Assembly (NCBI GenBank): GCA_036337155.1
Contig: JAYZET010000010.1
Coordinates: 85,630-149,629, forward strand
Direction: 5' to 3'
Length of the DNA: 64,000 nucleotides
Origin: Pseudomonadota bacterium
Lineage (GTDB): Bacteria > Pseudomonadota > Alphaproteobacteria > UBA8366
Below the pieces are notes generated by a model. That model did not search any database, was not told the DNA's origin, and saw only the letters and a program-made list of their open reading frames with translations. Shown here in pieces: positions 1-64,000 of this stretch; the stretch's first letter is position 1, and each line of letters opens with the position of its first letter. The translations under genes were made by a program, and so were the position numbers.

Positions 1-397
1 TCGCAGCCGAAAAAGAGTGGCCGGCAAAATATAGAGGATTGTTCGGAGCCCGTCGGCGGATGGCGCTAACGACCCGTTCCATATCGCGGGCAAAGCGGTC
101 GAAGGCGATGGTCTCTGCATAAGGTTCTGGCGGTGTCGTAGAGCCGCCTTGGCCACGTGCGTCGTAGGCGAAGACCCGAAAGCCGCCCCGGGCGAGGCGC
201 TGGAGCAGCGGTAAATAGCTTCCCCCACTGAACCCGTTGGCGTGGCCCCAGAGTAAGGCCGGGGCATTGGCGCATACGCCTGCTAACTCGTAGGCGGCAA
301 TCGTCACGTCGTCTTCGACGGCGACGTCAAAATGTTCTGCAGCGTCGGCCGGTATCGACGGATATTCCTGCGCTTCTGACAGTTTGGAAGTCTTCAC
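1..397 (-). CDS. alpha/beta-fold hydrolase, partial (C-terminus lies beyond window start)
   Basis: Edge-truncated, so absent from the ORF track. My minus-strand translation from GTG at 397 reads VKTSKLSEAQEYP..VTIAAYELAG..PALLWGHANGFSGGSYLPLLQRLARGGFRVFAYDARGQG..LYFAGHSFSAA. It shows an HG oxyanion-type motif and a G-H-S-x-S nucleophile-elbow-like motif. Confidence 0.55.
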   Translation of the reverse strand, partial: MKTSKLSEAQEYPSIPADAAEHFDVAVEDDVTIAAYELAGVCANAPALLWGHANGFSGGSYLPLLQRLARGGFRVFAYDARGQGGSTTPPEPYAETIAFDRFARDMERVVSAIRRRAPNNPLYFAGHSFSAA

Positions 398-452
398 TAA
401 CTGCTCATTAAGTTTCTCCTCTTGTGGAGGAGGTCGTGGCGGTGTTCGCGCC

Positions 453-1724
453 TCACTTGCAAACGTGGTCCATCAGTTTGTCGAAGAAGACGTGACATTT
501 GTCGATCTGCTCTAGGGCTATAAATTCGTTGGGCTTGTGCGCCTGATCGATGCCGCCGGGGCCGCAGACGACGGTTGGAATTCCAGCGTCTTGCTGAAAC
601 AGGCCGGCCTCGGTGCCGAAGGCTACCTTGGCGTGATCATTGCGGCCGGCAAGGGTCTTCGCCAAGGTAACTACCTCCGCACCCGGGTCGATGTCTAAGC
701 CTTCGATCACGCTCAACTCTTCAAAAGAGAAACCCGTTGATGGGTCGATCGCTTTCATCTCCGGTTCCAGTACCTTACGAGCATGGTTGATTGCTTCTTC
801 GTAGAGCGTCCGGCCATCATGTCCGGTGATGCAGCGAAATTCGAACTCGAACTGGCAATCCTTTGGCACTATGTTGAGCGCCGTCCCGCCTTTAACAACA
901 CCTGTGTGCACCGTAGTATGGTTGACATCATAAAGATCGTCGAACGGACCCTCAGCGCGTATGCGCCGCGCCATTCCCTTCAGGTAGGCGATCAATTCTG
1001 CCGCGTACTCGACCGCGTTCACGCCGTGGGGCGCCAGGCTGGAATGTGCTTCCAGGCCGCGGACGTGGCACCCGTAGCTGTGCTTGCCCTTGTGGCCGAT
1101 TATCACCTGCATCGAAGTAGGCTCACCGACAATACACATCATGGGTTTCGGCTGAATTTCATTAGCGAGTTTGGTGACTAGGCTGCGCACGCCGACGCAG
1201 CCGACTTCTTCATCGTGACTGAAAGCCAGGTGGATTGGCGTCTCAAGCCCGCGTTTCAGAAACTTGGGCGCATAGGCGAGGCAGATGGCTATGAAGCTTT
1301 TCATATCACATGTACCTCGGCCGAAAAGCTTTCCATCCTTTTCCTGCACGTTGAAAGGATCGGTATTCCATTCCTGTCCGTCAATTGGGACGACGTCCGT
1401 ATGTCCCGAGAGCATAATGCCTGGTCGGTCGGTTGGGCCGAGCGTCGTATAAAGGTTGGCCTTGGTACCTGTTTCGTCCGGGACCAGCAGGGATTCGACG
1501 CCTAGGTCCTGCAGGTAATCGCGGATGTAATGGATAAGTTCAAGATTAGAATATCGGCTCGTTGTGTCGAAGCTGATTAATTTCTTGATAAAGTCGATGC
1601 TGCTACTTTCCGCCGTGACCAAGAAGCTGCCCTCGCGTATTGTTCCAAATCCTGGAAGGATAAGGGAGCCGAACGGGGTTGGCCAGTGTGCAGACGATGG
1701 CCCTAGCTTTGCGTAATTTGTCAT
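453..1724 (-). CDS. argE: acetylornithine deacetylase-like M20 metallopeptidase (ArgE family)
   Basis: 423-aa ORF with HTDVVP and GRGTCDMK metal/catalytic motifs and DEEVG, typical of ArgE/DapE M20 enzymes. The true start may be the internal TTG near 1622, preceded by GAGGG, giving about 389 aa. Confidence 0.75.
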   Translation of the reverse strand: MTNYAKLGPSSAHWPTPFGSLILPGFGTIREGSFLVTAESSSIDFIKKLISFDTTSRYSNLELIHYIRDYLQDLGVESLLVPDETGTKANLYTTLGPTDRPGIMLSGHTDVVPIDGQEWNTDPFNVQEKDGKLFGRGTCDMKSFIAICLAYAPKFLKRGLETPIHLAFSHDEEVGCVGVRSLVTKLANEIQPKPMMCIVGEPTSMQVIIGHKGKHSYGCHVRGLEAHSSLAPHGVNAVEYAAELIAYLKGMARRIRAEGPFDDLYDVNHTTVHTGVVKGGTALNIVPKDCQFEFEFRCITGHDGRTLYEEAINHARKVLEPEMKAIDPSTGFSFEELSVIEGLDIDPGAEVVTLAKTLAGRNDHAKVAFGTEAGLFQQDAGIPTVVCGPGGIDQAHKPNEFIALEQIDKCHVFFDKLMDHVCK

Positions 1725-2007
1725 TCCAGCAGCTTGCGGACGGCTGCAAGCAAGTTCCTGGAATATCCAACAGTGCTCGAATTTGGTGGTAACGAGCAGG
1801 TTAGGATAGATGAGTGGCCAGAGCTCGTGCTATAATCCCGGGTCGAGAATTTGTTAGGAGAATGGGCAACATGCCGATGCTGATTCGGATAGAGCCGTCT
1901 GGCCATAATATCGGCCCGCGGCTCGATCTGCTTCGCCCCATAGGCTAGGCCAATCGGAGCGGACGCGCTAGAAAGACTTTCGTTGAATTTCGGTGAGGGT
2001 CTTTTAC

Positions 2008-3144
2008 ATGTCGCGTGGCAGCGTTTCCTACATCAACCCACGAACTGGTGCCAAATGGTCGGTCGACTGTCCAATTTGGTGCGCGCCGGATGACAAGGGC
2101 TATGTCAATCTGACGTCGGGTGGCGGTCTGTCGCGGAGTGACATTATGTCTAACGCTCCGGGGCTCTGGCGATATCGCGCCGCTCTCCGACTGAAGGGTG
2201 ACCCATATCAATCGCTTGGTGAGGGATGGACACCGTTGGTGTCTTCGGATTGGGAAGGCGTGCCAGTTATTATGAAATGTGAATATTTGATGCCATCTGG
2301 TTCATTTAAGGATCGTGGAACCGTGGTGTTGTTCAATTACCTCCGGCAACACGGCGTGAAAGAAATCCTGGAAGATAGTTCTGGAAACGCGGGCTCTTCT
2401 TATGCGACCTATGCAGCTGCATTCGGTCTGGATTGCCGTATTCTGGTGCCGACAGTCGCTCCCGCTGGAAAGAAGGCGCAGATTGCGACGATGGGCGCTC
2501 GACTGGAGCCGGTCGAGGGCACGCGGGAGGATGTCGCAGCTGCTGCCCGCAAGGCGGCTGAGACCGTATTCTACGCCAGCCATAATTGGCAACCCTACTT
2601 TATAGAGGGTACGAAAACCCTTGCGTTTGAGGTATGGGAACAATCCGGTTTTAAGGCACCGGACAATATTGTTGTGCCACTCGGTTACGGTAGCAACGTA
2701 ATTGGCCTTTATATTGGATTTTGCGAATTGTTGGTGGCCGGAGAGCTAGATAGATTGCCTAGGATATTCGCCGCTCAAGCGGCGAATTGCGCTGCTTTTT
2801 ACGCGGCTTGGGAAGGAGACGGTGCCAGAGTAGAAATCGATCCCAAGCCGACCATCGCTGATGGTATTGCGAGTGAACGGCCGGTGCGGATGTCCGAGGT
2901 AATGGCATCAGTAAAATTGACCGGAGGCGCAATTGTTGCGGTTGAGGAAGAAGAAATCATGGCGGCATTTTGTGCACTCGCTCGGCGCGGCTTTTTCGTC
3001 GAGCCTACGAGTGCCACCGCTGCAGCGGTGTTAACCCGCCTAATCAGCGATGGCATGGTTTCCACTGGCGATACGACCGTAATGGTGCTGACAGGGCACG
3101 GGCTGAAAGCCGTGGATAAGATCGCGGCCCGACTTGGCCGATAG
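2008..3144 (+). CDS. threonine synthase-like PLP-dependent enzyme (tryptophan synthase beta superfamily)
   Basis: SGSFKDRG PLP-lysine motif and a GNAG glycine-rich loop. I prefer the ATG at 2008 (GAGGG 9 nt upstream) over the track GTG at 1993. Confidence 0.7.
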   Translation: MSRGSVSYINPRTGAKWSVDCPIWCAPDDKGYVNLTSGGGLSRSDIMSNAPGLWRYRAALRLKGDPYQSLGEGWTPLVSSDWEGVPVIMKCEYLMPSGSFKDRGTVVLFNYLRQHGVKEILEDSSGNAGSSYATYAAAFGLDCRILVPTVAPAGKKAQIATMGARLEPVEGTREDVAAAARKAAETVFYASHNWQPYFIEGTKTLAFEVWEQSGFKAPDNIVVPLGYGSNVIGLYIGFCELLVAGELDRLPRIFAAQAANCAAFYAAWEGDGARVEIDPKPTIADGIASERPVRMSEVMASVKLTGGAIVAVEEEEIMAAFCALARRGFFVEPTSATAAAVLTRLISDGMVSTGDTTVMVLTGHGLKAVDKIAARLGR

Positions 3145-3264
3145 GCCGCAGTTGAAAACTTATCAAGTCAGGGACATCTTCATACCAAATTCGTTCTATC
3201 CTAGAATTTGGAGGCATGTAATTGAAATATTTTTTGGTGATCCGTTAGGGGCGAGGGCCGGCAG

Positions 3265-4140
3265 ATGAACGAGACCATTCCAGGCGTTTACAGACTGGAA
3301 ACGGGAGGGAAAATGGGAATTCCTCTCGTTTTGGATTCGCCCCACAGCGGGTCAATCTATCCCAAGGACTTCAATACATCGGTCCCAATGGAGGCGTTGC
3401 GCCGAGGTGAAGACATGTATGTAGATGACCTTTTCGGCGAAGGGCCAGAGTTTGGCGCGAGCTTACTCTCTGCTTTGTATCCGCGAAGTTTTATCGACCC
3501 CAATCGTGGCATTTACGATCTTGATCGTGATTTGTTGTCAGAACCGTGGCCGGAAACTGTTCAACCAACGGAGAAGGCACGTCTCGGTCATGGTTTGATC
3601 TGGCGCGTGTGTCCGCCCGATTTACCTATGTATGGACGTCGATTGGCGATTGCGGAAGTGCGGCGGCGGATAGATGACTATTGGCAGCCTTATCACAGCG
3701 CTTTGCAACGCTGCATAGATTATGTGCACTCGCGCTATGGCATGTCCTGGCACATCAATTGCCATTCCATGCCGTCTTTGAGCCTTCCCAAGGATACGGA
3801 GTTGACTGGATTCCGTTTTGCTGATTTTGTTCTTGGCGATCGTGACGGAACGACCTGTAGCCGTGAATTTCTTATGATAGTTGGCAATACATTGGAGGGC
3901 TTCGGGTACCGAGTGAGGATCAATGATCCATACAAAGGGGTTGAAATTGTGCGTAGACACGGGCGTCCGGAAATTGGTCGTCATAGTTTGCAAATCGAAA
4001 TAAACCGTGCCCTCTATATGAATGAGGACACGTTGGAGAAATTACCTGACTACGTTACGTTGAAAGAGCATATAAGCCAACTAATTGAAGTTGTTGGTAG
4101 TTATGCTTTAGGGCGAGTTGGCGCTAAGGCTGCGGAATAG
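3265..4140 (+). CDS. N-formylglutamate amidohydrolase family protein
   Basis: 291-aa ORF. The N-terminal LVLDSPHSG..P motif and overall pattern (HG..LQIEINR) fit the FGase/HutG-like family. GAGGG Shine-Dalgarno (SD) sequence upstream. Confidence 0.65.
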   Translation: MNETIPGVYRLETGGKMGIPLVLDSPHSGSIYPKDFNTSVPMEALRRGEDMYVDDLFGEGPEFGASLLSALYPRSFIDPNRGIYDLDRDLLSEPWPETVQPTEKARLGHGLIWRVCPPDLPMYGRRLAIAEVRRRIDDYWQPYHSALQRCIDYVHSRYGMSWHINCHSMPSLSLPKDTELTGFRFADFVLGDRDGTTCSREFLMIVGNTLEGFGYRVRINDPYKGVEIVRRHGRPEIGRHSLQIEINRALYMNEDTLEKLPDYVTLKEHISQLIEVVGSYALGRVGAKAAE

Positions 4141-4159
4141 CTACTAAGGGTTTTCGACC

Positions 4160-4262
4160 CCTAGAGTGCTTTGGTTGCCTCAGGTTCTATTGGATGAACG
4201 AGAGTTCATGCCATTCAAGGTTTTCGAACCTTATCAGGCTTGAATTTCAGAGTGCGAAGTTC
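4160..4262. repeat. structured intergenic repeat, copy A (partner at 10100..10225)
   Basis: Shares with copy B: AATTTCAGAGTGC (4242..4254 vs 10112..10124), AACCTTAT (4226..4233 vs 10128..10135), CAGGCTTGAAT (4234..4244) as reverse complement at 10152..10162, and GCGAAGTT (4253..4260 vs 10216..10223). Both copies also contain a hairpin with TGGCAT/ATGCCA-like arms. Confidence 0.45.
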
Positions 4263-4507
4263 GCGATACTAGCCTCGATTACAGTATTCTTGCACATCTG
4301 TCGGACAATATTAGGGGTAAACGGCGTTGGCAGGCCTCGATCGAGCTAAGCAAGCTAGATTAAATAGATTCCGCCATTTGTGGCATTTCGTTGTTGCGAC
4401 TTAGAGAGATACCGGTGAGTAGAAGGTGAATTAAAATTGCGAAAGTCGCCGATTGTTTGCTTAAGATTGTTGGTATTGAGTAATTTAAACCGTCTTTAAA
4501 TTTTGCT

Positions 4508-5275
4508 TCAGGGTGCGAATTGCTCCGAGAGGATCCGCTCCTCCAGATCATGTTCAGGATCAAATAACATGGTAAGTTGCAGGCTTTCATCTAGCGATAC
4601 ATCGACCTTGACCACATCCCGAACCTCGAAGGCGTCAGCACAGGCACTGACTGGTCGTTTATCTGCTTCAAGTACTTCAAATCCGACCTGCGCGCCATTT
4701 GGTAAAATTGCGCCGCGCCATCGGCGGGGGCGAAAGGCGCTGATAGGTGTGAGACACAACACGTCTGAGCCGATTGGGACAATTGGGCCGTAGGCGGAAA
4801 GATTATAGGCGGTGCTGCCGGCAGGTGTGCAAAGTAGAACGCCGTCACAGACTAACTCCTTAAGGCGTTCAACTTTGTCTACGGTAATGCGCACTTTAGC
4901 TGCTTGCTGCGTTTCGCGGAAAAGCGAAACATCGTTGATTGCTATAGCACTGATTTCTAGTCCGTTTTCCGTCGTAGCTATCATACGTAATGGCCGGATC
5001 GAAACTGGTTCCGCACGTGCTAGACGTGCCGGTAATTCTTCGGTCTTGTATTCGTTCATTAGAAATCCGACGCTGCCGCGGTTCATGCCGAAAATCGGCT
5101 TATTGTGGGCGTTATCGTCGTGCAACATGCGTAACATGAAACCGTCACCGCCAAGTGCGACGACGATGTCAGCTTCTTTCGGAGACACAACCCCATACTT
5201 CGACTTAAGGTCCCGCAACGCCTGCTGCGCATCGGTAGAATTTGATGCCACGAACGCAATTTTCTTGTCATTCAT
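4508..5275 (-). CDS. nadK: NAD kinase
   Basis: 255 aa with the GGDGFML signature and a length typical of NadK/PpnK. Confidence 0.85.
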
Positions 5276-5348
5276 GCGCTAACACCGTGAGAAAGGGCTG
5301 CCATACGCGGGTGCTAGTATAGCGTGAAGGCCAACTTGTGCCAGCGGT

Positions 5349-5699
5349 GTGGAGAAACTTGGAGGGGAAAGCATTAAATTTCTTCTGATAATCTCTTTTA
5401 TGCTTGTATTTATTGTCGTCTGGTCCACTGGAGCAGTCGACAGGCATGTCGGATATTACTATCCGAGGCCTGTCACGCAGGAGCAATATCGTCCGAGAGC
5501 ACGGAAAATGCGGGGCTTAAACAAGCAAGGAAGACTTGCATTCGTCTCGAATATCACTACCGACATAATGAACAAGAACTCCTACCCACAGCAATTCGCA
5601 ATGTTCTCAGCGGGTGCCCAGCGACAGAAGCTAATTATCGTAGCTCTGCGAGACGACGTATATAACACGATCTTTCGCACGGGTGCGTTGATGGCATAA
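5349..5699 (+). CDS. hypothetical exported/membrane-anchored small protein
   Basis: 116-aa ORF with a hydrophobic N-terminal segment (FLLIISFMLVFIVVW). No family recognised and the start is uncertain. Confidence 0.3.
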   Translation: MEKLGGESIKFLLIISFMLVFIVVWSTGAVDRHVGYYYPRPVTQEQYRPRARKMRGLNKQGRLAFVSNITTDIMNKNSYPQQFAMFSAGAQRQKLIIVALRDDVYNTIFRTGALMA

Positions 5700-5865
5700 C
5701 TTACAACCGTCGCACGGACGGCACCAATAATTTGAGAACAGATGAAACCAGTCGATCTGACATTTCTCAACTTACTCAATCTTATAGGACTCAAACAATT
5801 GACGATAAGTGACGTAAAGTCGTATTCCCACTAAATCCACCTACGCTGATCTATGGAGCCCACCG

Positions 5866-6270
5866 ATGTCGGACACGGAAGCCGTCTTATTCGTAAATGA
5901 GGCATTTTACGTTAATTTTTCTGGTGGGGACGCCGAGGCGATTGGCACGTTGTGGTCGTCTGTGGCACCTGTCAGTTGTATACATCCTGGTTGGGAGTTA
6001 TTGAGTGGTCGTGAGGCTGTCTTGGAAAGTTGGCGAAGCATTCTACGCGGCGGAGCGCCTTCGATCCGCTGCCGCGATCCCAAGGTATTATTCTATGGCA
6101 ATGCAGCGATCGTGTTGTGCTATGAAGAAATTGACGGCACCTTCCTTGTCGCCACTAACATATTCGTCCGCGAGTCCGGCACCTGGAAAATGGCTCATCA
6201 CCAGGCTGCTCCAACCCGTGGCAAGCCCGCCGACGACTTGAATGGGTCGGAAAAACCGAAGGTAAACTAG
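5866..6270 (+). CDS. NTF2/SnoaL-like (DUF4440-type) protein
   Basis: 134 aa. The N-terminal pattern A..FVNEAFY.....GD.EAI..LW and a C-terminal W.M.HHQ motif are typical of SnoaL-like fold proteins. Confidence 0.55.
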   Translation: MSDTEAVLFVNEAFYVNFSGGDAEAIGTLWSSVAPVSCIHPGWELLSGREAVLESWRSILRGGAPSIRCRDPKVLFYGNAAIVLCYEEIDGTFLVATNIFVRESGTWKMAHHQAAPTRGKPADDLNGSEKPKVN

Positions 6271-6279
6271 ATTTTACGA

Positions 6280-7314
6280 TTAGCCGCCGGTAACACTCAT
6301 ATGGCGTTCGACACCAGGACGTTGGTGTCGACGATCAATGACGAAATCATGACCTTTCGGCTTACGTAAGATGGCCGCGTTAATGGCTTCCGATATGGAA
6401 GCGTCGTCGGAATTGGTACGCAGCGGTCCGCGCAGGTCAGCTGCGTCTTCCTGCCCTAGACACATGTAGAGCGTTCCTGTGCATGTCAGTCGGACGCGAT
6501 TGCAGGATTCGCAAAAGTTATGGGTCATTGGCGTAATGAATCCAATCCGCCCCCCGGTTTCTCTGCAAACAAAATACCGGGCCGGGCCGCCCGTCGTATG
6601 GTCGCTTTCGTCCAGAGTCCAGCGTTTCTGCAACTCGCCACGAACCATCGAGAGCGGCCAATATTGGTCTAACCTGATTTCGTTGCCGATATCGCCCATT
6701 GGCATTACTTCGATGAAAGTGAGATCATGGCCATTTTCGCCGCACCAATAAACCATGTCATGAATTTCATCATCGTTGACACCTTTCAGGGCAACGCAAT
6801 TGATTTTTACAGACAATCCCGCTTTCGAGGCAGCGGAGACACCGTCCATTACTTTTTCAAAATTTCCCCAGCGCGTGATCGCTTTAAATTTTTCCGCACT
6901 CAGTGTGTCTAACGAGACGTTAATTCGGCGGACGCCGCAATTGACTAAATCCTGTGCATACTTTTTAAGCTGGCTACCATTCGTGGTCAAAGTTAGCTCG
7001 TCAAGAGCGCCATTGGCGAGATGCCGTCCAAGGCGCTCGAACAGCCAAATGATATTTCGCCGCACCAAAGGCTCTCCACCTGTCATTCTTAACTTTCGAA
7101 CGCCATGTTGAACGAAAATCGAGCAGAGGCGGTCCAACTCTTCCAGGGTCAACAAGTCGGCTTTTGGCAAAAAGCTCATGTTTTCTGACATGCAGTAAAC
7201 ACAGCGAAAGTCGCACCGGTCGGTAACCGATACGCGTAGATAGTCAATGCGGCGATCGAAGGGATCGATCAGGGAGCCATTTTTTGCTGGCAAGTGTTGA
7301 TTATTTTTTCGCAT
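6280..7314 (-). CDS. moaA: GTP 3',8-cyclase (molybdenum cofactor biosynthesis protein A)
   Basis: 344 aa with a radical-SAM CDFRCVYC cluster motif, a C-terminal CxxCxxxRLTxxG motif ([13 protein letters not shown]) and a GG tail. Confidence 0.9.
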
Positions 7315-7682
7315 CGTAAAATTTCAGTTTCTGACTACATCAAGAACTTTTTTTCCACATTTGTCGATCGTTACATGGTAATTGCAATCTACCTTGTACC
7401 AAGTGATCGATATATAATTAACGCAACAGTGCAAACTGCCAAGCTTACTCGTCAAATATGTGCCTAATATCCACGAAGGACTAGCCGTGACGAGATTTTT
7501 TGATGGTATTTAAATTTTGTTTATTTTTGTTTGATTAAATAAGACTAAGCTATTTAACAATGTTTTACTTTGATTTTGGTCTTGGAGGAGGCGGAGAATG
7601 TACATAATTCCAAAATCATCACGCTATGCATGGGTGAAGCCCTTCGCATTAATGCAGAACAAACCATGGACTTAGTGTCGGC

Positions 7683-8552
7683 ATGAAGGAATTCGCGCTA
7701 CGTCCACAACCCAACGATCCCAAATTGACAGAGCGTGTTGCTGGTATCGACCAAAATGGTGATACTTTAGAGGCCCATGTTGTTGTCGAGCGGCCGCTGA
7801 CGATTTTCCTGAATCGACAAGAAATTGTGACGGTAATGACGATCGGCGACTATCCTGACTATCTAGCTGTTGGCTATCTGATCAACCAAAACATGCTTGA
7901 TCCGAGTGAACGAGTTGTTGCGATAGACTTCGAAAAAGAAATAGACACCGTGGTAGTGCGCACCGAAGGGGAAACGGATTTTGAGGACAAGCTGCGGCAG
8001 AAAACCTTGACGTCGGGCTGCGCGCAAGGAACGGTTTTTGGCGACATGATGGAAAATTTCGAGGAAATACAGTTGCCGTCTAACGCTAAAATTCGAACGT
8101 CGTGGCTCTACACTTTGACAAAGAAGATTAATACTGCACCAAGTTTGTACTTACATGCGGGTGCAATTCATGGTTGTGTATTATGTGAGCAGAACCGACC
8201 TCTGATTTATATGGAAGATGTAGGAAGACATAACGCGATTGATAAGATCGCCGGCTATATGGCGCTGCATGGCGTTAGACCCGAAGGAAAGATATTTTAC
8301 ACGACTGGTCGATTGACGTCGGAAATGGTCATCAAGGCAGTGCAGATGCGCATTCCTATCCTCATTTCACGCTCAGGGTTCACTGCCTGGGGCGTTGATC
8401 TCGCTCGTCAGGCAGATTTGACACTGATCGGTCGGGCGCGCGGCAAGAGATTTCTTGCACTCGCGGGACAGCATCGTATCGTCTACGACGCGGACCCGGG
8501 CGCTATTGCCGAGGAAACGGTCTTAGTGAGACGAAAGGGTGCACGAAACTAA
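7683..8552 (+). CDS. fdhD: formate dehydrogenase accessory sulfurtransferase FdhD
   Basis: 289 aa. LTSGCAQG active-site Cys loop and a GRHNAIDK motif, both characteristic of FdhD. Confidence 0.85.
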   Translation: MKEFALRPQPNDPKLTERVAGIDQNGDTLEAHVVVERPLTIFLNRQEIVTVMTIGDYPDYLAVGYLINQNMLDPSERVVAIDFEKEIDTVVVRTEGETDFEDKLRQKTLTSGCAQGTVFGDMMENFEEIQLPSNAKIRTSWLYTLTKKINTAPSLYLHAGAIHGCVLCEQNRPLIYMEDVGRHNAIDKIAGYMALHGVRPEGKIFYTTGRLTSEMVIKAVQMRIPILISRSGFTAWGVDLARQADLTLIGRARGKRFLALAGQHRIVYDADPGAIAEETVLVRRKGARN

Positions 8553-8580
8553 CTGATACAGAAAAGGGGTTTTATGGGAG

Positions 8581-9192
8581 ATGAGACGTAAAATTTCCGC
8601 TGTTCTGCTTGCCGGTGGAAAGGCCCAACGAATGGGAGGGGGCGACAAGTGTCTTCGTTTACTTGGTGGACGCACACTACTTGAGCACGTGGTTGAGAGG
8701 GTTCGCCCGCAGGTCGGCCCGATTGTGCTGAATGCTAATGGCGATGCGGACCGATTTCGTTCGTTTGATTTACCCGTGGCACAAGATATAGTCGCTGGTT
8801 TTGCAGGTCCTCTCGCGGGAATACTGACTGGTATGCGTTGGACATCAAATAACGCATCCGAGTGTGACTGGATGCTAAGCGTCCCGACAGATTCTCCGTT
8901 CATTCCGTACGATCTTGTATCGTCGCTACTTTCAGAGATAGAGCAAAATGATGGAGACATCGCTTGTGCAGTCTCTTGCGGCCGAAAACATCCAGTGGTG
9001 GGTCTATGGCCGGTTCGATTGGCAAATGCCTTAGAGCGTGCGTTAATCGATGAGGACATGCGGAAAATTGAACTTTGGACCGGTCGATATCGCGTCACTG
9101 AGGTTAGCTTTCCATCGGAAAAATTAGATCCGTTTTTCAACGCAAACCAACCGGAAGACTTGCTGGAAGCGGAACAATTATTGTTGCTCTAA
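8581..9192 (+). CDS. mobA: molybdenum cofactor guanylyltransferase
   Basis: 203 aa. N-terminal LLAGGKAQRMGGGDK nucleotide-binding motif. Adjacent to fdhD and moaA. Confidence 0.85.
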   Translation: MRRKISAVLLAGGKAQRMGGGDKCLRLLGGRTLLEHVVERVRPQVGPIVLNANGDADRFRSFDLPVAQDIVAGFAGPLAGILTGMRWTSNNASECDWMLSVPTDSPFIPYDLVSSLLSEIEQNDGDIACAVSCGRKHPVVGLWPVRLANALERALIDEDMRKIELWTGRYRVTEVSFPSEKLDPFFNANQPEDLLEAEQLLLL

Positions 9193-9915
9193 CGTTAAGA
9201 AGCGACCATGGGGTCGCATTGCGCTGACAGTACCACCCTCCATGACGATCCTTAACAGCGCTTCGGAGTTGTGGGCAATGAAGCCACTTATTGCATCTAT
9301 ACCGTGCTCAAACATCAACAGGCTGAGAGTTGCACTGGGACCGACCAGCATGACATAAGCGCCAGTCGTGAATTCGAGTAGATTCGTTAAAGTCCCATTA
9401 ATAAGCGCGGAGGCCGTAATCAGTACATATTTTGCATTCGGTAGGTGGTAACTGGCGGCGCTTTCTGGCAAGCAACCGGGCCGAGGCTCACGCTCGATGA
9501 CTATGGCTTTTGGTACCCGCCGTCTCAGGCCGGGAAACTGTCCAATAACGACCGTTTGTTCTCCTTCGTTTTTTATTAGATCTAGACCATTTGTGTTGTT
9601 TCCCTTGAGATCAAAGCGGTTGTGGTGGGCGTTGATTGCAGCAAATCCTATGGCCTGTTCGAATACGTTTTCCGAAGCAGTAAGAGTGGACAGTTCTGCA
9701 AGGTTTCGTCCGGTATAGCTGCCTGATAAAGGCAAGCTACTGCAGCCACTATTGTCGCGCGCTGGCGTCTGTGCAAGGCCGACGCCCAGCGGCCCAACGA
9801 CGGCGGTCCAGTTGAGGCCTACAACGACCTCATCCGCAGTTCCGATGATATTGGCGGATAAATTTTTTACGATCTTGCTTTGTACGCAACGTAACTGCAA
9901 ACCACTACTGTACAT
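9178..9915 (-). CDS. DUF364/DUF4213-like Rossmann-type protein (putative metal-chelation domain)
   Basis: 245-aa ORF. The family assignment is from remembered sequence pattern only. It converges on and overlaps mobA by 15 nt. Confidence 0.45.
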   Translation of the reverse strand: MYSSGLQLRCVQSKIVKNLSANIIGTADEVVVGLNWTAVVGPLGVGLAQTPARDNSGCSSLPLSGSYTGRNLAELSTLTASENVFEQAIGFAAINAHHNRFDLKGNNTNGLDLIKNEGEQTVVIGQFPGLRRRVPKAIVIEREPRPGCLPESAASYHLPNAKYVLITASALINGTLTNLLEFTTGAYVMLVGPSATLSLLMFEHGIDAISGFIAHNSEALLRIVMEGGTVSAMRPHGRFLTLEQQ

Positions 9916-10099
9916 GGCGAATCCTAAAATTTAAGTATAAATGCGTGTCTAAATTTTAATTTAATTGAATTAATTGAAACTTATAATCAAATGCTGAATT
10001 CAATTTCATCAATTTATTTGATGGTCAAAAATAGCTAGTTTAATTTGTTCTAGAAAGAGAGATTAGAGCGATTAACGGGTGTATTATTTTGGTGAAAGC

Positions 10100-10225
10100 C
10101 AGAGTGTGTTTAATTTCAGAGTGCTGAAACCTTATTTGGTGATAACAGTGGATTCAAGCCTGAATCCGACCGGCTTGGCATGGATGGGTTCTCGAACGGT
10201 ATGCCATGAATTTAAGCGAAGTTGA
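10100..10225. repeat. structured intergenic repeat, copy B (partner at 4160..4262)
   Basis: See copy A. This copy contains the inverted repeat TGGCAT (10176..10181) / ATGCCA (10201..10206) and the hairpin GGATTCA-AGCC-TGAATCC. Confidence 0.45.
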
Positions 10226-10307
10226 ACGGAAAGTAGGAAATATTTATTGTCTTCACACTCAGAGTACAAATAATGCTATAATCCTCCAATTTTCAAAGGG
10301 TTAACGT

Positions 10308-11639
10308 GTGTTAGATCATTATACATACCTTAAATCAGACATATCCCGTCTATCTGGATCACGGATATCTGGGAAAGTTAAGGCGATACAGGGTATGCTG
10401 GTAGAAATCGGCGGTATCCAGTCATTCTTGTCTGTTGGAGATCGCTGTACCTTGGTTGGCAGACGTGGCGAAACGGTAGCTTGCGAGGTGGTAGGTTTTC
10501 GCGACGACCGCGCTCTTGCCATGCCATTCGGTGCTTTGGATGGAATCGGCATAGGGTCTTCTGCTGAAGTTGGTGAAAGTAATTCTGTTGCTTATCCGAG
10601 TTATTCTTGGTTGGGACGCGTGGTGGATGCGTTTGGTAAACCGCTCGATGGTAAAGGTACTCTCGCATTGGGCAAGCAGTCATACCCCGTAAAACGAATA
10701 GCGCCGCCGGCGCACGCGCGCGGTCGCGTCGCGGGGAAAATCGATCTCGGCATCAAATCTTTAAATGCCTTTGCCACATGCTGTCGTGGCCAAAGATTGG
10801 GAATTTTTTCCGCTTCGGGTGTAGGTAAATCGATCTTGTTGTCTATGCTTGCACGTTACTCCAAGGCTGACGTTGTCGTTATTGGACTCGTTGGAGAACG
10901 TGGCCGGGAAGTAAAAGAGTTTCTCGATCAAGAGCTTGGCGAAGAAGGTTTGATGAGATCGGTTTTGGTTGTGGCGACATCGGACGAATCACCACTAATG
11001 CGTCGACAAGCGGCTTATTTGACAATGACCGTTGCCGAATTTTTTCGTGACCAGGGCTTGGATGTTTTATGTTTAATGGATAGCGTCACCCGTTTTGCTA
11101 TGGCACAAAGAGAGATTGGTTTGTCGGCTGGAGAACCGCCTGCTAGCAAAGGCTATACGCCGACGGTTTTTTCTGAATTACCTAAATTACTGGAGAGGGC
11201 AGGCCCTGGAACAGGTGAGGGAACAATAACAGCGATGTTTGCTGTGCTCGTCGAAGGCGATGACCATAATGAGCCGATTTCGGATGCCGTACGAGGGATT
11301 GTGGACGGCCATATCGTTCTGGACCGAGCCATCGCGCAACGAAATAGATATCCTGCGATTAATGTCTTGCGTAGCGTTTCGCGCACCATGCCCGATTGCA
11401 ATACCGCGGCACAAAATTCAATTATCGATAAGGCACGTGCACTCATGGTGACTTACGAAGATATGGCCGAATTGATACGCCTTGGTGCTTATCGGAGCGG
11501 CAGTGACGTTGCCGTCGACGAAGCAATTCAATATCATGAAGCTCTAGAGGGGTTCCTTTCGCAAGCTAAGACGGAGGCGTTTACGCTTGATGAAAGCTAC
11601 GACCAACTTGGCGCGATCCTTGGGCTTTCTGCAACATGA
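10308..11639 (+). CDS. fliI: flagellum-specific type III secretion ATPase FliI
   Basis: 443 aa with Walker A SGVGKS, Walker B VLCLMDS and overall F1-beta-like pattern. GTG start. Confidence 0.9.
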   Translation: MLDHYTYLKSDISRLSGSRISGKVKAIQGMLVEIGGIQSFLSVGDRCTLVGRRGETVACEVVGFRDDRALAMPFGALDGIGIGSSAEVGESNSVAYPSYSWLGRVVDAFGKPLDGKGTLALGKQSYPVKRIAPPAHARGRVAGKIDLGIKSLNAFATCCRGQRLGIFSASGVGKSILLSMLARYSKADVVVIGLVGERGREVKEFLDQELGEEGLMRSVLVVATSDESPLMRRQAAYLTMTVAEFFRDQGLDVLCLMDSVTRFAMAQREIGLSAGEPPASKGYTPTVFSELPKLLERAGPGTGEGTITAMFAVLVEGDDHNEPISDAVRGIVDGHIVLDRAIAQRNRYPAINVLRSVSRTMPDCNTAAQNSIIDKARALMVTYEDMAELIRLGAYRSGSDVAVDEAIQYHEALEGFLSQAKTEAFTLDESYDQLGAILGLSAT

Positions 11640-12052
11640 GTGTTATCAAAAAGCTGATCCGGTTTTATAAGTTTGATCTCGATGAAAAACGGAGATCTCT
11701 CCATAAACTTGAGGAACAAGAAGCGCAGATACAAGCTGCGATTGACGCGACCGACCGCGCAGTTGAAGAAGAACAGGCATTCTCGCGAGGTGAAAATGAT
11801 TATGCTCCATACTATGGTGGGTATGCATCCAGGGTTCAGTTAGAGAGAGAGAAACTCGAAGACGCACTGGCCAAGGCAAATGAAGTTGTTGAGACGACCC
11901 GGGAAAGTGTCGTCCAAGCATTTGAGGAATTAAAGAAATATGAAATTACAAAAGATCGGCAAGAGCATCGCAGCTATCTTGAAAGCGAACGTCAAAATCA
12001 AATTGCCCTTGATGAAATTGCTCTGACCATGCATCAGCGAAAGGACAAATAG
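11636..12052 (+). CDS. fliJ: flagellar export protein FliJ
   Basis: 138-aa charged coiled-coil protein. It overlaps the fliI stop by 4 nt, the canonical fliI-fliJ arrangement. Confidence 0.65.
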   Translation: MSVIKKLIRFYKFDLDEKRRSLHKLEEQEAQIQAAIDATDRAVEEEQAFSRGENDYAPYYGGYASRVQLEREKLEDALAKANEVVETTRESVVQAFEELKKYEITKDRQEHRSYLESERQNQIALDEIALTMHQRKDK

Positions 12053-12062
12053 GCTTTGTTTT

Positions 12063-12473
12063 TTAAAAAGAGCTGTCGATAAAGGTGAATATTCCCGGGT
12101 TGCTCCATCTCGGTTGATTGTCAGTCAGCACAATCCGTCGCTTAGATGAATTTTCCGATTTGATTTCGATACGCGACCAGCGAGGTACCACCTCGTTGTT
12201 GATATCTCCTAAAAATTTATGGGCATAACCTTCGTAAGGTTCTTCGATTAGCGGATAGGACGCTTCTAGGTAAGTTTCGAACGCCCTCGAAAGAAGCAGC
12301 CACTTATCGGGTACATAGGTAAGGCTGACAAACAAGTCCGTTCCAATGGTTTTGCTCAAGCTAGTAATATAGTCAAGTTTAGAATTTGGGTTTGGTGCTG
12401 TTTCCAGCAAGGCGCGCAACGTTATGTCGTTGGGATTAATCGGAACGTTCATACGGTCAGTCCGGCTTTCCAT
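12063..12473 (-). CDS. QueF-like T-fold protein lacking the catalytic cysteine (function unknown)
   Basis: 136 aa. YITSLSKTIGTDLFVSLTYVPDKWLLLSRAFETYL aligns by eye with the QueF core [37 protein letters not shown], with Ser at the Cys position. The start overlaps the upstream gene by 25 nt. Confidence 0.45.
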   Translation of the reverse strand: MESRTDRMNVPINPNDITLRALLETAPNPNSKLDYITSLSKTIGTDLFVSLTYVPDKWLLLSRAFETYLEASYPLIEEPYEGYAHKFLGDINNEVVPRWSRIEIKSENSSKRRIVLTDNQPRWSNPGIFTFIDSSF

Positions 12474-13999
12474 TCGTGAACTTCTATTGTTGGGTTTAGT
12501 TCAAACGATGATGTTTGATGGAAATTTAGTGTCCCGGTCAACCCTAGAGCGGAAACAGTATTGGAGAAGATTGCACGAATATCATCGCGAATGGTATCCG
12601 CAAGCAGTTCACGTGTCCGGATCATGAGGTCGATGTTTTTGTCGGTGGCCAAACCGTCGAATTGGAACGGGCCAAGATTGCTAAATTCGACTTCAATCAC
12701 GAAGCGAGTATCTAGGTTCTTGTCGCCTTGATTATTTTCATCTTGCTCTTTCTCGCCGCGCACGAACAGCTTCAATTGCTGTAGGTCGGCTCCAACCAGA
12801 ATCGGTATGAGGTAGGACCGCCATTCCTGGCCCGACGGTTCACCTGCCAAGCGTTGCATCTCTCCGATATCGCGACTGAGACGTTCTACTAGGTTGTTTC
12901 CGGTGCGTTGCAGCGCTCGTAAAGTGTCTTCACCCATCCAGCGCCGCAAATCGCCAGTCATCATCGCCGAGAGAAAAAATAATATACCTGTCGTAAGCGA
13001 ACCGCGGGCTTGCGGTAATACTTGTTGGGTAAGATTATGGGCGGCAGTGGGTTCGACTGCTTGAAGCGCAATAATAGCGTTTCGCAAGGCTTCCCATTGA
13101 TGGGTCAGTAGAAGTGAAGTTTCTTCCACACTCTCTATGGGCCCAAGCGGTGTGCTTACTAACTCCATAACAAGTTTTGCACCGAGAGGTAATGCCGTGC
13201 GAGAATCGAGTTTAATTTCTCCTCGATTGGTCTGTACCACTGTTTGTCCGTTTTCCTTTGTTCCGGTCACTAAGCCCGTCAATGTTTCGATTCCAGGGGT
13301 TTGAGAGACTTGCCTGCCCGCGGAACCCTGCGGTGTAACTGTTAAAATTCGAACATTAAAAGTCATGCCGGCTAATAATTTGGGAGGTGAACTTGATGGC
13401 CTTGTGGACGACTTCGGTGATACAGAAGTCAAAGCAGTTGAGGAATTATCTCTGGCCAGGGTCGATCCGGCGTTCGTGCCCGCAACACCATTGGATGCCG
13501 TGGAATTGTTATTCGTTGGTCCATTAGTGGTGTCGATGCTTGTAACCGGCCCTGAGGTCGGGTCTAGGATCTTGGAGCCCGTTTTCGTATTGGTTGACGG
13601 CTGCCGTGTCGCCGTAGCAGAGATAATACTTCCCTGGGTTAGTGTCGATGTAACAGTGGGTTGGCTTTTGCTAGCAGGTAAACCGGTATTTCGATCGTGC
13701 GCTGATAGCGGAAATACCAAGACTTGTGGCCGTGTACCTCCATTCTGTATCTGAAGAGAGACTGTGGCACCATTAAGGAGATTAGCCGCTGTTTGTAGGA
13801 TCAATTCGCCAGAGTCGGTTTGCATTAGGAATTGTCCGGCCGCTGGCTTATTAATAATCGTACCGAGTAATGTCTGTCCTAGTTGGACGGCATTCTGTGG
13901 CAATGCAGACTGGATGATGGTTCCCGTTGCGCCACTTGAGGCAGAAAGGGTCTGTATGGAAAGAGTAGAGGGCGGTGTCGGCGTGACCGGCGTATTCAT
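12449..13999 (-). CDS. flagellar-operon protein with duplicated beta-rich module, S/T/N/P-rich linker and FliK-C-like (Flg_hook-like) C-terminus
   Basis: 516 aa. The internal repeat LLGTIINKPAAGQFLMQTDSGELILQTAANLLNGATVSLQI matches LTGLVTGTKENGQTVVQTNRGEIKLDSRTALPLGAKLVMELV. The C-terminal FVIEVEFSNLGPFQFDG..IDLMIRT..L.....GLTGTLNF mirrors the FliK block IRIQLKPAELGRVEVKLEV.. of 26027..27622. Confidence 0.55.
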   Translation of the reverse strand: MNTPVTPTPPSTLSIQTLSASSGATGTIIQSALPQNAVQLGQTLLGTIINKPAAGQFLMQTDSGELILQTAANLLNGATVSLQIQNGGTRPQVLVFPLSAHDRNTGLPASKSQPTVTSTLTQGSIISATATRQPSTNTKTGSKILDPTSGPVTSIDTTNGPTNNNSTASNGVAGTNAGSTLARDNSSTALTSVSPKSSTRPSSSPPKLLAGMTFNVRILTVTPQGSAGRQVSQTPGIETLTGLVTGTKENGQTVVQTNRGEIKLDSRTALPLGAKLVMELVSTPLGPIESVEETSLLLTHQWEALRNAIIALQAVEPTAAHNLTQQVLPQARGSLTTGILFFLSAMMTGDLRRWMGEDTLRALQRTGNNLVERLSRDIGEMQRLAGEPSGQEWRSYLIPILVGADLQQLKLFVRGEKEQDENNQGDKNLDTRFVIEVEFSNLGPFQFDGLATDKNIDLMIRTRELLADTIRDDIRAIFSNTVSALGLTGTLNFHQTSSFELNPTIEVHEWKAGLTV

Positions 14000-14033
14000 T
14001 TTTCACCGTCTTTTTGACGTTAATCTATGCGAG

Positions 14034-15110
14034 TTAGTTAGATTCTGTTGGCGTAAGCTTCTCTATTAAAGCGTGTTCTTCATTGTGTGATTGATCGATT
14101 ACTCCATGCTGATCCTTGGGGCGGTTTTCTTCGGTGGCCCGGTTTGTAATTTTTTGCCCAGATTCCGAAGATTTAGAAGGTAATAGCAAGCGCGCTAGTG
14201 AAACTGCGTTTATAGGTCGAAGGCCGTTGACGATATTAGGCGTTGGGCTTACATCACAAAACGCTAGTGCGGAGGTATCTGCGGCTGCTAATACGCTACC
14301 AAGTCGGCGCACCATGTCGAGACAGCTTACTAACATTCGGGTAGGTGCAATGTCGATAAAAGCTGTCGCGATTTCGGACGCCTCGATGGGATCACGACCC
14401 GCCGAAAGCACCAAAATCGTCTCAACTGAAGCCGCTCTAGTAAATTCTATGAGTCGTCCCATGTCATCATGGTTGTAAGGATTAACCCCCGCTGTATCAA
14501 TTAGTACAAGGCCATCAGGATCGGTACCGTCTATAGCTTCTATTAGAGCCAATGGGTCGGGAGCTACCATCACTTCGAGGTTGAGGCGCGTTGCATATGA
14601 TTGCAGTTGCTCGATGCCTTGTACACGCACCGTATCTGTACTGATCAGGCGCACGGTGGCGCTGCCTGAAATTATCGCACGGGCTGCTAATTTGGCTATC
14701 GCAGAGGTTTTGCCGCCTCCGGGCGGACCGATCAGCATGATCGGTTGAGGTTGGCCACCGTTTTCCGGCAATGGCTGGAAATTGTAGTGGGTCTCGAGGG
14801 CACCTGCCAATGACATATTGGGGTCTGCGGAGGCTTGCGTTGCGGCCGAATTGAGTAATCGATCTGAAAGCTCAGGCGGTGTGCCGTGATCGTCTAGTGC
14901 ATTGCTGACCTTTTGGAGCATTTGAAAGGTGAGTGTGCGATCTTTTTCGGGTATATGGCGGTCCTCGGCATCCGACGCTACGGTTACGCGGACGCCTCGG
15001 GTTCCTTCATCTTCATGAGTTGCGACGATGATAGCTTCTGCGCCCATCTGCTCCCGGATAAGTTCCATCGCCTCTTGCATCGTTCGCGCCTGGATCGTCT
15101 TAAGCCTCAT
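14034..15110 (-). CDS. flhF: flagellar biosynthesis SRP-type GTPase FlhF
   Basis: 358 aa. N-terminal MRLKTIQARTMQEAMELIREQMG, G1 GPPGGGKTS, and G3 DTAG. Confidence 0.85.
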   Translation of the reverse strand: MRLKTIQARTMQEAMELIREQMGAEAIIVATHEDEGTRGVRVTVASDAEDRHIPEKDRTLTFQMLQKVSNALDDHGTPPELSDRLLNSAATQASADPNMSLAGALETHYNFQPLPENGGQPQPIMLIGPPGGGKTSAIAKLAARAIISGSATVRLISTDTVRVQGIEQLQSYATRLNLEVMVAPDPLALIEAIDGTDPDGLVLIDTAGVNPYNHDDMGRLIEFTRAASVETILVLSAGRDPIEASEIATAFIDIAPTRMLVSCLDMVRRLGSVLAAADTSALAFCDVSPTPNIVNGLRPINAVSLARLLLPSKSSESGQKITNRATEENRPKDQHGVIDQSHNEEHALIEKLTPTESN

Positions 15111-15142
15111 TTCGATTCATTCCTGTGCGAAACCAACAATAT

Positions 15143-17278
15143 TTAAATTTGACCCAAGGTCTTTATTTTGGCTTTAGGATGTACCTCATTTTGCGACATC
15201 ACGACAGTTATTGGCCGGAAACGCTCGATTACGGAACGTACGAAGGGTCTAATTCCAGGGCTAACGAGAAGAATCGGTGTTTCACCCTGCATCGCATGAC
15301 GCTCGAGTATGGTCCGCACCGCGGTAATGAATTGCTGTAATTTGCTCGGTGCCATCGAGAGCTGCCGCTCATCCCCCTGACCAATAATTGCCTCTGCGAA
15401 AGATTGCTCCCATTCCGGTGAAAGAGTAACAAGAGGGATAAAGCCTTGCTCGTTAACGACGTCGTCTGAAAGTTGGCGCGCTAGTCTGGCGCGAACATGT
15501 TCTGTTATTTGTCCGATGTTCCGTGTGTAGCCGCACGCTTCAGATATCCCTTCAAGGATGGTTGAGAGATCTCGAATTGAGACACGTTCGTTAAGTAAAT
15601 TTTGCAACACCCTTTGGATTCCGCCCACGCTGATTTGGTTTGGGACCAAATCAGCGATCAGCTTTTGATGTCCGCTATCCAACTCGTCGAGCAGTTTTTG
15701 CGTCTCCGCAAATGATAGTAATTCTGACATGTTGTCGCGAACGATTTCGGTGAGATGAGTGGTGATAACCGTTGGTGCATCAACGACAGTAAATCCGCGG
15801 AACATTGCCTCTTCACGATGTTGCTCTCCAACCCACATTGCGGGAAGGCCGAATGTGGGTTCTACCGTCTCTTCGCCAGGCAGAGATATTTGCTCACCAC
15901 GAGGGTCCATGACGAGGAGGTTGTTAGGGCGCAATTCGCCTGCCCCCGCTTCGATTTCCTTCACACGTAGGATGTAGTTGTTTGGTGGCAGTTGCAGATT
16001 GTCTTGGATCCGCACGGCCGGCATAATGAAACCCATTTCCGTTGCAAGTTGCCGGCGCAGCGCCTTTATCTGTTCGGTAAGCCGGCGTTCGCTAGGATTA
16101 TTTATTAGTGATAAAAGGCCGTAACCAAGTTCGAGGCGTATATTGTCGATCTGCAACGCGGCACCAATTGGCTCTTCTGGTGCCGGCAGGTCTTGTTTGG
16201 CTTCTTCCGCCTGCGCTTCCTTTTCTTCTAATTGCCGTTGTTGAGTATGTAACGAATAAGCTGTTATCCCTGTAATGCCTCCAAGTACAAGAAACGGCAG
16301 GGCCGGTATCCCAGGCAGTATAGAGATGATGAGCAGCAAACCGGTGGCTAGAGTTAGTGCCATCGGGTAGTTCGTGAGTTGACCTAGTACCGCCTCGTCA
16401 GCAGCCCCTTGTACACCGGACCGCGTAACCAGCATGCCGGCGGCGGTTGAGACTATCAAGGCTGGAATCTGCGTTACCAAGCCATCACCGATTGTCAGAA
16501 GGGTGTAATTTTCAGCGGCGCTGCCGAGGCTCATATTTTGCTGCGCAGTGCCAATAATGATGCCACCTACTATATTGATAAAGGTGATTAGAAGCCCCGC
16601 GATAGCGTCGCCGCGGACGAACTTCGATGCACCGTCCATAGCGCCAAAGAAAGAATTTTCTTCCTCTAGTGAGCTGCGTCGTTTGCGGGCTTCATCTTCG
16701 CCGATCAGACCTGAGGAGAGGTCAGCATCAATCGCCATTTGCTTGCCTGGCATGGCGTCTAAGCTGAACCGTGCGGCTACTTCAGCGATGCGTCCAGCGC
16801 CCTTTGTAATGACAACGAAATTGACGATGACCAGGATCCCGAAGACAATGATGCCGATCACGTAGTTCCCGCCGACTACGAAATTTCCGAAGGCTTCGAT
16901 GACCCGTCCGGCGGCATTAGTTCCGGTATGGCCATCTGCTAAGATTAGACGCGTTGAAGCGAGATTCAGTGCTAATCGCAGCATCGTCGCGATGAGCAGA
17001 ATCGTGGGGAAGGTGTTCAGCTCAAGCGGGTTTCTAATAAACAAAACGGTCATCAGAATGATGACCGAAAAGGTAATTGAAATGGCGAGTGAAAAATCGA
17101 GCAGCCATGTAGGCATTGGTAAGAGCAGCACGACCAGGATTGCAATGACACCTAGCGCAAGCGCTATGTCGCCCCGCTTCATAAACTCGGGTATTTGGAA
17201 TCCAGGTCCGCCCCCATGACCTTCCACGGCTTTGGCGCTGACGGCCTCCGTACCCTGTTCGGGCGCCGCTTCGCTCAT
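15143..17278 (-). CDS. flhA: flagellar export apparatus protein FlhA
   Basis: 711 aa with an N-terminal polytopic membrane domain plus a cytoplasmic domain. Has the FHIPEP-type motifs VAARFSLDAMPGKQMAIDADL and GASKFVRGDA. Confidence 0.95.
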   Translation of the reverse strand: MSEAAPEQGTEAVSAKAVEGHGGGPGFQIPEFMKRGDIALALGVIAILVVLLLPMPTWLLDFSLAISITFSVIILMTVLFIRNPLELNTFPTILLIATMLRLALNLASTRLILADGHTGTNAAGRVIEAFGNFVVGGNYVIGIIVFGILVIVNFVVITKGAGRIAEVAARFSLDAMPGKQMAIDADLSSGLIGEDEARKRRSSLEEENSFFGAMDGASKFVRGDAIAGLLITFINIVGGIIIGTAQQNMSLGSAAENYTLLTIGDGLVTQIPALIVSTAAGMLVTRSGVQGAADEAVLGQLTNYPMALTLATGLLLIISILPGIPALPFLVLGGITGITAYSLHTQQRQLEEKEAQAEEAKQDLPAPEEPIGAALQIDNIRLELGYGLLSLINNPSERRLTEQIKALRRQLATEMGFIMPAVRIQDNLQLPPNNYILRVKEIEAGAGELRPNNLLVMDPRGEQISLPGEETVEPTFGLPAMWVGEQHREEAMFRGFTVVDAPTVITTHLTEIVRDNMSELLSFAETQKLLDELDSGHQKLIADLVPNQISVGGIQRVLQNLLNERVSIRDLSTILEGISEACGYTRNIGQITEHVRARLARQLSDDVVNEQGFIPLVTLSPEWEQSFAEAIIGQGDERQLSMAPSKLQQFITAVRTILERHAMQGETPILLVSPGIRPFVRSVIERFRPITVVMSQNEVHPKAKIKTLGQI

Positions 17279-17326
17279 TTTGCATCCCCAGAATTTTCGG
17301 CTGTCACTGCAGGTTGTTCCTAATCG

Positions 17327-18700
17327 TTAACCTTCACCCGGCATTGGAACTGCCATGCCTTCTTCGTTGTATTGTTTTAACTTGTTGCGCAGCGTTCGGA
17401 TCGATATGCCAAGAATGTTTGCAGCATGGGTTCTATTGCCAAGGCAATGCTGAAGTGTATCGATGATTAGGTCGCGTTCGACCTCGGCTACGGTTCGGCC
17501 GACTAATCCTCTGGTATTGGCGTCATTTTCTTCAACGGCTGTTGGATTTTCGTTATCCAAGACAGCTGCCGCTGCGGTCGCCGCAACTGAGGCGACTTCC
17601 TCGTTGCGGCTAAGAACAATTGCATCGGGTCCAATGGTGTCGCCCTGAGCCAAAAGTACTGCGCGATGCATTGTATTCTCGAGTTCTCGCACATTTCCCC
17701 GCCAACCATGGCTTTCTAGCGATGACATTGCTTTATCGCTGATTGGTAGGCGGTCAACCCCATTTGCATCTGCGTATTTTTCAACGAAGAAATTTGACAG
17801 CATGGGAATGTCTAAAGGACGCTCACGTAAGGAAGGCAGCTTTATCTCTATGACATTCAAACGGAAGAAGAGATCTTCGCGGAAATCGCCGTTTCTAACC
17901 GACTGCTCAAGGTTGCGGTTTGAGGTTGCGACAAGCCGCACGTCAATTTTAATGGGGTGTGTACCGCCGACCCTGTCAATTTCGCGTTCCTGGATTGCGC
18001 GCAGCAGTTTGGCTTGCAAACGAATATGCATTTCGCTTATCTCGTCTAGCAGCAAAGTTCCGCCATTTGCTTCTTCAAATTTACCTATACGTCGAGCGAT
18101 GGCACCAGTAAATGCCCCCTTTTCATGACCGAAAAGTTCCGATTCAAGAAGATTCTCAGGGATCGCCGCACAGTTAACGGCAACGAAATTGTTGGTCGAC
18201 CGCTTGCTCTTCGCGTGAATATAACGTGCCATTAACTCTTTGCCGGTACCCGAATTTCCAGTTACCAGAGCGGATGCGTCCGAAGGAGCAATTTTGTCTG
18301 CAAATTCTAATACTTTTTTCATCGCAGGATCAGCATGGATAATAGAATTGCTTTCCTGACTTACAGCTTCGAGAACTGCGGCAATGAGTTCCGGGTCGGG
18401 CGGCAATGGCACATATTCTTTGGCGCCCCCTTTTATAGCTTCGACGGCAGCATCGGCATCGTTTCCGATTCCGCACGCGACGATTGGGAGAATAATTCGT
18501 TCAGTCGAGAGTTGTTTAACCATGTCGCTAACATCTAAGCTGACGTCGACCATAGCGACTTCCGCGCCTTGACCCGAGCGCAATGCATTCATTGCATCTG
18601 ATATAGAGTTGACGTGCGCCACCTTTGCGCCTCGTGTTATAGCGATCTTACTGGCTTCAGTTATGTGGCCTTCCAGTCTGCCAACGATCAAAACTTTCAT
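17327..18700 (-). CDS. flbD: sigma-54-dependent flagellar transcriptional activator (FlbD-like) with degenerate receiver domain
   Basis: 457 aa. AAA+ Walker A GNSGTGKE, GAFTGA loop (EKGAFTGA), ESELFGHE, and a C-terminal Fis-type HTH. The receiver-like N-terminus has GR in place of the DD acidic pair and L in place of the conserved K-P lysine. Confidence 0.85.
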   Translation of the reverse strand: MKVLIVGRLEGHITEASKIAITRGAKVAHVNSISDAMNALRSGQGAEVAMVDVSLDVSDMVKQLSTERIILPIVACGIGNDADAAVEAIKGGAKEYVPLPPDPELIAAVLEAVSQESNSIIHADPAMKKVLEFADKIAPSDASALVTGNSGTGKELMARYIHAKSKRSTNNFVAVNCAAIPENLLESELFGHEKGAFTGAIARRIGKFEEANGGTLLLDEISEMHIRLQAKLLRAIQEREIDRVGGTHPIKIDVRLVATSNRNLEQSVRNGDFREDLFFRLNVIEIKLPSLRERPLDIPMLSNFFVEKYADANGVDRLPISDKAMSSLESHGWRGNVRELENTMHRAVLLAQGDTIGPDAIVLSRNEEVASVAATAAAAVLDNENPTAVEENDANTRGLVGRTVAEVERDLIIDTLQHCLGNRTHAANILGISIRTLRNKLKQYNEEGMAVPMPGEG

Positions 18701-18731
18701 GGTCTTTCCGTTCTCTTACCTTTACCCGGCG

Positions 18732-19571
18732 TCAGCCGAAATATTCTATACGATGATCCGGTGGAAGGATCGTATTGAGCAGCATCTCGAGACGCCGCGG
18801 GTTTTCGTGGCGGCTAATCGAAGCAGCCGCCATGACGTGAATCTGATTAATAAGTGCTTCGTCGCTAGAGTTTCGCTCTAGTTTAGCGGCCAAGGGCGTG
18901 AAGACCATATTAGCCAATATCGCGCCGTAGAACGTAGTCAACAGGGCGACGGCCATACTTGGCCCGATCATACTCGGGTCGCTCAGATTTCCAAGCATTT
19001 GAACCAGGCCGACAAGTGTTCCAATCAAGCCCATAGCTGGCGAGATCTCTGCCGCCTTGCGAAGCACCCCAACCGTGCGGGCATGTCGACGCGCGGCGGC
19101 TTGCATTTCTCCGCGCATAATACGTTCGATCTCATCGCCTGTTGTGCCCTCAAGGAGCATCTTAAGACCTTTGTGGAGCATTGCTTCGTTTGTCAATCGA
19201 GGAATATAAGCTTCCATCGTGAGTAAACCTTTTCGGCGAGCGAGTTGTGCGAGTTGTAGCACATGCAATGCCGTACAAGACGGACTTCTCGCGTGGTAAA
19301 AAACCGCCGAAACGACAACGGAGAATGCAGTTCCGATATCGCGGAATGAATAGCAAGCTGTAGTAATGCCAAATGTGCCTCCGATCACGATGCAGATTGA
19401 AGGTAAGTCGATAAATGCGTAGGGGCTTCCGCCAAGGACAATCGCAGTAACTATGAGAGCGAAGGCACCGATTATACCAATGAGGGTAGCTAAATCGACG
19501 ATTGACCGCACGGAAGGTGCGCGAACCAATTCGGTCTCTTGGGGTAATTCGGGCTCGGCTTCGGTCGGCAT
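18732..19571 (-). CDS. motA: flagellar stator protein MotA (MotA/TolQ/ExbB family)
   Basis: 279 aa with four predicted TM segments and a C-terminal MGLIGTLVGLV..M proton-channel motif. It lies between fliN and flbD. Confidence 0.8.
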   Translation of the reverse strand: MPTEAEPELPQETELVRAPSVRSIVDLATLIGIIGAFALIVTAIVLGGSPYAFIDLPSICIVIGGTFGITTACYSFRDIGTAFSVVVSAVFYHARSPSCTALHVLQLAQLARRKGLLTMEAYIPRLTNEAMLHKGLKMLLEGTTGDEIERIMRGEMQAAARRHARTVGVLRKAAEISPAMGLIGTLVGLVQMLGNLSDPSMIGPSMAVALLTTFYGAILANMVFTPLAAKLERNSSDEALINQIHVMAAASISRHENPRRLEMLLNTILPPDHRIEYFG

Positions 19572-19599
19572 CTATGTATAATCTCCGATGGCACTCTGC

Positions 19600-19965
19600 C
19601 TAATTTTGTTCTGATTTAATGATTTCTGTCATCGTTATGCCGAGCTTATTATCTACAACAACAACTTCACCGCGGGCCACCAGCCGATTGTTGACGTAAA
19701 TATCAATTGCTTCTCCGACCTTGCGATCGAGTTCTACGACTGCACCGCGGCCAAGCTTCAACAATTGACTGACCTGCATTGAGGCCTTTCCTAAGACGGC
19801 GGAAACCTGAACGGGGATATCATACACGGCTTCCAAATCTTGAGCGCCTTGCGGCAATCCCGCTTCGAGAACGTCCGACATGTCTAGATCGTTGTCCTCA
19901 TTTGTTTGAGACTCCGGCGTTTCGGTTTCGAGTTCGTTCAGTTCCAAATTATCATCATCGGCCAT
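19600..19965 (-). CDS. fliN: flagellar motor switch protein FliN
   Basis: 121 aa. SpoA domain IPVQVSAVLGKASMQVSQLLKLGRGAVVELD..VARGEVVVVDNKLGITMTEI, with an acidic N-terminus. Confidence 0.9.
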   Translation of the reverse strand: MADDDNLELNELETETPESQTNEDNDLDMSDVLEAGLPQGAQDLEAVYDIPVQVSAVLGKASMQVSQLLKLGRGAVVELDRKVGEAIDIYVNNRLVARGEVVVVDNKLGITMTEIIKSEQN

Positions 19966-19992
19966 TTGGGCCTCCTATTAGGTATTTGCGGG

Positions 19993-20922
19993 TCATGTCG
20001 GTTCGGGCGACATCCCTGCTGCTGTCTCTTCTTGTAAGGATGAGGTATCGGCGTCGGTCTGCTTCACATCAGCGCTGGACCCATCAACTTTGTTGTTCTC
20101 CCCCTGGGGGTCCGTCGCTATATGGGGATCATTCAGTTTTGCAGTGTTCTCTTTCAGATCGGATCCGATCGATGTCTCGGGTTCTAGAGAATTTGTATTG
20201 ACCTCTTCAATTGAGGTGGGTTCGACGTTCTCTGGCCTTAGCGGTTCGGCCGAAATTTCTAGTTTGGGTGCTTCGCGGCGTGGGGTCATTTGGGCAATGG
20301 CATTGATTTCACGCCGTGTCGGTTCCAAAAGTCTATCCGCTTCGCCTTCACTCCATCTGATGCGGCAGTCTACGGGACCCAGAGATGTGTCTTCAGTAAC
20401 GTGCACTGCACCGCTAAACCCGATTTTACTTATTAAGTTGACCAGATTTCGCTCGACATCGAGTACCAAATCTTTGGCGACGAATACAGTGACCCTGGGT
20501 TCTTCCAAGATCCTAGAGAGGATATCGCCAACAAATGTTTCTATTTCCTTTGTTCCGACCGTTTGTATAAATTGCGGCAATAATTTTTCTGCGGCGGTGA
20601 TGGCAAGATCAATTGTCTCTCGCGCAATCAGTTCATTTGCCGAATGCTGTTGCTCATCCAGCCGGTTGAGCGTTGTGCCAACAACCTCCAGTGTCTTAGA
20701 CACCTTTTGTTCGATACTGTTCATCGTTTCCTGCCGGCCCGCTTGTAATCCGTCTTTATAAGCAACTTCGCGCGCTTCCTGCAGTTCCTCTTCGGAAAAT
20801 GTCGGTGATAAGTCTTCCTCTTCCTCTTGTCGGACGACTTCGACGTCTTCAGTGGTGCCGATCATGTCGAATGATTGTTCGAAGACGAAGGGGCGAATTT
20901 CTTTTTTGTGTCCTTGATTCAT
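19993..20922 (-). CDS. fliH: flagellar assembly protein FliH (FlbE-like) with about 100-aa acidic C-terminal extension
   Basis: 309 aa. The charged coiled-coil N-half and central FliH/YscL-like pattern, plus the position between fliF and fliN, support the call. The tail after about residue 205 is low-complexity and rich in E/P/S/T. Confidence 0.65.
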   Translation of the reverse strand: MNQGHKKEIRPFVFEQSFDMIGTTEDVEVVRQEEEEDLSPTFSEEELQEAREVAYKDGLQAGRQETMNSIEQKVSKTLEVVGTTLNRLDEQQHSANELIARETIDLAITAAEKLLPQFIQTVGTKEIETFVGDILSRILEEPRVTVFVAKDLVLDVERNLVNLISKIGFSGAVHVTEDTSLGPVDCRIRWSEGEADRLLEPTRREINAIAQMTPRREAPKLEISAEPLRPENVEPTSIEEVNTNSLEPETSIGSDLKENTAKLNDPHIATDPQGENNKVDGSSADVKQTDADTSSLQEETAAGMSPEPT

Positions 20923-21269
20923 TTATTTACCCCCCCTTTGACAGCGGTTTTGCCACCTCAACTGATTAGCTCTTTGCCAGGACTATCATTGAAGGCGATC
21001 TCGGCCTTTATGGACAGAACGTCCTTTATGTCGACGATCTCCGAATATTTAGGCACGTTCTTCTCCCGTGATATTCTTGAGGATGAGTTAGGTCGCTTCC
21101 GAGGTAGCGCTTAGGCCACCCGGCGCGGGTATTGTCCAATTAAATTCGGTGAACAGTTTTGTTGCATATCTGCCCCTCCTGACATGATCAAGTTGGCCAT
21201 ATTTTCGCGTCGGTTTAGGATGTGATAGTCACCATTAACGCGCATTAGTTAGGCTACTCCAACTTCCAG

Positions 21270-22970
21270 TTATTGCTCTTGATACATCCAGTTTCGAATA
21301 ATGGATACCGCTTCGTCCGGGTGTTTCTCGATGATTTCTCCGACCTTCCGTAAAGAAGAAGCTCGCACACGACCCTCAACTTGACCCATGTCGATAAGAG
21401 ATTCTTCTGGTTGCCCACCTGACATTGTGGGTATCATTGCACCTTCTGCTCCCATCATCGCATCGGGACCGCTGAGTTGTGCCATGTCTCCCGTCATGGT
21501 TTGCGGTGCCGTATCGGAAGGCAGCATCGGCGGCATACCTTCCATCCCGGGGGGCGGGGTCATTGCCTGCGGTGTAACCTCGAATACTTTTGCGATCAAC
21601 GGTCGAACTACAAGCAAGATGATCAGAACGCTCACGACCGCTAAGACAATGATCTCGACCATTCGCTGCAATTGGTCTGGGTCAAAACCACTAAGCAGCG
21701 TAGAACTAAAGTCATCGGCCCCGATGCCGATCGAAGCGCCGGCAAATCGCACGCTCACGATTTCGAGCTTGTCACCGCGAGAATCATCAATACCAAGGGC
21801 GGAGCGGATAATTCTTTCGTATTGCTGAAGTTGTTCGGGTGTTCGCGGAGTGAAAGTCTGCTTGCCATCCTCTCCAATGGCTTCGATGCCGTTTATGGCC
21901 ACCGCGACGGAAAGGCCAAGAATTGTTCCTGCTTCCTTTACTCTATTGATTATGCTCTTTGACACTTCAAAATTATTAGCTTCTTCTGTGCGTTGCGATT
22001 TGCTGGCGGTAGAACTTCCGCCACCCGCGCCGTCCGGAAGATTTGTCGCCACGGAAACATTGTCAGGGGATCCTTCGGCTGATTGACTGGATTCAGTCAC
22101 TGACTGCGAAGAGCGTAATACTTGCCCTTCTGGATCATAACGTTCTTCGCTGATAACTTCGCGTTGCGGGTCGACATCAGCGTAAACCTCCGCTCGAACA
22201 TTGCCGATGCCGACCATCGCCTCAAGCATTTGTTCAATTTTGCGTGCCAATCGGTTTTCGACCGAGAGCCGAAGTTCATCTGCCGTTAGACCCGAAATCC
22301 CAGCAGATTCGTCTTCCTCTCCGCCACGGGCGAGTAACGTGCCTCGATCGTCGACAATTGAAATACGAGTTATTTTTAGATTCGGAACCGCGGCGGCAAC
22401 AAGGTGTTGCACTGCCGCGACCTTTTTTCTATCGAGGCGTGCAGCGCCGCGCATTTTTAAAATAACAGAGGCGCTTGGCTCTTGCTGTTGGCGGCTAAAC
22501 AATTCTCGGCGGGGCAGCACGAGATGAACCCGTGCGCTTTTGACTGTGGCGATGCTGCTAATTGACCGACCTAGTTCCCCTTCCATCGCGCGTAAATTGT
22601 TGACGTTCTGTACAAAATTTGATGTACCTAGCCCTTGATCTTTGTCGAACAACTCATACCCAATGTTACCGCCAGCTGGCAGACCGCGCTCCGCCATTGC
22701 CATTCGGGCATTACCAACTTCGGTGGCCGGAACTAAAACTTGGGTTCCACCCGATGCCAACTCGCCCGTTATATTCAGGGATTGCAGTTCGTTAACGATT
22801 TGTGTCGCCTCAGCGGGGTCGAGGTCGCCATACAGAAGTGAAAGGCTAGGGGTCCATAGTCGGGTCGTAATGAAGATAAAAAACATCACAAGCCCACTTG
22901 AAACCGCACCCATCATGGCAAGTCGCGCACCGCCAAGATTTTTGATTGCATCGACCAGTGGGTTCATCAC
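21270..22970 (-). CDS. fliF: flagellar MS-ring protein FliF
   Basis: 566 aa with two TM segments flanking a YscJ/FliF periplasmic domain. C-terminal FliG-binding-type helix (GEIIEKHPDEAVSIIRNWM). Confidence 0.9.
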   Translation of the reverse strand: MMNPLVDAIKNLGGARLAMMGAVSSGLVMFFIFITTRLWTPSLSLLYGDLDPAEATQIVNELQSLNITGELASGGTQVLVPATEVGNARMAMAERGLPAGGNIGYELFDKDQGLGTSNFVQNVNNLRAMEGELGRSISSIATVKSARVHLVLPRRELFSRQQQEPSASVILKMRGAARLDRKKVAAVQHLVAAAVPNLKITRISIVDDRGTLLARGGEEDESAGISGLTADELRLSVENRLARKIEQMLEAMVGIGNVRAEVYADVDPQREVISEERYDPEGQVLRSSQSVTESSQSAEGSPDNVSVATNLPDGAGGGSSTASKSQRTEEANNFEVSKSIINRVKEAGTILGLSVAVAINGIEAIGEDGKQTFTPRTPEQLQQYERIIRSALGIDDSRGDKLEIVSVRFAGASIGIGADDFSSTLLSGFDPDQLQRMVEIIVLAVVSVLIILLVVRPLIAKVFEVTPQAMTPPPGMEGMPPMLPSDTAPQTMTGDMAQLSGPDAMMGAEGAMIPTMSGGQPEESLIDMGQVEGRVRASSLRKVGEIIEKHPDEAVSIIRNWMYQEQ

Positions 22971-23142
22971 GGTCGTCCTTGTGTCATGACACTATACCGT
23001 TCCTTGTTAGTGTACCTTTTAAATTCAGGCTGCAATAGTCCGACTAGTGCGCCCTTTCAATATACGCAGGTGAACCAAAAGCATGCAGATTCGATTCATC
23101 AATTATAATATTAGCGGGTTTTATAATAAAAATGAAGTGAAA

Positions 23143-23163
23143 ACTCGGCAAATTTTGCCGAGT
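23143..23163. promoter_or_regulatory. perfect 21-bp palindrome ACTCGGCAAA-T-TTTGCCGAGT containing the GGCA-N5-TGCC dyad (candidate FlbD-type operator upstream of fliF)
   Basis: Read directly from the sequence: 10+1+10 perfect dyad about 175-190 bp upstream of the fliF ATG. I found no sigma-54 promoter within about 150 bp on either strand. On the minus strand it could alternatively act as a hairpin followed by TTTTC. Confidence 0.4.
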
Positions 23164-23792
23164 ATTAAAAAAAAAACTAACAGAAGGTGGTATAATAGAT
23201 CGTATTTGGAGTTTAGATGAAATACTGAATCGAGATAAAGAGCTACCGACACATTCAAATAGACCCAGTTATTACTTAGATTTGTTATAGCTAATCAGAG
23301 AAATATAATACTTTATAATATTTGGATACGTATTTTAGACTGTTAATAGCCGTCTTCGCACGGCGGGTGTGATACTCCCTTAGACCCATTAGTCGCAATA
23401 CACTGGCCCCATGGTCGCTTGATAAATCATGACCAATAACCGGATATAGCAAGGGTGGCGATATAAATACGCAATAGGTTCTTTAAAGTATTAAGAACTT
23501 CGCTTCAACTGGTTAGGTTATTTTTGCTTTACGCCTAATCATCCAGCGATTGGCGATATTTAGAAGAACAACCCCTGTTTTTTTTGGAGTTGAATTATTT
23601 GTGCGGAAATTGGAATTTTTTTCTTATCGCTTTGCACCTTTTTTGTTTTTAGGCCAAGCTACGTAATTCAATCGTGTGAAATCAATCAATTTCAAGAAGT
23701 ATCGCTGCCGCCATTATGCTTCAGGGATAATTTTTTTCTCTAACTATATTTAAAGCCGGGATACGGCTTAAAGTTGGGATGATTTATGAGGA

Positions 23793-23835
23793 TGAAAAAA
23801 AATAATGCCCGGATTGGATGTATTCCAATCCGGGC
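23793..23835 (-). terminator. rho-independent terminator downstream of flgE
   Basis: Stem GCCCGGATTGGA / TCCAATCCGGGC (23807..23835, 12 bp, 5-nt loop), followed on the minus strand by ATTATTTTTTTTC. It lies 39 nt after the flgE stop. Confidence 0.75.
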
Positions 23836-23873
23836 TGAGCGAAAACTCGTGCGATTATAAAAAAGGGAACACT

Positions 23874-25256
23874 TTATCGGATAATACGCGTCAGTTCTTC
23901 CAGCATTTCATCGGCGGTTGTTATTATCCGTGTGCTCGCTGAGAAGGCTCGCTGCGTTACAATCATTCTAGTGAACTCGTCAGCAAGATCAACAGTCGAG
24001 GCCTCTAACGCAGCGGGTGCTATCTGGCCACCGCCACCGCGGCCTGGTTCAAGGGCTACGGCAGGACCTGAATCCGTGGTCTCAACATATACGTTGCCTG
24101 TTCTCTCCGTTAATCCGTTGGGATTGTTAAATGTGATTACCGGTACTTGGAAGATATCCCTCGTTTCACCGTTATCGAATAGCGCTGTTGTGATACCAGC
24201 TTCATCGATATTTACCGATGATAAAGAACCAAATTGTTTACCATTCTGCTCAATGAAGTTTGGGGTAAAATTACCCTGAAATTGAGTGAAACCATCAGCT
24301 TGAGCCGGCGTACCGAAATCGAGGGCAATGGTCACGCGATCCGCAGTAGAGGCCAGTGACTGATCGAAATCAAAGCTTACGTCAAACTGAGTATTTGTGG
24401 AATCTACAACACCTACTCCACCAGATCCAAACGCTGCTGCGATGGACGATAGTGTACCGTCAGTATTGAACGTAATCGTTCCAATGGATGTACTCGTTGT
24501 CCCATTAATTAGCGCGATGTCGTCGCTAGTTGCGGTACCGGTTAATGAATTAGTTGAGTCCGCACCGCTATTATTTTGGTCCGGATCAACAAAGGAGGCG
24601 CCAGTGATTGTTGCTGTTATGTCCCACTGATTGGTCGTGCTTGTTTTTGTAAAGGTCAATGCAAGAGCGTGCTGACCGCCTTGTCTATCGAAAACCTGTG
24701 CCGTAAGACTATTAGCGTCACCAGATGTTGCTGATGCCGGCAAATTAGCTCCCATTTCAATAGTCGATGTAAACACAGGCGCCGACGTCAGGTTGGCGAC
24801 GTTTAGAACAGAAAACGCGGTTAAAACGTTTGTCTGTTGAACTGTACCATTACTATCTATCGGCCAACCCGTAAGAGTAAATCCGCCGGAATTGACGAGA
24901 TTGCCGTCTTTATCAGGCCGAAACTCACCAGCTCGAGTGAAAAAGATATTTCCGCTGCCATCGGTTTGATCATTTACTGCAAAAAAACCAGAACCAGAGA
25001 TTGCGATATCGGTCGAGACTGAAGATGCGGTCAACAACCCTTGAGCATCGATTTCTCGCTCTACTTTAGACTGGACGCCACCTGGCGAATGCAGATTTTG
25101 CGCAGCTTGTGCGGTTACGAGAGTAGAGAAACGTGGCCTAACTGCTTTGAATCCGACTGTGTTAACGTTTGCGATATTATCCGCTATCATGCCAAGTGCT
25201 TGGCTCTGTGAAAACAGGCCTGTCACGCCGGATCGCATTGCACCGAAAATACTCAT
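23874..25256 (-). CDS. flgE: flagellar hook protein FlgE
   Basis: 460 aa. N-terminal MSIFGAMRSGVTGL..ANNIANVNTVGFK rod/hook motif and a C-terminal flagellar basal-body rod domain (VDLADEFTRMIVTQRAFSA). Confidence 0.9.
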   Translation of the reverse strand: MSIFGAMRSGVTGLFSQSQALGMIADNIANVNTVGFKAVRPRFSTLVTAQAAQNLHSPGGVQSKVEREIDAQGLLTASSVSTDIAISGSGFFAVNDQTDGSGNIFFTRAGEFRPDKDGNLVNSGGFTLTGWPIDSNGTVQQTNVLTAFSVLNVANLTSAPVFTSTIEMGANLPASATSGDANSLTAQVFDRQGGQHALALTFTKTSTTNQWDITATITGASFVDPDQNNSGADSTNSLTGTATSDDIALINGTTSTSIGTITFNTDGTLSSIAAAFGSGGVGVVDSTNTQFDVSFDFDQSLASTADRVTIALDFGTPAQADGFTQFQGNFTPNFIEQNGKQFGSLSSVNIDEAGITTALFDNGETRDIFQVPVITFNNPNGLTERTGNVYVETTDSGPAVALEPGRGGGGQIAPAALEASTVDLADEFTRMIVTQRAFSASTRIITTADEMLEELTRIIR

Positions 25257-25335
25257 CTTAAACTACCTCTTTTGCGCTCTTTTAGAGTATGTCATTGTTG
25301 TCGATGTTCTCGTAAGTCATCTCGTCTTTTTTTAG

Positions 25336-26007
25336 TTATAGACCGCTCAATTCTTGTTCGACGCCGTTGATATCAGAGAGCGGTACCGGAACTTGCCCCA
25401 TTAACAGGATCGCATTGCCGTTCTCGAATTGAACTCCAGTAACTGTCCCGAACACAGTCTGATCGTGCGGAATAATTTCGTCTGCGGTGTCCTTCGCGGT
25501 AATCGTAAAAGTATAGGCGCCGTCGGGCTGTTTGATGCCCTGATTATTGTTGCCATCCCATTGGAAGGTATGGATACCGGCAGACGTTGGTAGGTCGCGT
25601 GTGAAGACGACATCACCAGAGCTGTTGCTGATGTTGAGTCGCGTCGTCAACGCGTTTTTCGGCAGGAAGTAAGTGGTCTTGGCAACGCTGTTTTCGAGCT
25701 GCGTTTGGTTGCCGTTGGCTTCTATGATCTGCCCGATATATTCGACCGAACCAAGTGCCACAGAGTTCTGCTGCAGCGTCACCAGACTTTCGAGATTCTT
25801 ATTCTGCTGCACCTGCTGCTCGACGCTTGAGAACAAGACTAACTGATTGGTGAATTCGTGGGTATCGAGTGGCGATAACGGGTCCTGGAATTGGAGTTGC
25901 GTCGTCAGGATCGTCAAGAAATTATCCAAATTGTTGGACAAATCCGCCAGTGCTTGGCTCGATGCGCCTGAGACGGCGCTACTATTATTTGAAGCAGCTG
26001 CAACCAC
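25336..26007 (-). CDS. flgD: flagellar hook capping/assembly protein FlgD
   Basis: 223 aa. FLTILTTQLQFQDPLSPLD FlgD N-terminal motif plus an Ig-like C-terminal domain. Confidence 0.85.
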   Translation of the reverse strand: MVAAASNNSSAVSGASSQALADLSNNLDNFLTILTTQLQFQDPLSPLDTHEFTNQLVLFSSVEQQVQQNKNLESLVTLQQNSVALGSVEYIGQIIEANGNQTQLENSVAKTTYFLPKNALTTRLNISNSSGDVVFTRDLPTSAGIHTFQWDGNNNQGIKQPDGAYTFTITAKDTADEIIPHDQTVFGTVTGVQFENGNAILLMGQVPVPLSDINGVEQELSGL

Positions 26008-26026
26008 TTGTCTTACTCCTCAAGCG

Positions 26027-27622
26027 TTAGACTTGTACGTTGATACGACCGTCTGAAGCCGCTGCTTCAGCGGCGAGCAATGCGGATTCTTCCGCACTTA
26101 GTTCATCCCCGTCCCCAGTATCCGAGGCTTTCTCCTTGTTGTCTCTTGGGGCCTGCCCCCGGTCGGCCATCTCTTGCTCGAATTTGCTACCTTCGCCGCG
26201 AAGGTTGAAGCTCAGGCTGTTCGAATCCGTATTAAGGCCAGCGTCCTGCAGAGCCTGGCGAAGTCCGGCTGCGTCACGCTGCAGCAAATCCAGCGTGTCG
26301 GACCGTTCGGCGCTTACCACCGCCATCGCCCGACCATCCTCGGTCACTTCGAGTTTCACTTCGACTCGCCCCAGCTCCGCTGGCTTCAATTGAATACGGA
26401 TGTGATCCGAACCCTGGCCGACAGCCTTCTTAATTTGTACGGCGACTTGACTGGTCACCTCTTGAGGCGGTACCGGCGGACGAGCAGGGCGGGGGGCCTG
26501 AGACTGCTGACTGCGCTGTGAAGATTGTCCGTTGTTGTTGGCGCCAGGTCCGCCAGCGATTGGATCCGCAATTGTTTGTCCTGTCTGGAGGCCCATATCA
26601 GCTCGTGGCGTCGTAACAGCGGTCATTTGCGTTTGTTGGATCGCTTGCGCCGGTAACAGTGGCGGCGCCATTTGTGGCTGAGGGGGCGGTCCCGCAGGAG
26701 GGTTTTGTGTTTGTCCGGCTTGAGGCTGTGTCGGTTGCGAACGCTCCTGCCTTCCGATGTTGCCATGGTTTGCCAAGGAAGGGCGAACCTCACCATCCAA
26801 ATCTTCTGCGGGAGTAGTAACGATCTCGGCGGACGGTTTCGCCGGTTTATCAGTTTGGGCCGCTAAGGCAACCCCGGCGGCGAGGCTACTGGTCGGCTGA
26901 GACATCATGTCTTCCTGTACCTTCGTCACTTGCACACCGGCCTTTTGATGGTTCGCTGTGCTGGAGACATTGCTTGATTGCGGCTGGCTAGTCGCGTAGC
27001 GGGATCTCGGCAGCTCCTCGAGTGTGACGGTTTCGTTAGGCTTAGCTCGTAATTGCGCAGTAGCGGTTCCTGCGTCTTGTGGGGTTTGGCGCATCAGTTG
27101 CGTATCCGAGGCACGTCGTGCTTCTGCGGCGTTGGCAGAACGGGTTTCGTCAACGCCATTTACTAGGTTTTGTGGGCCCAAGGCTAGCGATTCAGCGGGA
27201 TCGACAACGGTGACTTCTCCACTGTGACCTTTGTTATTTCGATTTCCCTTTGCGTTTTGTTGATACAGAAGTTCTTCTTCGTGGCCGTCCGTGGAGCCCT
27301 TAAATTGATTCTTGAGTTCGCGCGGCGTGCGAGTCGACTCAATCATAGCGGCGTCACCTTGCATTAGACCAAGGCCTTCGTATTTAAGATTATCTTCGCC
27401 CATCCTTGCTTCGTGGGCGACGGTTTGATCCTGCATGTTTAGGGTTTCGTCGAATTCGTCGTTGGAACCCATGTAAGCGACTTGTTTAACGCCTGTTGTC
27501 GAGAGTAGCTGGGAGAACAAATTGCTATTTGTGCTGAACGCAGAGTTCTTCGCGCCTTTATCAGCATCCATACTGTCTGCACCGATGAGACCGAATGGAT
27601 TGTCGATTGCTGAAAGCGTCAT
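26027..27622 (-). CDS. fliK: flagellar hook-length control protein FliK
   Basis: Pro/Gln-rich centre and a C-terminal Flg_hook block IRIQLKPAELGRVEVKLEVTEDGRAMAVVSAERSDTLDLLQRD. The track start at 27658 lies only 4 nt from the -12 element of the promoter at 27662..27677, so I use the next ATG (27622, MTLSAID..). Confidence 0.85.
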   Translation of the reverse strand: MTLSAIDNPFGLIGADSMDADKGAKNSAFSTNSNLFSQLLSTTGVKQVAYMGSNDEFDETLNMQDQTVAHEARMGEDNLKYEGLGLMQGDAAMIESTRTPRELKNQFKGSTDGHEEELLYQQNAKGNRNNKGHSGEVTVVDPAESLALGPQNLVNGVDETRSANAAEARRASDTQLMRQTPQDAGTATAQLRAKPNETVTLEELPRSRYATSQPQSSNVSSTANHQKAGVQVTKVQEDMMSQPTSSLAAGVALAAQTDKPAKPSAEIVTTPAEDLDGEVRPSLANHGNIGRQERSQPTQPQAGQTQNPPAGPPPQPQMAPPLLPAQAIQQTQMTAVTTPRADMGLQTGQTIADPIAGGPGANNNGQSSQRSQQSQAPRPARPPVPPQEVTSQVAVQIKKAVGQGSDHIRIQLKPAELGRVEVKLEVTEDGRAMAVVSAERSDTLDLLQRDAAGLRQALQDAGLNTDSNSLSFNLRGEGSKFEQEMADRGQAPRDNKEKASDTGDGDELSAEESALLAAEAAASDGRINVQV

Positions 27623-27661
27623 AGTCTGGTTTCCGGATACTATTGTTTGCACTGCCATAGC

Positions 27662-27677
27662 TGCATCCGGCGTGCCA
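27662..27677 (-). promoter_or_regulatory. sigma-54 promoter of the fliK-flgD-flgE hook operon
   Basis: The minus strand reads TGGCAC-GCCGG-ATGCA, against the consensus TGGCAC-N5-TTGCA. Confidence 0.65.
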
Positions 27678-27774
27678 ATGCCTACAGAATTGATTTTACT
27701 AATTTAATTGGTGTAATTATCGTGGGCTGTCGGCAAACTTCACCATGCCTAAGGCAATTACTTCACGTCTCGAT

Positions 27775-27787
27775 GGCAGAATCTGCC
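27775..27787. promoter_or_regulatory. GGCA-N5-TGCC dyad (candidate enhancer/UAS for the hook-operon promoter)
   Basis: GGCAGAATCTGCC, exact dyad. Its centre is 104 bp upstream of the promoter 5-prime end. Confidence 0.45.
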
Positions 27788-27977
27788 CAATGCTGGGAAG
27801 ATCACAGCCCACAAGGAAACGATTTTAAGTCATTTGGGAATAATACATCTCTCTTGACGTTTTCGGCCATAAAAATTTGAACCGTTCCGTTAAAAGATGA
27901 GGACGGTGGGCACGATGTAATATTTTCCGACTAATCGTTTAGTCGGTTGAGTAGTTCCTCGTCGGAACCATGCAAGT

Positions 27978-28412
27978 TTAAACGGCTTCGTCGATCACTG
28001 CGCCGTTTAAATCGTTATCGGTGCGTTGCGCAGGAGGCTCTAGTTGTTCGCTCACGAACCGGACGAATTCCTCTGAGGGGATCTGTTCAATCACCTGGTC
28101 GGTGCGCGTATCTACAACCTCAAGGAAGACCTTGTTTAGTTCATTATTGAAACCAACTTGCGTCCGGCGGCTGGAGAACTTGAGGCTGTCGAGAGCTTGT
28201 TGAGCGCTTTTCAGCTCGGGTAAATCCTGCCGTGTCAAACTCTTGCCATTGTCGTTTTCGGGCCCGTTTGACTGACTAGATTGGCTGACGACAGCATCAG
28301 GATTGCTTTGTAATGTTTTTACGGCCGAACCGCCGCCAGGTATAGGATTACTGCCGCTTTGAGAACCGGATTGCGATTGCAGAGATGGTAATGATGAAAA
28401 ATTGACGTCCAT
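27978..28412 (-). CDS. flaG: FlaG-family flagellar protein
   Basis: The C-terminal block VGFNNELNKVFLEVVDTRTDQVIEQIPSEEFVRF matches the FlaG signature. I chose ATG 28412 (GGGAGG 6 nt upstream). The longer track ORF would begin inside the sigma-54 promoter. Confidence 0.65.
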   Translation of the reverse strand: MDVNFSSLPSLQSQSGSQSGSNPIPGGGSAVKTLQSNPDAVVSQSSQSNGPENDNGKSLTRQDLPELKSAQQALDSLKFSSRRTQVGFNNELNKVFLEVVDTRTDQVIEQIPSEEFVRFVSEQLEPPAQRTDNDLNGAVIDEAV

Positions 28413-28593
28413 TTGAACCTCCCGTGATGGCATTCTGCTACACGTGATGGCCACGGCGCTGAGCAATTTATCGTTGGGCCCAAGTGCCGCTTGTGTCCCA
28501 GTTATAGCGGAGCAATTCTGGCCCGCTAGGACCGGTTCACTGTCGCCCAAGCCCGACGGCATCATTGCCAGCCGGCAGGCGCACCTGAATACA

Positions 28594-28609
28594 TGCAATG
28601 TGTATGCCA
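28594..28609 (-). promoter_or_regulatory. sigma-54 promoter upstream of flaG
   Basis: The minus strand reads TGGCAT-ACACA-TTGCA. This implies a leader of roughly 170 nt to the ATG at 28412. Confidence 0.65.
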
Positions 28610-28705
28610 ATTCAGCCTGTTTGAAGTTGTTTAAAATATTATTTTAACCCATTGAAAATAAATGAAATTCTAATTTCATAGATGAATGTGTTTCCGTAAT
28701 GATAC

Positions 28706-28718
28706 GGCATAAATTGCC
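28706..28718. promoter_or_regulatory. GGCA-N5-TGCC dyad (candidate UAS for the flaG promoter)
   Basis: GGCATAAATTGCC, exact. Its centre is 103 bp upstream of the promoter 5-prime end. Confidence 0.45.
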
Positions 28719-28827
28719 TCCAGTGAACCCATTAGAAACGTCAAATCTGCACTATGGAGTGATTTGTTGCTATTCTCATTTTTGATTGTTGATAATAATA
28801 ACGACATTTCAATAAGTTATGCTGATC

Positions 28828-28870
28828 GGTAAAATTTGCCTAGAAATGAGCTGGGCAGGCAAATATTGCC
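28828..28870. promoter_or_regulatory. pair of dyads GGTAAAATTTGCC (28828..28840) and GGCAAATATTGCC (28858..28870)
   Basis: One near-exact and one exact copy of the same dyad, 30 bp centre to centre, in the flaG / PhyH-gene divergent spacer. Confidence 0.35.
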
Positions 28871-28977
28871 CATTACTTCCGTGCTACCGGTTTGCGGCGT
28901 GTTAATTCGGTGGGTAACGGAGGAATGGACCGAATTTTGCTCACATGCGGTTATGCAGTCAATGCCGGAGAATTGCC

Positions 28978-29808
28978 GTGTTCTATAAGACGCAAGTCGA
29001 GCGTTATCGCGAAATGGGCTTCGCTGTTTTGAAGAACGCATTTGAGCCAACTTTAGTTGAGAGTGTTTTCAACGAAGTTTGTGATGTGTTTCGTCCAATC
29101 TTAAAGTATCATGGCATCGTCTCGCCTGAAATTATCGGGGATGAATTTGAAGACGCTTTAGCAAAACTTTTCTGCCAAGACATGTCGGCATATTTGTCAA
29201 CGGCAAAGGCAGTTCAATTGACGCCTGGCCTCCATGCTCTTGGTGCTCATCCCACAATGATAAATCTGGTAAGATCCTTTGGGATTGCGCAACCGCTGAT
29301 TGCTGTTCGGCCCGTTGTTCATATTTTGTCGGATAAACTTCGTGTTAATCAAGGATATCACCGCACCCCTCCACATCAGGACTGGCGCAGCGTTCAGGGC
29401 AGCCTGGATTCTTTGGTCGTTTGGTTGCCATTAGTTTCAATCAATCGCGGCTTCGGTGCAATGGAGGTCATTCCGGGTAGCCATCTCGAAGGTTTGCTCG
29501 AGACTAGGCGTGATCCTTTTGGTAACGTAATTGATGCCTCATTAATCGATGGCAAACGTTTCGTGCCAGTTGAAGTGGACCCGGGCGATGCGATAGTATT
29601 TTCGATGTTTACTGTTCATCGCACGGGTACCGAACAACGTTCGGGTATTCGCTGGGCAGCAAGTTTTCGATATAACAATGCTGCCGCTCCAGATTATGTC
29701 TCTCACGGCTATCCCGATCCCTTTATCTATAAGTCGCAGGACGAATTATTAATTGACGGGTTTCCTACTTTAGAAGAGGTACGCGCCACTTTTTTAAAGC
29801 TGGACTAG
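28978..29808 (+). CDS. PhyH-family Fe(II)/2-oxoglutarate dioxygenase
   Basis: HQDW (H-x-D) and a distal TVHRT His, with the overall phytanoyl-CoA dioxygenase pattern. I prefer the GTG at 28978 (GGAG 8 nt upstream) over the track ATG at 28945. Confidence 0.65.
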   Translation: MFYKTQVERYREMGFAVLKNAFEPTLVESVFNEVCDVFRPILKYHGIVSPEIIGDEFEDALAKLFCQDMSAYLSTAKAVQLTPGLHALGAHPTMINLVRSFGIAQPLIAVRPVVHILSDKLRVNQGYHRTPPHQDWRSVQGSLDSLVVWLPLVSINRGFGAMEVIPGSHLEGLLETRRDPFGNVIDASLIDGKRFVPVEVDPGDAIVFSMFTVHRTGTEQRSGIRWAASFRYNNAAAPDYVSHGYPDPFIYKSQDELLIDGFPTLEEVRATFLKLD

Positions 29809-30539
29809 CAACCCATCTTGCGTGCAAGGTCGACGAAATCCAAAGCGATAATATCCCAGTCTTCTGTCGGTTCCAGGTCCGTTGTTTGCTCGGAGCCGTA
29901 TTCTTCGGGTCGCGCCACAAATGCAGTTTTAAGTCCACGAGCCCTAGCCGCAGCCAGATCGTCATTGTGTGCAGCGGTCATCATGACTTCAGATGGGATT
30001 AAGCCGAGCGCATCGCAACACCGGTCGTAGGTCTCCGGCATGGGTTTGTATTGGCGGACGACTTCTGCGCCAAGAATCACATCCCAAGGCAAGCCGCCGT
30101 GCTTTGCCATGTTAACTATAAGCGCGATATTTCCATTAGAATGGGTGCCTATGACATATCGGGATTTCAGCAGCGTCAACCCTTCTACTGAATCGGGCCA
30201 CGGGTCGAGGCGGTGCCAAAAGAGATTTAGATCGTCGAGTGCTTCTTTAGGAAGTTCGCCGAAACCATAGCGCGGTGCAATTTCTGCGAGATTCCTACGA
30301 TGTAGTACGTCAAGCTTAGTGAATGACATTTCACCGGTCCGGACCCGCTCCATTGAAGGTTGATAGAGGTTTCGCCAATCACGCGCGAAGCGGTCCCAAT
30401 CCGTGTCTGGCACGTTGTGTTGATGCGCAAATTCTCGTGTGAGACGGGCGATGCTGCCGCGCCAGTCGACGACAGTTCCGAAGACATCGAAAATTAAGGC
30501 TTTTATCTCCGTCGTCACACCATTCACTCCAAAGTACAA
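29805..30539 (-). CDS. HAD-superfamily hydrolase, haloacid dehalogenase type II-like
   Basis: 244 aa. N-terminal LIFDVFGTVVDW (DxxGT nucleophile motif) and a length typical of type II dehalogenase-like HADs. Confidence 0.7.
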   Translation of the reverse strand: MYFGVNGVTTEIKALIFDVFGTVVDWRGSIARLTREFAHQHNVPDTDWDRFARDWRNLYQPSMERVRTGEMSFTKLDVLHRRNLAEIAPRYGFGELPKEALDDLNLFWHRLDPWPDSVEGLTLLKSRYVIGTHSNGNIALIVNMAKHGGLPWDVILGAEVVRQYKPMPETYDRCCDALGLIPSEVMMTAAHNDDLAAARARGLKTAFVARPEEYGSEQTTDLEPTEDWDIIALDFVDLARKMGC

Positions 30540-30956
30540 GATTTTCGGAACCTATAGCGCAGTGGGTAAGCGCACACCAGAGCGCGGTACTTTGGGTTTG
30601 ATTAGGTGAATTTTTAAGCTTTTCGATCTGATATGCATTACGCAATCCCCGTTACATACGAAAGTTACCGTATGATCCGTCGTCATTTTGCCTGTCGAAA
30701 TGGTCGACAACTCGTCCAGAGTGATTAAAGAGAACTTAGATGCTGGTGGCTGGCTAAATCCGCAAAGATTTATTGCATGTAGCGTAGGACAGAGGATTTG
30801 GCAGTTTCAAGACCTGGTTCCAGATAGACCCTTCCTACGTAAGGCATACGAAAACCAGGCACGAGTGAACTCAATGAAAACTGATAATACCGCATCGTAA
30901 AATCGAAAATTTCCAAATTTCTGAAACGCTATAAATACAGATTGTTAGCTTTTAAT

Positions 30957-31865
30957 TTACTCAAGAATAGCGAGTCCGATACCACTGGCCCCGTATCCGT
31001 TACCATTGTAGAGCATGTAACGTCGTCCGCTATGATTGAAGACATGCGGATAGCAGATCATCTCGCTATCCCAGCCGTCTTCAGATGAGGCAATTCCTAC
31101 TCTAGCGTCTTGCCGGATCCATTGGATAGCATTTTCTGACTCTGCATAACCAATGCGATAGGGGAAGTCGCTGCCCCGATAGCAGAACCACATCCGCCAT
31201 AGGTCTCCGTCACGGACCACTGTTGGGCGGGCGATTGCAATTTCGTTGGGATGTACAAACCCTATAGCAACCAGTCCGTGCCGCTGCCAGATAATCCCGT
31301 CCTCGCTCAAAGCATAACGTAAATTGTAAGTTGAGTTGGGAGGGTTGCCCTCCAACCAATCGAGGCCGGATAGATACCAAATGTGCCAGCTCGCGCCGTC
31401 AATCGCGACGTCATGGCTCGCCATAAAATAAGGATCGGTGGGCCCGCGATCCAGCACGGGGCCGTCAAAGAGGCGCTCGAATGGCCCGTCGGGCGTGTGG
31501 CGGATTGCTACCCCGATGGCGTTGCGGAACGGTACACCAACCGCGCGATTCCAGCCAATGTAGTAAAGCCGGCTTTCGTTCCCTAGGTGGACCAGGGCAC
31601 TCGCCATGACGCCATCCACATCGAAAGCGCCAAGCTTCCCGGGTGCAAGGATAGGCTCCTCTGATTCGTCGAGTAGCTGAGCAGGGTCATTCAGGTCAAT
31701 CTCACACCAGCCGACATGAGAGCGGTTGTCTGAGTCTCGGGTAGTAAAATAGATGCGAAATCGGTCTTCCTTGACGTGCTCGGCGATCGGTACTGACGCG
31801 TGACTTCGGGCCCACGACCGTTTGCCGTTTGGCGCAAATATTCGACCGAGTTTTCGCCAATTCAT
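30957..31865 (-). CDS. beta-propeller glycoside-hydrolase-like protein (GH43/32/130-type fold, family uncertain)
   Basis: 302 aa. Repeated W/Y-rich blade patterns (RIYFTTRDSDNRSHVGWCEIDL, LYYIGWN, WHIWYLSG, WRMWFCY, RYMLYNGNGYG). The start overlaps the upstream NeuD-like gene by 1 nt. Confidence 0.45.
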   Translation of the reverse strand: MNWRKLGRIFAPNGKRSWARSHASVPIAEHVKEDRFRIYFTTRDSDNRSHVGWCEIDLNDPAQLLDESEEPILAPGKLGAFDVDGVMASALVHLGNESRLYYIGWNRAVGVPFRNAIGVAIRHTPDGPFERLFDGPVLDRGPTDPYFMASHDVAIDGASWHIWYLSGLDWLEGNPPNSTYNLRYALSEDGIIWQRHGLVAIGFVHPNEIAIARPTVVRDGDLWRMWFCYRGSDFPYRIGYAESENAIQWIRQDARVGIASSEDGWDSEMICYPHVFNHSGRRYMLYNGNGYGASGIGLAILE

Positions 31866-32527
31866 CAGATATTCCTCAACCGATCACTTGATATTTTGGA
31901 GGGTTTGGTAGCTGCTCCGGGAAAGACGGACTTGTCGGCCGCATCCCGCACCAGTAGTGCCCCGGCGCCGACGACACAGCCTGCACCAAGCGTAATGTTG
32001 TCCCTCAGCGTCGCATTGACCCCAATGAAGCAGTTGTCTCCAATGTTGACTGAACCCGAAATCACAGCATGGCTGGCGATAAAAACGTTGTTGCCGATTT
32101 GGGTGTGGTGGCCAACGTGATTGCCACTCCATAGAGTACAGTTCTCACCGATCGTCACATAAGGCTGGATCGTATTTTGCTCCATTACCATTGTGTTCGC
32201 TCTTGCTTCGTATCCTCGCCAAACCCAAGCCCGAGAAGATGTGTAACTCGCTAGATCAAACCCTTTAGCGCGGGCTTGCGCGACTTTGTTGGTTCGAAGT
32301 TTATTTACCCTTGTATAACCAATAGCCACAAACAGGCTAAAGTCATCTGGGGAATAGCTCTCCTCCAACTCTTCGAATGGTACGACAGGAAGCCCGAGAT
32401 GGGTTTCCCTATCCCGATGTTCATCGTCGACGGTGAAGGCGGATACGTCATAGTCACTGTCTTCGCAGAAGAGATAGTGAGCGACTTCAGCTATCTCGCC
32501 GATGCCAAATATGGCCAAACGTTTCAT
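31865..32527 (-). CDS. NeuD/PglD-family sugar N/O-acetyltransferase (left-handed beta-helix)
   Basis: 220 aa. N-terminal Rossmann-like LAIFGIGEIAEVAHYLF plus C-terminal hexapeptide repeats (IGDNCFIGVNATLRDNITLGAGCVVGAGALL). Confidence 0.75.
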   Translation of the reverse strand: MKRLAIFGIGEIAEVAHYLFCEDSDYDVSAFTVDDEHRDRETHLGLPVVPFEELEESYSPDDFSLFVAIGYTRVNKLRTNKVAQARAKGFDLASYTSSRAWVWRGYEARANTMVMEQNTIQPYVTIGENCTLWSGNHVGHHTQIGNNVFIASHAVISGSVNIGDNCFIGVNATLRDNITLGAGCVVGAGALLVRDAADKSVFPGAATKPSKISSDRLRNI

Positions 32528-33194
32528 GCCTAAAATTTAGCTCCGCAGTCTGATGAGGCAAAGCGCTGACCAAAAAATACATGCAACGAGAATGCCGCCC
32601 GAACGCTTTTTATATGAGTTAACCAGTCACGACAGATCATCGCCATAACAATTATTTTAATTGTCGACAACCTGGCTCAACTCATGGTTTTCCCATGTTT
32701 GTGTGTTGGACCCTTTTGGCCTCTCATCCAAAGACCGACACTATTGTCTTTCTTTGGTTGACTGGGTGAAAATTACGCAATTAACGGTTATAGCCTCCAC
32801 ACCAATATTTCAGACCGTAAGTAAAAGGGTTAATTTTTATTAAAATACATCACAAATTATAAGCAACACAGAAATACGTTTAATGATGTTGTGCAACCAC
32901 AAGTTTGTTCTCAAAAGGCGCAGTCTTGCTCTACGATTAACGTATGCGACGTAGTAGTCATTATGCAGTAGAAAGACGAAATTGCGTTTGTTTTCAAAGG
33001 TGAAAAGCAGGCCATGCCAGGTTGAGCAAAATTTTGTCTTATTGCCTCCGAGTTTGAGTTGTGGTTGTCCTTTCAACCTGCCGCCTGAGGCTCGTATGTA
33101 TGTTGAATCGAGAATGTTATATCCTTTTGCCCTGAGTGGATTGCGCATAGGATGAATTTTTAGTCGGATAAAAAACAAATGATTAAAAGACGTC

Positions 33195-35339
33195 GTGCCG
33201 ATGCAACTTCGGCTGTATTTTCACCGATTGACGACCTGTGACGCAATTGGGCCTATCCATATGATGGACGATATTGGCGCGTTAGAAAAAGCGTTGGGGC
33301 TACACCAAGCAGGTGACTACGCAGCAGCTGAAACTTTACTTCGCGATTTATTGAAGGTATCCCCTGAAAATAAAGACGGTATGCATCTTCTTGGATTATG
33401 CTGCCATGCGCTTTCACGTAACGAAGAGGCGCTGTCCTGGATCGAGAAAGCTATAGCGCAGGCGCCATCTGAGGCCATTTTTCTCGGCAATGCTGGAATT
33501 GTTGCGCTGGCCCTTGGTAAAACAGAGATAGCTGAGGGTCATCTTGAGCTGGCGATTTCCATAAATCCCCTTCAATCGGAACCATACAATAACCTTGCTT
33601 TGGTTCGTCAACGACAGGGTCGTTTGCAGGAAGCGGAATTTATATTAGACAAGGCAATCGCGCTCGACCCCGGATCTGAGAAAGCCTATTCAAATCGTGG
33701 TAATATCCGAAGAGCCGCTGGCGATGTCGATGGAGCGGTAGCAGACTACCACACAGCAATTAAAATCGCTCCGGAATTGGCGGCCGCCTACAATGGCCTC
33801 GGCAATGCCTTGCGCGATAGAGAACAGCGAGATGATGCAATTGCTGCATTTGATAAGGCGCTCGCACTCGATCCGTCTTATGCGGAAGCCTATTTTAACC
33901 GGGGTCTCACGCGTGCCGTGCAAGGAGAGATTCTTGGCGCAGATGAAGATCTTTGCACGGCGTTGGGCCTCCGCGATGATCCGAGATTTCGAATCGCACG
34001 AGCTGGATTGCTACCAGTTATTCCAGCGTCAATTGAGCAAATTGAGGATTGGCGTCGTCGCTTCGCCGAGAGATTTGCCGCCTTAGACGATATTGGAATA
34101 TTTGTCGATGGCGACCCATCACAGGTCTCGCCGATGAGTTTCTACCTTGCCTATCATGGCAAAAATGACCGGAAGCTTATGGAGAGTGTGGCTGAATTTT
34201 TTCGATCGCGGTTTCCCAATTTGGATTACGTCGCAGATTATTGCGGCAGTCCGGAAGGATCGAAGGGCCGCCCAATTCGGCTCGGTGTCGCCTCTCGTTA
34301 CCTCGGCGAGCACGCGGTGGCCCTGATGATTCACGGCTTACTTTCTGAATTGCCGCGCGACCGTTTCCACGTTACAGCCGTTACTTTTGGCGGCTCTGTA
34401 ACTGAGACTTCTTTCCGCATCCGAGAGGCGGTGGATGCCATAATCGTTTCACCGGCCGATATTCGACAGGCTCGCGAGATCATCGGCGCTCAAAAGTTTG
34501 ATATTTTATTGTACTCAGATATCGGAATGGAGCCTCTCAGCTATTTTCTTGCGTTTTCGCGGCTGGCCCCGGTGCAATGTGCGACCTGGGGTCATCCGGA
34601 TACGACGGGATTACAAACCATTGATTACTACATCAGCAACGATCTTGCAGAGCCGGAGAACGGCCAGGAAAGCTATACAGAAAAACTGGTTCGCCTTGAT
34701 GGCGTGCAGAGCCGCTATTTACGAATGACGAAACCCGATCCATTGCCGAGCCGCCATTCATTGGGACTTCCGAAAGAGGGGACTATCTATCTTTGTCCTC
34801 AAAATATCATCAAAATACATCCCGAAATGGACGCATCTCTCGCCGAAATCCTGCGAAGGGACCCATCCGGTCAGCTTATCGTATTCGATGGCGTTGATCA
34901 AAATTGGACGAGGCTCTTAATAGATCGTTGGCAATCGATCCTTGACGAAGATGCGATGTCGCGGGTGACGGTCCTTTCGCGAGGGACGCTGGAAGTGTTT
35001 CTTGGCGTAATCGCCTCGGCTGATGTTGTACTTGACACTTGGCCGTTTGGCGCTGGGAACACGAACTATCAGACCTTTTCGATGGGCGTACCAGTCGTAA
35101 CATTTCCCGGTAGTTGGATCAGAGGGCGAGGAACACTTGCGCATTATCGGCACATGGATATCGAAGGCTGCATTGCCACTACGCCGGATGAGTATGTCGA
35201 AATCGCCGTTCGCCTCGGTAACGACACCGCGTTTCGATCCCGAATAGCTGATTTGATAGAAGCGCGATCGGGCGCTGTTCTGGAAGACGACATCTGCGTT
35301 AAATCCCTGACCGAGTTTTTGGAACGGGTTGCGCCGTGA
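33195..35339 (+). CDS. TPR-repeat protein fused to SPY/OGT-like (GT41-type) glycosyltransferase, copy 1
   Basis: 714 aa. About 7 TPR units in the N-half. The C-half has LLYSDIGMEPLSYFLAFSRLAPVQCATWGHPDTTG, LGLPKEGTIYLCPQ and LDTWPFGAGNTNYQTFSMGVPVVT, as in COG3914-type O-GlcNAc-transferase homologues. The start is uncertain (alternative ATG at 33261). Confidence 0.8.
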   Translation: MPMQLRLYFHRLTTCDAIGPIHMMDDIGALEKALGLHQAGDYAAAETLLRDLLKVSPENKDGMHLLGLCCHALSRNEEALSWIEKAIAQAPSEAIFLGNAGIVALALGKTEIAEGHLELAISINPLQSEPYNNLALVRQRQGRLQEAEFILDKAIALDPGSEKAYSNRGNIRRAAGDVDGAVADYHTAIKIAPELAAAYNGLGNALRDREQRDDAIAAFDKALALDPSYAEAYFNRGLTRAVQGEILGADEDLCTALGLRDDPRFRIARAGLLPVIPASIEQIEDWRRRFAERFAALDDIGIFVDGDPSQVSPMSFYLAYHGKNDRKLMESVAEFFRSRFPNLDYVADYCGSPEGSKGRPIRLGVASRYLGEHAVALMIHGLLSELPRDRFHVTAVTFGGSVTETSFRIREAVDAIIVSPADIRQAREIIGAQKFDILLYSDIGMEPLSYFLAFSRLAPVQCATWGHPDTTGLQTIDYYISNDLAEPENGQESYTEKLVRLDGVQSRYLRMTKPDPLPSRHSLGLPKEGTIYLCPQNIIKIHPEMDASLAEILRRDPSGQLIVFDGVDQNWTRLLIDRWQSILDEDAMSRVTVLSRGTLEVFLGVIASADVVLDTWPFGAGNTNYQTFSMGVPVVTFPGSWIRGRGTLAHYRHMDIEGCIATTPDEYVEIAVRLGNDTAFRSRIADLIEARSGAVLEDDICVKSLTEFLERVAP

Positions 35340-37513
35340 CGAGCAGTGGTGATCCATTGGATGATGCGCGGAGCCTCATTGAGCAGGGTGAGTTAACTGA
35401 GGTGGACGCTGTGCTGGGCGATCTTATCGAATACAGCTATGAGGCGGCCATGTTGGCAGGTGTTGCCGCAAATAGGGCTGGAGATTTATCGACTGCAATT
35501 AAACGTTTTCGCCGTGCGGCGGAAATTGAACCAGGCCGTTTTGAGGCAACCTTGAATCTTGGGCTTACCTATAGAGCCATGGAAAACGATACAGCGGCTG
35601 AGACGGCTCTTCGGCGGGCTCTTGATCTTTCTCCCGGTTTGGTGGCGGCCAATTTCGCCTTGGGTAATTTACTGATGCAGGGCGGGTTATTAGAGGATGC
35701 TGTTCACAGGTTCACTGCAGTTGAGGTGTCCCAGCCGCACCACATAGGAGCGTTAAACAATCTTGGTATCTGTTACGGCCGGCTCGGTAAATTGGACGAT
35801 GCGGCCACAAATTTCGAGAGCGTTTTGGAATTTGAGCCTGAGCATGTCGGTGCGCTCGCAAATCTTGGTGCTATTCGATCTGAACAGGGTCGTAGTGAAG
35901 AGGCAATCAATCTTCTTAAGCGTGTTCTCACATTGGAACCCGAACAAGTCGAGGCTACTAATAACCTTGGTGTAGCCTTGATGGATAAAGGTCGTTACGG
36001 TGAAGCGGCGGAGCTGTTACGTTTGCTGACTGAAAACAATAGAGCGGGTGCCGAAGCTTTTAGTAATCTAGGTAATGCCTTGGCGAAGCTTGGTGAGACT
36101 GCACGCGCCGACGAAGCCTATCAGCAGGCATTTTTGCTAAAACCTGATCCAGGAATTCGTGTCAAACGAGCGATGCTTCTGCCGATTGTTAGCGCATCAA
36201 CGGAAGTAATGGACGCCGCGCGATCAGAATTCGAACGACGGGTCGATGCTTTGATTGCCGATCCGCCCCAGCTCGACGATCCGTTTTCTGAAGTCGGTGT
36301 AACGACCTTCGCGCTTTCCTATCAAAATTATTTGAATCGGACTTTAATGGAGAAAGTAGCGAGGATGTATCGGGGGATCTGTCCCGCCTTAACCTATACT
36401 GCTGCGCATTGCGGCAAGATTGGACAGGGAAATGATCTTCCCGTGCGAATTGGTTTCGTGTCTCGCTTTTTTCAAAACCATTCGGTGGGGCGCTGTTTCC
36501 ACGGCATTCCCCGCTTCCATGGGCGTGATGACATAGAGATAACGGTCTTTACCTTTACGACGGAACCCGACCCTTTATGGCGGCAGATCGAAAAAGATGT
36601 CGACAAGACGGTTGTGCTGCCCGCGCATTTCGGATCAGCTCGAAATCAAATTGCGTCTGAAGAAATTGATATCCTTGTATATACAGACATCGGAATGGAC
36701 CCGCTGACGTATTTTCTCACGTTCTGCAGACTAGCTCCGTTGCAATGTGTGCTCAGCGGTCATCCAGATTCAGTCGGGGTCGATACAATCGACGCATATA
36801 TTAGCTGCGATATGCAGGAACCACCTGATGCGGAGGAGCACTATTTGGCTCCACTGGTTCGACTGCCAGGATCACCGACGTATTATGAGCGGCCAAAATT
36901 ACCGGAGCCGATGAAACCGCGAGGAGCATTTGGCCTACCAAATGATGCACCAATTTATTTTTGTGGTCAGACATTGATAAAAATACATCCAGATATGGAC
37001 GCACTCTTTCGCGGCATTCTAGAGCTAGACCCCGATGGTGAGCTTGTTTTCCCTGAAGGTTATACTCCGGAACTCGCAGATTTGCTATCCAACCGGTTCC
37101 GCGAGACCCTTGGCTCGCTTGCTGCGCGTGTCAAGTTTCTACCAGCGATGAGCCATACAGACTATATGAACGTTTTGGCTTTTTCTAATGTAGCACTGGA
37201 TACTCGGCCATTCGGTGGTGGTAACACAAGTTGGCAAGCTATTGCTGTTGGGACGCCAATGGTGACCTGGCCCGGCCATTACTTGCGAGGTAGATATACT
37301 CAGGCGCTTTATCGGCTGATCGGCGTGGAGGATGCTATTGCAAACTCAGCAGAGGACTACATTGCCCGTGCCGTTAAATTTGCCACCGACCGGGCCTTTA
37401 CGGTCGAATTCAATGACCGTGTTCGCGATCGTGCAGACCGAATTTTTTGCGATCGCAGACATGTGGATGCCCTCTATAGCTATTTGCTTGATCGCTTCAG
37501 CTCTGTGCTCTGA
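35336..37513 (+). CDS. TPR-repeat protein fused to SPY/OGT-like (GT41-type) glycosyltransferase, copy 2
   Basis: 725 aa. Its GTG overlaps the upstream stop (GTGA). It has the same C-terminal motifs: LVYTDIGMDPLTYFLTFCRLAPLQCVLSGHPDSVG, FGLPNDAPIYFCGQ and LDTRPFGGGNTSWQAIAVGTPMVT. Confidence 0.8.
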   Translation: MTSSGDPLDDARSLIEQGELTEVDAVLGDLIEYSYEAAMLAGVAANRAGDLSTAIKRFRRAAEIEPGRFEATLNLGLTYRAMENDTAAETALRRALDLSPGLVAANFALGNLLMQGGLLEDAVHRFTAVEVSQPHHIGALNNLGICYGRLGKLDDAATNFESVLEFEPEHVGALANLGAIRSEQGRSEEAINLLKRVLTLEPEQVEATNNLGVALMDKGRYGEAAELLRLLTENNRAGAEAFSNLGNALAKLGETARADEAYQQAFLLKPDPGIRVKRAMLLPIVSASTEVMDAARSEFERRVDALIADPPQLDDPFSEVGVTTFALSYQNYLNRTLMEKVARMYRGICPALTYTAAHCGKIGQGNDLPVRIGFVSRFFQNHSVGRCFHGIPRFHGRDDIEITVFTFTTEPDPLWRQIEKDVDKTVVLPAHFGSARNQIASEEIDILVYTDIGMDPLTYFLTFCRLAPLQCVLSGHPDSVGVDTIDAYISCDMQEPPDAEEHYLAPLVRLPGSPTYYERPKLPEPMKPRGAFGLPNDAPIYFCGQTLIKIHPDMDALFRGILELDPDGELVFPEGYTPELADLLSNRFRETLGSLAARVKFLPAMSHTDYMNVLAFSNVALDTRPFGGGNTSWQAIAVGTPMVTWPGHYLRGRYTQALYRLIGVEDAIANSAEDYIARAVKFATDRAFTVEFNDRVRDRADRIFCDRRHVDALYSYLLDRFSSVL

Positions 37514-38147
37514 GCTGGGCCGCTACATCGGTGGCGGGTTCCGTCAATAGCCGGTAAAGGATGCTCCAATTCGAGCCTCTCCACGGCTCAAAAAGTTTTA
37601 ATTCCACACCTTGTCGCGCAAAATACTGGCTATCGTAAAGTCGCCGACCACCAGCTAAATTGATATAACGGTCAGCACTGAGCTTTCGACAGATTTCCAG
37701 CACGCGGTCTTGGCCACGGAAGGCATTTGGAATTTGTAGCGTCGTCGAGCGTATGACCTTGAAGGGTAAACGCAGCTCCCGACAGGCAATTGATAAGAGG
37801 TTTTCTAAATACCCGACGACATCGCCGGAGGGCACAAGCATTGCGTCGAGTAGAGGATGTCTGGCACCTCGCAATATGGGAAAGTTACGGCAGCGGGTTT
37901 CCATCGACCCAATAGCATTTTCCGTAAACCCTAATTCCGAGATTCGTATATTGGTGGGTTCCTTCTTAAGCGGTAAGGTTAACCAGCGTGGTTGTCTGGC
38001 GACCCCGGGAAGCTGGTTGCGATGAACCCATCCGCGTCTTGGAAACTGCACGCAATCGAAGATGCATACTAAATCAGCTTCCGCAAACAATCGAAAATAC
38101 CCAGCATAGGGAATAAAATAGGGTTGCATAACCGCGATTGTGGTCAT
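37497..38147 (-). CDS. WbqC-family protein
   Basis: 216 aa. The N-terminal IAVMQPYFIPYAGYFRLF motif is characteristic of WbqC-like proteins from sugar-modification loci. Confidence 0.75.
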   Translation of the reverse strand: MTTIAVMQPYFIPYAGYFRLFAEADLVCIFDCVQFPRRGWVHRNQLPGVARQPRWLTLPLKKEPTNIRISELGFTENAIGSMETRCRNFPILRGARHPLLDAMLVPSGDVVGYLENLLSIACRELRLPFKVIRSTTLQIPNAFRGQDRVLEICRKLSADRYINLAGGRRLYDSQYFARQGVELKLFEPWRGSNWSILYRLLTEPATDVAAQLRAQS

Positions 38148-38262
38148 TCGGACCTCGGCTGGAAGGCGATCATGGTATTAGTCTAGTATCGAAATTAGAA
38201 TCGTCCCAGCTATAGTATTCTGCAGTTGACGATATGACGTGGTCAATGAAATCTAATGAACG

Positions 38263-40032
38263 ATGGCAGATTCAATAGAAGCGACCTTGCAAGAAGCGCT
38301 GGAATGTTTTTATGCGGGCGACCATGCACTCGCTGCTATACTTTTTCGCCAAATATTGGATAGAGATCCTGACCACGCCGAAGCGCTTCATCTCCTTGGC
38401 CTCGCAGAACAGGGTATGGGAGAGACTGGAGCTGCTCTGCTGCATATTGCGAAAGCCGTAGGCAGTTCACCCCGTGACGTTTTATATCGTATGAATTTAG
38501 GAACCATGCTTTTTGAAGCTGGACGGCCAAGCGATGCTGTATCGATACTGCGAGGCGCGGTTGAATGCGATCCTAACCTATGGGAAGCGCATTATGTTTT
38601 GGGAAATGCATTGGTGGCATCGGGTGACGACCACGCGGCGTTGAAATCCTTTTTTCGATCCGTGACTTTAAACCCGGGGCACGCAGAAACTTTCAATAAC
38701 ATAGGGTTGATCCTCCGGGAACAGGACAAATTGGAGGAAGCCGTTGTCTATCTCGAGAAAGCGGTTCGGATACCCACGCCGTTTCCCCCAGCATTTTCCA
38801 ATCTTTGCGCAGCTTATGTGGAGCTAGGCCGTCTTGAGGAAGCACTGTCAGCAGGTCACGAGGCGGTCTCGTTGGCGCCGAACGATGCGAGCGCTCACTA
38901 CAATTTAGCAAATGCCATGGTGGCTGCGGATAATCCCGAAGGCTCGTTGTCTGGCTACCAAGAAGCGGTTTCCCTTGACCCTTGTTATGCGGACGCTTGG
39001 ATCAATCTCGGCGCAGCGCTATTGGCATGCGACGAGCCAGGGGAGGCGATAGTAGCTTTCGATCGGGCGGTGTGCCTCGATAAATACTCAGCCGACGCTA
39101 ATTGGAACCGCGCCTTGGCTCTTCTTAAGCATGGTCGTTTGACTGAAGGATGGCCGGGCTATGAATGGCGATGGGAGGCGGTCCCTTGGCTCAATAGGTG
39201 GCAATTAGAAGTTCCTCAGTGGCGGGGTGAAGAGGTGGACGGCAAAGTCATCCTAGTTCACGCCGAGCAAGGGTATGGCGATACCATCCAATTCGTTCGC
39301 TATCTTCCGGATATTCTGCGTCGGGGAGGCAAGGTCCGTCTCGTCTGCCAACCGGCGCTCAAACGATTGCTATCATTCCTGCCAGATTTGGAAAGCGTTA
39401 CCGCTCACGGTGAAATTCCCGGTCCTTTCGACTTGCATCTGCCGATTATGAGCCTGCCGGAAGCAGTTGGCCTTGCAAATCCAGCGAGCGGTTCAGATAA
39501 AATTCCATATATTTCAGCAGAAATTGGTGCACCACCTGAACTGGCGTCGGTACAGCTACCAAAGGTTGGTCTCGTATGGCGAGGCAGCCAAATTAACACG
39601 GAGGGTAAGTTCCGATCATGTCGGTTCTGCGATCTTGAACCAATTCTGTTGGTGCCACACGCAAGGTATTTCGCATTGCAGCCCGATATCGAAGAAGAAG
39701 AACGTAGCCTGCTAATTCACCTCGGGGGAGTCGATTTATCGTCGCGCATTCAGGATTTCGGTGATAGCGCGGCTATCACTGATGCGATGGATTTGGTAAT
39801 TTCTGTCGACACCGCACAAGCTCATTTAACGGGTGCGCTCGGCAAGCCAATATGGACCTTACTTGCTCGTGGCGCCGACTGGCGATGGTTTCTTGATCGA
39901 GATGATAGTCCTTGGTATCCCACGATGCGGTTATTTCGCCAACTGGAGCGAGGCAACTGGCAGCAACCAATTGCACAAGCTGCTCTGGCATTACCGAAAT
40001 TCCTTCTCGGAATCGCAAATCAAGCGAAATGA
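38263..40032 (+). CDS. TPR-repeat protein fused to GT9-like (heptosyltransferase-fold) glycosyltransferase, copy 1
   Basis: 589 aa. TPR N-half; the C-half has ILVHAEQGYGDTIQFVRYLP, DTAQAHLTGALGKPIWTLL and DSPWYPTMRLFRQ. Confidence 0.75.
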   Translation: MADSIEATLQEALECFYAGDHALAAILFRQILDRDPDHAEALHLLGLAEQGMGETGAALLHIAKAVGSSPRDVLYRMNLGTMLFEAGRPSDAVSILRGAVECDPNLWEAHYVLGNALVASGDDHAALKSFFRSVTLNPGHAETFNNIGLILREQDKLEEAVVYLEKAVRIPTPFPPAFSNLCAAYVELGRLEEALSAGHEAVSLAPNDASAHYNLANAMVAADNPEGSLSGYQEAVSLDPCYADAWINLGAALLACDEPGEAIVAFDRAVCLDKYSADANWNRALALLKHGRLTEGWPGYEWRWEAVPWLNRWQLEVPQWRGEEVDGKVILVHAEQGYGDTIQFVRYLPDILRRGGKVRLVCQPALKRLLSFLPDLESVTAHGEIPGPFDLHLPIMSLPEAVGLANPASGSDKIPYISAEIGAPPELASVQLPKVGLVWRGSQINTEGKFRSCRFCDLEPILLVPHARYFALQPDIEEEERSLLIHLGGVDLSSRIQDFGDSAAITDAMDLVISVDTAQAHLTGALGKPIWTLLARGADWRWFLDRDDSPWYPTMRLFRQLERGNWQQPIAQAALALPKFLLGIANQAK

Positions 40033-40082
40033 CAAGAAAAAGGCGGTCGGTTAGGCTGATCGTCTTGGGAAATAAAGACCAA

Positions 40083-41189
40083 ATGATCAAGAATACAACC
40101 GCAATCCCTTTGATGAAGCCTCGCCTACCTGATCGAAAGGCGCTGGAACCTTATCTCGCTGAAATTGACCAAAACCGTTGGTACAGTAATTTCGGCCCTT
40201 TGGAACGTCGGTTCGAGGCACGCCTGGCTGATTATTTTGGTGTCAGGGATCAGCAAATAATTTGCGTTTCCAGCGGCACGCAGGCGCTCAGCATTTCTCT
40301 GAAGTCAGTTGCCCGATCGACTGTTGGATATTGTTTGATGCCGTCCTTTACTTTTGTTGCTACTCCGCACGCGGCTGTTGCGGCTGGTCTCGAGCCTTAC
40401 TTTCTTGATGTGGATCTAAATACTTGGGCGCTCGATCCTAATGCGGTTAAATCTATTTTGCCGGCATTTGAAGGGCCGATTGCTGCGATCCTACCCGTTG
40501 CACCGTTCGGTGCATCTTTCGATATTGAAGCATGGGATGATTTCCACCGTGAGACAGGTATTCCAGTAGTTGTGGATGCAGCTGCCGGCTTTGACTCTGC
40601 ACGGCCAGGAATGTCACCAGTTATGGTTAGTTTGCATGCTACGAAAGCCCTAGGTATAGGAGAAGGTGGATTGGTTTTATGTCGGGATAATCGGATCGCT
40701 GCTAAAATTAGAGGTGGGCGAAATTTCGGTTTCATGGGAGGCCGGATTGCTACAATTCCAGGAAGTAATGCAAAGCTAAGTGAATATGGAGCTGCGGTGG
40801 GCCTTGCTTCTCTCGATGCATGGCCTGAAACCAGAGCTCAGTTACTTAGAATTGCGGCAAGCTTTCTAGATGTATTTGAAGGAATTGATAGCCTTACATT
40901 TTCGCCGGGATTTACGGTCGACCACGCGGTGACAACTTGCAATGTGGCATTTAAGGAGCCGATAGCGTCAATTGTCATTGATGAGCTTGCTCAAGCGGGT
41001 ATAGATGCTCGCCGATGGTGGAACCACGGCTGTCATAAAGAACCCATATTTAGCGGATGCGGTAAAAGTAATTTAGATGTAACAGAATATCTCTCCGAGC
41101 GTGTGGTTGGTTTGCCTTATTTTATTGATCTCGATTTGCCACAAATGCAAAAAATTCGGGACTGTGTAATCCGAGCGGTGGCTCGGTAA
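40083..41189 (+). CDS. DegT/DnrJ/EryC1/StrS-family PLP-dependent sugar aminotransferase
   Basis: IPLMKPRLP near the N-terminus and the PLP-lysine block SLHATKALGIGEGG. An alternative coupled start is the ATG at 40029 (ATGA with the upstream stop). Confidence 0.85.
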   Translation: MIKNTTAIPLMKPRLPDRKALEPYLAEIDQNRWYSNFGPLERRFEARLADYFGVRDQQIICVSSGTQALSISLKSVARSTVGYCLMPSFTFVATPHAAVAAGLEPYFLDVDLNTWALDPNAVKSILPAFEGPIAAILPVAPFGASFDIEAWDDFHRETGIPVVVDAAAGFDSARPGMSPVMVSLHATKALGIGEGGLVLCRDNRIAAKIRGGRNFGFMGGRIATIPGSNAKLSEYGAAVGLASLDAWPETRAQLLRIAASFLDVFEGIDSLTFSPGFTVDHAVTTCNVAFKEPIASIVIDELAQAGIDARRWWNHGCHKEPIFSGCGKSNLDVTEYLSERVVGLPYFIDLDLPQMQKIRDCVIRAVAR

Positions 41190-41203
41190 GAGTTGCCCGA
41201 TTT

Positions 41204-41216
41204 GGTAAATGTTACC
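41204..41216. promoter_or_regulatory. variant dyad GGTAAATGTTACC nested in inverted repeat TTGCCCG(41193..41199)/CGGGCAA(41216..41222)
   Basis: A perfect palindrome with a symmetric C-to-T / G-to-A change relative to GGCA-N5-TGCC. Its centre is 93 bp upstream of the flagellin-1 promoter. Confidence 0.3.
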
Positions 41217-41302
41217 GGGCAATTAATGTATCTATGGCGCAGTTCCGAATTCACCGATTAAAAATATTAAATAAAATCAATATGTTAAAATAATTAATGC
41301 GC

Positions 41303-41318
41303 TGGCATCGCGGTTGCC
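41303..41318 (+). promoter_or_regulatory. sigma-54 promoter of flagellin gene 1
   Basis: TGGCAT-CGCGG-TTGCC. This implies a leader of about 95 nt. Confidence 0.65.
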
Positions 41319-41425
41319 ATTCTAATTACTGACTTTTCGTTTCCGCTTAAGAATACGCTTAAAAGACGTTTTCGAGGAACGGAGCGAAGCCAAGGAGCCA
41401 AGGGAGCCAGAAAGGAGTTGGCAAA

Positions 41426-42265
41426 ATGGCAGGATTTGGATCTGATAAGATCGCTTTGTCGGCAGCAGTACGAGGAAATCTGCTTTCTCTTCAAAGAACG
41501 TCGACCTCAATCGAAACGACGCAGCAGCGTTTGGCCACCGGCCTCAAGGTAAATTCGGCAATTGACGACGCGGCTGCATTCTTTACAGCCCGAGCACTTG
41601 ATAACCGAGCTTCAGATCTTGAGAGCCTCAAAAGCAATATCGATATCTCGATAAGCACGCTCCAAGCGGCGCTCGATGGCATCGACGCTATTACTGACCT
41701 CGTGCAGCAAGCAAAAGGCCTTGCGAGTAATGCTAAGGCTACAGGTGATACGAATGAACGTTCGACCCTGGCAGTTCAGTTCAATGAGTTACTGGGTCAA
41801 ATCAATTCAATTGCCAACGATTCAACCTTCAATGGTATGAACTTGTTAAAAGCGACACCGGATAACCTCCAGGTTGCATTTAATGAGGACAATACTTCCA
41901 ATATTACAATTACTGGTCTCGATACCACGACTGCTACGTCGGGCATCAATCTTGGAGTTGCTGCCAATAATTTTGGCCTTACCGCCAATATTGACACAGC
42001 GTTGACCGCAATTAGTAGCGCTCTGGTTACACTGCGTGGTAATGCATCGACCCTAGGTTCGAACAGCACGGTTCTTAAGACCCGTCTTAACTTCACTGAA
42101 AACTTGGTTAACACTCTCGAAGGTGGATCAGGCAAGCTCACTTTAGCCGATTTAAATGAGGAAAGCGCTAACCTACTTGCTTTACAGACACGTCAGCAAC
42201 TTGGCTTAAACTCACTTGCATTAGCCTCGCAGAGCGAGAGAGCGATCTTGAGCCTCTTTGGATAA
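41426..42265 (+). CDS. flagellin (short, about 28 kDa alphaproteobacterial type), copy 1
   Basis: 279 aa. Conserved N-terminus LQRTS..TQQRLATGLKVNSAIDDAAAFF and C-terminus LLALQTRQQLGLNSLALASQSE. The central region is Thr/Ser/Asn-rich. Confidence 0.9.
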   Translation: MAGFGSDKIALSAAVRGNLLSLQRTSTSIETTQQRLATGLKVNSAIDDAAAFFTARALDNRASDLESLKSNIDISISTLQAALDGIDAITDLVQQAKGLASNAKATGDTNERSTLAVQFNELLGQINSIANDSTFNGMNLLKATPDNLQVAFNEDNTSNITITGLDTTTATSGINLGVAANNFGLTANIDTALTAISSALVTLRGNASTLGSNSTVLKTRLNFTENLVNTLEGGSGKLTLADLNEESANLLALQTRQQLGLNSLALASQSERAILSLFG

Positions 42266-42306
42266 GCCAATCAACTTAGTATTGTAAAAATTTTTGACGC
42301 CGGTCC

Positions 42307-42319
42307 GGCAATAGTTGCC
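42307..42319. promoter_or_regulatory. GGCA-N5-TGCC dyad (candidate UAS for flagellin gene 2), embedded in a longer imperfect hairpin 42291..42335
   Basis: GGCAATAGTTGCC, exact. Its centre is 106 bp upstream of the promoter at 42419. The enclosing hairpin (TTTTTGACGCCG...CGGCGGCAAAAA) could also act as the flagellin-1 terminator. Confidence 0.45.
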
Positions 42320-42418
42320 TGGACGGGCGGCAAAAATTTCCTCTACGGGCAATTTTTTCCTACTTCTTCGTTACATTAGTAGCTACTAAGTATCTCAAAA
42401 ATATAGCGTTTAGGTTGA

Positions 42419-42434
42419 TGGCATGGTCGTTGCT
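42419..42434 (+). promoter_or_regulatory. sigma-54 promoter of flagellin gene 2
   Basis: TGGCAT-GGTCG-TTGCT. This implies a leader of about 100 nt. Confidence 0.65.
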
Positions 42435-42544
42435 GCTTTGGTTAATGGCTCGGCCAAATCAATAGAAATTGATAAGGCCGTAGTTATTAAATAGCGATCG
42501 CAGAAGGCGGTCGTATCCATGTGTCCTAGAAGAGGAGATATCAC

Positions 42545-43372
42545 ATGTCCGACTCTATTAATCTTTCAACATCGGTTCGGACGAACCTACTTACCCTACA
42601 GCGTACCTCTGGTCTTATTGCTGCAACCCAAACCCGTCTTTCGACGGGCTTGAAGGTCAATTCAGCCCTCGACGATGCGGCGGCGTTTTTCACTGCCAAG
42701 GCGTTGAGCAATGCTGCGAGCGACCTTGAAGGGTTGAAGGGAAATATTGATTTAGCGGTTAGTACTATCCAGTCGGCAATCGACGGCATTGACGCGATTA
42801 CTGAATTGGTGAACCAAGCAAAAGGTCTCGCTAGTAATGCGAAGGCAACTGGTGATACAAGCGAGCGTTCGACCCTAGCAGTTCAATTTAATGAGCTGCT
42901 TAAACAGGTCAATGCAATTGCCAACGATTCAACCTTCAATGGTTTGAACTTATTGAAGGCGACACCTGACAACTTGGCAGTTGAATTCAACACCGATAAT
43001 ACCAGTAACCTGACCATTACGGGTCTAGACTCTACAACTGCTACGTCAGGCATTAATATTGCCGTTGCAGCCAATAATTTTGGCCTTACGGCGAATATTG
43101 ACACTGCGTTGACCCAAATTGGCAGCGCATTGACTGAACTTAGGTCAAACGCTTCGACCTTGGGTTCAAATAACACCATCCTCTCCACAAGGTTGGATTT
43201 CACGGAAAGTCTCGTTGCAACGCAGGAAGGCGGAGAAGCGAAACTAACTCTGGCTGATCTTAATGAGGAAAGTGCAAATCTGCTGGCTCTTCAGACCCGG
43301 CAACAGTTAGGTATTAACTCTTTGGCCCTTGCCGCGCAGAGTGAGCGGTCAATTTTGGCGCTTTTTGGTTAA
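42545..43372 (+). CDS. flagellin, copy 2 (paralog of 41426..42265)
   Basis: 275 aa, roughly three-quarters identical to copy 1 by eye, with many synonymous differences at the DNA level. Confidence 0.9.
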   Translation: MSDSINLSTSVRTNLLTLQRTSGLIAATQTRLSTGLKVNSALDDAAAFFTAKALSNAASDLEGLKGNIDLAVSTIQSAIDGIDAITELVNQAKGLASNAKATGDTSERSTLAVQFNELLKQVNAIANDSTFNGLNLLKATPDNLAVEFNTDNTSNLTITGLDSTTATSGINIAVAANNFGLTANIDTALTQIGSALTELRSNASTLGSNNTILSTRLDFTESLVATQEGGEAKLTLADLNEESANLLALQTRQQLGINSLALAAQSERSILALFG

Positions 43373-43398
43373 TATCCCTTGTGGTTCACTGGAACCCA

Positions 43399-43429
43399 AG
43401 CGGGGGCTACGGCCCCCGCTTTTTTTTTA
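43399..43429 (+). terminator. rho-independent terminator after flagellin 2
   Basis: Stem AGCGGGGGC / GCCCCCGCT (loop TACG) followed by a T9 run. Confidence 0.85.
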
Positions 43430-43538
43430 AAAAAATTGTTAAAGATATGCACGATTTTTTAAACACCGTGTAAAAATTATATTAGCTTATCGTCAAGGCT
43501 CGGCGATAGTTTGTATACATTTTATCTAGTGGTATGAA

Positions 43539-43931
43539 ATGCCCTTAAAATTAATTTTGAAACCAGGCGAAAAAGTAATAATCAATCAGGCAGTGGTGTT
43601 GAACGGTGGAGATAAGAGCGAGCTTGTTCTGCAGAATAAAGCGAGTGTCTTACGTGAGCGAGATATAATGACCGAAGATAAAGCAGACACTCCTGCGAAA
43701 AGAATTTATTTCGCTATTCAAATGATGTACATGTTCACAGATAAAGAACGCCACCGCCAAGATAAATTTAATGAGTTAGTGAGCTCTTTCGTAGAAGCCG
43801 TACCAAGTTCAACACCAATTTTACTTGATATTGGTAGGAAAGTTATTGAAGGTAATCTTTACGGCGCAATGAAAGACTGCAAGAAACTAATGCGCTACGA
43901 AGAAGAGGTGTTAAAACATGTCGCCCAGTAG
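43539..43931 (+). CDS. flbT: flagellin translational regulator FlbT
   Basis: 130 aa. The N-terminal MPLKLILKPGEKVIINQAVV..N and ..TPAKRIYFAIQMMY match the FlbT family signature. Confidence 0.85.
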   Translation: MPLKLILKPGEKVIINQAVVLNGGDKSELVLQNKASVLRERDIMTEDKADTPAKRIYFAIQMMYMFTDKERHRQDKFNELVSSFVEAVPSSTPILLDIGRKVIEGNLYGAMKDCKKLMRYEEEVLKHVAQ

Positions 43932-44349
43932 CGATCCCTACCGTACTTCACAGAAGCTCGGTGCTGGCGCTCGCCAAACTGAAGCGCGAGCATTGATGGA
44001 AACAGCGCGGACCCTGGCAGATGCTCAAAATAACATGGATGACATTTCTGCATACCGTGCGGCGCTGCGTCTAAACTGGCGACTTTGGACTATTTTTCAG
44101 TCGGATGTTTCGTCGGCAGAGAATCCATTACCAGATGAAATTAAACAGAATATTCTCAACCTCAGTGTATTCATCGATAAACACACTGTTGATGCTCTTG
44201 CCAATCCAGAAGTGCGTAAACTCAAAGTGCTCATAGATATAAATCGTAACATCGCGAGCGGTCTTATCACGAGTCCGGAAGGCGGAGACGACGCGCCCAC
44301 AGCACCGGCGCAAAGCCCGAGCAGTAGCGAAGGTGGTGTGATAGCCTAG
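43918..44349 (+). CDS. flaF: flagellar biosynthesis regulator FlaF
   Basis: 143 aa. R.TEARALMETAR.L..A, NWRLWTIF and the LPDEIK.NILNLS.FIDKHT pattern fit FlaF. It overlaps flbT by 14 nt. Confidence 0.8.
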   Translation: MSPSSDPYRTSQKLGAGARQTEARALMETARTLADAQNNMDDISAYRAALRLNWRLWTIFQSDVSSAENPLPDEIKQNILNLSVFIDKHTVDALANPEVRKLKVLIDINRNIASGLITSPEGGDDAPTAPAQSPSSSEGGVIA

Positions 44350-44366
44350 TCCAAAAACTAGTTTTC

Positions 44367-46196
44367 TCAAAGATTAGTCACATCAATCTCTACTGCAGGA
44401 TCGTTTTGGACGAAACGACGCCACATTTCTCTATAAGCCTTTTCAAGACTTCTTGTAGTTAATTTTGTGTCGAAAAGTGCACAGGTTGTGCGGTTTTTGA
44501 TGATCTTACGGCGAATTGCGGCTAATTCGTCAGCATTAGTTGCCAAGCGATAAGCCAATGCGCCATATTGATCGACAGACTCTGTAACCAATTCCGAAAG
44601 CCCTGCTGCAGTAAGCAAACTTGCCGACACGCGGGAAGCAAAGTGATTTCCTTTTATAGTGACGACAGGAAGCCCGGCCCATAATGCATCGCTAGTCGTT
44701 GTGTGGCCGTTATAGAAATGTGTGTCTAGAGCAAGATCGGCTACTGTCATCCGCTGAAGATGCTGGGGGCGTGGTAGCATCTCTGCGAAGATTAATCTAT
44801 CTCGTTCAATACCCGCATTTACCGCGATACGTGACAAGTTTTCTACGGCTTTTTGATTGTTTTGAAGTATCCAAAGGCCGCTATCTGGAATAGATTTAAG
44901 TAAATCAATCCAAATATAAAATATTTTTTCATCTAGTTTTATGGGGTTATTAAAAGAGCAGAATAAAAAATTAATTTTTTCTTTCAATGAATCGTGTTCT
45001 TTCTTAAATAAATTTTCTTGAGTATTATCATTCGCTTGATATGTCCCGGGTAAATAAACTAAAGATTCGCTAAAGTAGCGAGCTGTGTCAGGCGGCGCCA
45101 CGATAGGATCGGCGACAATGTAATCGAAGAAATCTGCACCGGTTGTCCCAGGGAAGCCAAGATAAGTGATTTGTATGGGCGCCGGACGTTTTGCAAAAAT
45201 ACCAAGTCGATTGTTTCGCGTATATCCCATTAAATCAACTAGGATATTGATGTTATCATTACTTATAATTTCTGCTGCCTCAGCATCGTTTTTATCTCTT
45301 ATGTCGACGAAGGCATGGCAGTTGCTTCGGATGTCTTCACGATAGGCGCTTGGTTTGTCAGGGCCATGCGAGTAAGCGCATATTTCGAACGTTTCGCGTT
45401 CATGAGTTCGGAACACACCGCGCATGAGATGGCTCATAGCGTGGTTGTGGAGGTCCCCGCTGAGATAACCTATACGAATTTTGTGCTTCATGTTGGTGCT
45501 GTATTTGCCGGTTCTTGGGTGACGACTGAGATCGACCCCTCTCTCCAGTCGAGAACTCCAAGATCTGGCTACTAAGAAATTCATTTTCGGATTATCTACG
45601 CGATGCACGTTGTCGAAAGGCGGTTCGGGTGCAGCTTGATCTTGAGCAAATGCCGCCTCGTTTAATTGATCTATATCCTGAGAAAGTTTGGTTAGCTCTT
45701 TACCCCATTCGCATGTCACGCGCAGCAGAGGATATAGTCCTGCACTTGCCACGTTACATTTTGGTTGCAGGTCGAGAGATTGGCGAAAGAATGAGATAGC
45801 TTCTCCGGTGCGCCCAGCTTCCGCATGAATAGCTCCCAAGCGATTTAGAACATGGGGCGTTGGCTTGACATTAGCCCACAGTTTCAAATAGGGGAGTGCT
45901 TCGTCGTTTTTGCCGGCTTGGAGCAGCAAGTCGCAAAGCATGGAAAGTTTATTTGTGTCTGTCTCTTCTATTTTGATTGATGAGCGCAGATACGAAATGG
46001 CATCGTCCTGTGCATCTAGTTGGATGCTAGAAATTCCGGCAAGGTAATTCGCGAAGCTATTGTTTTTGTCTTGCTCTAGTAGTTGACGGCATAACCGCAA
46101 GCAGAAAGCCCATTCGCCCCGCTCGGCATAGTGGGAAGCGTTCTGGAGAGCGTCAATTAAATCTTGGTCTGTCATGATACTGCAATTTTGCATCAT
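44367..46196 (-). CDS. TPR-repeat protein fused to SPY/OGT-like (GT41-type) glycosyltransferase, copy 3
   Basis: 609 aa. C-terminal LDTHFYNGHTTTSDALWAGLPVVTIKGNHFASRVSASLLTAAGLSELV is the classic SPY/OGT catalytic-domain motif. The middle of the gene is visibly more AT-rich. Confidence 0.8.
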   Translation of the reverse strand: MMQNCSIMTDQDLIDALQNASHYAERGEWAFCLRLCRQLLEQDKNNSFANYLAGISSIQLDAQDDAISYLRSSIKIEETDTNKLSMLCDLLLQAGKNDEALPYLKLWANVKPTPHVLNRLGAIHAEAGRTGEAISFFRQSLDLQPKCNVASAGLYPLLRVTCEWGKELTKLSQDIDQLNEAAFAQDQAAPEPPFDNVHRVDNPKMNFLVARSWSSRLERGVDLSRHPRTGKYSTNMKHKIRIGYLSGDLHNHAMSHLMRGVFRTHERETFEICAYSHGPDKPSAYREDIRSNCHAFVDIRDKNDAEAAEIISNDNINILVDLMGYTRNNRLGIFAKRPAPIQITYLGFPGTTGADFFDYIVADPIVAPPDTARYFSESLVYLPGTYQANDNTQENLFKKEHDSLKEKINFLFCSFNNPIKLDEKIFYIWIDLLKSIPDSGLWILQNNQKAVENLSRIAVNAGIERDRLIFAEMLPRPQHLQRMTVADLALDTHFYNGHTTTSDALWAGLPVVTIKGNHFASRVSASLLTAAGLSELVTESVDQYGALAYRLATNADELAAIRRKIIKNRTTCALFDTKLTTRSLEKAYREMWRRFVQNDPAVEIDVTNL

Positions 46197-48112
46197 GAAC
46201 TTTGAGAATTAATATCGTCAATCCATTCACGTAAACTGACAGCTACGGATCGTGTCAATCGAGCCCAGTCGCCACGTTTAGACTGCCTAAACAGGCGCAT
46301 TGTTGGATACCATGGCGAATCAGTTCGCTGCACTAGATAGCGCCAGTCTGCATGGTGAGCGAGCATAACCCAAACAGGTTTTCCGATTGCTCCGGCGAGA
46401 TGTGCGGTTGCAGTGTCGACCGTGATGACGAGGTCGAGTGATGCGATGGCGGCGGCGGTGTCAGAGAAATCCTTAAAATGCGATCCTAAATTTGTCACTC
46501 GGCTAGGAATGTCAAATGGGTCCAAGCCGACTTGCAGACTCACGAATGTTACGCCGGGCACAGCCAAGATGGGGTCCAATTCCGGCCGGGGGCAACTTCT
46601 CATTGCATCGTCTTGCCGTCTTGGGTTGCCAAGCCAAACCAATCCGACTTGCCGTTTCTCATTTCCGAGGAAGCCGGCGAATTTTTGAATTTTATCAGCT
46701 TTAGCACCGAGATAGGGAACCTTGGCAGGTACGCTATCCAAATCTGTGGAGAGAATACGCGGTAGGCTCATTAATGGAATTGAGAAATTGGTTTCTGGGA
46801 TTTCGTCCTTTCGGGCTAAAACCTGCTCGACACCTTCTATTGAGCGACACAGACTAACCATAGGACGCTGGCACTCAAAATGAACCTCACCACCCATTGC
46901 GGTAAGTATAGGGATGTATCGACAGAATTGTAATGTATCTCCAAATCCTTGTTCGGCATGCACGAGTATACGTCGGCCCGAGAGAGGTTCCCCATTCCAC
47001 CTTGGTGCAGAAAAGGAACGGCGGTTAGATGTGAATCTGGCAGCTTCCCATCTCGATTCGTAATTTTCCCAACCTTTTTTATACTTACCCTGCGCCAGTT
47101 GGCAGATGCCAAGGCTCATAAGCAAATCAGCGTTACCGGGGGCTTGATTTAGTGCCGATTTATAAGCTCGCTCGGATTCTTTGAATTCATTGAGATTGAA
47201 TAGTGCGAGGGCAAGGTTCGCCAGGGCGGTTACTTTCCCCGGGTTTAATTCTATTGCCTTTCTATAGGCTTCTGCCGCCTTTAAAAAGTTGCCTTGCTCG
47301 CGGTGTATGTTACCCAGATTAATATGTGCTTCAGCCCATTTAGGGCGTAATTTTATAGCAGCATTGAGGGTATATAGTGCCTCGCCGAAACAATTTTCAG
47401 CCTGTAATGCAACACTTAGGTTGTTCATTATTTCAGTGTCACACGGGACTAATTTGAGGGCCCTTCGAAAGGCCCTGATAGCAGCCTGATGCTTATTCGC
47501 ATCGCATAATGCAAGACCGAGATTGTTCAATGCTACTGGAGATTTTGGGCAAATAGATAAAGCCCTTCCGGATGCTTTTATGGCCTCAGATGTCCGTCCA
47601 GCGTGTAGGTATGCAGCCGCTAAATTACCGTGTGCGTCATATGCAGTTGCGTTGTGCTGGATGCAAAATTCGTAGTTATCAATTGCCGCCAATAATTCTT
47701 GTTGTCGTGCTTGCACATTGGCTAAATGAAACCGAATGGCTGTATCCTCAGGCGCAATTTTTTTCGCTTTTTCAAGTACTTGCCTAGCTTCTTTGATTTG
47801 ATCAATGGCAAATAAAGCCGCACCAAAGTCCCGGAGGTAATTAGGATTCTCAGGCGACAAGTTATGGGCTTTATCGAAATAGTTTGCAGCAAGAAGGAGA
47901 TTGCCCATTTTCTGGGCAGTGAGCGCGCGTAAGTGCCATGCTGTTGCGTTATCTGGCTTGGCATCAAGTACTTGTCGAAGTATTTCCTCACTTCGTACCG
48001 GATCTCCTTGTTCAAGACAACTAAGCACCTTTGATAATATCTTGCTGAGGTTTCCAACAAGGGGGGCCGTCGCGTTTTCTTCCATATCCATTGTGGAAAC
48101 CCTCATCGTCAA
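46193..48112 (-). CDS. TPR-repeat protein fused to GT9-like glycosyltransferase, copy 2
   Basis: 639 aa. ILVHAEQGFGDTLQFCRYIP, DTATAHLAGAIGKPVWVML and DSPWYPTMRLFRQ. It starts 13 nt after the flgL stop (alternative ATG at 48091, with GAGGG upstream), and its stop overlaps the next gene start by 4 nt. Confidence 0.75.
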   Translation of the reverse strand: MTMRVSTMDMEENATAPLVGNLSKILSKVLSCLEQGDPVRSEEILRQVLDAKPDNATAWHLRALTAQKMGNLLLAANYFDKAHNLSPENPNYLRDFGAALFAIDQIKEARQVLEKAKKIAPEDTAIRFHLANVQARQQELLAAIDNYEFCIQHNATAYDAHGNLAAAYLHAGRTSEAIKASGRALSICPKSPVALNNLGLALCDANKHQAAIRAFRRALKLVPCDTEIMNNLSVALQAENCFGEALYTLNAAIKLRPKWAEAHINLGNIHREQGNFLKAAEAYRKAIELNPGKVTALANLALALFNLNEFKESERAYKSALNQAPGNADLLMSLGICQLAQGKYKKGWENYESRWEAARFTSNRRSFSAPRWNGEPLSGRRILVHAEQGFGDTLQFCRYIPILTAMGGEVHFECQRPMVSLCRSIEGVEQVLARKDEIPETNFSIPLMSLPRILSTDLDSVPAKVPYLGAKADKIQKFAGFLGNEKRQVGLVWLGNPRRQDDAMRSCPRPELDPILAVPGVTFVSLQVGLDPFDIPSRVTNLGSHFKDFSDTAAAIASLDLVITVDTATAHLAGAIGKPVWVMLAHHADWRYLVQRTDSPWYPTMRLFRQSKRGDWARLTRSVAVSLREWIDDINSQSS

Positions 48113-48125
48113 ACTGAGGGGTTAG

Positions 48126-49094
48126 TTAACGCAAGAAGTTCGAAAGTGAGAGTGTTTGAATTCTTGCGATTGTAGTAAAAGAAGCTTCCAATTGGATTTG
48201 TTCAAAATTAAGCAATGCCACTGCTTCTGCGGTGTCGACATTTTCGATCTCAGCAATTGAATCCTGAGCAAAATTTAAGAAATCACTATGCTTACCTTTA
48301 ATGCTGTCTAACATCACGCGGTCTAAACCGATATCCGAGCGAAAATCGGTGAGGGTCTTATCAGTGCCATTGTTCTCTATTACTTCGGTCAATTCTGCCA
48401 TGGCGGCTTTTATAAAAGTTTGCTCATTTGTATTTACAGGATCTGAAAAAGAATGAGCAGCAATATTATCAAGTGTCCTGATTAATTTTTCAAAAGCGGA
48501 TTCGTTAGCTAATATGCCATATGATACGGTAAAATTATCGTCGATCCGCGTTGATTGAACAGCGCTGTCACCTTCGTAATAGCCGGTGTCGACAGTCTGG
48601 TTGAAACTCGGATTAGGTGGTCCGGTGATAACTGGCGTTGTGTATGTTCCGTTGGATATGTCAACTGGTCGTGTCTCAATCTCACCACCGGCGAATAAAA
48701 ATCGGCTGTCGTCCTTCATATTAAGGAGTTCGATGACCTGGTCACGTGCCGCCTGCATTACAGATGGTACTTCTAGATCATCTGCAGTACTGCCATTTAG
48801 AGTTCCAGCAAGGTCCGTCCTTGCCTTACGGGCGATTTTCTCTATTTCTTCAATCGCAAATGCCATCAAGTCGAGGCGTTTTTCAGTTATCGTGATATTC
48901 TCAATGAATTGCTCAGCTTGTTTAAGTTCGCTTTTTAAATTTACTAGTTTGCTCGCGTTGTTGGCTATTCCCGAGAAACGTTGTGTTTCCTTGCCGGATG
49001 CGACTTGTGCCTGCAATTCGTTCACGTTCCGCTGCGTCCGGAGTGCAGCGGCTGTCACTAGGCGCTGTTGGGCGAGAGTTGCTACTCTTGTCAT
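48126..49094 (-). CDS. flgL: flagellar hook-filament junction protein FlgL
   Basis: 322 aa with flagellin-like N- and C-terminal helices (C-terminal LNFEQIQLEASFTTIARIQTLSLSNFL). It lies directly after flgK. Confidence 0.8.
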   Translation of the reverse strand: MTRVATLAQQRLVTAAALRTQRNVNELQAQVASGKETQRFSGIANNASKLVNLKSELKQAEQFIENITITEKRLDLMAFAIEEIEKIARKARTDLAGTLNGSTADDLEVPSVMQAARDQVIELLNMKDDSRFLFAGGEIETRPVDISNGTYTTPVITGPPNPSFNQTVDTGYYEGDSAVQSTRIDDNFTVSYGILANESAFEKLIRTLDNIAAHSFSDPVNTNEQTFIKAAMAELTEVIENNGTDKTLTDFRSDIGLDRVMLDSIKGKHSDFLNFAQDSIAEIENVDTAEAVALLNFEQIQLEASFTTIARIQTLSLSNFLR

Positions 49095-49107
49095 GGTTCA
49101 CTAACTC

Positions 49108-51219
49108 CTAACGAACGGCATCAATCAATTCCTGTAACATATCTGACGCCGTTGTAATGATCCTTGCTGAGGCATTAAAGGATTGTTCCAAAACAACTAA
49201 GTTAGCGAGTTCTTCATCTAGATTTACGCCAGATACTGAAGCTGCGCGGAATTGCAATGTGTCCGTGAATTGCTTCGTGAACTCTAATTCTACCCGAGCG
49301 TCGTTTGTTTGCGACACCTGCAGACCCAACATTTGAGAGGCATACTCGCCTAGGGTGGTAGCGACACCTGAAATTCCACCGGATGTTCCAAAAGTAATAG
49401 TCTGGGCAAAAACCCCAGCAATCGTCGTTGCAGCGGTTGCATCGCCGGGCGATATGCCAGTTGATGTGCTAACGGTGCCGTGGCCAAGGCGGGTTGGATC
49501 GCTGATGATCTCAGAGTTAACTTGAAAACGCCCCGAAAGAGCGCGGTTGTCGGATGTCAGTTGGACCTGTGTCGCGAGACTACCACTGTCTGCGATACGA
49601 AAATTATTGCCATCAGAATCCGAAATTATTAAGCGACGGCCAGATCCGTCATTTACTACTTTCGCAGAGATATTAGCATTTGTCAGGTCAGAGTTTGCTG
49701 TAATATTTGATGCAATTGTATCTAGCGATTGGCCTGTTGAATAAGCAATGGTGACTGGTGAATTAGTGAAATTTCCCGTAAAAGTAAGGTTACCGGCAAG
49801 GCCGAGAGCTGTTGTGCTGTTTGTCTGCTGAGATGAGGCAAATGAGTTGTAATCACTAGAGTTATCTTCCTGTACTATCAGGTCATTCATCCCAAAAAAA
49901 TGTGAAAAATCGCGCGTTTCACCTTGAATGACGGTGTATGTGCTGTTGCTATTCGCAATAGCTATCCCATTGGCCGTGCTGTTTGCTGAAATTTGCAACT
50001 TGCCGTTGCTATCCAGTGACGCGCTTGCATTTGTCATGGCGTTAATGGTGGAAACGATTTCTCCAACGGTATCGACGGAAGTTGCACCTAAATTAGAGAT
50101 ATTTAACGTTTCTACTACGTCGCCAGTCGACCTGTTAATCACGATTATACTTGCCGCGCCTGTCGCCGAGAGGGGATCGCCTGAAGCAAATGTTTGAGAC
50201 CCGGTAAGGCTATTTGGTGGCGGTGCAGCAGTTGCGTCGTTGTGTGCCGCATTCAGTTGCACGGTCAGCTTTTGTACCAAGGTATCGAGTTCCGCCTGAA
50301 TGTTGGGTAGTACTGTATCACGAAGATCGATCAGACCTTTGAGGCGTCCTGTAGTAATTTCGGTGGTTATATCGTTGGTACCGTTAGACGTATCAGGTGT
50401 GCCCAAAAAAATCCCTGTTACCCCGCCCGGATATCCGGAATCCGTTGGTTCCAGATAGCTTAGCGATGCGCTCATTTGCACAGCAGAAACGTGTGAGACC
50501 GTCTCGACGACAGCACCGCTGATTAAATTTCGGCCGGTGTTAGTGAGTATGGTAAGCAGACTGTTTGAGTCCTCTATTATTCGGAGGTCCATTTGCTCGG
50601 CTAACTTATTTACCGCACGGTCACGTTCGTCGCGCTCTTCGCCGCTGGGTGTATTTAGGTTCGCTGCCCGAGCAACTCGTGTATTCAAATCGTGAATGCT
50701 ATTGAGCTGGGTCTGAATATCAGTGGCCCCCCGACTAATTTCCTGGTCTGCTCGGAGACGCAAGTTTTGCACGGAATCCGCCAAATCCTGTATTTGAAGT
50801 GCGGCCTTGCGTAATTCGTTGACAACGTTAAATGCCGACGCGCTTGACTCGGGTGTTGTAGCAAATGCTTCGAGCGTATCGCGTACGGTAGAGAGTGCAT
50901 TAGTAATAGACCGATCGTTTTCAGGTGAGCTGAATAACGCCTCTAGTTGGCTGAGAATTTCCTCGCGGACTTCCAGATTCCCAATGGTGGCCTGTTGGTC
51001 TCGGATTTCTTTAATCAGAAATTCGTCGACAACTCGGTCTACCGTGGCCACGTTGACGCCAGCCCCAGTCGTGTTGATGGTCCGAGTTGAGAATGTGACG
51101 TCTTTGCGCGAATACCCTTCGGTATTAACGTTGGTGATGTTGTTTGAGGAGACTTGAAGTGCGGTCTGCGTTGCGGCTAGTCCGCTTAGCGCCGTTCTAA
51201 GCGCGAGGGTCAGTGTCAC
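49108..51219 (-). CDS. flgK: flagellar hook-associated protein FlgK
   Basis: 703 aa. N-terminal ALSGLAATQTALQVSSNNITNVNTEGYSRK and a C-terminal rod-type domain (VNLDEELANLVVLEQSFNASARI). Confidence 0.9.
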   Translation of the reverse strand: MTLTLALRTALSGLAATQTALQVSSNNITNVNTEGYSRKDVTFSTRTINTTGAGVNVATVDRVVDEFLIKEIRDQQATIGNLEVREEILSQLEALFSSPENDRSITNALSTVRDTLEAFATTPESSASAFNVVNELRKAALQIQDLADSVQNLRLRADQEISRGATDIQTQLNSIHDLNTRVARAANLNTPSGEERDERDRAVNKLAEQMDLRIIEDSNSLLTILTNTGRNLISGAVVETVSHVSAVQMSASLSYLEPTDSGYPGGVTGIFLGTPDTSNGTNDITTEITTGRLKGLIDLRDTVLPNIQAELDTLVQKLTVQLNAAHNDATAAPPPNSLTGSQTFASGDPLSATGAASIIVINRSTGDVVETLNISNLGATSVDTVGEIVSTINAMTNASASLDSNGKLQISANSTANGIAIANSNSTYTVIQGETRDFSHFFGMNDLIVQEDNSSDYNSFASSQQTNSTTALGLAGNLTFTGNFTNSPVTIAYSTGQSLDTIASNITANSDLTNANISAKVVNDGSGRRLIISDSDGNNFRIADSGSLATQVQLTSDNRALSGRFQVNSEIISDPTRLGHGTVSTSTGISPGDATAATTIAGVFAQTITFGTSGGISGVATTLGEYASQMLGLQVSQTNDARVELEFTKQFTDTLQFRAASVSGVNLDEELANLVVLEQSFNASARIITTASDMLQELIDAVR

Positions 51220-51229
51220 TTATTATCCC

Positions 51230-51673
51230 TCATAATTCTCGGTTTAAAGTCATTGCTGCGACTGGCATTTTAGAGCGGCGCGTTGGATAAGGCGCAGTTC
51301 CAGATGCTCCGTAGCCGTTTGGTCGGGTCTCTTGTCTGCTCGCTAATTGTGCAATCTTGTTAACCATGCGCGTATTCATCTCGAGTGCTGCCTTGAGCGC
51401 GCGCGTATTTCGTTGTGCAGAACGGTCGAACGCTGCGCTGGCATTACGAAGCCTGTCGCGGAGTTCAGCCGTCACTGTTTCGAAAGTGCCAACATCTTGA
51501 ATGGCTTCACGCATCCGCAATTCGTAAAGACCGGAAAGTGACGTCTTTTCTTGCTGGAGAGCGCCAATTTCCTTTACGCGTAACTCTTGTAGAAGCTCAT
51601 TTTCTTGATCAATCACCGCAGTCAGAGATTCGGTGACGTCGATAAGTTCGTGAGCTCGTGTGGTCGGATTCAT
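51230..51673 (-). CDS. FlgN-like flagellar export chaperone (tentative)
   Basis: 147-aa helical protein between the rod-binding gene and flgK. It has an FlgN-like heptad pattern. The assignment rests on context and weak pattern only. Confidence 0.45.
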   Translation of the reverse strand: MNPTTRAHELIDVTESLTAVIDQENELLQELRVKEIGALQQEKTSLSGLYELRMREAIQDVGTFETVTAELRDRLRNASAAFDRSAQRNTRALKAALEMNTRMVNKIAQLASRQETRPNGYGASGTAPYPTRRSKMPVAAMTLNREL

Positions 51674-51676
51674 AGC

Positions 51677-52024
51677 TTAGCTCTCCAGCATTTCTTGCAT
51701 CTTAAGTAGCTGTTCGCGGACGGCACTTGCGATACCGAATTCACCTCGTCGGGCGGCTTCTTTGCCATATTCCTGAACCAAAACCGACCTGAAAACCTTT
51801 TCACCATGACCGCCACCGAAGGGTCCGTTGGTTTCAATCCCGGACATCATGGTTTCCATCATCATCGAGATGAAGAAGGCTTCGAAGTCCTCGGCGACAG
51901 TGTTGATTTGTTCATCGTTCATTTTGCGGACTGCCCTATTAGCATTGCCAGATTGCGAAGGCGTTTGCGACGACTGGTAACTCTGTAACGCTTGATCGAC
52001 GAATACACTGCTATCCATCATCAC
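51677..52024 (-). CDS. flgJ: rod-binding protein (FlgJ N-terminal domain only, no muramidase)
   Basis: 115 aa. AEDFEAFFISMMMETMMSG matches the Rod_binding motif (EFEAvFl..mlk.M). Confidence 0.75.
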   Translation of the reverse strand: MMMDSSVFVDQALQSYQSSQTPSQSGNANRAVRKMNDEQINTVAEDFEAFFISMMMETMMSGIETNGPFGGGHGEKVFRSVLVQEYGKEAARRGEFGIASAVREQLLKMQEMLES

Positions 52025-53172
52025 AGCACCTCGATGTCCGCTTGCATGGCCCCTGACGCCTTCACGGCTTGTAGAATTGTAATCATGTCGCGAGGGCCTA
52101 TGCCGAGCGCGTTCAATCCGTTCACCAATTCCTGTAGGGTGACGCCGTTCGGTAGTACGGCGAACTTACGATCTTCACCTTCCTCAACCTCTACCGCCGT
52201 ACGATTGACTGTTTGTGTCGTACCAGTATTAGAAAATGGGGTCGGCTGTGATACTTGCTGTGTCTCGGTAATCCGAATTGTCAGGTTGCCCTGGGCGATT
52301 GCCACCGTACTAATCCGAACATTTTCGCCCATTACTATTATACCTGATTGTTCGTCGATGATGACCTTCGCGATTTGGTCAGGCAGAACCTCTAGTTGCT
52401 CAATGTCGGTAAGTAATTCGACCAGTTCGCCATTATAGGTTTTGGGTACATCAAGCTTGACCGTCGCATTGTCAGTTGCTTTGGCAGTTGCGAGACCTAC
52501 AAAGGCGTTAATCGCGCGCGCGACGCGGCGGGCTGTGGTGAAGTCGGGATTGCGAAGCGACAGATGGACCCGCTTGAGGTCGGCTAGCGCAAACGGCAAC
52601 TCGCGCTCGACGATCGCACCGTTCGGGATACGGCCGCTGGTCGGAACGCCTTTTACTACGGTTTCCGCTGCACCTGCGGCAGCAAAACCTCCGACTGCAA
52701 GCGTACCCTGCGCCACTGCGTAAACCTCACCGTCGGCTCCCAGCATTGGCGTGACCAGAAGAGTTCCACCGAGCAAGCTGCTCGCATTGCCCAGTGCCGA
52801 GACTGAAACGTCGATCTTGACGCCTTGGCGCGCAAAGGCTGGAAGTTGGCCAGTAACCATAACGGCCGCCACGTTTTTAGAATCGAGAGCGTTATCATTG
52901 GCGTTTACGCCAAGCCGCTCGAGCATGCCGATTAGACTTTGCTTTGTGAAGACGTTGCTCGACAAGGAGTCGCCCGTGCCGTTCAGTCCGACGACCAGGC
53001 CGTAGCCAATCAGTATGTTCTCACGCACTCCTTCAATATCGACAATATCCTTAATTCGGGACTGAGCTACGGCTGCATTGGTCCATGTGAAGCAAGTCGT
53101 CACCATCACTAAAATCAATGCGACCTGACTGAGCGAGCTTTGTGCCTCTGGACGGATTTTTGACTTCTTCAT
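52021..53172 (-). CDS. flgI: flagellar P-ring protein FlgI
   Basis: RIKDIVDIEGVRENILIGYGLVVGLNGTGD signature. I use the ATG at 53172 (MKKSKI.., signal peptide, GGTGGA SD) because the track start at 53232 lies inside the sigma-54 promoter. Confidence 0.9.
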   Translation of the reverse strand: MKKSKIRPEAQSSLSQVALILVMVTTCFTWTNAAVAQSRIKDIVDIEGVRENILIGYGLVVGLNGTGDSLSSNVFTKQSLIGMLERLGVNANDNALDSKNVAAVMVTGQLPAFARQGVKIDVSVSALGNASSLLGGTLLVTPMLGADGEVYAVAQGTLAVGGFAAAGAAETVVKGVPTSGRIPNGAIVERELPFALADLKRVHLSLRNPDFTTARRVARAINAFVGLATAKATDNATVKLDVPKTYNGELVELLTDIEQLEVLPDQIAKVIIDEQSGIIVMGENVRISTVAIAQGNLTIRITETQQVSQPTPFSNTGTTQTVNRTAVEVEEGEDRKFAVLPNGVTLQELVNGLNALGIGPRDMITILQAVKASGAMQADIEVL

Positions 53173-53215
53173 TTCCACCGTATCTCCCGTTAAGAGATTT
53201 GTTCTCAGAGAGAGG

Positions 53216-53231
53216 TGCGAATGGCATGCCA
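53216..53231 (-). promoter_or_regulatory. sigma-54 promoter of the flgI-flgJ-flgN-flgK-flgL-(GT-GT) transcription unit
   Basis: The minus strand reads TGGCAT-GCCAT-TCGCA. It sits within the 12-nt palindrome ATGGCATGCCAT. Confidence 0.6.
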
Positions 53232-53256
53232 TGTTTCTATCTCGTTAAGGTATTGA

Positions 53257-53276
53257 TTAATATAAATTTAATTAAC
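53257..53276. promoter_or_regulatory. CtrA-box-like TTAA-N7-TTAA(TTAAC) in the flgI/fliX divergent spacer
   Basis: TTAATATAAATTTAATTAAC read directly from the sequence. The context is AT-rich, so a chance match is plausible. Confidence 0.25.
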
Positions 53277-53334
53277 CCAAGCTAAAAATTTATAAGTATT
53301 GGGCAGGGGTCAGGGAAAGCCGTGCCGGGTGTTT

Positions 53335-53347
53335 GGAAAAGATTGCC
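53335..53347. promoter_or_regulatory. near-dyad GGAAAAGATTGCC (one mismatch), candidate UAS for the flgI promoter
   Basis: Its centre is 110 bp upstream of the promoter 5-prime end. It is flanked by the direct repeat TGCCGGGT (53323..53330 and 53344..53351). Confidence 0.3.
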
Positions 53348-53416
53348 GGGTTACGCGTCACGGGCATTTGGCGCAAATTTGTTTCTTCAATCGCTGAAAG
53401 CGATTAAAATCCTTGG

Positions 53417-53845
53417 ATGAAGATCGAAAAAACGTCACCGATTGGCTCGTCGCCTGTTAAAAGAGGCGAGCGTTCGGGAAAGACTGCCGCCGGGAAGTTC
53501 TCGAAACAGGTAGGCGCAAAAGAAACATTATCGGTAGACCCGGTCAGTGGTGCGGCTCCGGTACAGGGGGTTGACGCGCTCCTCGCGATACAAGAGGTGG
53601 AGGATTTGACTGCCGATGGTCGAAATGCACGTGGCCGCTATTGGGGTGAAGAGTTACTAGACCGTTTAGAATCTATTCGTTTAGGCCTTCTTGCTGGGGG
53701 AATTCCGGCCAGTGAACTGCGCAATATTTCGAACTTACTTACGTCTCAACGTGAAGCCGCCAGTGACCCACGATTGCAGGAAATTCTGGAAGAAATCGAG
53801 CTTCGTGCAAGGGTAGAACTCGCGAAATACGAGGTTGGTCGCTAG
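53417..53845 (+). CDS. fliX: flagellar assembly regulator FliX
   Basis: 142 aa. It is divergent from flgI, as in Caulobacter. The C-terminal LLDRLESIRLGLLAGGIP...DPRLQEILEEIELRARVELAK fits my memory of FliX. Confidence 0.65.
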   Translation: MKIEKTSPIGSSPVKRGERSGKTAAGKFSKQVGAKETLSVDPVSGAAPVQGVDALLAIQEVEDLTADGRNARGRYWGEELLDRLESIRLGLLAGGIPASELRNISNLLTSQREAASDPRLQEILEEIELRARVELAKYEVGR

Positions 53846-53977
53846 CGTTGCTGTTTACTTGGTTGAAGAGATGAAAAATTTATTATATTGGTAAATTCAA
53901 GTGCTTGCCGGGGGAGCGGGTACTCCATATACTCCGCGCGCTTCGAAAAAAAGTTAATGCTCTGGCGAGGATAAAAC

Positions 53978-54406
53978 ATGGCGTCGAAGAAGCGGCCATC
54001 GCTTCCTAAGAACTATAAGCCTACAGAAAAAGAAAAGTTCATGAGCGCTCGCCAGCGCGAGTATTTTCGCAGGAAATTGCTAAATTGGCGTGAAGAACTT
54101 CTGAACGAATCAGGCGAAACGTTACGTAATTTGCAGGAAGAAAGTCTTGCTGAGCCGGATATGGCAGACCGTGCGTCCCTTGAAGCGGATCGTGCTCTGG
54201 AATTACGTACACGGGACCGGCAACGCAAGTTAATATCAAAAATTGATGAAGCGCTTGAGCGCATCGAGGACGGAAGCTACGGTTATTGCGAGGAAACGGA
54301 TGAGCCTATCGCGCTTCGGCGTCTCGAAGCTAGACCAATTGCGACTTTGAGCGTCGAGGCACAGGAACGCCACGAACGGATGGAGCGGACGCGACGCGAC
54401 AACTGA
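53978..54406 (+). CDS. dksA: RNA polymerase-binding regulator DksA (cysteine-poor zinc-finger region)
   Basis: 142 aa with the coiled-coil DxxDxA tip (DMADRASLEAD) and a C-terminal GSYGYCEETDEPIALRRLEARPIATLSVEAQ. Only one of the four usual Cys residues is present. Confidence 0.85.
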   Translation: MASKKRPSLPKNYKPTEKEKFMSARQREYFRRKLLNWREELLNESGETLRNLQEESLAEPDMADRASLEADRALELRTRDRQRKLISKIDEALERIEDGSYGYCEETDEPIALRRLEARPIATLSVEAQERHERMERTRRDN

Positions 54407-54432
54407 AAATGATTTGCGATAAAAATTATAAA

Positions 54433-54468
54433 GGGGGCCGATGTCTGTTGACATCGGCCCCTTATTTT
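54433..54468. terminator. bidirectional rho-independent terminator between convergent dksA and flgH
   Basis: Stem GGGGCCGATGT / ACATCGGCCCC (6-nt loop). It is followed by TTATTTT on the plus strand and by TTTATAATTTTT on the minus strand. Confidence 0.75.
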
Positions 54469-54522
54469 GCAGCAGACCTCTAGGAGGAGGATGAGGAGGA
54501 TGGAGAAAAGGACTGCTGCAAA
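54466..54522. other. 10-bp stem (TTTGCAGCAG/CTGCTGCAAA) enclosing a 37-nt GGA-rich (minus strand: CCU-rich) loop
   Basis: The loop is ACCTCTAGGAGGAGGATGAGGAGGATGGAGAAAAGGA and contains the tandem AGGAGGATG x2. It lies between the flgH stop and the terminator. Confidence 0.35.
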
Positions 54523-54555
54523 TATCCACTTTCTTACTTTAGCCTGTTTTTTTCA

Positions 54556-55317
54556 CTAGAATGGGAAAAGGATATCGTAGACTTGATGGCCGTAGCGTGG
54601 CGTCTGCACGTCGGTCAGGATGCCGCGTCCACCATAAGCTAGGCGGGCTTCTGCGATCTGTTCGAAGTTGATTGTATTGCTAGTCGTGATGTCCTGTGGC
54701 CGTACGATACCTGTAATGGAGAGTTCGCGGACCTCCGCGTTGACACGGGTTTCCTGACGGCCCTCGATCACGAGATTGCCGTTTCCTAGTACTTGAGTGA
54801 CGAGTGCCGCGACCTTGGTTGTAATTTTTTCTGTTCTGTCTATTTGGCCATCGCCCGCGACCGAAGAATTGCTAGTGGCACTGGTCAACGCAGATACATT
54901 AATTGATTCTGGGAAGATTGCGTCCAGGGCCGCTTCGTAGCCAAGGAAACTAGGTAGCGTCGCGCCTTCGCTATTTGTTCTAGTTCTTGAGATTTTGTTG
55001 TCAAAATCGACAGTATCGGCAACTGACACGGTAACTGTAACGATGTCTCCGACCTGGTTGGCTCGTAGGTCTTTGAAGAAGGCACGGGAGCCGGCCCGCC
55101 ACAGAGAGTTGGGTGAACGTTCGGCTCTTACTGGAGCCGGCATCGGCATCGTTATCGGACGATACCCAGCGCGATGCGTAGGATTTTGAACCCGTGTTAG
55201 TTTTGGTTCTTCGCCGACCTGGGAGAGACGTTCCAAAGTATTACATCCACTGACAATTACGAGCGTGAGACCGCACGCTGCCAGTTTTTTGATAAAATGA
55301 AAGTCTCGATTGATCAT
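54556..55317 (-). CDS. flgH: flagellar L-ring lipoprotein FlgH
   Basis: 253 aa with lipobox LVIVSGC and conserved motifs LFKDLRANQVGDIVTV and GNLVIEG. Confidence 0.9.
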   Translation of the reverse strand: MINRDFHFIKKLAACGLTLVIVSGCNTLERLSQVGEEPKLTRVQNPTHRAGYRPITMPMPAPVRAERSPNSLWRAGSRAFFKDLRANQVGDIVTVTVSVADTVDFDNKISRTRTNSEGATLPSFLGYEAALDAIFPESINVSALTSATSNSSVAGDGQIDRTEKITTKVAALVTQVLGNGNLVIEGRQETRVNAEVRELSITGIVRPQDITTSNTINFEQIAEARLAYGGRGILTDVQTPRYGHQVYDILFPF

Positions 55318-56307
55318 TTATTGCTCCTGCCTCAATGCTAGGCGGTTGAGGGGTTTGACAGTGACAGTGCTTGAATTCATTACCTTTCCGTCGATAATCT
55401 TGTGGGTCATTGCGTTGCGGATACGAATGACATCGCCTTGAGAGCCGGCTTGAAGTGCCCTGCCTTGAGCTGTCAAAACCATCTGTTCTGTCCTAAAAAC
55501 CATCGTGACGATAGACCCCTTTGGTACTAACACCGGGGCGCGAATATCGTCCCGCTTCACTGGCCGGTCGGCCGAAAGCGTGCGAAGCGGGCTCATGCCG
55601 ACAAGATCTTCTACATCCTGAAGCGCATTCCTATCGATCCGATCAGCGCGGAAGGTGACCAATCGAATGTCCGAGCGGTCGATCACATCATTGCTCCGCA
55701 TTCGTCGAACAAAAACAGGAATTTCAACGATTCGATGATAGCGTCCAGTAGCGGTTATCTGTGAACCGCGAGACTTGCCTTCTCCGCCCAATAGCAAGGC
55801 TGAAAATCGACGGCTTCTCTGATCAAGCATAAGACGCCGAATTTGGACTGAAGGCATCGCCTCGCCAGGCAAGTGCATCTGCAGGACTTGGTTGTCAAGT
55901 TCGATTTCGAAGTTTTTGTTTTTACCAATTTGGTGCCTAACAGCTTTACCAATAGCCTCTCGGATTTGTTCGGTGGAAATACGGATTATCGAACGTTCGA
56001 GGACGACTTGATCGAGTTTACTGAATGGCTTCCAGTCGACCCCATAAGCTCTAGCAGCTCGATAAAGCCATTGGGCGTTTAAGACTAACTTTTTGCCCGG
56101 CGCCGGTGGTTGTAATACGATACGATCCGAATGTTTTCCAGCATCGCTGAAAATGTCGCTGAGGCGAACAACGTGGTCTCGGATAACGACGTGGTGTCGA
56201 AGACTGGCAGACGAGGCGTCTGCGGCGGTGAAAGCTAAAGCTGTTGTGACAACGGCGTTCCTCAATATACTCGAAGCTTGGAAGTGGCAGGAAAAAGTCA
56301 TCGCCAA
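55318..56307 (-). CDS. flgA: P-ring assembly chaperone FlgA (long form)
   Basis: 329 aa with a signal peptide and a C-terminal SAF/FlgA pattern (KGSIVTMVFRTEQMVLTAQGRALQAGSQGDVIRIRN). It abuts flgG and flgH with no gaps. Confidence 0.75.
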   Translation of the reverse strand: MAMTFSCHFQASSILRNAVVTTALAFTAADASSASLRHHVVIRDHVVRLSDIFSDAGKHSDRIVLQPPAPGKKLVLNAQWLYRAARAYGVDWKPFSKLDQVVLERSIIRISTEQIREAIGKAVRHQIGKNKNFEIELDNQVLQMHLPGEAMPSVQIRRLMLDQRSRRFSALLLGGEGKSRGSQITATGRYHRIVEIPVFVRRMRSNDVIDRSDIRLVTFRADRIDRNALQDVEDLVGMSPLRTLSADRPVKRDDIRAPVLVPKGSIVTMVFRTEQMVLTAQGRALQAGSQGDVIRIRNAMTHKIIDGKVMNSSTVTVKPLNRLALRQEQ

Positions 56308-57093
56308 TTACCTAACGTTCGACATCGTGGCCATCATCTGATCGGATGTCTCGATGACCTTCGAGTTCATTTCGTAGGCTCGTTGCGCCGTGATAAGATT
56401 GGTTATCTCCTCAACCACATTGACATTGGAGGTTTCAAGGAAACCCTGTTGTGTCCGGCCAAAGCCGTCTGAATCTGGAGTACCCGTTGTGGCGGCACCC
56501 GAAGCTGGTGTTTCTAAGTAGAGATTATCTCCAACAGCAAGTAAGCCGGCTTCATTCGAAAAACTGGCCAATTCGAATTGGCCAATGTTCTGGGGGGCAA
56601 CCTGACCATCAAGTTGTACAAGAACCTCACCACTTGAGTTGACAGTGACGTCGATTGCTCCGTCAGGTACCGTTAAGCCTGGTAAAACTTTGAACCCATC
56701 GACAGTGACAATTTCGCCATTTTGGCTCAGTTGGAATGCACCGGATCGTGTGTAAGCCGTTTCACCGTCGGCAAGCTCGATCTGGAAATAACCCTCTCCG
56801 TTAATGGCAAGGTCCAAAGTATTCTCAGTGAGCGTCAAATTACCTTGTTGTGCAATCCGATACACTGCGGCGGTTTTTACACCGAGGCCGATTTGCACGC
56901 CGGCAGGGACGATAGTACCAGCGTCTGAAGAATCTGATCCGACCCTTCGTTGGTTTTGGTACAATAGGTCCTGAAACTCTACACGCCGCCGCTGAAAGGC
57001 TGTAGTATTCATATTAGCAATGTTGTGGGAGATAACTTCGACGTTTAGCTGCTGGGCCAGCATCCCAGTCGCACCGATGTTAAGCGCTCTCAT
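56308..57093 (-). CDS. flgG: flagellar distal rod protein FlgG
   Basis: 261 aa. MRALNIGATGMLAQQLNVEVISHNIANMNTTAFQ and C-terminal VNVVEEITNLITAQRAYE. Confidence 0.9.
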   Translation of the reverse strand: MRALNIGATGMLAQQLNVEVISHNIANMNTTAFQRRRVEFQDLLYQNQRRVGSDSSDAGTIVPAGVQIGLGVKTAAVYRIAQQGNLTLTENTLDLAINGEGYFQIELADGETAYTRSGAFQLSQNGEIVTVDGFKVLPGLTVPDGAIDVTVNSSGEVLVQLDGQVAPQNIGQFELASFSNEAGLLAVGDNLYLETPASGAATTGTPDSDGFGRTQQGFLETSNVNVVEEITNLITAQRAYEMNSKVIETSDQMMATMSNVR

Positions 57094-57104
57094 GATATTC
57101 TCCT

Positions 57105-57845
57105 TTACGACGCCGGCGAAGGACGGGCCAGACGATTGATCATTTTCATGACCCGCTCGTGTTCTTGTTTGAGGCTCCGATCAAGGGTGTTATTCGATCG
57201 GTGTACCCGGATCATTTCGGTGAATTGCTCGATTGCATTCACATTTGATTGTTCCAGCATGCCCTGCACGATTTTGGGTTTTTTAACTTCTTGCTGCTCT
57301 AAATCTTCTGCTGCGATGTAAAGATTATTTGCGGAACGTTTTAGTTCTTGCTCGTCATCAAATGCAACAAGGCCAATTTTGGCGATAATGCCGTTTTCCG
57401 TCGAAACAGTGCCGTCCGGGTTGATTTCAACCTTGCTGTTAATGGGAATTTTAATGGGGTTACCTCCAGCATCCAGGAGTAGGTCACCTTGATGTGTTGA
57501 AATTTGATTTTCAGCATCGAGTTGGAAACGTCCATGGCGCGTATAGCGTTCGCCAAGAGGCGTTTCGATTTTGAAATATCCATCGCCTGATATGCCTAAA
57601 TCTAGGGGGTTATCAGTTTTGAGTAATGGCCCTTCTGTAGTGTCCCGCTTTGTTCCAAGATCAAGTGAGAAAGAAATTTTTTCAGCGTTGTGATTTTTGC
57701 TTTCGTTTATAAGGTGCTTGATGAAAATTAATTTTTCAGATTTGAAAGCGGGCGTATCCACGTTTGCCATGTTGTTGGCAACAATTTCCATTTGTCTTCG
57801 TAATGCGAGTTGACGATTAAGCGCGACGTAGGTTGTGTTTTCCAT
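57105..57845 (-). CDS. flgF: flagellar proximal rod protein FlgF
   Basis: 246 aa. The rod N-terminal motif (MEIVANNMANVDTPAFK) and its position upstream of flgG support the call. Confidence 0.85.
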   Translation of the reverse strand: MENTTYVALNRQLALRRQMEIVANNMANVDTPAFKSEKLIFIKHLINESKNHNAEKISFSLDLGTKRDTTEGPLLKTDNPLDLGISGDGYFKIETPLGERYTRHGRFQLDAENQISTHQGDLLLDAGGNPIKIPINSKVEINPDGTVSTENGIIAKIGLVAFDDEQELKRSANNLYIAAEDLEQQEVKKPKIVQGMLEQSNVNAIEQFTEMIRVHRSNNTLDRSLKQEHERVMKMINRLARPSPAS

Positions 57846-57893
57846 ATTCCGGTCTCATCCTTCCAAATTGAAACTCCTCCAAATAATTAGGTC

Positions 57894-57909
57894 AGCAGGA
57901 TACGTGCCA
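57894..57909 (-). promoter_or_regulatory. sigma-54 promoter of flgF-flgG-flgA-flgH
   Basis: The minus strand reads TGGCAC-GTATC-CTGCT. It lies about 39 nt upstream of the flgF ATG, measured from the predicted start site. Confidence 0.6.
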
Positions 57910-57985
57910 AAAAATTTTTCTTTTATTATCAGATATTTAAATATTAATGAGCTCGGCTGATAAATTTATATATCCGGCTTTGCCG

Positions 57986-57998
57986 GGTAGATGATGCC
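57986..57998. promoter_or_regulatory. near-dyad GGTAGATGATGCC (one mismatch) within a CCGGC/GCCGG-rich patch (57974..58004)
   Basis: Its centre is 83 bp upstream of the flgF promoter. The neighbours CCGGCTTTGCCGG and TGCCGGCAA carry related half-sites. Confidence 0.3.
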
Positions 57999-58155
57999 GG
58001 CAATAGGGAAATTTCGTCGTATCTGTCGATATTTATAGAGACTTAATGTTTTGCATTTTTTGATCTTGTTAATTATTGTGTTGCAAGTATTTGTGATGTG
58101 TTTGTATTAAAGAAACAAAGTCATGGTCTAAATTTAGTATTATAGAGACATAGTA

Positions 58156-58668
58156 ATGGCTGACGATTTCGACGATGATGGATTAGATGACGGTGAAGAA
58201 GCCGAGGCGGGTGGAGGTTTAAAGAAACTTCTGCTTTTTGTTGGTGCTCCTGTAATTCTTCTTATTGTAGGTGTTGTGGTCGCGTATTTTTTGGGTGTTT
58301 TCGATTCTTTGTTTGGCTCCGCTCCGGAGGAATCGGTAGTTGAGGAACAACAGGTTGATTCACCTGGACATTTCTTTGAGTTAGAGGAGATGCTTGTGAG
58401 CATGGGGCAAGCAGGTCGGAGGTCGAGCTTTCTTAAGTTGCGTATCAGCCTTGAATTGGAAAAAAAGGAAGATGAACAACGCATCATAGCAGTGATGCCT
58501 CGTATTATCGATAATTTCCAGATGTTCCTTCGTGGGTTGCGGATTGAGGAGTTACAAGGCTCACACGGCTTGTATAGGATAAAAGAAGAACTTCTTGTTC
58601 GCGTCAACGCAGCTGCAAACCCTGTTAAGATCAAAGATGTCCTCTTTAAGGAAATGTTGGTACAGTAG
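58156..58668 (+). CDS. fliL: flagellar basal-body-associated protein FliL
   Basis: 170 aa with an acidic N-terminus and a single TM segment. FliL core motifs: FFELEEMLVSM, FLKLRISLEL and IKDVLFKEMLVQ. Confidence 0.85.
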   Translation: MADDFDDDGLDDGEEAEAGGGLKKLLLFVGAPVILLIVGVVVAYFLGVFDSLFGSAPEESVVEEQQVDSPGHFFELEEMLVSMGQAGRRSSFLKLRISLELEKKEDEQRIIAVMPRIIDNFQMFLRGLRIEELQGSHGLYRIKEELLVRVNAAANPVKIKDVLFKEMLVQ

Positions 58669-58709
58669 GTTTATGGTAAGGTTGGTGAAACTACTCATCG
58701 GGTATCGTC

Positions 58710-59834
58710 ATGATTATGGATGACGAAGATGAAAATATAGCGGACGATTGGGCGGCAGCGCTCGAGGATTCTGAGGATTCCGAAGGTGGCGACGGGGGAG
58801 AAATCGATGCCCTTGCCGACGAATGGGCGGCTATGTCATCGGACGGCAACGAAGATGATTTTTCCGACAGCTCCCGTGTCCTGAATCAATCCGAAATCGA
58901 CAATCTACTTGGTTTCCAGGAAGGAGATGAAGCCGAATCCGATAAATCTGGTATCGAGGCAATCATTGATAGCGGTATGGTGTCGTACGAACGCCTACCG
59001 ATGTTGGAGGTCGTTTTTGACCGCCTCGTTCGTATGATGTCGACATCACTGCGAAATTTTACCTCAGACAATGTCGAGGTGAGCCTTGATAACATTACGT
59101 CGATCCGATTTGGGGATTATCTGAATTCGATACCGCTGCCGGCGATGTTGACTGTGTTCAAGGTCGAGGAGTGGGATAATTTCGGACTTATTACGGTCGA
59201 TAGCTCATTGATTTACTCGATTGTGGACGTGCTTCTTGGAGGTCGGCGCGGCACTTCGGCGATGCGAATTGAAGGGCGTCCCTACACCACCATTGAACGG
59301 AACCTCGTAGAAAGAATGATTAATGTGGTTTTGACCGATATGTGTGGCGCTTTCGATCCCTTGGCGTCGGTGTCATTTCGGTTTGATCGCCTTGAAACAA
59401 ATCCACGATTTGCAACGATTGCTCGTCCGGCGAACGCCGCAATCGTTGCGCGTTTGCGTATTGATATGGAGGATCGCGGCGGCCGGCTGGAGTTACTTTT
59501 GCCGTATGCGACGCTTGAGCCTGTCCGTGAACTCTTACTGCAGATGTTTATGGGTGAAAAATTTGGGCGCGATTCTATTTGGGAGAATCACCTGGCTACC
59601 GAGCTCTGGTCCACAGATGTTGAACTTGATGCCGTGCTCGACGAAGTGACTGTTCCGCTTCATGATGTGTTAAATTGGAAAGTGGGAACTCGCCTCGATC
59701 TTCAGGTAACACCTGAGACAACCGTCGACCTCAGGTGCGGTGAAAGTTCGATGTTCCGAGGTAAGATGGGACAAAGAAGCGGAAATATAGCCGTTCGTAT
59801 AGATCAGAAATTGGACCGACCTCAAGTGACCTAG
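58710..59834 (+). CDS. fliM: flagellar motor switch protein FliM
   Basis: 374 aa. It has the CheY-P-binding peptide LNQSEIDNLLGF after an acidic 55-aa extension, followed by the FliM middle and SpoA-like C-terminal domains. Confidence 0.9.
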   Translation: MIMDDEDENIADDWAAALEDSEDSEGGDGGEIDALADEWAAMSSDGNEDDFSDSSRVLNQSEIDNLLGFQEGDEAESDKSGIEAIIDSGMVSYERLPMLEVVFDRLVRMMSTSLRNFTSDNVEVSLDNITSIRFGDYLNSIPLPAMLTVFKVEEWDNFGLITVDSSLIYSIVDVLLGGRRGTSAMRIEGRPYTTIERNLVERMINVVLTDMCGAFDPLASVSFRFDRLETNPRFATIARPANAAIVARLRIDMEDRGGRLELLLPYATLEPVRELLLQMFMGEKFGRDSIWENHLATELWSTDVELDAVLDEVTVPLHDVLNWKVGTRLDLQVTPETTVDLRCGESSMFRGKMGQRSGNIAVRIDQKLDRPQVT

Positions 59835-59847
59835 GCGAGGTGCCTTT

Positions 59848-60333
59848 ATGCTCTTTCCCCAGTTAACGTTTGTGCTAGAGATCATTGGAGCGACATTGTT
59901 GGCGGTGATGATCGTGTATGCGGTTCGATTGAACCGACGCCTTTCGACCTTACAGGATGACAAGGCTGAGTTCGAACGATTACTCTTGAATTTTACGGAA
60001 TCGACCTCGAGGGCTGAAACCAGTGTTGCTCGTTTGAAAGCCAGCGCCACTGATACGGCCCAATCCTTGCAGGACAGTGTTACGCGGGCACAAGCATTGC
60101 GCGATGAACTTGCTTTCATGGTCGACAGGGCGGACGAGCTCGCAAATCGGTTGGAAGGTGCAATCAGAGAGGCCCGCCCCGAAACAGCGCTGCGAGCTGG
60201 CGCCAATCAAGGCGCGGCGAGCGGTGAAAAAGTAACTGTAGAAGCGGCTCGAACCGAGCCGGCTACGAAGGAAGAGAAAGGGCAGCGAAAAACCAAGTCG
60301 GATTTGCTCAAAGCCCTTGAAGGAATGCGATAG
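59848..60333 (+). CDS. membrane-anchored coiled-coil protein of the fliLM operon (unknown function)
   Basis: 161 aa with one N-terminal TM segment (FVLEIIGATLLAVMIVYAV) followed by a helical region. It is tightly packed between fliM and the MotE-like gene. Confidence 0.5.
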   Translation: MLFPQLTFVLEIIGATLLAVMIVYAVRLNRRLSTLQDDKAEFERLLLNFTESTSRAETSVARLKASATDTAQSLQDSVTRAQALRDELAFMVDRADELANRLEGAIREARPETALRAGANQGAASGEKVTVEAARTEPATKEEKGQRKTKSDLLKALEGMR

Positions 60334-60336
60334 AAC

Positions 60337-61056
60337 ATGGCGGCGCGCGTTAGAATTTTACCTTTGATGATAATTGTGTTGGTTTTGCTATTTTCGGTGA
60401 AACTGGGAAATATTTGGCAAGGCGCTTCGACAATCAATTTCGGCTATGGAATCGATGTGCAGCCCGCGTTGGCTCAGCAGTCTGATGATGTAGAGAAGAC
60501 GACGGAAAAAAATAAAACGCCATCAGCTGAAGCACCATCGTCTAAAGCTGCTCCGCCGCCAGGGTCAGTCCCGCTACAGGAGACTGACGCAGAAACACCA
60601 ATGATCAAGGACCCAAACCGATTTAGCGAAAGAGAGGTTCAATTACTGCAGGAATTGGCCGAGCGCCGGAATGTTCTCGATGCGCGTGAGCGTCAATTGG
60701 ATGAACGCGAAGCGTTGCTTAGCGCCGCCGAGCAAAAATTAGAAGAAAAGCAAACGAAATTGAACTCGACTAAGGATGATTTAAAAGAATTACTTAAAGA
60801 AAAGAGCGAACAAGAAAAGGCAAAGATCAAACGGCTTGTTGCGATTTACGAAAACATGAAACCAAATGATGCAGCTAATATATTTAACGAATTAGAAATG
60901 CCAGTTCTCTTGCAGGTTATAAAAAATATGAAAGAACGAAAAGTAGCTCCTGTTATTGCATCGATGAGTGCGGAAAAAGCCCGTGAATTAACCAAAAAAA
61001 TTGCCAATCAACGCAAGATTACAGCAATCCACGTACCGTTAAATTTGCCAAAATGA
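60337..61056 (+). CDS. MotE/FlbB-like protein (MgtE-N-like C-terminal repeat)
   Basis: 239 aa with an N-terminal signal/anchor, a coiled coil, and YENMKPNDAANIFNELEMPVLLQVIKNMKERKVAPVIASMSAEKARELT. Family assignment is tentative. Confidence 0.5.
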   Translation: MAARVRILPLMIIVLVLLFSVKLGNIWQGASTINFGYGIDVQPALAQQSDDVEKTTEKNKTPSAEAPSSKAAPPPGSVPLQETDAETPMIKDPNRFSEREVQLLQELAERRNVLDARERQLDEREALLSAAEQKLEEKQTKLNSTKDDLKELLKEKSEQEKAKIKRLVAIYENMKPNDAANIFNELEMPVLLQVIKNMKERKVAPVIASMSAEKARELTKKIANQRKITAIHVPLNLPK

Positions 61057-62107
61057 ATCTGATATTATGGCATTAAATCGACGTCAAGCTATTTTCAAAT
61101 GAGTGTATTAGTTTACTCCTTTATTCTAAATGGCAATTCTCATTGTGGATGATTAATAGCACGATTAGATAACTATCAGGAATTCTCCCAAGCGTTGTGG
61201 GTTTGAAAATTGTGAAAAATTAGATTGATGGTGGCGAGGCCTCAACAATTCAAAGCAAATTTAGTCTGAGCTTGTATTATCTAGTTGAATTTGAAATTTG
61301 CCGGAAATCTAATTTTTATGAAGACCGTTCTTGTGGGTCGCAACTTTGAAAGTATGCATTTCATTAGGATGATCCAAAAAAAATGCTGAGATCATTGCAG
61401 TCTCTCAGTAAAAAAGAAATATTAAGAAATAATTCGAAATACATAAGTGCTCGTTAATATTTATATCCGGTATTTTTTTATGTACTACGAAGTGTTTATT
61501 TGATAAACTTAATTATTTTTTAAATAAAATAGATGTTTGGAGAGCAAGTAATTGGTCTTGATCAATCTGTTTCTCGCTGAAATCTCAGGTATTGCAGAAT
61601 ACGTTATGATCAGTCTGTAAGGTGGTATCTTTGGCGTCGATATACGTGTATTCAGAAAAATAGAAGTGCTGAACGAGGGTACGAGATCATCACGAATCAA
61701 ATACGGGCGCTAAAAACATAGTAGACGCGCAACGCACTTATTATAGTGCCGGCAGACGAACTACATATCGCTGTATTAGCCACGGAAATAGCGAGCAAAT
61801 CCACCTGGGGTTTGTAGAGGAAGAATACCCGTCATCTGTCAAATGTAGCAAATATAGCAAAGGTGCAGCGGAACAACGATGCCGTGGCTTTAGAGTTTTG
61901 AGACATCGATGGGTAGTGACATCAAAAGTGTCATGTTCAGGGTGTACGTAATTAACCCGATGGTGGTGGGAGAGTTGTCGAACTTGAGTAATGATATAGT
62001 GAGAGACTAGAAGATGGATCAGAATTTCGGGGTAGTAGATGTGGAAATATCTATAAAGAAAAATTCGCTGTAAGATCTGTGTGACTAGGAAGAGGTGGTT
62101 CCCCACA

Positions 62108-62833
62108 ATGTTAAATACAAAGTTCACATCAATTATAAATAAACAAAATGAAGATTCTGGATCGAAGGATATAATAGAAAAAAATAAATCTAGTGGTTAT
62201 TTTTTAGTATTAAGTGTATTTCTTTTATTACTTGCCTTCTTTATAATTCTGAATGTAATTTCTACACGAACTGAGGTAAAATCTCAGGCAGTTATGAATT
62301 CTATACTTTCCACGTTTCGTACAACTGAAAAGAACGACCATTTAGCAAAGGCGCTGGTGTCGCGCCTGAGTGTGTCCCCTCAACCCGAAGAGCTTGTAGG
62401 TGAGATGCGCCGGCTTTGGTTAACAGCAGTTCCCGTTACCAAGTTAGAGGTTTTCGCCAATGGCCGGGCAATGCATTTACGTCTGCCAGCAAGTTCAATT
62501 TTCCCGGGGGGTAGATCAATACTGCGTAAGGATCGCATGGGATTGCTCGACAATCTAGCCCAATTACTTGCGTTGGAAGCGCAGGGATTCAGCAATGAAT
62601 TGGAATTGCTTATCGGAACTGACTGGCGCCTCGGTGAAAAACTAGATTTGCGTGAGAATAATTTGGAAATTGCGAGAGCTCTCGAGTTCGTCGGTGTGCT
62701 TATCAAGAACGGGGCTCCTCGCGACACAATTTCGATCGGCATTCGCGAAGGTGATGAAAGTGAGTTAGCATTTCGCTTCTTCGTGCGCAGCAAGGCAGGC
62801 GGACGAGTTGAATTTCAACAGTTTCCGGAGTAG
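62108..62833 (+). CDS. degenerate MotB-like protein (no channel Asp, degenerate OmpA-like domain)
   Basis: I prefer the ATG at 62108 (GAGGTGG upstream). Its TM segment GYFLVLSVFLLLLAFFIILN parallels the MotB segment WLVTFADVIALLLAFFVMLF but lacks the Asp. In the C-terminal region IGTD replaces GHTD and NLEIARAL replaces N..LS..RA. Confidence 0.5.
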   Translation: MLNTKFTSIINKQNEDSGSKDIIEKNKSSGYFLVLSVFLLLLAFFIILNVISTRTEVKSQAVMNSILSTFRTTEKNDHLAKALVSRLSVSPQPEELVGEMRRLWLTAVPVTKLEVFANGRAMHLRLPASSIFPGGRSILRKDRMGLLDNLAQLLALEAQGFSNELELLIGTDWRLGEKLDLRENNLEIARALEFVGVLIKNGAPRDTISIGIREGDESELAFRFFVRSKAGGRVEFQQFPE

Positions 62834-62836
62834 CCG

Positions 62837-63544
62837 ATGCTTAGCCAAGAAGATCATCAGGAATCGGCGTTACCAAAAAACATTTGGTTGGTAACCTTTG
62901 CCGACGTGATCGCCTTGTTACTTGCATTTTTTGTGATGCTATTTTCGATGAACAGTATAAAGACAGAGCCTTGGAAGGCCATTACAAGTCAAAATTCATC
63001 CTCTGACTTGAGAAAGAAACAAGATAAACCTCCAGAGCAAGCGGCAAAGACGATCACAACTGTTAAACTCAACGAAGGATTATCTTTACAATATTTGGCT
63101 AATGTTTTGGAGGAGCATTTGTCTGAAGATAGGTTGTTAAAAGCCGCAGTTGTACATCGGCTCGATGGACTGGTCGTCGTATCGTTACCAAGCGACGCAA
63201 TGTTTGGTGTTGGCTCTGTCGAGTTGACAGATGGAGCGCAAGAGGCGGTATTTCGGATGGGCGGTATAATTGCGACTATCAAAAACCATATCGATGTACG
63301 TGGACATACAGACCCGTCATCGAATTCTGACGTTCAACTTAATTCGAAGTGGCTAGTTTCACTCGCCCGTGCGGCGGCAGTAGCTAACGAACTGAAGCGC
63401 ACCGGTTATGGGCGTCAAATCCCGATCTTTGGCCTCGCGGATACTCGTTATGTTCATTTAGACGGACGAATACCCAAAGCTGAGCGTCTCGCATTATCGA
63501 GGCGTGTCGACGTTTTTATTCATCCGCATTCCGGAGAAATCTGA
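62837..63544 (+). CDS. motB: flagellar stator protein MotB
   Basis: 235 aa. IWLVTFADVIALLLAFFVMLF carries the conserved Asp. The C-terminal OmpA-like domain has VRGHTD, LSLARAAAV and SRRVDVFI. Confidence 0.8.
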   Translation: MLSQEDHQESALPKNIWLVTFADVIALLLAFFVMLFSMNSIKTEPWKAITSQNSSSDLRKKQDKPPEQAAKTITTVKLNEGLSLQYLANVLEEHLSEDRLLKAAVVHRLDGLVVVSLPSDAMFGVGSVELTDGAQEAVFRMGGIIATIKNHIDVRGHTDPSSNSDVQLNSKWLVSLARAAAVANELKRTGYGRQIPIFGLADTRYVHLDGRIPKAERLALSRRVDVFIHPHSGEI

Positions 63545-64000
63545 TGAACGTTGCAGCTTTGCCAGTTGGTTTTGCGATAGCGGCTTTTCTGCTTACGACT
63601 ACCTTGGCTGCACAGGAAAGTGTTAATGTCCGTGGCGGCGGCCATTCTAAGTTCGGACGTCTTGTCTTCGATTGGCCGAAAAAAGTCGGGTACGATGCAA
63701 AAATTTCTGGCCGCAATCTGATTGTGCGTTTCGATCGGCCACTGCGAACTGATTTCGACCCTGCTATTGGGGCTCTATATGATTATGTGAGCGCCGCTAT
63801 GCTTTCTTCTGACAATCGTACCGCTTCGGTTCGCCTGAAAGGTGATTTTGCCTTACGTAGTTTTGTGGATGACAATTCGATCGTAATCGACATTTTTCGC
63901 AAGAAAGACGTGCTGACCCAAACGGCTGGTGACGCCATTGGTCAAACCCTTAGCGTGCGTAAGGGGCAGCACAAAAATTACGACCGATTGGTGTTCGATT
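63544..64000 (+). CDS. exported protein with internal repeat, partial (continues beyond window end)
   Basis: Not in the track because it is edge-truncated. Its ATG overlaps the motB stop (TGATG). My translation reads MNVAALPVGFAIAAFLLTTTLAAQESVNVRGGGHSKFGRLVFDW...LSVRKGQHKNYDRLVFD. It shows a signal peptide and a repeated VR.G.H..[FY].RLVFD module. Confidence 0.5.
   Translation, partial: MNVAALPVGFAIAAFLLTTTLAAQESVNVRGGGHSKFGRLVFDWPKKVGYDAKISGRNLIVRFDRPLRTDFDPAIGALYDYVSAAMLSSDNRTASVRLKGDFALRSFVDDNSIVIDIFRKKDVLTQTAGDAIGQTLSVRKGQHKNYDRLVFD

Follow-up and report, generated by a model that had tools for sequence, protein, structure and literature searches.

Overlapping genes for GT41-fold TPR proteins in a conserved alphaproteobacterial flagellar island as candidate flagellin O-glycosyltransferases

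In the flagellin glycosyltransferase FlmG, flagellin binding resides in the TPR module and donor specificity in the GT-B domain (PMC7591256; 10.1101/2022.03.25.485807); the protein is reported to be confined to Caulobacterales (10.1101/2023.12.03.569772). GT41 genes (COG3914, SPINDLY-family) are already known in silico from flagellin glycosylation islands of enterobacteria (De Maayer and Cowan, 2016, PMC4875605), and in Synechococcus elongatus the GT41 protein Ogt is needed for pilin glycosylation (10.1101/2021.07.06.449578). Listeria GmaR is bifunctional, a flagellar TPR-glycosyltransferase that also acts as a regulator (PMC9638930). The GT41 family as such is ordinary; what the locus described here offers is a rare bacterial GT41 with an obvious candidate substrate.

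The window (the whole 64-kb stretch of DNA analysed) is a flagellar supercluster that contains a cassette in the order GH130-like/acyltransferase, A–B, WbqC, D–aminotransferase, two flagellins, FlbT, FlaF, (C)–E, where A–E are TPR-glycosyltransferases (Table 1). Synteny of this cassette extends to about 25 alphaproteobacterial loci from GTDB genomes and metagenomes, with 41–68% identity of A, and the host clade consists mostly of marine, Rhodospirillales-like alphaproteobacteria. A is found in every syntenic locus, each time with sugar-modification genes on both flanks, and E in every one whose contig is long enough to reach its position; B, C, and D are variable. The synteny with the two flagellins, flbT, and flaF, kept down to 41% identity, supports the link to flagellin proposed in an earlier note on this DNA; the "trio" of paralogs described there becomes five TPR-glycosyltransferases from two GT-B families, D and E having been overlooked. 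From sequence and gene context, we consider it reasonably probable that A and B are cytoplasmic protein O-glycosyltransferases of the GT41 fold, acting in a conserved flagellin glycosylation island with flagellin as the predicted acceptor. All three of A, B, and C may plausibly be flagellin O-glycosyltransferases.

Table 1. Features of the flagellar island in the window.
Feature	Coordinates	Strand	Description	Basis or remark
PhyH-like dioxygenase	28945..29808	+	Island left edge	PhyH in most syntenic loci
HAD hydrolase	29805..30539	-	Island left edge	
GH130-like protein	30957..31865	-	Beta-1,2-mannoside phosphorylase/synthase-like; island core	PDB 7fip 4e-08, 9fj8 1.5e-07; NCBIfam partial match; conserved in syntenic loci
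NeuD/PglB/VioB-family sugar N-acyltransferase	31865..32527	-	Divergent from A	NCBIfam TIGR03570 174.6 bits (cut-off 160.8); Pfam Hexapep and PglD_N
A	33261..35339 (most likely start)	+	TPR (about 7 repeats) and GT41-fold glycosyltransferase, bacterial SPY-like subfamily	Pfam, AF2 model, synteny
B	35336..37513	+	725 aa; TPR (about 8 repeats) and GT41-fold paralog	Pfam, alignment with A, tree
WbqC-family protein	37497..38147	-	Family annotated as O-antigen-associated	Pfam PF08889 1.3e-31; conserved in all syntenic loci
D	38263..40032	+	589 aa; TPR and GT9-like GT-B; FlmG-like architecture	Pfam, alignment with E
DegT/DesI-like sugar aminotransferase	40029..41189	+		Pfam DegT_DnrJ_EryC1 8e-58
Two short flagellin genes	41426..42265, 42545..43372	+	Candidate acceptors	Pfam Flagellin_N/C
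flbT and flaF	43539..44349	+	Flagellin translation regulator and secretion chaperone	Pfam FlbT 6e-41, FlaF 4e-31
C	44367..46196	-	609 aa; short-TPR canonical OGT-type GT41	Pfam 313 bits
E	46193..48112	-	639 aa; TPR (about 10 repeats) and GT9-like GT-B; island core	Pfam, alignment with D, synteny
flgL and flgK	48126..51219	-	Directly upstream of E–C, same strand	

The open reading frames 33195..35339 and 35336..37513 are both present, and each carries all three motifs quoted for them previously: DIGMEPLSYFLAFSRLAPVQ in A and DIGMDPLTYFLTFCRLAPLQ in B; GLPKEGTIYLCPQNIIKIHPEMD and GLPNDAPIYFCGQTLIKIHPDMD, respectively; and LDTWPFGAGNT and LDTRPFGGGNT, respectively. The longest open reading frame of A (plus strand) has 714 codons counted from the first GTG at 33195; however, the start is most likely ATG 33261/33264 (691–692 aa), because the orthologs are about 690 aa long and can be aligned from the MMDD... 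methionines. The stop codon of A and the GTG start of B do share GTGA at 35336–35339. This overlap is kept in every locus having B (GTGA in ten, ATGA in three, and an 8-nt GTGAC-TGA overlap in two of the first 15 loci, with junctions of the same types in 10 further loci), which supports the B start on the overlap. A and B are likely to be co-transcribed and, as the conserved junction suggests, probably translationally coupled.

The mutual similarity of A, B, and C is far above chance: A and B are 34% identical over 708 aa in pairwise alignment (E=1e-124), while A and B share 23–24% identity with C (E=8e-19 and 5e-27, respectively). The layout of a TPR array followed by a GT41 domain holds for all three. 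Each has an N-terminal TPR array and scores above the Pfam Glyco_transf_41 cut-off of 25 bits (A 54.1, B 79.0, and C 313.3 bits), and a PDB sequence search yields matches to SPY, TtOGT, XcOGT, and hOGT. Modelled with AF2 (pLDDT 93.5, pTM 0.90), A has Arabidopsis SPY as its best PDB fold match (E about 1e-34, TM 0.6–0.67), with OGTs next. A and B are not orthologs of SPY: the phosphate loop is PFG[AG]GNT vs. PYAGTTT, and Gln stands in place of the ribose-binding Asp/Glu. Nor do they represent a recent tandem duplication: the A and B orthogroups are monophyletic in 90/100 and 100/100 bootstraps, respectively, A and B form one clade in 0/100, and other family members branch in between. Hence, rather than young tandem copies, these are two old separate orthogroups, and the tree places the divergence of A and B as ancient. 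Within orthogroups, the catalytic domain is better conserved than the TPR (B–B 59% vs. 41%, A–A 54% vs. 46%).

Judged from sequence, A and B belong to a large, bacterial, uncharacterised subfamily with the hallmarks DIGM[ED]P..Y, QxxxK[IL]HP.[MF]D, and PFGxGNT, comprising 30,115 cluster representatives (E<=1e-3) and 348 loci in species-representative genomes. A flagellar context is seen in 15 of the 80 best genome loci; the majority of members are elsewhere, so flagellin is not a general substrate of the subfamily. Non-flagellar members often form multi-copy arrays in Planctomycetota, Nitrospirota, and Desulfobacterota; arrays of this catalytic domain reach 8 ORFs per 22 kb (L062), and multi-domain fusions combine 2–6 such domains in a single protein (e.g., P0257, P0268). 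More distant family members adjoin flagellin/flbT/flaF or flgKL in four loci (L043, L065, L020, L114), and independent cases of A/B-like genes beside flagellin are seen in distant taxa.

Active sites of A, B, and C were mapped onto the SPY mutagenesis data (PMC9715652). In the window, each of A, B, and C possesses the essential Lys (hOGT K842/SPY K665), the His (hOGT H558/SPY H495), the base-stacking aromatic residue, and the phosphate loop, so the loss of catalytic residues from two of the three copies, named earlier as a ground for rejecting subfunctionalisation, is not observed. All 25 A and 22 B sequences have the Lys, and conservation extends to the aromatic residue at SPY H728/hOGT H901 and to the phosphate loop. 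In the 25 A orthologs, the active-site H, K, N, T, F, and Q are all invariant; in B orthologs, the Lys, the GNT loop, the Gln, and the aromatic stacker are. The position of SPY H495, where both H495A and H495F are dead (PMC9715652), is occupied by Asn in 17/20 authentic B orthologs, while B of the window has His; because of this replacement, catalysis may be altered in the B orthogroup.

The third copy, C, is indeed more canonical than A and B: it carries LDTHFYNGHTTTSDALWAGLPVVT, matches human OGT (1.3e-89), and shows the NGHTT loop, K, and H. It is found solely in the window and its closest relatives (L004–L007, L092, L093). In the window its ATG overlaps the E stop (ATGA), which probably couples it translationally to E inside the flgK–flgL operon; E starts 13–34 nt past the flgL stop. 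D and E are 32% identical (E=5e-98), both with a GT9-like C-terminal domain. D is missing from L004/L005/L007 and left as a remnant in L012/L013; its stop shares ATGA (40029–40032) with what may be the ATG of the aminotransferase gene. B is lost or inactivated in L012/L013/L099/L100 and L093, the latter with a clean 1,792-bp internal deletion, and in L001/L102 its catalytic domain is swapped for an A-type one; the L093 deletion and the absence in the L012 lineage show that B is dispensable in nature.

The two flagellins are 79% identical to each other and share a conserved central motif, TITGLD[ST]TTATSG. The presence of the B-type catalytic domain covaries weakly with Ser/Thr at flagellin position 171 (Thr171, codon 41936..41938; Thr167 in the second flagellin, 43043..43045): the residue is Ser/Thr in 36/36 flagellins from loci with this domain and Ala in 11 flagellins of two old lineages without it. 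Such a column appears, out of 28 possible lineage pairs, for the real pair alone, the covariation being a post hoc find that rests on two independent lineages. The flagellin of L093 retains Ser171 despite the B deletion, which speaks against our main reading, and position 191, another column that had covaried, did not hold up on new data. Subfunctionalisation, as suggested in the earlier note, fits the presence/absence pattern of the paralogs and, weakly, this site.

In the mechanism that we infer, with its acceptor, donor, site, and coupling, the N-terminal TPR superhelix would take hold of newly made flagellin in the cytoplasm, and the GT-B catalytic domain would bind the nucleotide sugar via the invariant Lys, the GNT phosphate loop, and the aromatic base-stacker. 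The sugar would then be transferred to Ser/Thr hydroxyls of the central flagellin segment (...NTSN.TITGLD.TTATSG...) ahead of FlaF-dependent export. The donor is most likely a product of the island enzymes (a DesI/VioA-like aminotransferase, a NeuD/PglB/VioB-type N-acyltransferase, WbqC, the GH130-like protein, and the PhyH dioxygenase), and would thus be an N-acylated amino-deoxyhexose, not GlcNAc or a nonulosonic acid. The best NCBIfam match of the aminotransferase, below the cut-off, is dTDP-4-dehydro-6-deoxyglucose aminotransferase; the GH130-like protein has no Pfam match. The donor pathway is incomplete in the 64-kb window, as it contains neither a 4,6-dehydratase nor a nucleotidyltransferase. 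A, with E, would be the core enzyme, and B, C, and D accessory ones adding further sites or sugars, with B possibly serving Ser/Thr at position 171. Sigma54-like sites lie upstream of the flagellins (41303..41318, 42419..42434), although such sites are not enriched over chance window-wide; the window scan found none upstream of A–B, which is a point against this reading.

Other explanations can be weighed against the same data. The paralogs might act in succession on one glycan, with one enzyme linking the initial sugar to Ser/Thr for the others to extend, rather than on separate sites or flagellins. Five transferases facing two nearly identical flagellins, the several sugar-tailoring genes, and the gain and loss of B, C, and D as modules, which would fit optional chain extensions, are consistent with this. 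However, each of the five has its own long TPR array, normally needless in a chain-extending transferase, and where the B-type catalytic domain is lost, one flagellin hydroxyl residue is lost as well, as expected for direct attachment there; we hold this scheme to be unlikely. It is quite unlikely, too, that A and B are the subunits of an obligate heteromeric GT41 complex, its stoichiometry set by translational coupling, with A catalytic and B an impaired acceptor- or donor-presenting partner. The pair would then resemble GtfA/GtfB in streptococcal serine-rich-repeat glycosylation. The invariably overlapping junction, the TPR-mediated dimers of OGT and SPY (according to PDB titles), the prevalence of Asn in B at the His whose mutation kills SPY, and the loss of B but never of A would agree with such a complex. 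Yet B keeps the Lys, the GNT loop, the Gln, and the aromatic stacker, its catalytic domain is its best-conserved part, and B of the window retains the His; overlaps of 4 nt are frequent in operons and occur here also in D–aminotransferase and E–C; A functions in the L012 lineage, which lacks B; and an A-type replacement of the catalytic domain would be odd for a dedicated non-catalytic partner.

It is similarly improbable that the GT41 paralogs serve other flagellar or cytoplasmic proteins, or mainly regulate flagellar genes like GmaR, the sugar genes feeding D and E as the true flagellin glycosyltransferases. The mainly non-flagellar distribution of the subfamily, the FlmG architecture of D and E, the core position of E in the flgKL operon, and the GmaR precedent point that way; against it, A is no less constant in the island than E and has sugar-modification genes on either side at every locus, the position-171 covariation concerns flagellin itself, and flagellin-adjacent A/B-like genes are found independently in distant taxa. 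Finally, a common, mobile GT41 array might have landed in the flagellar cluster by chance, given how common tandem arrays and multi-domain fusions are. This incidental adjacency is highly improbable and close to refuted by synteny: gene order, including the overlapping junctions, is kept over about 25 loci at 41–68% protein identity, and the GC content is not aberrant.

A and B, as candidate flagellin O-glycosyltransferases, can be compared with known systems. Arabidopsis SPY, a GT41 protein O-fucosyltransferase (PDB 7Y4I, 8DTF–8DTI), is the top structural match of the A model over its full length, TPR superhelix and two-lobed GT-B domain included, and A and B have its essential Lys, N-Cat His, aromatic base-stacker, and a bulky aromatic residue at Y744. 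Yet identity is just 20–22%, the phosphate loop is G[AG]GNT vs. AGTTTT, Gln replaces Glu752, Ser496 is Ala in A, and GDP-fucose, the SPY-type donor, finds no support for A and B. Human OGT, XcOGT (2JLB), and Thermobaculum OGT (5DJS) share the GT41 family with A, B, and C, and TtOGT and XcOGT are matched by A and B at about 1e-21; however, A, B, and C are without the metazoan intervening domain of human OGT, and the phosphate loop of A and B is divergent. We know of no natural substrates of XcOGT and TtOGT, hence these give no functional guidance. HMW1C/ApNGT N-glucosyltransferases (PDB 3Q3E, 8J30) belong to the same family, with weak matches (about 1e-9 to 1e-10) in the C-terminal lobe, but have no TPR array and another N-terminal domain, and perform N-linked glucosylation of adhesins.

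Ogt of S. elongatus is likewise a bacterial GT41 that targets a surface-filament subunit, although its acceptor is type IV pilin, not flagellin, and it is a single gene without a paralog set. FlmG of Caulobacter crescentus and Brevundimonas subvibrioides, a flagellin Pse/Leg transferase of 596 aa, is similar to D and E in size and layout, and D and E follow the same two-module logic as the Caulobacter protein; FlmG, however, uses CMP-nonulosonic acids, while the 64-kb window contains no NeuB/Pse/Leg pathway genes. The enterobacterial islands (PMC4875605) also place GT41 transferases between flagellar genes, with sugar-biosynthesis and acyl/methyl-tailoring genes. They differ in lineage (Enterobacteriaceae), in that most proteins there are fused to methyltransferase domains, and in that one GT family per island is reported, whereas GT41 and GT9-like transferases occur together in the window.

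The flagellar supercluster fills most of the window, from about 10.3 kb to the right end, and the first ~10 kb hold unrelated metabolic and molybdenum-cofactor genes. The supercluster genes before the glycosylation island are fliI, fliJ, flhF, flhA, a sigma54 activator, motA, fliN, fliF, flgE, flgD, fliK, and flaG; those after it are flgL, flgK, flgN, a flgJ-like gene, flgI, fliX, dksA, flgH, flgA, flgG, flgF, fliM, and motB. The island sits between flaG/fliK/flgDE and flgLK, and includes two flagellins (Fla1 and Fla2), flbT, and flaF. Glycosyltransferase genes and sugar biosynthesis or tailoring genes stand here beside flagellins in a flagellar cluster, the gene content of a flagellin glycosylation island. 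Two further genes of the supercluster are uncharacterised: a 516-aa ORF between fliJ and flhF, and a DUF6468 protein adjoining fliM.

Features of the island and of the flagellar genes around it (window positions)
Feature	Positions	Strand
516-aa ORF, no Pfam match	12449..13999	-
Sigma54-type site upstream of fliK	27662..27677	-
Whole island	28945..48112	
PhyH dioxygenase	28945..29808	+
HAD hydrolase	29805..30539	-
GH130-like protein, no Pfam match	30957..31865	-
NeuD/PglB/VioB-family acyltransferase	31865..32527	-
Acyltransferase-A intergenic region	32528..33260	
Unsupported 112-aa ORF	32840..33178	-
A (TPR + GT41)	33261..35339	+
B (TPR + GT41)	35336..37513	+
WbqC	37497..38147	-
D (TPR + GT9-like)	38263..40032	+
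DesI-like aminotransferase	40029..41189	+
Sigma54-type -24/-12 match, TGGCATCGCGGTTGCC	41303..41318	+
Flagellin 1 (Fla1)	41426..42265	+
Codon of Thr171, Fla1	41936..41938	
Sigma54-type -24/-12 match, TGGCATGGTCGTTGCT	42419..42434	+
Flagellin 2 (Fla2)	42545..43372	+
Codon of Thr167, Fla2	43043..43045	
flbT	43539..43931	+
flaF	43918..44349	+
C (TPR + GT41)	44367..46196	-
E (TPR + GT9-like)	46193..48112	-
Sigma54-type site upstream of flgF	57894..57909	-
DUF6468 protein	59848..60333	+

The earlier note had described A and B as adjacent, translationally coupled paralogues with a third, more canonical copy, C, and the ORF calls agree: A and B occupy 33195..35339 and 35336..37513 on the plus strand, the three motifs listed as common to both occur in both translations, GTGA combines the stop of A with the GTG start of B, and C carries the canonical LDTHFYNGHTTTSDALWAGLPVVT. 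Pairwise alignment gives 34% identity for A and B over 708 residues (E=1e-124), 23% for A and C (E=8e-19), and 24% for B and C (E=5e-27). Pfam PF13844 (Glyco_transf_41) scores of 54.1, 79.0, and 313.3 bits for A, B, and C, with a gathering cut-off of 25, place all three in GT41, and each has N-terminal TPR matches in Pfam. The start of A most likely lies at 33261/33264 instead of 33195, since its orthologues are ~690 aa long and align from the MMDD methionines, and one database copy of A itself has 691 aa; the source MAG is labelled Pseudomonadota bacterium at NCBI, with proteins MEE2688343 (A) to MEE2688353 (E).

In a sequence search of the PDB, C matches human OGT (hOGT) at 1.3e-89 and the Xanthomonas enzyme XcOGT at 6e-54; it is a canonical OGT-type enzyme without the metazoan intervening domain. 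The catalytic halves of A and B match Thermobaculum OGT, XcOGT, and Arabidopsis SPINDLY (SPY) at 1e-18 to 1e-22. The AlphaFold2 model of A, built from a 60-sequence alignment (mean pLDDT 93.5, pTM 0.90), has a TPR superhelix continuous with a two-lobed GT-B domain and aligns over its full length to SPY/OGT; its top Foldseek match is full-length SPINDLY (E about 1e-34, TM 0.60–0.67), followed by human, Drosophila, Thermobaculum, and Xanthomonas OGTs. For B and C the same layout is deduced from sequence alignment.

Residues known from published SPY mutagenesis (PMC9715652) were mapped onto A and B using HMMER alignments and our own alignment. The diphosphate-binding Lys stands in IIKIHP in A, LIKIHP in B, and PIKLD in C; C also has His at the hOGT H558 position and NGHTT as its phosphate loop. 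The loop G[AG]GNT[NS] of A and B is invariant in their subfamily, but of another type than the OGT and SPY loops. At the SPY positions S496, Y744, T747–T749, and E752, the residues of A are A, F, G-N-T, and Q; B differs only at the first of these, where it has S.

Active-site positions of SPY and human OGT and their counterparts in A and B
Position (SPY / hOGT)	A	B
K665 / K842, essential diphosphate-binding Lys	Lys, invariant in 25 orthologues	Lys, invariant in 22 B-position sequences
H495 / H558, N-Cat His	His, 25/25 orthologues	His in window; Asn in 17/20 authentic orthologues
H728 / H901, base stacker	Phe	Tyr in window; Phe or Tyr in orthologues
AGTTTT / NGHTT, phosphate loop of C-Cat lobe	GAGNTN; G[AG]GNT invariant	GGGNTS; GGGNT invariant
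E752 / D925, ribose-binding acid	Gln, invariant	Gln, invariant

Taken at the level of sequence, this residue map identifies A and B as intact members of a separate bacterial GT41 subfamily. Loss of catalytic residues from two of the three copies had been raised as a possibility; in the window A, B, and C all keep the Lys and the His. The differing active-site residues, and the placement of both inside a bacterial clade of the tree, speak against classing A and B as orthologues of the protein O-fucosyltransferase SPY. The Asn ladder with 34-residue spacing in the TPRs of A and B, considered as a sign of OGT-like peptide binding, proved uninformative, as Asn at these positions is generic TPR consensus. 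The bulky residue at hOGT C917 / SPY Y744 was considered as a guide to the donor, but Tyr also stands there in C and in XcOGT, which has been crystallised with UDP-GlcNAc analogues, and the argument was dropped.

The proposed trio does comprise three GT41 copies, but the island really holds a quintet from two GT-B families, as the paralogues D and E (32% identical, E=5e-98) had been overlooked. Each has 8–10 TPRs, followed by a C-terminal domain whose matches to GT9 are weak but consistent (10 of 12 homologues, best E=3.7e-7). Foldseek matches to the E model are dominated by TPR hits, and profile search of the PDB yielded no relative of the GT9-like C-terminal domain of D and E. E is a core island member: it starts 13–34 nt past the flgL stop, and ATGA joins its own stop to the start of C, so that E and C belong to the flgK-flgL operon.

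Among the putative donor-pathway genes, the aminotransferase has as its best named relative a dTDP-4-keto-6-deoxyglucose aminotransferase, scoring below the cut-off of that model. The conserved 302-aa GH130-like protein distantly matches GH130 beta-1,2-mannoside phosphorylases (7fip, 4e-08; 9fj8, 1.5e-07), with marginal, non-significant matches to mannoside synthases (E about 0.2), and may be one more enzyme that transfers or processes sugars. The literature search on WbqC function gave nothing useful. No dehydratase or nucleotidyltransferase for the donor pathway was found within the window.

Sigma54-type -24/-12 matches lie ~110 nt upstream of each flagellin, although such sites are no commoner across the window than chance predicts (38 seen, 31.8 expected); similar sites are seen upstream of fliK and flgF. 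No sigma54 promoter within 2 mismatches was found upstream of A-B. The acyltransferase-A intergenic region is unusually long (733 bp) and AT-rich (GC 0.41). In many relatives 59 bp separate the two genes, against 623 bp at locus L003 and 2.9 kb at L006, and the gaps share no sequence similarity among the loci compared.

The whole cassette recurs in the same order at ~25 loci in GTDB genomes and metagenome contigs, with A identity of 41–68%, in marine and other alphaproteobacterial MAGs labelled Rhodospirillaceae, Rickettsiales, or plain Alphaproteobacteria. Always present in syntenic loci are A, E, the GH130-like gene, the acyltransferase, WbqC, and the aminotransferase. C is restricted to the closest relatives of the window; D is absent from several loci, and remnants of its C-terminus between WbqC and the aminotransferase gene (L012:13090-13230, L013:13120-13353) show that its loss was secondary. 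B is absent from the lineage of L012, L013, L099, and L100. In this lineage without B, C, and D, a 374-aa ORF (L012:17709-18833, minus strand) takes the place of C between flaF and E. Compared with the B-bearing L092 (95% identical DNA), L093 has cleanly lost 1,792 bp from the interior of B, and both gene ends remain (L093:11041-11416 vs L092:12079-14265). The L093 flagellins are nearly the same as those of the B-bearing strain, one copy differing by two residues in the TTGSDG/TTASTG motif. Barring an assembly error in this contig, some natural populations can therefore do without B.

Neighbour-joining trees of the catalytic domain, rooted with C (100 bootstraps), recover the A orthologues as monophyletic in 90 and the B orthologues in 100 replicates. 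A and B are jointly monophyletic in none, because other alphaproteobacterial singletons branch with B. Together with the low identity of A and B within the same genome (33–45% in the catalytic domain, 21–34% in the TPRs), this indicates that they are old, separately maintained genes. Two B-position genes (L001:12073-14355, L102:3807-5978) have a B-type TPR part, which is colinear with that of B in sister genomes at 49% identity, while their catalytic two-thirds match the neighbouring A at 86% DNA identity over 1,442 nt; this looks like a natural domain swap by gene conversion between tandem paralogues.

The two window flagellins are 79% identical and share the invariant central block ...FN.DNTSN.TITGLD.TTATSG.... 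In a set of 14 genomes, 186 flagellin columns vary, and only two of them follow the presence of a B-type catalytic domain: at both, genomes that have the domain show Ser/Thr and those that lack it Ala/Val; of the 28 possible lineage pairs, the real non-sister pair is the only one to yield any separating column. Further metagenome loci were then fetched as a test of these columns. Position 171, i.e., Thr171 of Fla1 and Thr167 of Fla2, held: Ser/Thr is seen in 36/36 flagellins from B-bearing loci, and Ala in 11/11 flagellins of the two old lineages without the B-type domain, while L093, the recent deletion, still has Ser. Position 191 failed on the new loci and was withdrawn; the exceptions are three flagellins from B loci (L098_1, L110_1, L110_2) and one (L102_2) from a locus without the B-type domain. 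No flagellin residues were found to covary with D, and covariation with C is confounded by phylogeny. The link between B and flagellin at position 171, which comes from two independent events and was found post hoc, is suggestive only. It is the sole evidence here that touches the acceptor itself, and a sharp prediction follows from it; as sole support for flagellin carrying a glycan, it is indirect.

Most likely, the island encodes cytoplasmic TPR-guided O-glycosylation enzymes that would modify flagellin ahead of FlaF-dependent export, as was shown before export for FlmG, the TPR-guided flagellin glycosyltransferase of Caulobacter (PMC7591256; 10.1101/2022.03.25.485807). A and E would form the core, with B, C, and D as accessory enzymes, and the donor would probably be an N-acylated amino-deoxyhexose made by the island aminotransferase, acyltransferase, WbqC, and tailoring enzymes. 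A bolder version, a site-partitioned flagellin "glyco-code," assigns to each of as many as five transferases, TPR-guided and drawn from two GT-B families, its own Ser/Thr on the 275-aa flagellin, B being the Ser/Thr171 enzyme and the GT41s using the island-made sugar; we regard it as improbable in this full form. It would draw on the covariation at position 171 and on the chimeric L001 and L102, where the position-171 hydroxyl is lost, so that under this version the catalytic domain, not the TPR alone, would fix the site. We know of no GT41 that uses this donor class. The paralogues might instead act successively on one glycan, which seems rather unlikely; five transferases beside two nearly identical flagellins, and several sugar-tailoring genes, speak for it, and the loss of the position-171 hydroxyl along with the B-type domain speaks against it.

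A heteromer of A with an impaired B is doubtful. The His-to-Asn change in most B orthologues is the remaining caveat on B catalysis, and the overlap of A stop and B start is kept at all loci having B; four-base overlaps are the local norm, D and the aminotransferase gene also overlapping by ATGA, and the Lys and phosphate loop of B are invariant. Non-flagellin targets or a regulatory role would likewise be unlikely, and incidental adjacency to flagellar genes very improbable; the non-flagellar settings and tandem arrays of the wider family speak for them. A set of 1.84 billion cluster representatives, queried by phmmer with the catalytic half of A, gave 30,115 proteins at E<=1e-3, 20,189 at E<=1e-10, and 4,553 at E<=1e-30, many with two to six domain copies per chain. 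With one genome per species, a motif-seeded scan brought up 348 loci, in Alphaproteobacteria, Planctomycetota, Nitrospirota, Desulfobacterota, and others. Of the best 80 of these, 15 have flagellar context, and eight non-flagellar loci hold arrays of 2–8 GT41-like ORFs, so tandem multiplicity is a family habit, not peculiar to the window. On the other side stand the recurrent cassette, the signal at position 171, and distant family members found beside flagellin/flbT/flaF or flgKL in a deltaproteobacterial MAG and a Rhodospirillales MAG.

Multi-copy clustering of TPR-GT41 genes is common beyond flagellar loci: L062 (a Rhodospirillaceae MAG) and L044 and L046 (Gemmataceae MAGs) have 4–8 such ORFs in ~22 kb of non-flagellar context. 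Giant proteins (P0257, 2762 aa; P0268, 3732 aa; P0291; P0330) carry 4–6 GT41-type catalytic domains in a single chain.

GT41/COG3914 genes in flagellin glycosylation islands of Enterobacteriaceae have been catalogued in silico (PMC4875605), and a cyanobacterial GT41 is required for pilin glycosylation (10.1101/2021.07.06.449578). Among the papers that could be searched, none reported experiments on a GT41 flagellin transferase; Pseudomonas FgtA (PA1091) was dropped as a GT41 comparator, since it is described as GT2 (PMC11833859). The family assignment is ordinary and the context useful; the main value is a tractable system for substrate assignment of bacterial GT41s, which are very numerous and for few of which our searches found natural substrates. 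In the island, members of an uncharacterised GT41 subfamily come together with flagellin, an obvious candidate acceptor that is small and soluble, and with a putative donor pathway, so that co-expression and mass spectrometry could directly test the role of bacterial OGT/SPY homologues. Natural variants (B deleted, B catalytic domain swapped, C/D present or absent) and the position-171 prediction provide ready controls. If confirmed, the proposal would also supply new parts for cytoplasmic O-glycoengineering; if not, the result is routine annotation of a glycosylation island.

A known system of comparable design is FlmG, which established the TPR + GT-B logic (PMC7591256; 10.1101/2022.03.25.485807). 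FlmG systems have a linked pseudaminic/legionaminic acid pathway, whereas a Pfam scan of ORFs in the 64-kb window showed no nonulosonic acid genes (NeuB/PseI/LegI); the pathway could be elsewhere in the genome. D and E resemble FlmG in size and two-module layout. No FlmG-named match occurs among the 120 best E homologues, and P0205, a Paraburkholderia TPR-GT9 homologue, lies outside flagellar context. All five transferases, A to E, share with FlmG an N-terminal TPR and a C-terminal GT-B domain in one soluble protein and linkage to flagellar genes. If the proposed mechanism is true, the FlmG principle, in which the TPR picks the flagellin and the GT-B domain picks the sugar, would reach a second and a third GT-B family beyond Caulobacterales.
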